This document shows positions 1-24,000 of a stretch of 24,000 bases of DNA, in pieces. A program made the translations under genes and the position numbers. Under the pieces are notes generated by a model that worked only from the letters and a program-made list of their open reading frames with translations, made no database searches and had not been told where the DNA came from. The DNA comes from an uncultured beta proteobacterium. GTDB lineage: Bacteria; Pseudomonadota; Gammaproteobacteria; Burkholderiales; Burkholderiaceae_C. Where the stretch lies: the NCBI GenBank assembly GCA_963751775.1, contig CAVVVW010000014.1:1-24000 (forward strand), in the 5' to 3' direction. Positions within the stretch are counted from its first letter, which is position 1. Every line of letters begins with the position of its first letter.

Positions 1-215
1 AGGGCTCTGGCGAAGGGCTCGACTTGCGCGACCATGGCATCGTCTGCAGCACAGCCATCGATGTAGAAGAACGGGTCGTCGAACCAGTTCAGCAGTGCCT
101 CGCCCGCCTGTGCGCGGCCGGTCGACCCGGTGCCTGCGAGCATAAGCAACAACGCCGCGGCCGTGGCCGTCGCGACCCCGATGTCACTTCCTGCGCTGGA
201 TGAGGCAAAAGCCAT
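1..215 (-). CDS. partial CDS (N-terminal part only; continues past window start), putative secreted protein of unknown function
   Basis: A minus-strand frame stays open to position 1, so it is absent from the ORF track. ATG at 215-213 gives MAFASSSAGSDIGVATATAAALLLMLAGTGSTGRAQA/GE..., a signal-peptide-like pattern (hydrophobic core plus AQA). It overlaps the 3' end of the 184-567 gene by 32 nt. An alternative ATG lies at 145-143. Confidence 0.4.
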   Translation of the reverse strand, partial: MAFASSSAGSDIGVATATAAALLLMLAGTGSTGRAQAGEALLNWFDDPFFYIDGCAADDAMVAQVEPFARA

Positions 216-567
216 GGCCGAACGGGTCACTGCAAAACGCCGCCGAGCCATGCTCGGCGTTCTCGAACAGCTGTTCCTGCTTGGCGCCGGCCGCCAGCGC
301 CCTGTCCAGCGCGGCGCGCAGGTCGTCGACATGGAAGTCCAGGTGCACTGGCGTCCAGTGGCGCTCGTAGCGGCGCGTGTCCTTGGCGTGCAAGGCGGGC
401 TTGCTGCCAGGCCGCTTCTCGAGCAGGCAGATCTCGGTGTTGCCGGCCTTCATCACCACCACGCCCGGGACCGGCGCCGACGACTTGGCGAAGCCGAAGG
501 CGGCGGCAAAGAAACGAACACCTTCATCGATGTTCGGCACGTCGATGCTGATGGATACTGAATTCAT
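184..567 (-). CDS. VOC (glyoxalase/bleomycin-resistance/dioxygenase) family protein, 127 aa
   Basis: ORF-track protein MNSVSISIDVPNIDEGVRFFAAAFGF...HLDFHVDDL...DPFGHGFCL has the typical VOC beta-alpha-beta-beta-beta signature. GAGGAA lies upstream of the ATG. Confidence 0.85.
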   Translation of the reverse strand: MNSVSISIDVPNIDEGVRFFAAAFGFAKSSAPVPGVVVMKAGNTEICLLEKRPGSKPALHAKDTRRYERHWTPVHLDFHVDDLRAALDRALAAGAKQEQLFENAEHGSAAFCSDPFGHGFCLIQRRK

Positions 568-619
568 TGGTTCCTCACCGCAGGTATTCGAGCGTTCGCA
601 CGCGCGCCGTGCGCCATGG

Positions 620-626
620 GCTAGGC
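620..626 (-). other. candidate attC R'' box (minus strand GCCTAGC) containing the TAG stop of the 621-1049 gene
   Basis: The minus strand reads GCGCCTAGCCCATGG. The heptamer GCCTAGC is identical to the one right after the 5701-6258 stop (TGAGCCTAGCCCTGG). The remainder of this intergenic region (568-620) is short and only weakly palindromic. Confidence 0.35.
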
Positions 627-1049
627 GCCTTGCGCCGCCAGCAGCGCGCCGACCGCGTCGTATTCGTAGCTCGTGATCTCGTACGGATTGCCATCCGGGT
701 CCGCGAAGTACATCGACCAGGAGAGTCGATGATCTTCGGTTCGGGCCGCCTTGCCAAGCGCTGCGGCCAGATGCTCGCGCCAGGCCATGAAGCCGCGTGC
801 GGATACGCCCAGCGCGATGGTCGAGCGGCAGGACTGCGCGCTGCGCTCGAACAGCGCCAGGTGAATGCGCCCCGAGGCGTCGGCCAACGTGAGCGGGCCG
901 CCATCGGCCGCCCAGCCCTCGAGGCTCGGCACGCGCGACAGACCCAGCACGCGCGCATACCAGACCTCGGCGGCGGCCCGATCGGTGACGAAGACGTGGA
1001 TGTGATCGATGCCCTCCAGCGAGGGCGCGTTGTCTGTGGTGCCTGGCAT
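621..1049 (-). CDS. VOC/glyoxalase family protein, 142 aa
   Basis: C-terminal part of ORF 621..1550. MPGTTDNAPSLEGIDHIHVFVTDRAAAEVWYARVLGL...MYFADPDGNPYEITSY is VOC-like. The ATG at 1049-1047 was verified in the sequence. The upstream part of the long ORF is Arg-rich GC-artefact text. Confidence 0.8.
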   Translation of the reverse strand: MPGTTDNAPSLEGIDHIHVFVTDRAAAEVWYARVLGLSRVPSLEGWAADGGPLTLADASGRIHLALFERSAQSCRSTIALGVSARGFMAWREHLAAALGKAARTEDHRLSWSMYFADPDGNPYEITSYEYDAVGALLAAQGA

Positions 1050-1126
1050 ACCCGACCCTCCGCGGCTACAGCGCACCGTCGCAAGCACTATCGACATGCA
1101 TGCGCGGACCTCCCGATGCAGGTGAC

Positions 1127-1528
1127 TCAAAGGTGCGCGCAGTGTGCCGGCGTCTCGGCCCACCGATCGTGCATGCCGTCGACGTAAGTGATAGGCACCT
1201 TGGACAGCTCCTCCTCGGTGACGCCCTCGAGGCAGCCGACGTTGACACCGATCATCTTTCCGATCGGGGTCTCGTTGCCGACGCCGAACGCCCGCACGCC
1301 GCAATGCTTGCAGAAGAAGTGCTGGTTCTTCCGCGTGTTGAACACGTACTCGGTGAGGTCCTGTGCCCCCGAAAGCAGTCGAAACCCCTCCGGCCGGGCG
1401 ACCGCAGGCCAGAAGCGATTGCGCCTGCAGATCGAGCAGTTGCATCGGTACGTGGGCTGCGCGAGGTCGAGATCGGCTTCGAACCGGACCGCGCCGCAGT
1501 GGCAACTTCCGCTGTAGGTCTTCAACAT
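1127..1528 (-). CDS. GFA (glutathione-dependent formaldehyde-activating / CENP-V-like) family protein, 133 aa
   Basis: MLKTYSGSCHCGAVRFEADL...YRCNCSICRR...FFCKHCG shows the Cys-rich GFA zinc-binding pattern. The ATG at 1528-1526 was verified. Confidence 0.85.
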   Translation of the reverse strand: MLKTYSGSCHCGAVRFEADLDLAQPTYRCNCSICRRNRFWPAVARPEGFRLLSGAQDLTEYVFNTRKNQHFFCKHCGVRAFGVGNETPIGKMIGVNVGCLEGVTEEELSKVPITYVDGMHDRWAETPAHCAHL

Positions 1529-1538
1529 GCTGCAATGC

Positions 1539-1545
1539 TCCCAAC
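1539..1545 (-). other. candidate attC R' core (minus strand GTTGGGA) 10 nt upstream of the 1127-1528 start
   Basis: The minus strand reads ...tttgtttgcaGTTGGGAgcattgcagcATG. It is preceded by the hairpin TGGGC-N13-GCCCA. The partner R'' is unclear (CGGCAAC lies inside the end of the upstream gene). Confidence 0.3.
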
Positions 1546-1581
1546 TGCAAACAAATGGGCTCGCGCGGCCAGGGCCCACCT

Positions 1582-1980
1582 TCAAGACCGGTTGCCGCCG
1601 GCGGTGGGCGGCATTGTCATCTCGCCAACGTACTTCCAGGTGTCGGCACCGTCGAACAGGCGAATGCGAAACGGGCCCAGCAAAGCGGGCTCGAACAACC
1701 TGACGTTGACTTCGACCTTGCTCTGCGGCGTCGGGTTCGCCGGATCGACGTGGGTCGTGCAGCCGCAGGTGCGGCAACGCACGAAGCGCCTGGTCCCTTG
1801 ACCCCAAACGTAGGTCTCGGTTGCGCCAGCCGGGAATTCGATGCGCACTTCGTCGATCGAGTAGAAGGCCCATAGCGCACCCAGCCGCCGGCAGATCGTG
1901 CAATTGCAGTTCGTGACCGTCGCGGGCGCATGCGGTATCTCGATCCGGACCGCGCCGCAGTGACAGCTTGCCGATATCAC
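1582..1980 (-). CDS. GFA family protein (second copy), 132 aa from GTG 1980; the ORF-track version extends to 2037
   Basis: ...ISASCHCGAVRIEIPHAP...NCNCTICRR...CRTCGC is GFA-like. GTG 1980-1978 has AAGG 8 nt upstream and sits 10 nt after the stop of the upstream gene (1991). The 2037 start would overlap that gene by 47 nt. Confidence 0.75.
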   Translation of the reverse strand: MISASCHCGAVRIEIPHAPATVTNCNCTICRRLGALWAFYSIDEVRIEFPAGATETYVWGQGTRRFVRCRTCGCTTHVDPANPTPQSKVEVNVRLFEPALLGPFRIRLFDGADTWKYVGEMTMPPTAGGNRS

Positions 1981-1990
1981 GGGTACACCT

Positions 1991-2641
1991 TCATCGGTGG
2001 TCGCCCTGGGCGCATCGCGAATACCTCGTGAAGCCATCCTTGCTCAGGACGTCGATCGTGTCGGCGTCGATCACCTTGTAGTTCGGGTCGTCGACGATGC
2101 TCGTATCGGGCCGGTAGGTCCCGGGCTTGAAGCAACCGCCGGGCCCGCAGAACGACACGGCGTAGGTGTTCGCCGCGCCCGACGGTTCGACGATGAGGCC
2201 GAAGTTCTGCGCACATTGGGTCTTCCAGAAGCCGGTGAATGGAAAGGCCGGATCGGCCTTGAGCGTGCCGGCGGCGCTTGCACTCGTCCGGGACGGGTCG
2301 TTGTTATCGACCGCCATCATGTCGACCACGAAAACCAGTTGGGCCACGAGCATGGCCAGCATCAGCAGCGAAGACAGCCGTGCAAGAAGCGCCCACAGCC
2401 GCGGGCCGCGGTAGCGCCCGGCGCTGCGCCACACACCAACCGTCGCCAGCATCTGGTAGCCGCAGGCGACGGTCGCGACGCCGACGGCAATGTACACAAA
2501 CGCGGTGGCCGCCCCGCTGCCCACCGACAACAGGAAGTTGGGCAGCACGAACATGGCCACGACGAGCACGGCGACACTGGCGATCCAGAACGCCACGGGC
2601 AGCGAGAGGTCGCCGTTCCACAGTCGCCGCATCGTGTGCAT
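1991..2641 (-). CDS. hypothetical membrane protein, 216 aa (about 4 N-terminal TM helices plus a Cys-containing C-terminal domain)
   Basis: The ORF-track protein has hydrophobic stretches (VAFWIASVAVLVVAMFVL, FVYIAVGVATVACGY, LSSLLMLAMLVAQLVFVV). No family was recognised. Confidence 0.65.
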   Translation of the reverse strand: MHTMRRLWNGDLSLPVAFWIASVAVLVVAMFVLPNFLLSVGSGAATAFVYIAVGVATVACGYQMLATVGVWRSAGRYRGPRLWALLARLSSLLMLAMLVAQLVFVVDMMAVDNNDPSRTSASAAGTLKADPAFPFTGFWKTQCAQNFGLIVEPSGAANTYAVSFCGPGGCFKPGTYRPDTSIVDDPNYKVIDADTIDVLSKDGFTRYSRCAQGDHR

Positions 2642-2699
2642 CGGGTGACTCGGTCAAAGCGCGGCTGATGTACCCGCCGTATGGGATGTGAACCCGACG

Positions 2700-3185
2700 C
2701 TACGGTGCGCCCGCCGGCCCGAGCGGCTTGAACAGGTTGATATTGGTCGGCTCATAGCCCAGCTTGGCGTAAAGCGCCCGGGCGCCCGCGTTGTGGCCGA
2801 AGACATGCAGCGAAATCCCGGCCAGGCCCAGCCTTCGCACCTCGTCCTCCAGCGCGAGGAATGCACGCATGGCGTGTCCTTCACGCTGGCGCTCGGGCCT
2901 GACGCTGACGTCGTACACGTATGCGATGCGCGCATTGAACTTCGTCGTCACGGCGAACCAGAGCATGCCGACGGCAACGGACTGGGGATCGACGATGGAA
3001 AAGAAATGGTTGTCCGGTGTCTCGAGACCTTGCGGGAGCAATTGATCATTCTCGCGCCGCGATTGTTCGAGCGACTCTGCTTCCGACCATTGGCCCGAGG
3101 CGACCTTGTCCGCGGCGTACGCCGGAATCGACTCCGCGAGCCAATCGGCGTACTCGGATGGCGTCATCGCGCGCAGTGCCGTCAT
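2700..3185 (-). CDS. GNAT family N-acetyltransferase, 161 aa
   Basis: ...YVYDVSVRPERQREGHAMRAFLALEDEVRRLGLAGISLHVFGHNAGARALYAKLGY matches GNAT motif A (Q/RxxGxG/A-like) and motif B. Confidence 0.9.
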   Translation of the reverse strand: MTALRAMTPSEYADWLAESIPAYAADKVASGQWSEAESLEQSRRENDQLLPQGLETPDNHFFSIVDPQSVAVGMLWFAVTTKFNARIAYVYDVSVRPERQREGHAMRAFLALEDEVRRLGLAGISLHVFGHNAGARALYAKLGYEPTNINLFKPLGPAGAP

Positions 3186-3291
3186 GGGTGTTCTTCGAGT
3201 GCTCGACGATTGATGCGGACGTACGGACGCGCCGTCACCTGGCTTTCGCTCTCGATGGCGATCAGGAAGCCAAACCAGCCCCTGGCTTGCC
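3186..3291 (-). other. candidate degenerate attC (contains the CCATCGAG box shared with two better attC sites)
   Basis: The minus strand reads ...ggcaAGCCAGGggctggtttggcttcctgatcgCCATCGAGagcgaaAGCCAGGtg...gcaCTCGAAGAACacccATG. The 8-mer CTCGATGG (+ strand, 3251-3258) recurs at the equivalent place at 5676 and 9036. There is no clean GTT core before the ATG. Confidence 0.3.
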
Positions 3292-3588
3292 TCACTGCTT
3301 CATGCCCACGAGCCACTGTCGAACCGCCGCCCTGAGCAGGCCCGACTGGACGGCCGGATCCGCATTCGCGAAGGCGGTGATCTCTGCCTCGCTCAGCCCC
3401 TCGGCGGGAATCATCATGCCGCCGGCATGCTCGTCCAGGAACGGGCCACCGAGGGCCAGCTTGCCCTGGCTGAGCCACTGGCGAAAGTGGGCGATGTGAT
3501 CCTGGATGCCTTCCTGCTCGAAGATCGGCAGCCCATGCTTCCAGCGCGGGCCCGGCGCGTGAACGATGACGTGGCGGATGTCTCTCAT
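3292..3588 (-). CDS. YciI family protein, 98 aa
   Basis: MRDIRHVIVHAPGPRWKHGLP...HIAHFRQWLSQGKLALGGPFLD...GGMMI is YciI-like. A strong RBS (GAAGGAGG) lies upstream of the ATG at 3588-3586. Confidence 0.85.
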   Translation of the reverse strand: MRDIRHVIVHAPGPRWKHGLPIFEQEGIQDHIAHFRQWLSQGKLALGGPFLDEHAGGMMIPAEGLSEAEITAFANADPAVQSGLLRAAVRQWLVGMKQ

Positions 3589-4034
3589 GGGGCCTCCTTC
3601 ATTCGTGTGTCCTTGCTCGTTTGTCTCAAACGGGTACCCATCCAATGACCCAACCACGCCATCGGCAGGTAAGCGGCCAGCAGGTCGACTGCGATGAACC
3701 AGGCAGGGGCGGGGATCATGAGACTTGCCGCCACGCCACCACAAAGAAAGACGGCGCCGATCACGTAAGCCAAAGGCGCCTTGTGGGTGGCTGCGATGAG
3801 GTGCGCGGCGTGCGCGCCAGCCAGCGTGCCGAGTGCATGCGCCAGGAACGGCATCACGAAGTGCCGCGGTTCGAACAGGTGCATCGCCTTGCGCAGGCTT
3901 TCGGCATTGTTCACATCGACGCCCGCCGGCGCAGGAATGAGCGATGGGCCGAGGGTGATGAGTGCCATGTTGACGGCGCCGCCGACGGCGATCCCCGCAA
4001 AGACGGCGAGCACGTTTCGCAACAGCGCGGGCAT
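3585..4034 (-). CDS. hypothetical membrane protein, 149 aa, translationally coupled to the YciI gene
   Basis: MPALLRNVLAVFAGIAVGGAVNMALITL... is hydrophobic. AGGAGA lies 7 nt upstream of ATG 4034. Its stop overlaps the YciI start (ATGA, 3585-3588). Confidence 0.65.
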   Translation of the reverse strand: MPALLRNVLAVFAGIAVGGAVNMALITLGPSLIPAPAGVDVNNAESLRKAMHLFEPRHFVMPFLAHALGTLAGAHAAHLIAATHKAPLAYVIGAVFLCGGVAASLMIPAPAWFIAVDLLAAYLPMAWLGHWMGTRLRQTSKDTRMKEAP

Positions 4035-4045
4035 CGGCGACTCTC

Positions 4046-4237
4046 CTAATAGGCGCAAGCTTGCACGTCAGCCCGCTGGCAGGGTCGGACGCTTGCCACC
4101 GCTCTTTGCGTGGCACCGCCTTTGCAGCCAACGAGCCGGAACTTCGGCCGCATCACGTCCTGCACGTCCTGCACTTCCGGCGCGAACGCGGCAATGTATT
4201 CGTCGATCGTCGCTGCGGCCGGACGCCTGGTTGCCAT
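4046..4237 (-). pseudogene. remnant of a DUF1801 (YdhG-like) gene; only the N-terminal ~30 codons look homologous
   Basis: MATRRPAAATIDEYIAAFAPEVQDVQDV... resembles the conserved TIDEYIAxFPxEVQ start of DUF1801 proteins and then loses similarity. Only 249 nt are available between the flanking genes. It contains a 9-bp tandem duplication and a GTTGGCT core-like site. Confidence 0.4.
4154..4171. repeat. perfect 9-bp tandem duplication cacgtcctg x2 inside the DUF1801 remnant
   Basis: Read directly: 4154-4162 and 4163-4171 are identical. This encodes the VQDVQD repeat. Confidence 0.9.
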
Positions 4238-4283
4238 GGTGTCTTGGTGGACGATCGCAGCGCGTCAAGTGTCGCGGATGCCG

Positions 4284-4883
4284 CTATGGCAGATAGGGCG
4301 CGATGTTCTTCATGGCAAGCGTTACGTACGCCTCCTTCTCGCCGACAGGCGCCACATAGTGCAGAGCCTGCCTGGCTGCCTCCGGGCCTTCGGTGCGCGC
4401 GATGATCCACGCCGCGAGATAGGGGGACGCAAAGCATCCGCCAGCGGTGGCAATGTTTCCTCGCGCGAAGAACGGCTGGTTCAAGACCTCGACCCCGGCC
4501 TCGAGAACCCATGGCTTGGTCGTCAGATCGGTACAGGCGGGCAGCGCGCCCAGTATCCCGAGCTTCGCCAGAACCAGAGTGCCTGAACATTGGGCGGCGA
4601 TGAGTTGGCGCGCGGGGTCGAGCCGCAGTTGTGCCATCAACGCGGCGTCGTTCACAACCTCGCGCGTCTTGATGCCGCTGCCGACGATGACCGCATCGGC
4701 GGCCCGGGCCTCGGCCAATGTGGACTGGGCATGCACCGTGACGCCGTTCATCGACGTGACGGACGGTTCCGGACAGCAGATCGTCACTCGCCAGTTCGGT
4801 TTCTTGATGCGATTGAGCAGGCCGAGCGCGATGAACGAGTCGAGCTCGTTGAAGCCCTGGAAGGTGAGGATGGCGATGTGCAT
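4284..4883 (-). CDS. DJ-1/PfpI family protein, 199 aa
   Basis: MHIAILTFQGFNELDSF...LIAAQCSGTLVLAKLGIL... shows the nucleophile-elbow Cys context typical of DJ-1/PfpI (class I glutamine amidotransferase-like). Confidence 0.9.
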   Translation of the reverse strand: MHIAILTFQGFNELDSFIALGLLNRIKKPNWRVTICCPEPSVTSMNGVTVHAQSTLAEARAADAVIVGSGIKTREVVNDAALMAQLRLDPARQLIAAQCSGTLVLAKLGILGALPACTDLTTKPWVLEAGVEVLNQPFFARGNIATAGGCFASPYLAAWIIARTEGPEAARQALHYVAPVGEKEAYVTLAMKNIAPYLP

Positions 4884-4910
4884 ATCGCGATTGTGCCGTG
4901 CCGTCTACAT

Positions 4911-4966
4911 GGCAGCGCGAGCATCGGCCATTGGAATGGTGGCCCGACGCTTGTCCCGCACTAGGC
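4911..4966 (-). other. candidate attC of the cassette ending with the 4961-5335 VOC gene
   Basis: Minus strand: R''-like GCCTAGT (4966-4960) contains the TAG stop. An imperfect palindrome follows (CAAGCGTCGGGCCACCATT / AATGGCCGATGCTCG, with bulges). GTAGAC (4916-4911) lies 27 nt upstream of the DJ-1 ATG. Confidence 0.4.
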
Positions 4967-5335
4967 CTCGGGCGCGTGGCAGACCGCTTCGATGTTGTGC
5001 CCGTCCGGACCGATGACGAAAGCTGCGTAGTAGTTGGCGTGATAGTGCGGGCGCAGGCCGGGCGCACCATTGTCTTTGCCGCCCGCCGCCAGCGCCGCGC
5101 GATAGAAAGCTTCGACTTGCCGGCGACTCTCGGCCGCGAACGCCAGGTGAAGAGGCGCCGGCTTCTCATCGGCTTGGTACAAGCACAACGAAGCTGGCCC
5201 CTTGGCAATGAGCTCGACACCGTAGGTTGGCGGACCCTCCGCGGCGACAACGACGCCGAGCGGTTCGAGTGCCTTCAAGAAGAACGCCTTGCTCGCTGCA
5301 TAGTCGCTGACTCCGAACTTGACGTGGTCAAACAT
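4961..5335 (-). CDS. VOC/glyoxalase family protein, 124 aa
   Basis: MFDHVKFGVSDYAASKAFFLKALEPLG...HLAFAAESRRQVEAFYRAALAAGG...GPDGHNIEAV is a classic small VOC protein. Confidence 0.9.
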   Translation of the reverse strand: MFDHVKFGVSDYAASKAFFLKALEPLGVVVAAEGPPTYGVELIAKGPASLCLYQADEKPAPLHLAFAAESRRQVEAFYRAALAAGGKDNGAPGLRPHYHANYYAAFVIGPDGHNIEAVCHAPEA

Positions 5336-5363
5336 GCGTACTCCTGGAGCGAAGGTTCAGGCA

Positions 5364-5612
5364 TCAGGCTTCGTCCTTCGGTGCGGGATTGGCCCGAAGC
5401 TTGAAGGCGAGGACGAGAAGTGCAATGCCGGCCATGAAGAGCACAAGCCCGGGCAGCGTGATGTCGATATGAACCTTGATGTCGCCAACGCCTGCCGGGC
5501 GCTCGACCCGCACCGCGCTGTAGCCACTCACCGCCAGACACACGATCGCGCCAATGGAGGCAGTGAGTGTGGACAGACGCCAACGGTGCAAGCGGGTTTG
5601 ATCCATGGGCAC
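5364..5612 (-). CDS. small hypothetical membrane protein, 82 aa (80 aa if ATG 5606 is used)
   Basis: Two hydrophobic helices (LSTLTASIGAIVCLAVSGY, LPGLVLFMAGIALLVLAF). GTG at 5612, ATG at 5606. It is 28 nt upstream of the VOC gene, which has an AGGAG RBS. Confidence 0.5.
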   Translation of the reverse strand: MPMDQTRLHRWRLSTLTASIGAIVCLAVSGYSAVRVERPAGVGDIKVHIDITLPGLVLFMAGIALLVLAFKLRANPAPKDEA

Positions 5613-5616
5613 TGAT

Positions 5617-5700
5617 GTCTAACGGTTGACACGAGGTGCGGGCGACAGCTGGTGGAGCAAGCAGTTGCACGTCCCCTCGATGGAACGGCCAGGGCTAGGC
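5617..5700 (-). other. attC site (84 nt) of the cassette ending with the phosphatase gene
   Basis: Minus strand: TGA-GCCTAGC(R'')-ccctggccgtt-CCATCGAG-gggacgtgcaactgcttgctccaccagctgtcgcccgca-CCTCGTG-tcaacc-GTTAGAC(R', a perfect GTTRRRY match). CATCGAGG pairs with CCTCGTG, leaving one extrahelical T. R' lies 4-10 nt upstream of the next start. Confidence 0.65.
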
Positions 5701-6258
5701 TCAGTACGGCTCAAACGGAATATCCGCCTTTCGGAGCTGGGACACCAGCAGGCTCTTCCATGGGCCCTGCGGCGACCAGACTTGTGCGACCGATTCATAG
5801 GCTTGCTCCGGCTTCTCGCGACCGACGATGACGCGGTACAGGAACGTCATGCTAGAGGCGCGCATGTTGACCTGGCAATGGACGAGGACCTTGCGATCGC
5901 GAAGTCTGTCCATGGCGGCGACGAACGACTGGAAGTCGGTCTCCGTCGGATCTCCGAACTTGATCGGGATGTTCGTGAACTCAAGACCTTGCTTGCGAAC
6001 GATGTCTGCTTCACCCGCAATGGCATCTGGCACCGTGGGTGGCGCCAGGTAGATGACTGCCTGAAACCCCTGTGCTGCGAGACCAGAGAGTGCCTCCGCC
6101 GTCGGTTGACCCGACGTGACCAGCCGTGGCGATATGGACACGACGTTCGGTGCGTCGAGGACTTGACCGGCCGCGAGCGCACTCCCACACAAAGCAAGCG
6201 CGGTGACAAGCGCGAGCGCTGCCGCGGCGTGCCTATGGATGTGTGCAGCGATGCGCAT
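5701..6258 (-). CDS. secreted PTP-superfamily (DSP/DUF442-like) phosphatase-like protein, 185 aa
   Basis: Signal-peptide-like N-terminus (AAAALALVTALALCGSALAAG). The motif ...KVLVHCQVNMRASSMTFLY resembles the HC(X)nR(S/T) P-loop of Cys phosphatases, but the spacing read here is C-X4-R rather than C-X5-R. Confidence 0.65.
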   Translation of the reverse strand: MRIAAHIHRHAAAALALVTALALCGSALAAGQVLDAPNVVSISPRLVTSGQPTAEALSGLAAQGFQAVIYLAPPTVPDAIAGEADIVRKQGLEFTNIPIKFGDPTETDFQSFVAAMDRLRDRKVLVHCQVNMRASSMTFLYRVIVGREKPEQAYESVAQVWSPQGPWKSLLVSQLRKADIPFEPY

Positions 6259-6281
6259 CCCGTGGGCCCCAAGGCTTCAAC

Positions 6282-6698
6282 TTACGCCCGGCGAAGATTC
6301 GCATCGGGAACACGCCGCGACAGCCACAGAAGATAGGTGCCGACGACCGCATCGACCACGAAGCAGAACACGGGATACCAAACCGGAACGCCAGTGTTTG
6401 TGATGAGCTGGCTGTGTACCAGGTCGTACAGCCCGTGCAGCAGCCAGAATGCGCCGACCACGACGGCCGACTGGCGGACGCTGACAAAAGCGAAGACAAG
6501 GCCGGCAACGACGTACGGCGCGCCGTAGATCATCTCCTTGACGCCCACGGCCGGCTCGCCTGCCTGCAAAGCGAAGAACGCGTAGAGGCCAGGCAGCGTG
6601 AGCAGGCCCAACGCATACAACCAACGTTCGCCACGAATGAATCGCGCGGTCACGATCGTGAGAACACCAACCGCCGCACCGATAAGTGCCTCGATCAC
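6282..6698 (-). CDS. hypothetical 4-TM membrane protein, 138 aa
   Basis: VIEALIGAAVGVLTIVTARF...AFWLLHGLYDLVH... GTG 6698-6696 is preceded by GAGGAG (6 nt spacer). It overlaps the upstream stop as GTGA (6695-6698). Confidence 0.65.
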   Translation of the reverse strand: MIEALIGAAVGVLTIVTARFIRGERWLYALGLLTLPGLYAFFALQAGEPAVGVKEMIYGAPYVVAGLVFAFVSVRQSAVVVGAFWLLHGLYDLVHSQLITNTGVPVWYPVFCFVVDAVVGTYLLWLSRRVPDANLRRA

Positions 6699-7147
6699 AG
6701 CTCGCTCCTCTCTGTAGACGCATGACGTTGGGGCTGAGGGGCTGGCGCCGGGAGTTCGCTTGGCCCGCGGCGCGGCGGGAAGCGCCACCAAACGAACAGC
6801 ACCAACACTGCAAACGCGGAGTAGCCCACGGTGAAGACCCAGACCGGCGCCTCGTAGTAAATGAGCCTTTGGAGCCAGTGCTCGATGAAGCTCTTCTCGT
6901 ACGCAGCGGCGCCTGCTTGAACGCGGAGCCAGGATTCCAGAGTCGTGAGCGGACAGAACTGCCCCAACCAGACCTGAAGGACGACAACGGCAATGGCTGC
7001 CAGATGCGCCGACCGGAACCACAACTGGTTGGCCCAGCGCCAGTGCAACCAGTTTCCTGCCACAACGACGACAAGGCCGCCAACAACGAAGAGCACGACG
7101 CCGAAGTGGAAGACGAGCACTGCATCCGCCAGAAGCTGGTAGGGCAC
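6695..7147 (-). CDS. DUF2784 family membrane protein, about 150 aa
   Basis: VPYQLLADAVLVFHFGVVLFVVGGLVVV...CPLTTLE... matches the DUF2784 pattern as I recall it. A GTG start at 7147-7145 is proposed (AGGA 8 nt upstream). The upstream part of the ORF-track ORF overlaps the CZB gene. Confidence 0.6.
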   Translation of the reverse strand: MPYQLLADAVLVFHFGVVLFVVGGLVVVVAGNWLHWRWANQLWFRSAHLAAIAVVVLQVWLGQFCPLTTLESWLRVQAGAAAYEKSFIEHWLQRLIYYEAPVWVFTVGYSAFAVLVLFVWWRFPPRRGPSELPAPAPQPQRHASTERSEL

Positions 7148-7174
7148 GAGTGGAGTCCTCGCGTCGAACCAGGC

Positions 7175-7181
7175 GTTAGGC
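7175..7181 (-). other. orphan attC R'' box GCCTAAC (perfect RYYYAAC) containing the TAA stop of the CZB gene
   Basis: The minus strand reads gtcGCCTAACgcctgg. No foldable partner or R' was found before the DUF2784 start 28 nt downstream. This suggests a truncated attC and fused cassettes. Confidence 0.4.
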
Positions 7182-7562
7182 GACAGCGCTGTAGCCAACT
7201 GCGGGCTTGTACTCGCCAATCTGGCGTCGCAGCGACTCGATGGCAAGAACGATGGCGCGCGACGCCAGCGCATACGGAGTTCCGGCGCCCAGCATCTGCT
7301 CGGCTTCGGCGTAGCTGCGGGCGTTGATCATGGCGGCCACGTCGGCGGCGCGGCGGTGAAATCTTGCGTGCGCAACCAGGCACTCCTCATGTGCGGGCAG
7401 CGCGCCATATCTTGACTTGGACGGGCCGTGCAGCCAGCGTCCAAGCTCGCAGCACGCGTCGCTCGCTATCGTGTCCAGGTCGAGAGTGGCCTTTTCGGAG
7501 ATCGCCCCGCGCAGCCTGATCTTCCAATCCGTGTGCGCGTTGGTTGCCTCCGTGAAGTTCAT
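7176..7562 (-). CDS. stand-alone CZB (chemoreceptor zinc-binding) domain protein, 128 aa
   Basis: MNFTEATNAHTDWKIRLRGAI...CCELGRWLHG...HEECLVAHARFH shows the H-x3-W...C-x-LG-x-WL...H-x3-H CZB pattern. The ATG at 7562-7560 was verified. Confidence 0.8.
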   Translation of the reverse strand: MNFTEATNAHTDWKIRLRGAISEKATLDLDTIASDACCELGRWLHGPSKSRYGALPAHEECLVAHARFHRRAADVAAMINARSYAEAEQMLGAGTPYALASRAIVLAIESLRRQIGEYKPAVGYSAVA

Positions 7563-7614
7563 GATGTGCTTCGCCGTTTGGAGGTGCGTGCGCGGGGGGC
7601 GACGTGATCGCGTG

Positions 7615-8094
7615 TCAGTAGGGAAGGCAGTTCTTGTGAACGAATTTCCACGTCCCGTCGACAAACAAGGCTTTGAGGTCGTCGTCTGGATAACTCCCTA
7701 CGTCTCCCGGCGTTCTATCGCCGACCTCGAGGTAAACAACCTCTTCCGAGGTTTCGTTCATCAGACGGTGACCATTCCCCGTTCCGGCTTTGAAGCCCGC
7801 GCACATGCCTGGCGCCAGGCGAGCGAGACCTTCGTCGGTATGCAGTGTGGGGTGGCCTTGCAGGATGTAGATGAACTCATCCTGCTTGGTGTGGGCGTGG
7901 CGAAGGGCTGAGACCGCACCAGGTTCGAGGCGCGTGAGGTTGACGCCGAAGTTGGTGAGACCGAAGAGATCGCCGAGCGGATGCTTCTGCCTGCCGGACA
8001 TGCGAGAGGCGAACGGCTCGGGGTAACTTGAAGGCTTGACGCGCTTGGGCGCTTCGGCAGCCGTGACCACGGTTGGGTAGGAGTTCTTTGCCAT
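7615..8094 (-). CDS. cupin domain protein, 159 aa
   Basis: ...GVNLTRLEPGAVSALRHAHTKQDEFIYILQGHPTLHTDEG...LAPGMCAGFKAGTGNGHRLMN is a cupin two-motif core. The ATG at 8094-8092 was verified. Confidence 0.85.
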   Translation of the reverse strand: MAKNSYPTVVTAAEAPKRVKPSSYPEPFASRMSGRQKHPLGDLFGLTNFGVNLTRLEPGAVSALRHAHTKQDEFIYILQGHPTLHTDEGLARLAPGMCAGFKAGTGNGHRLMNETSEEVVYLEVGDRTPGDVGSYPDDDLKALFVDGTWKFVHKNCLPY

Positions 8095-8138
8095 GTGAAG
8101 CTCGCGAAGTAGGGCAATGAGGGCTGACGTTTGCCCAT

Positions 8139-8477
8139 TCACTTGGATTTCTTCGCCGGCAAACCGGCCACGTAGCCCACGCACCAGGACACCCACGCCA
8201 GAAGGTCTCGGTCTTCGGCCAACCCCGGTGGGTCGATGTAGACGTAGCCTTTCATCGGTTTGCCGGTGAACTTCATCTCACGCACGTGGGGAAGAGCCAA
8301 GGCATCTTCATATCGCTCGGCGCCCACGCGTGCCATGAGGCTCGCGCCCGATATGCCTACGAACATCTTGCCTTCGACGAGGAATGCGAGCCCGCCGAAC
8401 ATCCTGCGCTCCGACACGAGTTCCCGACCGGCAAGCGCCTCTCGAACACGTTGAGCAAGACCTTCGTCGAATGCCAT
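8139..8477 (-). CDS. TfoX/Sxy N-terminal domain protein, 112 aa
   Basis: MAFDEGLAQRVREAL...ERRMFGGLAFLVEGKMFVGI... is TfoX_N-like. Confidence 0.85.
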   Translation of the reverse strand: MAFDEGLAQRVREALAGRELVSERRMFGGLAFLVEGKMFVGISGASLMARVGAERYEDALALPHVREMKFTGKPMKGYVYIDPPGLAEDRDLLAWVSWCVGYVAGLPAKKSK

Positions 8478-8483
8478 GTTGAG

Positions 8484-8499
8484 CTGCCTAGCTGCCTAG
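8484..8499. repeat. perfect 8-bp tandem duplication ctgcctag x2 at the R' end of the MAPEG attC
   Basis: Read directly: 8484-8491 equals 8492-8499. On the minus strand it duplicates the core-like CTAGGCAG. Confidence 0.9.
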
Positions 8500-8552
8500 A
8501 CGTTGAATTTCAGCCGCCGCCGGAACAGGCCCGCTCGAGCGAGGCCTTAGGC
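8495..8552 (-). other. attC site (~58 nt) of the MAPEG cassette
   Basis: Minus strand: GCCTAAG (R'', 8552-8546, contains the TAA stop)-gcct-CGCTCGAG-cgggcctgttccggcggcggctgaaat-TCAAC-GTCTAGG (R'-like). GCCTA pairs with TAGGC. The TCGAG box and the TCAAC-GT junction are shared with the attC sites at 5617 and 8977. Confidence 0.5.
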
Positions 8553-8942
8553 CGCACCCGCCGCGCGGGAAAGACACCAGACGCCAAACCCGAGCATCGG
8601 TACAAAGGTGAGGATCATTCCGATGGCGCGGGGAAGGCCCCAACCCTTGAGGATGAGTATGGCCGCATGCATGACGCGACCGACGAAAAGTGATGCTCCG
8701 CCAGTCCACAAGAGCCATGCTGGGGCCCCCGTGAGTTCTGCGGCCGCCATTGCCAGCAAGACGATCGGGACAGTTTCCGTGTAGTTTCCGTGCGCCCGCA
8801 TGCGACGCAAGAGCGTCTGGTCGCCGCCGTCAAAGAATTGAATGCCCGTGCGTGCCCGCCTATAGCCAACCATCACGGTGAGCGGAATCTGCAGCACAGC
8901 GAAGGTACCAATGAACAGGGTCGAGGTTGGGATGCCGATCAT
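8547..8942 (-). CDS. MAPEG family membrane protein, 131 aa
   Basis: ...LQIPLTVMVGYRRARTGIQFFDGGDQTLLRRMRAHGNYTETVPIVLLAMAAAEL... is MAPEG-like (RAHxNxxEYxP-type motif). Confidence 0.85.
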   Translation of the reverse strand: MIGIPTSTLFIGTFAVLQIPLTVMVGYRRARTGIQFFDGGDQTLLRRMRAHGNYTETVPIVLLAMAAAELTGAPAWLLWTGGASLFVGRVMHAAILILKGWGLPRAIGMILTFVPMLGFGVWCLSRAAGAA

Positions 8943-8976
8943 GTTTGTACCTCAGTGAGGAGGAGATTGAATGTGT

Positions 8977-9049
8977 GGCCAACGTTCGACGTGAGCCGCA
9001 GCAACAAGCATGCGAAGCGTGCTTGTTGCTGTCGGCTCGATGGAGTGGT
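8977..9049 (-). other. attC of the first (GNAT) cassette, L''-to-R' part, separated from its R'' box by the group II intron
   Basis: Minus strand: ACCACT-CCATCGAG-CCGaCAGCAACAAGCA-cgcttcgca-TGCTTGTTGCTGCGGCTC-ACGTCGAAC-GTTGGCC (R', 8983-8977). A long imperfect hairpin spans 8994-9037 with one extrahelical base and a central GCGAAGC mini-hairpin. Confidence 0.7.
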
Positions 9050-9624
9050 GTGCGCCCAGCATGGGCGCGAACTTATGGGGTGCAAGTCCCCTGTGGGAGT
9101 ACCGACTTGGACTCATCGTGAGCAAGGATAACCACGAGCCGACGGCAAGGGCAAGACCGCGAGGTATTGTCTGGAGGAAGCCCGAGTGCAAGAGGTGCGA
9201 GGCGACGGACAGAAACCGCATACAAGGCCGAGGGCTGCGAGGCGAGCTGGCACATGACAGCAAAGCCCAGCGGTACGCAGCCTACGGTAAATGCGGCGCT
9301 TGTGCACCGACAGTTCGCGTCCCTTACCTGGGGAGATCTGCACCGCGAGCGGTGCGCGTCGATGGTGGCAAAACCCGGATGGTTCACACCGGGACACCAA
9401 GAACCGAGCGCCGCGGCGAGCTGCCCGCTGCGAGCGATGAACAGGCAGCAACCACCATCGAAGCGCACAGCGCGGCACGCGGCAACGCGCGACGTGACGG
9501 CGCAGAAGTCAGCAGACGCCGTAGTAGGCGGCCGGGAGTCGGGCCGCTGAAGGGCTGAACAACAGAGACACAAGGAGCAGACGTTGCCGACCTCGAACGC
9601 ATCGACCAAGCCCGACCGGGCGAG

Positions 9625-10904
9625 ATGCGCGCGGCGGCCGGCACGCACCGAGCCTTGAGACAAGACGAAGCAATCACTGAAGACCTGCTGCAAGCGGTGC
9701 TGGCCAGCGACAACCTGGCGCGGGCGTGGAAACGGGTGAAGGCCAACCGGGGAGCGCCGGGCATTGACGGCGTGACCATGCAGGACTGGCCCGCCCATGC
9801 GCGCGACACACTGGCCGGCGTTGCGAGCGCAGATCGAAGGCAAGGGCGATACCGGCCGCAGGCGGTGCGAAGGGTGCGAGATACCCAAGCCCGACGGCGG
9901 CAAGCGGCATGCTCGGAATTCCCACGGTCACCGACCGTGTGGTCCAGCAAGCCATCGCCCAAGTGCTCACGCCGATCTTCGATCCGACATTCTCGGAATC
10001 GAGCTTCGGGTTTAGACCGGGCCGCAATGCACACCAGGCGATCAGGCAGGTGCAGGCGAGCGTGAAGGCCGGCTGGCGCATCGCGGTGGACATCGACCTG
10101 GCCAAGTTCTTCGACACGGTCAATCACGACGTGTTGATGAGCTTGCTGGGGCGAACGATCCGCGACAAGCGACTGCTGGCTCTGATCGGGCGCTACCTGC
10201 GCGCCGGGGTGCTGGTCGGTGAGCACATCGAACCGAGCGAGGTGGGCACGCCGCAAGGCGGGCCACTGCGCCCATTGCTGGCCAACATCCTGCTGCACCA
10301 GCTCGACCGCGAGTTGGAACGGCGGGGCCACCGCTTCGCGCGCTACGCCGACGACATGATCATTCTTGTCAAGAGCCGACGCGCCGCGCAGCGGGTCATG
10401 CGCAGCATCACGCGATACCTGGAGACGACCCTCAAGCTCACGGTCAACCCTGCCAAAAGCAAGGTCGCGCCGATGAGCGAATGCAGCTTCCTGGGCTTCA
10501 CCATCCAGGGCAAGAAGATTCGCTGGACCGACAAGTCGGCGGCGGAATTCAAGCACCGGGTGCGTGAGCTGACGGGGCGAAGCTGGGGCGTATCGATGGA
10601 CCACCGGCTGCACAAGCTGGGGCAATACCTGCGGGGCTGGACGGCGTACTTCGGCATCAGCCAGTACTACCGCCCGGTGCCCGAACTGGACGACTGGATC
10701 AGGCGACGCATCCGCATGTGCTACTGGAAACAGTGGCGCTGGGTGCGCACGAAGATCAAGCACTTGCTGGCTTTGGGCGTGAGCCTGAAGACGGCGATCC
10801 AGCATGGCGTCAGCAGCAAGAGCTATTGGCACATGGCGCGAACCCCGGCGCTGCAGCAGGCACTGTCCAACGCGTGGTTGAAAGCGCAAGGCTGGTCAGC
10901 GTGA
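9625..10904 (+). pseudogene. group II intron reverse transcriptase/maturase (no endonuclease domain evident), disrupted by four frameshifts in the RT0-RT1 region
   Basis: Frame 1 gives ...LLQAVLASDNLARAWKRVKANRGAPGIDGVTMQDWPAHARD. Frame 2 gives HWPALRAQIEGK. Frame 1 gives GRYRPQAVRRV. Frame 2 gives EIPKPDGGKR. Frame 0 (ORF 9909..10904) gives MLGIPTVTDRVVQQAIAQVL...RYADDMIILV...(X/maturase)...SNAWLKAQGW. The span is 1280 nt (426 codons + 2), consistent with +1, -1, +1, +1. Confidence 0.8.
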
Positions 10905-10978
10905 AGGACAGTGGTGCAAGGCCCAGGGCTACACCACTTGAAGGAACGAACGCTTCGTCGAGCGAGCCGACTTGTTGA

Positions 10979-11047
10979 ACCGCCCACTGCGGACCCGCAC
11001 GGTGGGTGGTGTGGGGGCTGGGGGTCAGAAACCCCCGGCTACCCGAT
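10979..11047 (+). ncRNA. group II intron domains V and VI
   Basis: DV (10979-11010): CCGCCCAC/GTGGGTGG outer helix, TGCG-GACC-CGCA inner helix and tetraloop, and a 2-nt CG bulge on the 3' strand. DVI (11013-11044): GGGGG/CCCCC helix with a bulged A at 11041, 7 nt from the 3' end. Confidence 0.7.
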
Positions 11048-11541
11048 TAGAGCGCATCTGCACCGAGCGCCCGCGCCGGCAGCCAACAGGCCATGCGAGT
11101 GACTTTGCACCCACGGCGCGTGAACTGGCCGGAAATTGGAAAGAAGCCCAATGAGCGGTAAGCGTTCAAGGCGTGCGGCGTGGAGTTGAGCTCAACGGTC
11201 TTCACTTCCGGGAACACCTCTTCTATGTGAGCGCGCGCCGCCTCCCACAGACCTCTGGCCACACCCCGACGCAGATGCCGTGGATGCACAAAGAGCATGC
11301 TGATCAGTGACGGGCGTGGCATAAGGATGAAGCCAACGACCTGTTCTCCTGAAACTTCGGCAGCGGCGAAAGCCGGAGCTTTCAGGAGTTCTGCCATTGC
11401 CTCGGGAGACGTCTCAGCAAGAAGCCGTTCGCTGGCACTCGGCTCCCAGTCAGCTGCGGCCAGTTCACTGAAGCTCTCGTGCACGAGCCGGGAGACTGCC
11501 ACTGCCATCTCTGACGTCGCGGTAACCAGTGTTCGGCTCAT
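11047..11541 (-). CDS. GNAT family N-acetyltransferase, 164 aa (first integron cassette)
   Basis: ...VVGFILMPRPSLISMLFVHPRHLRRGVARGLWEAARAHI...ELNSTPHALNAYRSLGFFP shows the GNAT motifs. The TAA stop lies in the attC R'' box and is regenerated at the intron junction (TA from the exon; the final A comes from intron nt 11047, or from 9049 if the intron is removed). Confidence 0.85.
   Translation of the reverse strand: MSRTLVTATSEMAVAVSRLVHESFSELAAADWEPSASERLLAETSPEAMAELLKAPAFAAAEVSGEQVVGFILMPRPSLISMLFVHPRHLRRGVARGLWEAARAHIEEVFPEVKTVELNSTPHALNAYRSLGFFPISGQFTRRGCKVTRMACWLPARALGADAL
11048..11054 (-). other. R'' (inverse core) half of the first-cassette attC (restored sequence CTCTAAC), split by the intron
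   Basis: The minus strand reads GCGCTCTA | (intron) | ACCACTCC. The insertion point on the intron strand is GGAGTGGT/TAGAGCGC. Confidence 0.7.
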
Positions 11542-11544
11542 GCG

Positions 11545-11553
11545 CTCTAACTA
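11545..11553 (-). other. attI/first-cassette recombination core (minus strand TA-GTTAGAG) immediately upstream of the GNAT ATG
   Basis: The minus strand reads ...(IS)cacTAGTTAGAGCGCATG. GTTAGAG fits GTTRRR. It is the reverse complement of the R'' CTCTAAC of the same cassette, as expected for a circularisable cassette. Confidence 0.65.
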
Positions 11554-12660
11554 GTGGACTGTAACGTTTAAATAGGAAGTATCATCGTGCCTGTGGAGGG
11601 CGCGATGGAACTGACCAAGACCGAACTCATGGAACTGCAGCGACAAGCCAGTGCGAGGAACGGTCGAGCCGATGCGGCGCGACACGCTCGACTGATCCTG
11701 CTGTTGGCCGATGGACTGACGTGGGCCGAGATTCGCGCCAAGCTCGACTGCAGCGACAGCTACATCGATCGCTGGAGCAAGCGCTTTGCCGCCGATCGGC
11801 TGGCCGGACTGTTTGCTCGCCATGCTGGGCGCGAACGCTACAAGGTGACCGATCGCGTCGAGGCGCGCGTGCTGGCCCGCACCACCAAGCGCAAGCCCGC
11901 CGACGGCTCGACGCACTGGTCCTCGCGCAAGCTTGCCGCCGAACTCGGCGGCGACATCTCGCACATGACCGTGGCACGCATCTGGGCCAAGCATGGCATC
12001 AAGCCGCATCGGCTCGAGGGCTATCTCGCCTCCAACGATCCCAGACTTCGAGGCCAAGGCCGCCGACGTCATCGGGCTGTACCTGAACCCGCCGCAGCAC
12101 GCCGCAGTGTTCAGCGTCGATGAGAAGACGGCGATCCAGGCGCTGGACCGCAAGGATCCGGTGCTGCCGTTGTCGCCCGGACGCGCCGAGCGTCATGGGT
12201 TCGAGTACTTCCGACACGGCACGCTGTCGCTGTACGCGGCCTTCAACACCAAGACCGGCGAAGTGCTCGGCAAGACCGCAGCCCGCCACACCTCGGCCGA
12301 GTTCGTGGCCTTCCTCACCGACATCGTGGCCAACCAGCCTCGCGGCAAGGAGATCCACGTCATCGCCGACAACCTCTCGGCGCACAAGACCAAGCAGGTC
12401 GACGCGTTCCTGACTGAGCATCCGCGACGTTCATATGCACTTCACCCCGACCTACTCGTCCTGGCTCAACCAGGTCGAGCTGTGGTTCGCCAAGATCGAG
12501 CGCGACGTGATCGCCCGCGGCGTGTTCACCTCCGTGCCAGACCTCAAGCGAAAACTCATGCGCTACATCCGTCAATACAACAAGCAGCCCAAAGCCCGTG
12601 AAGTGGAAGTACTTCGATCCCACACGGCGCATCACTCCCGATTCAATCGTTACGGCCCAC
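11554..12660 (+). mobile_element. IS630-family insertion sequence (1107 bp) with a TA target duplication in a CTAG site
   Basis: Terminal inverted repeats are GTGGACTGTAACGTTTAAAT (left) and GTGGGCCGTAACGATTGAAT (right, reverse complement), 16/20 identical. TA is present at 11552-11553 and 12661-12662. Removing the IS restores aaCTAGat. There is a single transposase gene. Confidence 0.85.
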
Positions 12661-12663
12661 TAG
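11605..12663 (+). pseudogene. IS630 family transposase (HTH plus DDE), interrupted by three +1 frameshifts
   Basis: Frame 1: MELTKTELMELQRQ...THWSSRKLAAELG...PHRLEGYLASNDP. Frame 2: DFEAKAADVIGLYLNPPQHAAVFSVDEKTAIQAL...IHVIADNLSAHKT...FLTEHP. Frame 0: HFTPTYSSWLNQVELWFAKIERDVI...YNKQPK. Frame 1: VKWKYFDPTRRITPDSIVTAH*. Shifts lie near 12044, 12428 and 12595. 1059 nt = 352 codons + 3 extra nt. Confidence 0.85.
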
Positions 12664-12813
12664 ATATAGACATGTGGTGGTACCGGCCTCAGAGTTGCGT
12701 ATGCAGCCGGCGACTACCGCGATGCTACGCGGCGGCTCCCCTCTGTGGAAGCCCCGAAAACTTCCCACCTTTGGGGGATCGCTCGGCGTCATACGCGGCC
12801 TAAGAATTGGCGG
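12661..12813 (-). promoter_or_regulatory. attI region plus the divergent intI/cassette promoter region (inferred), displaced from its core by the IS630 insertion
   Basis: A 151-bp non-coding spacer lies between the IS target site and the intI ATG, in the position of attI in all integrons. No Pc or PintI hexamers or LexA box could be assigned confidently. Confidence 0.4.
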
Positions 12814-13855
12814 ATGGACGACCAACACGACTCCCCCGCTGCCGAGCCGCCCGGCGCCACTCCCGCGGCCGTCGATCGCCCGTCGCTTCAGCCGCCGGTA
12901 CGCCTGTTGCCGGCGCTTCGCGAGGCGATCCGGGTGCGGCACTACTCGCTGCGCACGGAGCAGGCTTATGTCGGCTGGGTGCGCCGCTTCGTGCACTTCC
13001 ACGGCTTGCGCCACCCGCGCGAACTCGGTGCACCCGAGGTCGAGGCGTTCCTGACGCAACTGGCCAGCCTGCGCAATGTGTCGTCGTCGACGCAAGGCCA
13101 GGCCAAGTCGGCATTGCTGTTCCTGTACAAGCAGGTGCTCGGCATCGAGTTGCCCTGGCTCGACGAGGTCGTCTCGGCCAAGGCTTCGCGGCGCTTGCCT
13201 GTGGTGCTGACGCCGCGCGAGGTGCGCGAGTTGCTGCTCAACCTCGAGGGCGGTACGGCAGGCTTGGTCGTGGCGTTGCTCTACGGCACCGGCATGCGCT
13301 TGCTCGAAGGCTTGCGCCTGCGCGTCAAGGACGTCGAATTCGAGCGCCGGGAAATCATCGTGCGCGAAGGCAAGGGCGGCAAGGATCGTGTGACCGTGTT
13401 GCCCGAGAACCTGATCGCGCCGCTGCGCGGCACAGCTCGAGCTGGCGCGCGAGTGGCATCGCAAGGACGCGGCTGCCGGTCGCGCCGGCGTGTGGCTGCC
13501 CGATGCGCTGGCGCTCAAGTACCCCAAGGCCGCGACGGCGTGGGGCTGGCAATGGGTGTTCGCCAGCCCCACGTTGTCGATCGACCCGCGCAGCGGCGTC
13601 GAACGGCGCCACCACCTGCACGAGCAATCGGTTCAGCGCGCGGTGGCCGGCGCCGCGCGCCGCGCCGGCATCGACAAGCCCTGCACGCCGCACGTGCTGC
13701 GCCATTCGTTCGCCACCCACATGCTGCAGCAGGGCTACGACATCCGCACCGTGCAGGAGCTGCTCGGCCACAGCGACGTGAAGACGACGATGATCTACAC
13801 CCACGTGCTCAACCGCGGCGGGCGCGGCGTGATGAGCCCGCTGGATCGGATCTGA
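12814..13855 (+). pseudogene. intI: integron integrase IntI (tyrosine recombinase with the IntI-specific insertion), one +1 frameshift near 13427-13431
   Basis: The N-terminal frame gives ...[30 protein letters not shown]...[21 protein letters not shown]...[25 protein letters not shown]. The next frame gives [66 protein letters not shown]...[37 protein letters not shown]. The ALxxKYPxA...W.WVF...DPRSG..RRHH block is the IntI hallmark. 1042 nt = 347 codons + 1. Confidence 0.9.
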
Positions 13856-13874
13856 AGGTGATCGGCACAGCGAA

Positions 13875-13894
13875 CCCGACACCTGCGTGTCGGG
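13875..13894. terminator. perfect 8-bp hairpin between the convergent intI and higA genes
   Basis: CCCGACAC-ctgc-GTGTCGGG, read directly. There is no clear T-tract, so Rho-independent function is uncertain. Confidence 0.45.
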
Positions 13895-13905
13895 GCCGTG
13901 CAGCG

Positions 13906-14214
13906 CTACGCTGCCAACACTTCGCGCGGCACGACGCGCCGCTTGATGTCGGCGCGTGTGGGCAGGGTCTTCAGGTCGTAGTCCGCCTGCAGCGCCAGCC
14001 AGGAAGCAGCGTCACCGCCGAAGTGCCGCGCCAGCCGCTCAGCAGTGTCGGCGCTGACGCCGCGGCGCTCCTTGACGATCTCGTGGATACGCGTTGCCGG
14101 TACCGCCAGGGCGGCGGCCAACGCGTTCACGCTAAGTCCCAGCGGGGCGAGAAACTCTTCGCGCAAAACTTCACCGGGGTGTACCGGACGCATGCGGTTT
14201 GCAGGGCGGGTCAT
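13906..14214 (-). CDS. higA: HigA family antitoxin (XRE-type HTH), 102 aa
   Basis: ...[57 protein letters not shown] is the canonical HigA/VapI HTH pattern. It lies 12 nt downstream of the toxin gene. Confidence 0.9.
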
Positions 14215-14226
14215 GATTCAACTCCT

Positions 14227-14505
14227 TCAGTGGTAATCGACGATCTCGACACCGGCCGGGCCGTTCTCGGTCCAGGAAAAGCAGGCGCGCCACTGATCGT
14301 TGACGCGGATGCTGTACTGGCCGGCGCGTTCACCTTTCAGTGCCTCGAGCCGATTACCGGGTGGGCTGCGCAGAAATTCAAGCGTTCGCGCCGCATCGAG
14401 CATCGCGAGTTTGCGAATTGCCGCAGCCTCGATGGCGCGAAATCGCCTCGGGTGTCGGCCCTCGAACAGCGCTTGCGTGTCCTTGCAGCGGAACGATACG
14501 ATCAC
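14227..14505 (-). CDS. higB: HigB-type (RelE/ParE superfamily, 'plasmid maintenance system killer') toxin, 92 aa
   Basis: (M)[38 protein letters not shown]...[24 protein letters not shown] is the typical HigB pattern. GTG start at 14505-14503. Confidence 0.9.
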
Positions 14506-14515
14506 GCCGCAATGA

Positions 14516-14534
14516 TATTACGTTGAACGTAATA
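14516..14534. promoter_or_regulatory. candidate HigA operator: perfect palindrome TATTACGT-tga-ACGTAATA just upstream of higB
   Basis: Read directly. It lies 11-29 nt upstream of the higB start. TA operons are classically autoregulated through such palindromes. Confidence 0.5.
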
Positions 14535-14572
14535 CGGCAAGCAGGATGCGCTGGCGCTCGTTTGCCGCTCAA

Positions 14573-15199
14573 TCAGCGCGGCCGCGAAGACAACGCCGCG
14601 GTATAGAGGCCCAGGCCGATGTAGGTCGCCGCGGCGGCGTAGCGGCCGAGCCCCGCGATGCGCTGCGCGCCGCGGCCGGCCAGCGCCCGGCCCACCGCGC
14701 CGGCCAGCAGCACGTAGCCGCTGTCGGTGGCGGCGGCCAGCAGCACGAACACGCCGCCGAGCAGCGCCGCCTGCGGCGCCGCGGCCGCGGCGGGGTCCAT
14801 GAACTGCGGCAGGAAGGCGGCGAAGAACAGCGCCGTCTTCGGGTTCAGCAAGGCCACGACGAAGCCGTCGCGAAAGATGATCGCCAGCCGCGGCGCGCCG
14901 AACGCGCCCGGCGCCGCAGCGGCCGCCGGCGGCTGCCGCAAGGCCTGCACGCCCAGCCACACCAGGTACGCCGCGCCGGCCCATTTGACGATCGTGAACG
15001 CCGCCGACGAAATCGCGAACAGCGCGGCCAGCCCGAGCGAGGCGCCGAGCGCGTTGCCCAGGTTGCCCAGCGCCACGCCGGCCACCGAAGCCAGGCCCGC
15101 GCTGCGCCCCTGCGCCAGCGTGCGCGCCACGATGTAGGCCACGCCCGGCCCCGGCGTCACGGCCAGCACCAGGCTGGCGAGCAGGAAGGCAATTGACAT
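14573..15199 (-). CDS. LysE/RhtB family amino-acid exporter, 208 aa
   Basis: MSIAFLLASLVLAVTPGPGVAYIVARTLAQGRSAGL...NPKTALFFAAFLPQF is the LysE family signature. Confidence 0.9.
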   Translation of the reverse strand: MSIAFLLASLVLAVTPGPGVAYIVARTLAQGRSAGLASVAGVALGNLGNALGASLGLAALFAISSAAFTIVKWAGAAYLVWLGVQALRQPPAAAAAPGAFGAPRLAIIFRDGFVVALLNPKTALFFAAFLPQFMDPAAAAAPQAALLGGVFVLLAAATDSGYVLLAGAVGRALAGRGAQRIAGLGRYAAAATYIGLGLYTAALSSRPR

Positions 15200-15208
15200 G
15201 TCGAGCCC

Positions 15209-15276
15209 TCAGGCCAGCGCCGGGCCGCCCAGCGGCCTGAGCTCCCCTGGGGGACGCGAGCGCAGCGAGCCAGGGG
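15209..15276 (+). repeat. REP-like two-hairpin intergenic repeat, copy 1
   Basis: tcaggccagcgccgGGCCGCccaGCGGCCtgagctCCCCTGGgggacgcgagcgcagcgagCCAGGGG. It is near-identical to 21471-21542 (differences are small indels in the first loop and after CCCCT). Confidence 0.85.
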
Positions 15277-15284
15277 CAGTCATA

Positions 15285-16053
15285 TCACTCTTCGAGCTCG
15301 GACTTGGCCAGCTCGACGTCGAGCCGCTCCATCGCGTCGGCCGGCGTGCAGGCGGCGGCGTCGGCATACAGCTTCTCGGCTTCCTTCATCTTCTTGTCGC
15401 CCTCGAGCATCACCAGCCCGTTGGCGTACTCGATCATCGCGATCGCGCTGTCGGGGTTGAGCTTGAGCGCCTGCTGGAACAGCGCCAGCCCGATGGCCTT
15501 GCTCGCGCCCTGCGTCTTGCCCAGCAGCGTGCCCACCTTGTCGATCACCTCGGCATGGAAGGCGCCCAGCGCGATATGCGCGTCGGCATGCTTGGGCGCC
15601 AGCGCGATCGTCTTTTCGAGCGCGGCCTTCACCTTCACGCCCAGGCCCTGCGACAGCGCCTTGGCCACGCTGATGCCCTGGCTGTAGCGGCCGATGGCGT
15701 AGGCCATCCAGTAATGCGCGTTGGGGTTCTTCGGCTCGGCGGCGGCCTGCGCCTGCGCGCGGGCCATCACTTCCTGGAACATCGCCAGCCGGGTCTTCTC
15801 GTTCTTCTCCAGGTAGTTGGCGTAGATCGCCTGCGCCTTGTTGGCCACCGTGATGCCGTCGCCGCCCGCCTTCAGGCCGGCGTCGAAGGCCTTGCGGAAT
15901 TCGCCGGCATGAAACAGCACCCAGGCGTCGAGCACCTCGCCGCCTTTCGGCGCAGGCTCGGCGTCGCCGGTGTGCAGGCGGGCCCACTGCTTCTTCAGCT
16001 TGGCGGCGTCGAAGTCGTACAGGTCGTAGCGGGAAGGCGGTCCATTTGGGCAT
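15285..16053 (-). CDS. TPR-like helical repeat protein (~255 aa); the start codon is out of frame by one nt
   Basis: The long frame reads ...PNGPPSRYDLYDFDAAKLKKQWARLH...NPNAHYWMAYAIGRYSQ...ALKLNPDSAIAMIEYANGLVML... ATG 16053 has GGAGA 9 nt upstream but is in the +1 frame (ATGCCCAAATGG). Removing one C or A gives MPNGPPSRYD... 769 nt = 256 codons + 1. Confidence 0.7.
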
Positions 16054-16078
16054 GTCGTTTGTCTCCGGTTGCGATCGG

Positions 16079-16741
16079 TCAGCTCTGGCGATAAGGCGCC
16101 ACCAGCCCGTGCAGGTGGTCGCGTTCGGCCGCTTCGAGGTAGGGCATCAGCAGGCTGAGCACATGGTAGGCGCCGCGCGAGAGCGCCGCGCCGGCGCGCT
16201 CGGCCTCGAGCGCGCGCCGCGGGTCGCGCACGTACTCGTAGCTCAGCCAGTAGGTCAGCACCACCACCATCGCGGTGGCCACCGGCTCGGCCTGCGCGGC
16301 GTCGATCTTCACCGCCTTGCCGCGCGCCAGGCCGCCGAGCACGGCCTGCACCGCGCGGCCCTTGTTCTTCAGCACCGCCTGGAAGTGCGTCTCGAGGCGG
16401 CGGTTCTTGCTCAGCAGGTCGTTCAGGTCGCGGTACAGGAAGCGGTAGCGCCAGATCAGCTCGAACAGCATGTGGAAGAACAGCCACGCGTCTTCGACGT
16501 TGCGCACGCCGTCGGCGGCGCGCAGCAATTCGTCCAGCGCCGTCTCGTAGCGGCCGAACAGGGCGTTGATCAGCTCGTCCTTGGCCGGGTAGTGGTAGTA
16601 CAGGTTGCCCGGGCTGATACTCAGCTCGGCCGAGATCGCCGTCGTGCTGACGTTGGGCTCGCCGAAGCGGTTGAACAGCTCGAGCGTGACTTCGAGGATG
16701 CGCTCGGCGGTGCGGCGCGGCTTCTTCGGGGTGTCGGCCAT
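16079..16741 (-). CDS. TetR/AcrR family transcriptional regulator, 220 aa
   Basis: ...RTAERILEVTLELFNRFGEPNVSTTAISAELSISPGNLYYHYPAKDELI is the TetR N-terminal HTH. Confidence 0.9.
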   Translation of the reverse strand: MADTPKKPRRTAERILEVTLELFNRFGEPNVSTTAISAELSISPGNLYYHYPAKDELINALFGRYETALDELLRAADGVRNVEDAWLFFHMLFELIWRYRFLYRDLNDLLSKNRRLETHFQAVLKNKGRAVQAVLGGLARGKAVKIDAAQAEPVATAMVVVLTYWLSYEYVRDPRRALEAERAGAALSRGAYHVLSLLMPYLEAAERDHLHGLVAPYRQS

Positions 16742-16753
16742 GGTGCGGGCGAT

Positions 16754-17617
16754 TCAGGCGGCCGGCTGCGGCCGGGCTTCGAGCGAGCGGCTGAACAGCA
16801 CCAGCGCCACGCCGCCGAGGATCGCGGCCGACGCCAGCACCAGGCGCAGCGAAAACGCCTCCGCCAGCAGCAGCACGCCGGCGATGGCCGCCAGCGGCGG
16901 CACCGACAACTGCACGCTGGCCGCGCGCAGCGCAGACAGGCCGGGCAGCGCGGCATACCAGACCACGTAGCCCAGGCCCGAGGTCACGGCGCCCGACGCG
17001 ATGGCCAGTGCCACGCCGCCGGCGCTGGCGTGCATGGCGCCGGCGAAGGCGACGCTGAGTGCCAGCGCCAGCGGCGCGGCGCGCAGGAAGTTGCCGGCCG
17101 TGGCGGCCGTCGCGTCGCCCGCGCCGCGGCCGCGCAGCGTGTACACGCCCCAGGACACGCCGGCCACGGTCATCAGCGTCGCGCCCAGCGGCGCCGGCGC
17201 GGCGATGCCGGGCGACACCAGGTAGAGCAGGCCGGCCACCGCCAGCGCCAGCCCGCACCAGGCGCTGGCGGCGAAGCGCTCGCCGGCGTGCAGCCCGGCG
17301 CCGAACATCGTCAACTGCACCGCGCCGAACAGGATCAGCGCGCCGGTGCCGGCGGCCAGCGACAGGTAGGCGAACGAGAAGCAGGCCACGTAGGCCCACA
17401 GCATCACGGCGGCCAGCCAATCGGTGCGCGCGGTGGCGGGCGGGCTCGCGCGCAGACGCATGATGGCCGCCAGCACCACCGCGCCCGACACCAGCCGCAC
17501 GCTGCCGAAGCTGGCCGGGTCGATGCTCGCCTGCTGCAGCGCCAGCCGGCACAACAGCGAGTTGGCGGCAAAGGCCAGCATCGCCACGGCGGTGAGCAGC
17601 AGGGTGCGGGCAGACAT
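16754..17617 (-). CDS. EamA/DMT family transporter, 287 aa
   Basis: About 10 predicted TM helices with a duplicated EamA-like pattern (...AFAANSLLCRLAL..., ...SGAVTSGLGYVVWYAALPGLSA...). It lies 12 nt upstream of the TetR gene and is probably in one operon with it. Confidence 0.85.
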   Translation of the reverse strand: MSARTLLLTAVAMLAFAANSLLCRLALQQASIDPASFGSVRLVSGAVVLAAIMRLRASPPATARTDWLAAVMLWAYVACFSFAYLSLAAGTGALILFGAVQLTMFGAGLHAGERFAASAWCGLALAVAGLLYLVSPGIAAPAPLGATLMTVAGVSWGVYTLRGRGAGDATAATAGNFLRAAPLALALSVAFAGAMHASAGGVALAIASGAVTSGLGYVVWYAALPGLSALRAASVQLSVPPLAAIAGVLLLAEAFSLRLVLASAAILGGVALVLFSRSLEARPQPAA

Positions 17618-17683
17618 GCGTCGAGGGTGGCCAGGCAGAGGGGCCGCCAGTATCGCGCAGCACGCTGCCTACAATCGACCGCC

Positions 17684-18607
17684 ATGCCCGCTGCCGTTGT
17701 GTTCGACCGTGTTGCCAAGATCTATCCCAGCCGCTCCGGTGCCCGCGCCGATGTTCACGCCCTCGACGGCGTGTCGCTGGCCATCGAGGAGGGCGAGTTC
17801 TTCGGCCTGCTCGGCCCCAACGGCGCCGGCAAGACGACGCTGATCTCGGTGCTCGCGGGCCTGACGCGCGCCAGCACCGGCCGCGTCACGGTGATGGGCC
17901 ACGACGTGGTGGCCGACTACGCCGCCGCGCGCCGGGCCATCGGCGTGGTGCCGCAGGAACTGGTGTTCGACCCCTTCTTCTCGGTCGGCGAGTGCCTGCG
18001 CATCCAGAGCGGCTACTTCGGCATCCGCGACAACGGCGCCTGGATCGCCGAGTTGCTGGCCGGGCTGGGCCTGGCCGACAAGGCCGACGTCAACATGCGC
18101 GCGCTGTCGGGCGGCATGAAGCGCCGCGTGCTGGTGGCGCAGGCGCTGGTGCACAAGCCGCCGGTGATCGTGCTCGACGAGCCGACGGCCGGTGTCGACG
18201 TCGAATTGCGCCAGACGCTGTGGGGCTTCATCGCCAGGCTGAACAAGCAGGGCCACACCGTGCTGCTGACGACGCATTACCTCGAAGAGGCCGAGGCGCT
18301 GTGCGGCCGCATCGCGATGTTGAAGCAGGGCCGCGTCGTGGCGCTCGACCGCACCGCGAACCTGCTCGCCGGCACCGCCAGCACCATGCTGCGCTTCAAG
18401 ACCGACCAGGCCTTGCCGCCAGCAGTGGCGGCACATGCCCGCGTGACCGGCCGCATGGCCCAGGTCACGGCGCACGACGCGGCCGAGGTCGAGACCATCC
18501 TCGGCCAGTTGCGCCAGGCCGACGTGAAAGTCGAAGACCTCGAGATCGGCCGTGCCGACCTGGAAGACGTGTTCCTCGAGATCATGCAGCGCGAGACCGT
18601 GGCATGA
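17684..18607 (+). CDS. ABC transporter ATP-binding protein (ABC-2 exporter type), 307 aa
   Basis: Walker A GPNGAGKTT, signature LSGGMKRR, Walker B VIVLDEPTAGVD and the H-loop TTHYLEE are all present in the C-terminal part of ORF 16046..18607. ATG at 17684. Confidence 0.9.
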   Translation: MPAAVVFDRVAKIYPSRSGARADVHALDGVSLAIEEGEFFGLLGPNGAGKTTLISVLAGLTRASTGRVTVMGHDVVADYAAARRAIGVVPQELVFDPFFSVGECLRIQSGYFGIRDNGAWIAELLAGLGLADKADVNMRALSGGMKRRVLVAQALVHKPPVIVLDEPTAGVDVELRQTLWGFIARLNKQGHTVLLTTHYLEEAEALCGRIAMLKQGRVVALDRTANLLAGTASTMLRFKTDQALPPAVAAHARVTGRMAQVTAHDAAEVETILGQLRQADVKVEDLEIGRADLEDVFLEIMQRETVA

Positions 18608-18662
18608 GCCGACGGGCCGCTCCCAAGGCGAATACCGCAGTGCGCAGCACGGAGGTCACCTG

Positions 18663-19424
18663 ATGAACCTCGCCGGCGCCAGAACCCTGTTCGACAAGGA
18701 GATCCTGCGCTTCTGGAAGGTCAGCGTGCAGACCGTCGCCGCGCCGGTGCTGACGGCGGTGCTCTACCTGCTGATCTTCGGCCATGTGCTGGAAGACCAT
18801 GTGCAGGTCTTCCCCGGCGTGGGCTACACCAGCTTTCTGGTGCCCGGGCTGGTGATGATGAGCGTGCTGCAGAACGCCTACGCCAACAGCAGCAGCTCGC
18901 TGATCCAGAGCAAGGTCACCGGCAACCTGGTGTTCCTGCTGGTCACGCCGCTGTCGCACTGGGCCTGGTTCGCGGCCTATGTCGGTGCCAGCGTGGTGCG
19001 CGGGCTGGCGGTCGGGCTCGGCGTGTTCGCGGTCACGGTCTGGTTTGCGCCGCCGCACTTCGCCGAGCCCTGGTGGATCGTCGTCTTCGCCGTGCTCGGC
19101 GCGGCCATGCTCGGCACGCTGGGCCTGATCGCCGGGCTGTGGGCGGAGAAGTTCGACCAGACCGCGGCGTTCCAGAACTTCATCATCATGCCGATGACGT
19201 TCCTGTCGGGCGTGTTCTATTCGGTGCACTCGCTGCCGACGTTCTGGCTCGCGCTGTCGCACGCCAACCCGTTCTTCTACATGATCGACGGTTTCCGGCG
19301 CGGCTTCTTCGGCGCCAGCGACGCCTCGCCGTGGTTGAGCCTGGCGGTGGTGGCCGCGAGTTTCGCCATCGTCGCCGCCGTCGCGCTGCGCCTGCTGGCC
19401 ACCGGCTACAAGATTCGCAACTGA
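18663..19424 (+). CDS. ABC-2 type transporter permease, 253 aa
   Basis: MNLAGARTLFDKEILRFWKVSVQTVAAPVLTAVLYLLIFG... It has six hydrophobic segments and follows the ATPase gene. Confidence 0.85.
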   Translation: MNLAGARTLFDKEILRFWKVSVQTVAAPVLTAVLYLLIFGHVLEDHVQVFPGVGYTSFLVPGLVMMSVLQNAYANSSSSLIQSKVTGNLVFLLVTPLSHWAWFAAYVGASVVRGLAVGLGVFAVTVWFAPPHFAEPWWIVVFAVLGAAMLGTLGLIAGLWAEKFDQTAAFQNFIIMPMTFLSGVFYSVHSLPTFWLALSHANPFFYMIDGFRRGFFGASDASPWLSLAVVAASFAIVAAVALRLLATGYKIRN

Positions 19425-19437
19425 TCCTGGGCCTGGA

Positions 19438-19538
19438 CTCCCGTTCATCCTGAGCTTGGCCCTCCGCTTACCTGCGCTTGGCCTCCCGTTCATCGTGAGC
19501 GCGTCGAAGGACGGGTTTCGACAGGTTCAGCCCGAACG
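19438..19538. repeat. REP/MITE-like element: degenerate ~22-bp direct repeats followed by an imperfect palindrome
   Basis: ctcccgttcatcctgagc (19438-19455) and ctcccgttcatcgtgagc (19483-19500) are direct repeats. The palindrome CCGTTCatcgTGAGCgcGTCGAAggacgggtTTCGACagGTTCAgcccGAACGG spans 19486-19538. The M48 stop (19527-19529) lies inside it. Confidence 0.7.
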
Positions 19539-21459
19539 GTCAACAGGTGCCGGGGCCAGCGACTCGGGCAGCGGCACGTCGAGCAGCAGGCAGGCCAGGT
19601 GCAAGGCGTCGCCGGTGCCGGCGTGCGCGGCCAGGCCGCTCTGCTCGGCCGCCAGCAGCCAGGCGCGCACCAGCAGCGGCCGCTGCATCGGGCCGACGCG
19701 GCGCACGCGCAACGCGAGCTGCAATTCGCGCCGCTGCGTCGGCGGCGCCAGGCCGGCGCTCGGGCCGCGCGGCGCCGGTGCGCCGTACTCGGTGAGCGCC
19801 GCCGCGGCGGCCTGGCGCCAGGCCTGGGTGGCATCGGCGGGCGCGCCCAGCACGCGGGCGAGCTGATGGCTGGCGGCGTGGGCCGCGTGCGCGTGCCGCT
19901 CCAACGCAGCCGCAGCGCCGCCGGCATGCTGTGCCGGTGCGGCGCGCGGGCTGAGCAGCAGGCGCAGCGCCAGCGCCTGCCACTCGGCGGCGGCGCTCGG
20001 CGGCAGCGCGGCGCCGCGCCGCCGCAGCGCGCGCCATTGCTGGCGGCGCTGGCCGGCCGGGGCGCTGCGCGCGCGTTGCATCAGCGTGGTGAAGACCTGC
20101 CTTCGCGCCGCCGGCCCCAGCGCCTCGATCTCGCGCCGCACCGCCGCGGCGACGTTCAGGTCGGCGGTGGCCGTGAGCCACGCCTCCCAGCGCGCCGGGG
20201 CGTCCGGCGCCGCCGGGCTGATCGCCAGCGCCAGCATCGCCGCCTGCCACTCGCCCGGGCCGTGCCAGCGCTCGATGCGATCGAGCGCCTCGCGCTCGCG
20301 CTCGCGGGCGTCGAACGAGCTCGGCCGCTGGAAGGCGTCGTGGCGTTCGGCTTCGGACTTCATGTCGTTGTGGGGCCTGGTGCTGCCGAGCGGCATTGTC
20401 GGCGCGATGTGCATCGCGGCGCCGAATGGTTCGATCTCGTCGCCGACCTCGGGCACGTACTCGACCACTTCGGCGGCCACCGGCAGTACCGCATGTCCGT
20501 ACAGCCGGCGCAGCCGCTCGGCCAGCGGCGGATGGGTTTGCCACAGGCCGTTCCAGTCGCGTGCCCGCACGGTGCGCGAGCAGCAGGTGCGCCAGGCTCG
20601 CGGCGTGCGCGCTTTGCAGGCCGGCGCGGCCGCGCATCTGCTGGTCGGCGATCTTGCGCAGCGCGCCGCCCAGGCCGTCGACGGCGCGCGTGTACTTCAC
20701 GGCCGAGGCGTCGGCCAGGAACTCGCGCTGACGGCTGACGGCGGCCTGCAGCAGCCGGCCCGCGGCCCAGCCGAGCGCGCCGACGGCCATCAGCCCGAGG
20801 CCGAACAGCGCGGCCGGGCCACGCCGGCCGTTCTCGTCGCTGTCCCACATCGACACACCCAGGCCCCAGATCATCTGCAGGCCCCAGACCAGACCGACCA
20901 GGCGCATGTTCAGCCGCGTGTCGCCATGCACCAGGTGGCTGAACTCGTGCGCCACCACGCCCTGCAGTTCGGCGCGCGTCAGGCGTTCGAGCGCGCCGCG
21001 CGTGACGGCGACGACCGCGTCGCTGCCGCCCCAGCCGGCGGCCAGGGCGTTGATCGCGTCGTCGCGCGGCAGCACCCAGGCCGCGGGCGTCACGCTGTGG
21101 CCGCTGGCGATGACCATCTCCTGCACCGTGTTGGCGAATCGTCGCTCGAGCCGGCCGAGGTCGCCGCCGGCCGAAACCTGGGCCTCGCGCCCGCCGGCCA
21201 GCCGCGCCACGTGCACGCCGCCTTCGCGCAGGCGCAGCGATTCGATCCAGCAGCCGCCGAGCACGAACAGCAGTACCAGCGCGCTGTTGGTCTCGAAGAA
21301 CAGCGCCGGAAAGCCGTGTGCGAACGGGAAGGTCAGCTTGTAGATCAGCGCCAGCACGACGTTGACCGCGACCACCAGCCCGACCACGACCAGCGCGAAC
21401 AGCGCCAGCAGCTGCAGCGTGGCCTGGTTGGCGGTCTGCTCGTGCTGGCGAAAAAGCAT
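19527..21459 (-). pseudogene. M48 family (HtpX-like) zinc metallopeptidase with a long Ala/Arg-rich C-terminal extension; one frameshift near 20561-20580
   Basis: The N-terminal frame (ORF 19540..21459) has TM helices and HEFSHLVHGD (HExxH) ...SRQREFLADASAVKYT. The continuation is in ORF 19527..20570: RARDWNGLWQTHPPLAERLRRLYG..., the M48 C-terminal THPPxxxR motif. 1933 nt = 644 codons + 1. Confidence 0.8.
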
Positions 21460-21470
21460 CTAACTTTGAA

Positions 21471-21542
21471 TCAGGCCAGCGCCGGGCCGCTCCCAAGCGG
21501 CCTGAGCTCCCCTCGGGGGACGCGAGCGCAGCGAGCCAGGGG
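21471..21542 (+). repeat. REP-like two-hairpin intergenic repeat, copy 2
   Basis: tcaggccagcgccgGGCCGCTcccaAGCGGCCtgagctCCCCTcGGgggacgcgagcgcagcgagCCAGGGG. It has the same orientation and the same relative position (between two minus-strand genes) as copy 1. Confidence 0.85.
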
Positions 21543-21546
21543 ACGG

Positions 21547-22140
21547 TCATAGCGTTACCCGCACCGCGCTGCGTTCGGCCTCGTTGGCCGTGGCCTCGAG
21601 CATCGCCGCCGGCTTGAAGCCGAACACGCCGGCGACGACGTTGGTCGGCGCCTGCTGCGCGGCGTTGTTGTATTCGAGCACGCTGTCGTTGAAGGCCTGG
21701 CGCGCGAAGGCGATGCGGTTCTCGGTGTGGCCGAGTTCCTCGCTCAGCTCGCGCAGCGTGGCGTCGGCCTTCAGCTCGGGGTAGGCCTCGACGACCACCG
21801 CCAGCTGCTTCATCAGGCCGGCCAGGTTGCCCTCGGCGCTGTGCAGCGCGCCGATGCGCGCGGCGTCGGCCGGCTTGGCCCGCGCCGCATCGCCGGCGCT
21901 GCTGGCGGTATTGCGCGCGGCGATCACCGCCTCGAGCGTGTCGCGCTCGTGCTGCACGTACTTGCGCGCGACGTCGACCAGATTGGGGATCAGGTCGTAG
22001 CGGCGCTTCATCTGCACGTCGATCTGCGCGAAGGCGTTGCCGATCTCGTTGCGGTGGCGCACCAGGCGGTTGTAGGCCGCCAGCATCCACAGCGCCAAGG
22101 TGACGAGGACGACCCAGGTGACGATCTGCACGGTGCTCAT
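21547..22140 (-). CDS. LemA family protein, 197 aa
   Basis: MSTVQIVTWVVLVTLALWMLAAYNRLVRHRNEIGNAFAQIDVQMKRRYDLIPNLV...VVEAYPELKA...RIAFARQAFNDSVLEYNN is a canonical LemA sequence. The ATG at 22140-22138 was verified. Confidence 0.9.
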   Translation of the reverse strand: MSTVQIVTWVVLVTLALWMLAAYNRLVRHRNEIGNAFAQIDVQMKRRYDLIPNLVDVARKYVQHERDTLEAVIAARNTASSAGDAARAKPADAARIGALHSAEGNLAGLMKQLAVVVEAYPELKADATLRELSEELGHTENRIAFARQAFNDSVLEYNNAAQQAPTNVVAGVFGFKPAAMLEATANEAERSAVRVTL

Positions 22141-22204
22141 GGGGATGGGGCTAGGTTGCGATGGCCCGCAATGTACGACAGCGCGCACCTACAATTCGGT
22201 CACC

Positions 22205-24000
<1,796 letters not shown>

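Follow-up and report, generated by a model that had tools for sequence, protein, structure and literature searches.

A probable IIC-attC group II intron in the attC site of a GNAT cassette in an environmental betaproteobacterial integron

Group II introns of the IIC-attC lineage insert into the bottom strand of attC sites, within the R'' box, at TTGT/T and antisense to cassette transcription (PMC7923331, PMC3001079; slashes mark insertion or crossover points throughout). The copies in class 1 integrons, such as S.ma.I2 and the intron between aadA1 and qacEdelta1 on the Pseudomonas putida plasmid NZ_MF564290.1, are plasmid-borne and clinical. In S. marcescens, E. coli, and K. pneumoniae, the intron lies in the first cassette (PMC3001079), as it does at the locus described here. 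A chromosomal relative, N.e.I1, resides in the chromosomal integron of Nitrosomonas europaea (AL954747; PMC3001079, Table 3), and in E. coli its outward promoter P1out showed activity (PMC3001079). By 2010, the literature already covered the lineage along with its target, orientation, and outward promoters and its occurrence in chromosomal integrons, and our locus opens no new question. Two further class C introns with RT structures, GsI-IIC and that of Eubacterium rectale (6AR1, 7UIM), share the class and protein architecture of the intron studied here; to our knowledge, neither has been reported to target attC.

We analysed a window of 24,000 nucleotides from an uncultured betaproteobacterium (contig CAVVVW010000014.1, positions 1 to 24,000). 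With a probability of about 0.9, positions 9050-11047 of the plus strand are a 1998-nt bacterial class C group II intron of the IIC-attC lineage, and its home within that lineage is very probably the betaproteobacterial sub-group that includes the N. europaea intron. Like the class 1 integron introns, it lies antisense in the bottom-strand R'' box; unlike them, it occupies an environmental chromosomal integron. Its host and its cassette also differ from those of N.e.I1, as does the disrupted state of its own ORF in the window. An earlier description made from the letters of the window (hereafter the sequence-only reading) had called a copy in a chromosomal integron uncommon. This was overstated: at least six chromosomal hosts of IIC-attC introns were tabulated in 2010 (PMC3001079), and we found hundreds of relatives in environmental genomes. 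The window adds one well-documented example from an environmental betaproteobacterial chromosomal integron.

The insertion site and its surroundings comprise the following features:

8547-8942, minus strand: MAPEG-family gene, first of the next cassette (Pfam MAPEG, E = 3.6e-20).
8977-8983, minus strand: attC R' box, GTTGGCC on the cassette strand and GGCCAAC on the plus strand (sequence; breakpoints in L001 and L003).
8993-9038, plus strand: central imperfect hairpin (L boxes) of the attC bottom strand, with an extrahelical T at 9032 (DNA fold; inverted repeat I2).
9046-9049, plus strand: end of the 5' exon (IBS1), TGGT in the window and TTGT in L004 and L001 (copy comparison).
9050-11047, plus strand: IIC-attC group II intron, GTGCG...CCCGAT (Rfam; empty site in L001; same site in L002 and L004; other site in L005).
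11048-11052, plus strand: start of the 3' exon, TAGAG, T11048 being IBS3 (copy comparison; T in 43/43 relatives).
11047-11541, minus strand: GNAT acetyltransferase gene of cassette 1 (Pfam Acetyltransf_10, E = 5.5e-20).

The boundaries were mapped with an intron-free copy of the cassette (L001), two copies with the intron at the same site as in the window (L002 and L004), and a related genome in which a 96% identical intron occupies a different attC, at GT/TGGGC (L005). They place the 5' end, GTGCG, at 9050 and the 3' end, ...GAT, at 11047. Excising this stretch yields GCGCTCTAAC/CACTCCATCGAG...GTCGAAC/GTTGGCC. L001, an independent contig, carries the same colinear intron-free sequence behind a 99.6% identical GNAT gene; its empty site reads GGAGTTGT/TAGAGC where the window has TGGT/intron/TAGAG. 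The split R'' complement begins with the GT at 9048-9049, which together with TAGAG gives GTTAGAG, the complement of R'' CTCTAAC. The intron thus splits R'' at CTCTA/AC in the attC of the GNAT cassette, itself on the plus strand with the cassettes on the minus strand. The sequence-only reading had predicted that removal would recreate R'' and that the flanks would be contiguous without the intron, and L001 holds exactly this junction; the boundaries that restore R'' are also those of the same-site copies. The same reading placed the GNAT stop codon across the junction, kept with or without the intron, and this too is confirmed by L001: TAA (11047-11049, minus strand) takes the last intron base, and the empty site also reads TAA. 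The GNAT proteins of L001 and L002 are identical.

The restored attC bottom strand was predicted to fold at -27.7 kcal/mol (z = -5.66; 0/200 shuffles as stable), and the imperfect hairpin with one extrahelical base that had been described beside R'' spans ~46 nt. The R' box is the crossover point that divides the GNAT cassette from the MAPEG cassette: L001 departs from the window exactly after GTCAAAC/GTT, and a further locus (L003) has a different attC ahead of the same GTTGGCC and MAPEG gene. With its imperfect hairpin, extrahelical base, and GTT exchange points, the GNAT unit is an integron cassette. The intron lies in its bottom strand, within R'', antisense, at the consensus site (TTGT/T in L001 and L004, TGGT/T in the window), as IIC-attC introns do. 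At the level of sequence, the copies show that the GNAT cassette, first in a chromosomal integron, already existed when the intron inserted in the orientation opposite to the cassettes. An intron-free cassette elsewhere, the same insertion in independent samples, and a near-identical intron in another attC would together document retrohoming into R'' cleanly, with natural states from before and after the event.

On the other side of the GNAT cassette lie two further elements:

11552-12663, plus strand: IS630-family element at the attI/cassette junction (Pfam HTH_32 and DDE_3; NCBIfam transpos_IS630; sequence and frames).
12814-13855, plus strand: integron integrase gene intI, divergent from the cassettes (frames; TIGR02249).

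TA target duplications and terminal inverted repeats accompany the IS630 element, and its transposase carries three +1 frameshifts. The 178-aa N-terminal ORF matched positions 1-127 of the 299-position profile transpos_IS630 with 75.2 bits (E = 5.8e-21), short of the curated cut-off of 100 bits. As recorded, intI is frameshifted by a single inserted base near 13428. Once this base is removed, the predicted product is an integron-type tyrosine recombinase, matching TIGR02249 over positions 2-315 of 315 with 465.9 bits (cut-off 265). The 5' boundary of the GNAT cassette, GTTAGAG, adjoins the attI side, and only the IS630 element separates it from the divergent intI, bearing out the first-cassette position given by the sequence-only reading. 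About 150 nt lie between the right end of the IS630 element (12663) and the start of intI (12814).

IIC-attC introns are expected to pair IBS1 with EBS1 over 3-4 bp and IBS3 with EBS3 over 1 bp, with no EBS2. Complementarity and covariation in 43 introns placed EBS1 as follows:

9252-9255, plus strand: EBS1 (ACAT), in the 8-nt loop 9250-9257 of the hairpin 9246-9261.

Over the 43 introns, these positions, read antiparallel, were the best complement of the four bases that end the exon (3.58/4). The two sides covary: ACAA faces TTGT 22 times and CAAT faces YTTG seven times, and we also found ACCA with TGGT, ACAC with GTGT, and ACAT with GTGT. The sub-group with EBS1 CAAT cuts one base earlier, at YTTG/TT. 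On the EBS/IBS pairing proposed as a check on the intron, covariation locates EBS1, and the window's ACAU pairs with its own TGGT at only two positions, versus three with the TTGT of L004 and L001. The first base of the 3' exon was T in 43/43 relatives. The target was defined with a position logo, a strict RYYYAAC/GTTRRRY regular expression being too strict for the flanks of the relatives. NNGT/T-RRRY was common to 34 relatives with G-T/T invariant in the logo, which agrees with the published target TTGT/T in R'' (PMC7923331). The EBS1/IBS1 covariation, including the YTTG/TT and CAAT sub-group, could aid the design of attC-targeting experiments.

What is established for class C introns without an endonuclease suggests how the insertion may have proceeded. 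Intron RNA and RT/maturase would form a ribonucleoprotein that binds the folded single-stranded attC bottom strand, the hairpin replacing IBS2. The exon end NNGT would pair with the EBS1 loop at 9252-9255 and the next T with EBS3. The RNA would then reverse-splice between GT and T of the R'' complement, and host replication primers would allow a DNA copy to be made. Because R'' is split, the GNAT attC can presumably no longer fold as a recombination site, and some 2 kb of antisense intron would now separate the downstream cassettes from the side of the integron promoter.

The ribozyme consists of the following parts:

9153-9321, plus strand: domain I core (Rfam group-II-D1D4-3, full model, 117.8 bits, E = 6e-24).
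9471-9555, plus strand: base of domains III/IV (Rfam group-II-D1D4-1, 62.7 bits, E = 2.6e-9).
10979-11010, plus strand: domain V, 13 pairs with a 2-nt bulge A10999-C11000 (RNAalifold on 35 sequences, 5 pairs with compensatory changes; single-sequence fold).
11012-11045, plus strand: domain VI, unpaired branch-point A11041, the 7th base from the end (RNAalifold, 6 covarying pairs).

The intron begins with GUGYG, has a domain I-IV core and domain V, and ends in a domain VI with a bulged A near the 3' AY. The element that the sequence-only reading had outlined (1998 bp, GTGCG at the start, a 2-nt bulge in domain V, a bulged A in domain VI) was thus recovered by sequence and by RNAalifold on 35 relatives, in which 11/24 pairs of domains V and VI showed compensatory changes. 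The window and L002 themselves differ by such a change in domain VI (G11023/C11033 versus A/T). Class C introns carry the catalytic triad CGC in domain V and not AGC, as in the O. iheyensis intron. The triad of the window intron is C10981-G10982-C10983, with the G.U pair invariant in 35/35 sequences.

An Rfam scan gave a split result. The two D1D4 models matched, but the DV/DVI model RF00029 had no match in 8800-11300 even in a permissive search (E <= 1). RF00029 was also silent on the introns of N. europaea, L005, and Ectothiorhodospira, so its silence characterises the sub-lineage and does not indicate damage; the model does match the class 1 integron copy. N.e.I1 behaves like the window intron on all three models, and the two have a common 3' end, TACCCGAT, and a common GT/TAG target.

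The intron-encoded protein (IEP) is specified by one ORF:

9625-10941, plus strand: RT/maturase ORF (RVT_1 and GIIM, no En domain) with seven frameshifting indels and S214R (profile matches, frame reading; intact 437-aa allele in L002 and L005).

Pfam found RVT_1 and GIIM only and no endonuclease domain, and TIGR04416 matched with 418 bits. The protein scored 469 bits against the GsI-IIC RT and 395 bits against the E. rectale IIC RT, but 135 and 134 bits against TeI4h and LtrA, which served as IIA/IIB comparison proteins. An RT with an X domain, no En domain, and its closest resemblance to class C points to a class C protein. The IEP was 79-80% identical to the intron proteins of N. europaea (79.5% for N.e.I1) and Accumulibacter, both hosts in the IIC-attC list (PMC3001079, Table 3). 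The class 1 integron introns also encode RT and X without En, but with an identity of only 58%. In a neighbor-joining (NJ) tree rooted with two class C proteins (GsI-IIC and E. rectale), the IEP grouped with the N. europaea and Accumulibacter introns with a bootstrap of 100, and the ingroup, which includes the class 1 integron intron of aadA1-intron-qacEdelta1, excluded both outgroups in 80/100 replicates. With two outgroups and 80% at the deep node, the tree places the IEP in a seemingly monophyletic IIC-attC subset of class C. The class C assignment therefore stands on both bit scores and tree, next to accepted IIC-attC members. The earlier description of an RT/maturase lacking an endonuclease domain was right about domain content but had missed that the reading frame is broken in the window.

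Could the intron be an ordinary terminator-targeting class C intron that landed beside an attC hairpin by chance, without being specialised for attC? Class C introns generally insert after stem-loops (PMC7923331), and the GsI-IIC RT, at 53% identity, lies not much farther away than the class 1 integron intron at 58%. An IntI-like match also lay within 4 kb at only 6/80 related loci; with long arrays and many short contigs, this low proximity carries no information. However, among named relatives the closest are introns already published as IIC-attC, the insertion falls inside R'' at the canonical GT/T with the sister copy of L005 in the R'' of another attC, and the clade-wide target logo is the R'' complement and not a terminator T-run. 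On the target logo and the NJ tree, we rejected chance landing, which we regard as very unlikely. Even less credit goes to a cassette-genesis intermediate, in which recombination of two intron copies joined an attC-less GNAT gene to an attC. Such a model (Leon & Roy) has been published for the IIC-attC lineage, as summarised in PMC7923331, and the ORF tracts of the window and L002 are 5.3% apart between identical flanks, which could reflect recombination between intron copies. Yet the same GNAT gene with the same attC already forms an uninterrupted cassette in L001, an unrelated integron with an intact intI. Because L001 carries both uninterrupted and bounded by GTT crossovers on both sides, the attC belonged to the GNAT gene before the intron came. 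This largely refutes a genesis intermediate at the window locus and leaves the cassette-genesis role raised by the sequence-only reading unsupported there.

Apart from how the intron reached this attC, the state of its ORF calls for an explanation. The window ORF has five inserted bases (9806, 9839-9840, 9878, and 9910) and two deleted bases (after 10889 and after 10908), and its frame switches six times in total. The 437-codon ORF is intact at the same site in L002 and at the other site in L005, and its interruption concerns the state of this copy as an autonomous element, not the family. As recorded, the ribozyme and flanks are intact, and the frameshifts mean that the copy could move only with protein supplied in trans. 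Two explanations compete, and both are fully compatible with the IIC-attC identification. The frameshifts may be consensus errors that arose when a repeated element was assembled, which we consider somewhat likelier than real decay; or they may be real, in which case the window holds a fossil copy with an inactivated RT/maturase, stranded in a decaying integron and immobile unless complemented in trans. For decay speak S214R, which replaces the invariant Ser of the GGPLSPLLAN motif, and V52M, neither residue occurring in 124 relatives, along with the seven indels, at every site of which the frame is kept in 7/7 close relatives. The single-copy intI has a frameshift of its own, the L005 sister genome keeps only IntI residues 238-345, the IS630 transposase is frameshifted, a T to G change at 9047 weakens IBS1, and frameshifted IIC-attC copies have been reported in other assemblies (PMC7923331). 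Generally poor sequence quality was ruled out as a cause: unique regions of the window have almost no indels compared with independent contigs. On the other hand, the ORF apart from its indels resembles a constrained natural allele, with 32 synonymous and 20 non-synonymous substitutions and 17/20 variant residues common in the family. The window and L002 show 3 differences in 434 nt of ribozyme and none in 539 nt of flanks. Seven indels without matching neutral substitution make an odd spectrum for natural decay. The indels are also confined to multi-copy elements, where consensus errors from collapsed or mixed reads concentrate. Several inserted bases are the other allele's base beside a substitution, and S214R can be read as a deletion paired with an insertion. 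No intact version of the ORF allele carried by the window turned up by BLAST among the first 120 homologues listed or in a search of the repaired protein against 5.8 billion proteins (best match 91%); exact-pattern scans of metagenome contigs for the allele gave 0 matches, and an exact look-up of the 331-aa ORF returned no record. For annotation, the lesson is that the frameshifts in the RT/maturase, the IS630 transposase, and intI need read support before a pseudogene label is applied.

The intron also contains a candidate outward promoter:

9125-9154, minus strand: positional homologue of P1out, TTGCCC (9154-9149), 18 nt, TATCCT (9130-9125) (position, -35, and spacing as in N. europaea P1out).

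The P1out of N.e.I1 reads TTGCCC-18-TATACT; position, -35 hexamer, and 18-nt spacer are as in the window, and the -10 differs. The putative window promoter has 8/12 consensus bases, points at the MAPEG cassette, and may transcribe it. It was found by homology only, a generic sigma-70 scan of 8900-9700 calling no promoter. If the frameshifts were real, an ORF-dead intron might have been kept as a domesticated donor of an outward promoter in a fixed, decaying chromosomal integron. We consider this combination improbable. Were it true, the IS630 element and 2 kb of antisense intron would isolate the downstream cassettes from the integron promoter, the P1out homologue (9154-9125, minus strand) would drive the MAPEG-led block, and recombination among intron copies would account for the 5% divergence that copies at one locus show in the ORF only.

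A regular-expression and hairpin scan of the array for further attC sites returned one dubious match only. Manual reading of the gaps revealed a plausible attC at 5615-5700 and a degenerate attC at 8478-8546, with several gaps too short. Further down the array, a recognisable attC is kept in only some of the gaps.

Exact matches to the GNAT protein turned up on two further contigs. The gene and its neighbors in the window are as follows.

Integron features of the window
8547-8942, - strand: MAPEG gene
11047-11541, - strand: GNAT gene
11552-12663, between intI and the GNAT gene: IS630-family element (HTH_32 and DDE_3 domains, inverted ends, TA duplications)
12814-13855, + strand: integron integrase gene intI (TIGR02249, 465.9 bits versus a cut-off of 265, model 2-315/315 after removal of one inserted base)

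In L001, a contig with an intron-free GNAT cassette, the gene is 99.6% identical to the window's (nucleotide level, attC included; L001 25-2762 versus window 11047-11551). Directly 3' of GNAT, L001 reads GCGCTCTAAC/AACTCCATCTAGCC...GTCAAAC/GTTGAG; with 9050-11047 taken out, the window is colinear with this sequence. Its intI is intact, encodes 360 aa and has no nucleotide similarity to the window's, and past the GTT of R' the two sequences are unrelated. Because L001 is colinear with the intron-less window but differs in intI and beyond R', we read it as the empty site and as evidence that GNAT with its attC is a mobile cassette; the same cassette sitting in an unrelated integron points to a recent exchange of cassettes from one integron to another. 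L001 has another cassette upstream of GNAT, and its downstream transposase genes carry DUF772 and IS21-type domains (rve/Mu-transpos_C_2, IstB_IS21).

Occupied copies frame the same site. L002 has the IS630 end, GNAT and intron in the order of the window; in L004, the intron 5' end is joined to the MAPEG cassette, which in L003 is preceded by a different attC. L005, a contig from a related MAG, carries a 96% identical intron in another attC: its homology to the window starts at ...GGT/GTGCG and ends at CCCGAT/T, and joining its exons gives GTTGGGC, another R'' complement. Insertion into the attC of a pre-existing cassette is proven by this comparison of sequences. The intron boundaries, GTGCG at 9050 and CCCGAT at 11047, are likewise fixed by aligning empty-site, same-site and other-site copies; a formal one-base ambiguity is settled by the GUGYG...AY rule. 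Joining the exons at 9049/11048 is predicted to give GGAGTGGT-TAGAGC. Folding of the restored attC bottom strand (-27.7 kcal/mol, z = -5.66) gives a hairpin at 8993-9038 with one extrahelical T at 9032, and the GNAT stop (11047-11049) is TAA with or without the intron, as in L001. The sequence-only reading had proposed a restored R'' with contiguous flanks, an imperfect hairpin with one extrahelical base and a stop codon kept either way; L001 and the fold agree with it on each point.

That reading had also placed, within 8977-11054, a group II intron starting with GTGCG, with a domain V bearing a 2-nt bulge and a domain VI with a bulged A 7 nt from the end. Rfam core matches on the + strand and covariation across relatives recovered these elements.

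Ribozyme features of the intron
9153-9321, + strand: group-II-D1D4-3 (Rfam, 117.8 bits)
9471-9555, + strand: group-II-D1D4-1 (Rfam, 62.7 bits)
10979-11010, + strand: domain V, 13 pairs, 2-nt bulge, C-G-C triad, invariant G.U pair (RNAalifold, 35 related introns)
11012-11045, + strand: domain VI, unpaired A at 11041, the seventh base from the end (RNAalifold, 35 related introns)

Folding the window sequence also predicted two hairpins at the intron 3' end. Compensatory changes occur in 11 of the 24 domain V and VI pairs of the 35-intron alignment, and the sole two domain VI differences from L002 and L005 (G11023/C11033 versus A/T) form a compensatory pair. The Rfam domain V/VI model RF00029 did not match the window intron even at E <= 1. 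Among the introns compared it matched only the class 1 integron intron; those of Nitrosomonas europaea, L005 and Ectothiorhodospira were likewise unmatched, so the missing match is a property of the lineage.

The intact allele of the intron-encoded RT/maturase (IEP; 437 aa in L002 and L005) contains only RVT_1 and GIIM domains and matches TIGR04416 at 418 bits. Against solved structures it scored 469 bits with the class C GsI-IIC RT and 395, 296 and 293 bits with the class C E. rectale / R. intestinalis RTs, versus 135 bits with TeI4h (IIB) and 134 bits with LtrA (IIA), bearing out the earlier assignment to class C with no endonuclease domain. Among the matches listed from species-representative genomes, the closest with a name come from Polaromonas (82%), N. 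europaea (79%), Dechloromonas (79%) and Ca. Accumulibacter (80% and 69%). IIC-attC introns in integron arrays are tabulated for N. europaea and Ca. Accumulibacter phosphatis (PMC3001079, Table 3). Relatives on plasmids, 58% identical, include one in the well-known class 1 integron arrangement aac(3)-If / blaVIM-2 / aadA1 / antisense intron / qacEdelta1-sul1. An NJ tree put the window IEP and that of N. europaea together in a betaproteobacterial clade (bootstrap 100); in 80 of 100 replicates, GsI-IIC and the E.r. RT fell outside the clade that includes the class 1 integron intron.

The window intron is thus another member of the already known IIC-attC introns, as the sequence-only reading had correctly and carefully concluded. 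Where checked, the window intron shows the defining features apart from three: its ORF is not intact, its IBS1 forms only two pairs with EBS1, and its outward promoter is recognized by homology only. First-cassette insertions are known from S. marcescens, E. coli and K. pneumoniae, and chromosomal hosts have been tabulated in Geobacter, Nitrosomonas, Desulfurivibrio, Accumulibacter and Shewanella (PMC3001079). The IEP family is abundant: in a capped set of 8000 scored candidates, 7999 proteins reached E <= 1e-30, the best matches listed in the first protein search were 82-91% identical, and species-representative genomes hold at least 579 confirmed stretches. The suggestion that a copy in a chromosomal integron is uncommon is therefore overstated.

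By published definition, introns of this lineage sit within R'' of the attC bottom strand (IBS1/IBS3 consensus TTGT/T) and run antisense to the cassettes (PMC7923331; PMC3001079). We searched the columns of domain I for antiparallel pairing with the final four bases of the exon, the EBS1-IBS derivation proposed earlier. This singled out an 8-nt hairpin loop (9250-9257) whose core, ACAT at 9252-9255, averages 3.58 of 4 pairs (n=43 introns) and is taken as EBS1. Across relatives this loop covaries with the exon end: ACAA with TTGT (22 cases), CAAT with TTTG, CTTG or ATTG (7), and ACCA with TGGT, ACAC with GTGT and ACAT with GTGT (1 each). In 34 relatives with cleanly mapped ends, G at -2 and T at -1 and +1 never vary, T predominates at -4 and -3, and +2 to +5 (A/G-G/T-G-C/T) are the R'' complement. 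The exon end is GGAGTTGT/T in the empty site and L004, and TGGT/T in the window. Window position 9047 is G, versus T in L004 (99.9% identical over 2.4 kb) and L001; IBS1 TTGT has therefore become TGGT with the loss of one EBS1 pair, and the window ACAU forms only two pairs with its own UGGU, versus three with the UUGU of L004 and L001. In the CAAT group, which comes mainly from Oceanispirochaeta, the cut lies one base earlier. A sub-group with EBS1 CAAT or CAAA in place of ACAA (L058, L061, L065, L068, L070, L071, L073 and L075, mainly Oceanispirochaeta MAGs) likewise has the earlier site, YTTG/TTAT, which corresponds to the G/TT integrase crossover position, with several copies per genome.

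The sequence-only reading missed that the RT/maturase ORF is frameshifted in the window: the reading frame switches 3-1-3-1-2 across 9790-9910 and 2-1-3 near 10890-10910. Five bases are inserted (9806, 9839-9840, 9878, 9910) and two deleted (after 10889 and after 10908); a further deletion, at 10950, falls beyond the ORF.

Differences between the window and L002
GNAT and flank, 539 nt: 0
Ribozyme D1-D4a, 434 nt: 3
ORF, about 1.3 kb: 70

The codon changes are 32 synonymous and 20 non-synonymous, and 17 of the 20 amino acids so introduced are frequent in the family, some of them being its consensus. V52M and S214R (the invariant Ser of GGPLSPLLAN) occur in 0 of 124 relatives; in DNA, S214R can be read as one deletion and one insertion separated by 5 nt. 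We read the window ORF as a probable natural second allele overlaid with indels. An intact or identical copy of this allele was not found among protein homologues, metagenome contigs or by exact look-up. The indels could be very recent real changes or consensus errors in repeated elements. The frame is kept at every indel site in 7/7 close relatives, and several of the inserted bases match the base that the alternative allele has beside a substitution. Comparison of unique window regions with independent contigs gave almost no indels: none over 1656 nt, two over 1526 nt, one over 3351 nt and none over 2432 nt; elsewhere in the window, the IS630 transposase has three frameshifts (+1) and intI one. 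We consider consensus errors somewhat more likely, and very recent real changes the less likely source. Against L002 and L005, divergence at 9778-10904 is confined to a ~1.1 kb ORF tract (5.3%, versus 0.7% in the ribozyme and 0% in the flanks), and the ORF of L002 hardly differs from that of L005, which lies in a different attC and genome. Such a pattern points either to exchange between intron copies by recombination or to short reads chimerically assembled via shared ribozyme ends.

The intI interruption is a single inserted base near 13428 (CTGCGC-G-GCACAG), and in L005 only IntI residues 238-345 are left (6109-6432); the integrase thus seems to be decaying in this lineage. The IS630 element has terminal inverted repeats TAGTGGACTGTAACG / CGTTACGGCCCACTA, and its transposase is read through only with the three +1 shifts (frames 2-3-1-2). 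It directly adjoins GTTAGAG at the start of the GNAT cassette, the attI/cassette junction, and nothing else lies between intI and GNAT, making GNAT the first cassette. The first 35 nt of IS630 are shared with L002, so this insertion is present in another sample too. Genes beyond intI (HTH, LysE, TetR, EamA, ABC-2) are 94-96% identical to L005 (91 kb, from an uncultured betaproteobacterial MAG), which is consistent with a chromosomal location of the integron.

The comparisons show an IIC-attC-lineage intron occupying R'' of a pre-existing cassette's attC in antisense, sister copies in other attC sites and an EBS1 loop that tracks the exon end. Following what is established for class C introns that lack an endonuclease, we infer that the intron RNA would reverse-splice into the single-stranded, folded attC bottom strand, with the hairpin in place of IBS2, that cDNA would be primed from replication intermediates, and that the cassette promoter would give no intron transcription because the intron is antisense. 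The GNAT attC should no longer be able to fold as a recombination substrate, and cassettes past the intron would be separated from the promoter side by it, on top of IS630. A role in cassette genesis, raised earlier, is unsupported at the GNAT locus because L001 shows the cassette intact before the intron.

IIC-attC introns carry outward promoters in domain I, at positions about 76-106, and P1out of N. europaea (TTGCCC-18-TATACT) was shown to work in E. coli (PMC3001079). The window has a homologue at the same position.

9154 to 9125, - strand: P1out homologue, TTGCCC-18 nt-TATCCT

It differs from N. europaea P1out by one -10 base and one spacer base and has 8/12 consensus positions; a generic promoter scan did not call it. 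By analogy, it may be functional and may compensate for the separation from the promoter side.

The cassette-like small genes all lie on the - strand in one orientation: GNAT, MAPEG, TfoX-N, cupin, CZB, DUF2784, PTP-like, glyoxalase, DJ-1/PfpI, a second GNAT and GFA. The cupin label comes from Pfam Cupin_2 precomputed for the homologous L003/L004 genes; a Pfam scan of window ORF 7761-8138 gave no match. The array looks largely like fused or fixed cassettes. The attC 3' of the MAPEG gene (8478-8546) is degenerate, with R''-like CCTAAGG, R'-like GTCTAGG and a weak hairpin; TfoX abuts the cupin gene without an attC (7600-8200), and several more gaps are only 24-58 nt. A better attC-like site lies at 5615-5700 (GTCTAAC ... 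GCTAGGC). A 30-nt direct repeat (1479-1508 / 1940-1969; 90% identical, copies 461 nt apart) lies close to GFA and glyoxalase-type genes at the distal end of the array.

Follow-up and report, generated by a model that had tools for sequence, protein, structure and literature searches.

An IS630-family element inserted in the attI site of a chromosomal integron from an uncultured betaproteobacterium

What does an integron lose when an insertion sequence (IS) lands between its integrase gene and its cassettes? The question is raised by a 24,000-nucleotide stretch of DNA from an uncultured betaproteobacterium (hereafter the window), in which such an element separates intI from a cassette array. 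A preliminary description, made from the sequence alone, regarded this platform as triply disabled: no functional attI, a polar block after cassette 1, and a broken integrase. Our analysis indicates that an IS630-family element very probably transposed into a CTAG within the attI of a sedentary chromosomal integron of the Burkholderiales, cutting attI from cassette 1 in an integron that is decaying.

The inserted element

The element and its immediate flanks comprise the following features.

11552–11553, no strand: left copy of the TA target-site duplication, which with C 11551 forms the C-TA adjoining the IS
11554–12660, plus strand: IS630-family insertion sequence, 1107 bp (NF033545, 250 bits; Pfam DDE_3 and HTH_32/23/29)
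11554–11573, plus strand: left terminal inverted repeat, GTGGACTGTAACGTTTAAAT, the same terminus as in relatives
11606–12663, plus strand: transposase reading frame, interrupted near 12040, 12424 and 12591 by three 1-bp insertions that intact relatives lack (three-frame translation and indel mapping)
12641–12660, plus strand: right terminal inverted repeat, whose reverse complement is GTGGGCCGTAACGATTGAAT
12661–12662, no strand: right copy of the TA target-site duplication, with G 12663 next to it

After three 1-bp corrections, the transposase matched the profile NF033545 ("IS630 family transposase"; cut-off 100 bits) with 250 bits over model positions 1–299 of 299, and Pfam DDE_3 with 84 bits together with HTH domains. 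The terminal inverted repeats of the window copy pair at 16 of 20 positions and are the longest inverted repeat of the region; in a second assembly of the locus, L083 (ENA ERZ25039478, contig_7809), 18 of 20 positions pair and the right repeat reads GTGGACTGTAACGATTGAAT. Profile match and direct reading thus agree with the earlier view of an IS630-family element with 16/20 inverted repeats and a TA duplication in CTAG. Its orientation was also as described, transposase and intI both lying on the plus strand and the cassettes on the other.

The element shares with the IS630/Tc1-mariner superfamily (NF033545) a DDE transposase with N-terminal HTH domains, a length of ~1.1 kb, short terminal inverted repeats and the TA duplication in CTAG. 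It differs in its three 1-bp transposase insertions and in the stop codon of the ORF, a TAG made up of the duplicated target TA and the flanking G. Intact relatives encode a 351-aa transposase (89–94% identical), whereas the window copy lacks a single intact ORF and is a defective member of the family; with a frameshifted transposase, it could probably move only if complemented in trans. The insertions at 12424 and 12591 are common to the window and L083, that at 12040 is private to the window, and L083 has its own at 12278. A programmed frameshift was ruled out, as hundreds of relatives carry one 351-aa ORF. The window IS is 83–89% identical at the nucleotide level to three intact copies (L087, L097 and L100), and the nearest copy in a cultured organism is that of Caballeronia sp. 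SBC2 (transposase 88.9% identical).

The insertion point within attI

Three features define the integrase side of the locus and its junction with the cassettes (carets below mark junctions, slashes the crossover).

11542–11551, minus strand: cassette-strand junction G/TTAGAGCGC; G 11551 is attI-derived and TTAGAG... is the start of cassette 1
12663–12813, minus strand: intI-proximal part of attI and intI leader, 151 bp, detached from the crossover core
12814–13855, plus strand: intI, integron integrase, frameshifted by a single additional C at 13431

attI lies upstream of intI, the first cassette is joined at G/TT and the cassettes diverge from intI, the order expected of an integron. The corrected IntI scored 466 bits against TIGR02249 (cut-off 265) and aligned end to end with VchIntIA (PDB 2A3V), including ALKYP...RRHH; it is an IntI-type tyrosine recombinase with the additional domain, the window copy being frameshifted once.

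With the IS removed, the cassette strand reads ...GTCTATATCTA G/TTAGAGCGCATG; the restored attI site is ...GTCTATATCTAGTTAGAG..., with ...CTAGTGGGCC as its intI-side remnant. The insertion point lies 1 nt 5' of the G/TT crossover. All four CTAG bases are attI-derived, the G being the crossover G before cassette 1. Cassette 1 is left with TAG/TTAGAG only, the R-box core staying on its side, and the 151-bp remainder of attI now adjoins the IS end (...CTA^GTGGGCC). The preliminary description had placed the IS in the TA directly 5' of G/TTAGAG, in agreement with both the restored junction and the cassette boundary in another integron (L001, see below). It had also left the crossover core with cassette 1 and displaced the 151-bp spacer and intI, and we could confirm this displacement, which amounts to 1109 bp.

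The restored junction, CTCTAAC^TAGATATAGAC, agrees with those of four IS-free relatives. The attI sites of related integrons take the form YYYAAC^TAGATNTAGAC, like the restored window site: GTCTAAC^TAGATGTAGAC in L003, AAC^TAGA..TAGAC in L016 and L039, and GTTCAAC^CCAAATATAGAAC in L107. In these IS-free relatives the ...AAC of the cassette directly adjoins TAGAT(N)TAGAC or ATATAGA, which is the predicted attI architecture. L107, from a lineage with a 94%-identical IntI and the same chromosomal synteny, is the closest empty site; the context intI-(HigBA)-LysE-RMD1 is kept in L107, L108 and L109. An IS-free allele of the exact locus was sought in a scan of metagenome contigs with the 24-mer TAGATATAGACATGTGGTGGTACC from the attI side, which gave 0 matches. 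Moreover, the spacer at 12663–12813 aligns with the intI-upstream regions of L107, L108–L110, L003 and L041, with the cassette junction exactly at its left end. attI is therefore split by the IS. By analogy with attI1, the insertion would separate the 7-bp R core from the part of attI that binds the integrase, and so lie between the L and R boxes; upstream of intI, the relatives' alignment displays conservation blocks only.

Cassette 1, its intron and the array

Beyond the junction, cassette 1 is itself interrupted.

8982–9049, minus strand: 3' part of the cassette 1 attC, ending ACG/TTGGCC (covariance model R1, 35.1 bits, E 1.7e-7)
9050–11047, plus strand: group II intron, putatively of the IIC-attC type (Rfam RF02001, 118 bits; RF01998, 63 bits)
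11047–11541, minus strand: cassette 1 ORF, GNAT acetyltransferase, 164 aa (Pfam Acetyltransf_10/1/7)

The TTAGAG... at the start of cassette 1 is the remainder of the R' core of its own attC, and the R'' core, CTCTAAC, is the exact complement of GTTAGAG. An identical GNAT protein is encoded in L001 and L002 (Logan SRR28023356). The same cassette (505 bp, 99.6% identical) sits in L001, a different integron, behind another cassette's attC, and its junction there, ...gatcG/TTAGAGCGCATG, confirms G/TTAGAG as the boundary of cassette 1.

The intron lies antisense in the R'' core of the cassette 1 attC, at T(G)GT^TAGAG. Its boundaries were set by comparison with the intron-free attC of L001, to which the 3' part of the cassette 1 attC is 97% identical. 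The reverse-transcriptase (RT) ORF is broken in the window, and an intact 437-aa RT (RVT_1 and GIIM) is present in L002 and L083; compared with L002, the window intron differs by 68 substitutions and by 8 indels of its own. No match to the Rfam model of domain V/VI was found in the intron (E ≤ 0.1), and we infer class IIC from the target and from our reading of the 3' end. Like group IIC-attC introns such as S.ma.I2 (PMC8876359), the window intron occupies a TTGT^T-type site of an attC and runs antisense to the cassettes; like S.ma.I2, it also cuts the gene of the first cassette off from most of that cassette's attC. According to PMC8876359, which cites Leon et al. (2010), such introns interrupt Pc-driven transcription yet supply an outward promoter for downstream cassettes. 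Because published IIC-attC introns supply such a promoter, the proposed polar block after cassette 1 is not established.

We called attC sites with a covariance model, a naive regex-plus-folding scan having been dropped as swamped by false positives at 67% GC. Model R1 gave two clear matches and one marginal match in 11.5 kb that hold about 16 small genes in one orientation, separated for the most part by junctions of 23–53 nt; related arrays contained 2–16 matches per 10 kb. This scarcity of attC sites, which is independent of the IS, fits a largely fossil array. It also lends the idea of a "frozen archive" a line of evidence that the preliminary description had not used.

Consequences of the insertion and alternative readings

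These observations suggest a history in which the GNAT cassette would have been captured at an intact attI, recently, given the 99.6% identical copy in another integron. Later than the GNAT capture, the IS would have entered the CTAG of attI, duplicating the central TA. The array behind cassette 1 had already lost most of its attC sites, and for this reason we regard the locus as a whole as a decaying integron. A group IIC-attC intron would also have entered the cassette 1 attC, at a time left free relative to the other two events. The window-only intI frameshift would have arisen later, or be an assembly error.

As a result, attI would take up new cassettes, and release cassette 1, at a strongly reduced rate or not at all. 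A close parallel is IS1999 (IS4 family) in the attI1 of veb1 class 1 integrons of Pseudomonas aeruginosa, where recombination fell 6-fold although 34 bp of attI were retained, and where a 7-bp core by itself was poor (PMC3518468). In both cases attI is the site of insertion, and the element comes to lie between intI/Pc and the first cassette; a further likeness lies in the IS1999 case having its first cassette stabilised through lower attI recombination and its Pc displaced (PMC3518468). The two cases differ in IS family and target rule, the window element being an IS630 with a CTAG/TA target, and in the extent of the damage: the window insertion is 1 nt from the crossover and leaves only the 7-bp core, whereas 34 bp that include three IntI-binding sites remain in the IS1999 case. 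The hosts are a sedentary chromosomal integron in an environmental betaproteobacterium and a mobile class 1 integron, respectively, and the window IS has a frameshifted transposase and at most a weak candidate for an outward promoter.

With respect to transcription, a promoter in attI or intI would need to read 1.1 kb antisense through the IS. A consensus scan of 11000–13200 returned no sigma-70-like promoter or terminator, with a consensus that may not be the host's, and scans for promoters and terminators around the IS and the intron gave nothing usable. Read-through across the IS is possible, because no terminator is predicted in it, and the uncoupling of Pc from the array that the preliminary description proposed is at most weakly supported. 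By eye, the left IS end shows a weak candidate for an outward promoter (-35/-10 ATGATA, 16 nt, TACAGT; 11585–11558, minus strand), which matches 8/12, under the tool's threshold.

Xanthomonas chromosomal integrons have reportedly been inactivated by disruption of intI, as Gillings and co-workers are said to have described in 2005. Those integrons are likewise sedentary at a conserved locus, with decay by IS, possible intI frameshift and degenerate attC sites. In the window locus, by contrast, what all assemblies share is a damaged attI rather than a damaged intI, and the population retains an intact intI allele.

That allele is carried by L083, whose intI encodes an intact 346-aa IntI (P0121; found on one contig only by protein search) and lacks the extra C that the window alone has at 13431, L083 being otherwise 98.9% identical. 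Judging from this comparison, the frameshift is a late mutation of the window's own or else an error of assembly, and the claim of a broken integrase is at most weakly supported. The IS copies of the window and L083 are 96.7% identical; differences lie mainly in the IS and the intron, and the flanks are about 99.9% identical. Divergence so confined suggests repeat-related assembly noise, and the private frameshifts, that of intI included, may be unreal. General sequencing error as the cause of the frameshifts was ruled out by the ~0.1% difference and single indel outside the IS and intron relative to L083, and by the intact long chromosomal ORFs on the right side.

Might the platform, then, not really be disabled? 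In that case, consensus errors of a repeat-rich, mixed-strain assembly would account for the frameshifts of intI, transposase and intron RT; the integrase would be functional, attC × attC recombination ongoing and the cassettes transcribed by read-through or from IS or intron promoters, and the IS would merely lower attI activity. The intact IntI and intron RT of L083 at the same locus speak for this reading, as do the clustering of indels and other differences in multi-copy elements, the lack of a predicted terminator in the IS, the weak promoter candidate at its left end, the outward promoters reported for group IIC-attC introns (PMC8876359) and the residual recombination of an IS1999-disrupted attI1 (PMC3518468). 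Nevertheless, the transposase frameshifts at 12424 and 12591 are present in both assemblies, and intI is single-copy, with its indel outside any homopolymer. Furthermore, just 3 attI-derived bases remain beside the core, against 34 bp in the IS1999 case, and most downstream genes lack an attC and are thus not excisable anyway. We consider a platform in working order a serious possibility, albeit not the probable one.

A different question is whether the insertion, here taken as a single transposition into attI, reflects a systematic bias, whereby a CTAG-requiring IS630 would be channelled into integrons because CTAG is strongly depleted in the core genome of the host but retained in attI, degenerate attC cores and cassettes. 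The window contains 9 CTAG against 73 expected from base composition, 7 of the 8 distinct sites falling in the integron part and several in degenerate attC cores (GCCTAGC, GCCTAGT and GTCTAGGC). Across 12 related loci, CTAG had an observed/expected ratio of 0.22 on the array side of intI, compared with 0.05 on the opposite side, and CTAG stands at the attI junction in the window, L003, L016 and L039. Against this, no relative of the window IS was found in 80 related integron loci (tblastn with the transposase and a regex for the IS ends), and none of 35 metagenomic loci with IS left ends flanked by TAAC had an intI homologue or obvious cassette context nearby; one event cannot, moreover, establish a bias. 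We therefore judge it unlikely. The earlier statement that the CTAG preference of IS630 makes GTTAG cores preceded by TA natural targets fared unevenly: close relatives of the IS do occupy C-TA^IS^TA-G at at least six other independent sites, but neither of the two surveys gave it support. It is quite doubtful that integrons hold, in attI, degenerate attC cores and foreign cassette DNA, most of the CTAG available in CTAG-depleted betaproteobacterial genomes and are preferential landing pads for CTAG-specific IS630 elements; if it were true, IS630 insertion would be a recurrent way in which sedentary chromosomal integrons lose attI and fossilise.

Lastly, a chimera in which two IS copies, one by the GNAT cassette and one by attI, were collapsed into one is highly improbable: the clade is very abundant (thousands of close homologues) and the interior divergence of the IS is as expected of collapsed repeats, but removing the IS and one TA restores the AAC^TAGAT.TAGAC junction of related integrons exactly, which a random join would not, the TA duplication is present, and both junctions recur in L083, an independent long contig. 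The insertion is not an assembly accident, since it recurs in L083 with identical junctions on both sides and in L002, a short-read contig, with an identical left junction.

The transposition of an IS630-family element into attI, our preferred reading, calls for no new mechanism: IS disruption of attI, CTAG targeting by IS630 and group IIC-attC introns have all been described, and the insertion is an ordinary kind of event in a well documented case. Its value lies in being a clean natural example in which an IS cuts the attI of a chromosomal integron one base from the crossover, at a locus known from one allele with an intact intI and one with a frameshifted intI, and with a first cassette whose recent history can be traced. 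The locus could serve as a natural test of the attI length needed for capture outside class 1 integrons, and it illustrates the decay of sedentary integrons.

A defective IS630-family element in a chromosomal integron

The insertion sequence (IS) lies between an integron integrase gene and a run of small, co-oriented genes on the minus strand.

Main features around the insertion
11554-12660, transposase on the plus strand: IS630-family element, 1107 bp, between intI and the minus-strand gene run
12814-13855, plus strand: integron integrase gene intI (TIGR02249, 466 bits against a cut-off of 265, one extra base removed)
13906-14505, minus strand: HigB/HigA toxin-antitoxin pair, between the 3' end of intI and a LysE gene

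The window has a G+C content of 67%. Its IntI and the Vibrio cholerae IntIA structure 2A3V aligned over their full lengths, the integron-specific insertion included; this IntI has its closest relatives in MAGs of Hydrogenophaga, Methylibium, Comamonas and Rhizobacter. The minus-strand genes left of the IS encode GNAT, MAPEG, TfoX_N, cupin, CZB, DUF2784 and PTP proteins, and the same run also holds glyoxalases, DJ-1/PfpI, a second GNAT and GFA. Synteny around intI is common to the window and three related integron loci (L107, L108 and L109). The IS is hosted by a sedentary chromosomal integron, at a conserved Burkholderiales locus. The HigBA module is also found in L107, whose IntI is 94% identical, but is absent from L108 and L109, where LysE directly follows intI. 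A short-read contig (L084) carries an identical module (644 bp, 100% identity) beside a DUF4258 gene instead of intI, with identity ending at window position 13901. The module thus seems either mobile or present in two contexts.

The terminal inverted repeats of the IS match at 16 of 20 positions and form the longest inverted repeat of the region, and TA flanks the element on both sides. With three 1-bp shifts bridged, the transposase frame scored 250 bits against the NCBIfam IS630 equivalog (cut-off 100) and also matched Pfam DDE_3 and HTH domains. The preliminary description of an IS630-type element with inverted repeats and a TA duplication, its transposase co-oriented with intI and a 151-bp spacer (12663-12813) between them, was thus borne out. 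A protein search returned thousands of close relatives, the best of which are 89-94% identical and encoded by one unbroken ORF of ~351 aa; among cultured organisms, Caballeronia sp. SBC2 has the closest copy, on one of its replicons (88.9% protein identity, annotated as an IS630 family transposase). Since the relatives encode a single uninterrupted ORF, programmed frameshifting is ruled out as the cause of the broken frame. Relative to intact copies, the window IS has gained one base each near 12040, 12424 and 12591. All the defining features of IS630 that we tested were present except an intact ORF; hence, this is a defective member of the family, and the copy is probably non-autonomous. We also noted that the transposase ORF crosses the right inverted repeat and that its TAG stop consists of the duplicated target TA and the flanking G (12658-12663), a target-derived stop also seen in intact relatives and in a second assembly of the locus (L083, ENA ERZ25039478).

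DNA around two of the relative transposase proteins has the same termini as the window IS (GTGGACTGTAACG...CGTTAC.G..CAC). At least six different insertion sites of relatives have C-TA as the left flank and TA-G as the right; this clade therefore inserts into CTAG, the classical IS630 target, and duplicates the TA.

Position of the insertion in attI

Three lines of evidence place the IS in attI, adjoining the crossover. First, a GNAT protein identical to that of cassette 1 is encoded in a different integron (L001, a contig of ENA ERZ25039502), behind the attC of another cassette. The cassette junction in L001 is ...gatcG/TTAGAGCGCATG, and the attC at the end of the cassette starts with CTCTAAC, the exact complement of GTTAGAG. 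The cassette therefore begins with TTAGAG..., the G before it being part of the recipient site. Second, the window site minus the IS and one TA reads CTCTAAC|TAGATATAGAC on the plus strand, an architecture also found in IS-free attI sites of related integrons.

IS-free attI junctions in related integrons
L003 (IntI 81% identical): GTCTAAC|TAGATGTAGAC
L016: GCTAAC|TAGATTTAGAC
L039: AAC|TAGAAATAGAC
L028 and L041: AAC|TACA.AT.GAC
L107 (IntI 94% identical): GTTCAAC|CCAAATATAGAAC, then sequence aligning with the window from 12675

The sequence left of AAC is locus-specific in every IS-free relative, and AAC therefore marks the cassette end. L107 also shares the neighbourhood of the window (intI-HigA-HigB-LysE-RMD1). 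Third, window 3903-14574 aligns collinearly (98.9% identity) with the 18.9-kb L083 contig, where this IS recurs with both junctions unchanged, and the left junction is also found in a Logan short-read contig (L002). A chimeric assembly, in which unrelated loci were joined through the repeated IS, is most improbable, as such a join would not restore an attI/cassette junction typical of the clade, complete with a TA duplication. The IS thus occupies a CTAG abutting the attI core, with the core left on cassette 1, as had been proposed.

Integron recombination occurs between G and TT, and therefore all four CTAG bases are derived from attI; the target is present whichever cassette came first. CTAG occurs nine times in the window against 73 expected from base composition, and seven of the eight distinct sites are in the integron part, several inside degenerate attC cores. 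Across 12 related loci (L005, L006, L009, L012, L039, L041, L049, L055, L058, L061, L063 and L069), the observed/expected ratio is 0.22 on the array side of intI versus 0.05 on the other, chromosomal side. Integrons do offer more CTAG targets per kb than the surrounding chromosome. No recurrence was observed, however: a relative of the window IS was absent from all 80 related integron loci, and of 35 metagenomic IS left ends that follow TAAC, none was near an intI. That integrons are landing pads for IS630 elements in general is of low probability.

Probable effects on recombination, and the state of intI

On the cassette side of the IS only TAG is left before TTAGAG; what remains of attI on the integrase side now abuts the IS end (...GTCTATATCTA|GTGGGCC). 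In attI1, IS1999 leaves 34 bp and takes away just the outermost, weak binding site, yet cointegration falls 6-fold; a bare 7-bp core of attI1 is close to a secondary site (PMC3518468). IS1999 is thus a milder lesion than the window IS. By analogy with attI1, the window attI is expected to show a strong reduction both of cassette capture and of the excision of cassette 1. Scans of 11000-13200 on either strand found no sigma-70-type promoter (by consensus) and no intrinsic terminator, so the proposed uncoupling of Pc by the IS is a conjecture.

The intI frameshift is due to an extra C at 13431. L083 is without this base and encodes an intact 346-aa IntI; the "broken integrase" of the preliminary description is thus confined to the window sequence, and the population includes an intact allele. 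With the IS and the intron set aside, L083 and the window show a difference of ~0.1%, and 13431 is the single indel. Inside the IS (11900-12600 region) identity is 96.7%, and the window intron (9800-10950 region) has eight indels and 68 substitutions versus both L083 and L002; these two concur there, and each encodes an intact 437-aa RT. This pattern suggests that the multi-copy elements of the window were affected by gene conversion, or by consensus problems (a collapsed repeat) in its assembly. The single-copy intI indel is either a real late mutation or an error, and the IS insertion is earlier whichever its origin. Two of the three transposase frameshifts are common to the window and L083, and these two are more likely real. 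A third assembly of the chromosomal flank (L085, ENA ERZ25039502, contig_150142), compared with window 13200-24000, is error-rich long-read sequence (identity only 85-96%, a great many gaps, genes in fragments) and is therefore useless for judging frameshifts.

The group II intron and decay of the array

Intron and attC sites
9050-11047, plus strand: group II intron (Rfam D1-D4 matches)
8982-9049, cassette strand: truncated GNAT attC, 35 bits
5617-5695, cassette strand: attC, 28 bits
8494-8552, cassette strand: marginal attC, 12 bits, mutated cores GCCTAAG and GTCTAGGC

Comparison with the intron-free L001 attC showed that the intron splits the GNAT attC at T(G)GT|TAGAG within its R'' core, in antisense orientation to the cassettes. 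Rfam domain V/VI (Intron_gpII) gave no match at 10900-11047 even at E <= 0.1, though D1-D4 score strongly; by eye, this 3' end contains a domain-V-like hairpin with a CGC triad, as in class C introns. Judged by its target and its 3' end, the arrangement is that of a group IIC-attC intron. The intron is inserted within the GNAT TAA stop codon (11047-11049), the third A of which is contributed by the final base of the intron (T 11047, plus strand), and hence the ORF length is unchanged. No promoter-like site in the intron exceeded the scan threshold. In S.ma.I2, Pc-driven transcription is reported to be interrupted, but an outward promoter to express the downstream cassettes (reviewed in PMC8876359); the polar block after cassette 1 that had been ascribed to the window intron is therefore not safely inferred.

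A covariance model built from 20 attC sites of related integrons detected 2-16 attC per 10 kb in relatives outside the training set (L012 and L058, 16 each; L055, 13; L108, four in 2.8 kb; L039 and L041, two each). On the cassette strand of the 11.5-kb window array, it gave only two clear matches and one marginal match. The minus strand of 1-11541 retains attC remnants with mutated cores (GCCTAAG/GTCTAGGC, GCCTAGC/GTTAGAC and GCCTAGT/TGTAGAC), and gene junctions are mostly just 23-53 nt. Most genes behind cassette 1 are therefore no longer excisable, whatever the state of attI, and the attC poverty is a sign of decay independent of the IS. For most of the array, "frozen archive" remains a reasonable term, though the grounds for it are not the three lesions (IS, intron and intI frameshift) first invoked. 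The GNAT cassette, by contrast, is a recent capture, given its canonical attC and its twin in L001 with 99.6% nucleotide identity (L001 2189-2766 versus window 11047-11551 and 8980-9046). The L001 copy is internal, without the intron and with an intact attC, in an integron whose IntI has 360 aa. The twins look like a recent cassette exchange inside one community. Right after its GNAT cassette, L001 (2864-9024) carries several nested or fragmented IS genes (DUF772, IS21 istA/istB fragments and DDE_Tnp_1_6); it is another array colonised by insertion sequences.

Decaying chromosomal integrons, group IIC-attC introns and IS insertion into attI with lower recombination efficiency (IS1999 in attI1) are already documented. 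The attI insertion described here is real and well resolved, and what sets it apart from IS1999 in attI1, and is new, is the IS family involved, the extreme closeness to the crossover, and the chromosomal setting.
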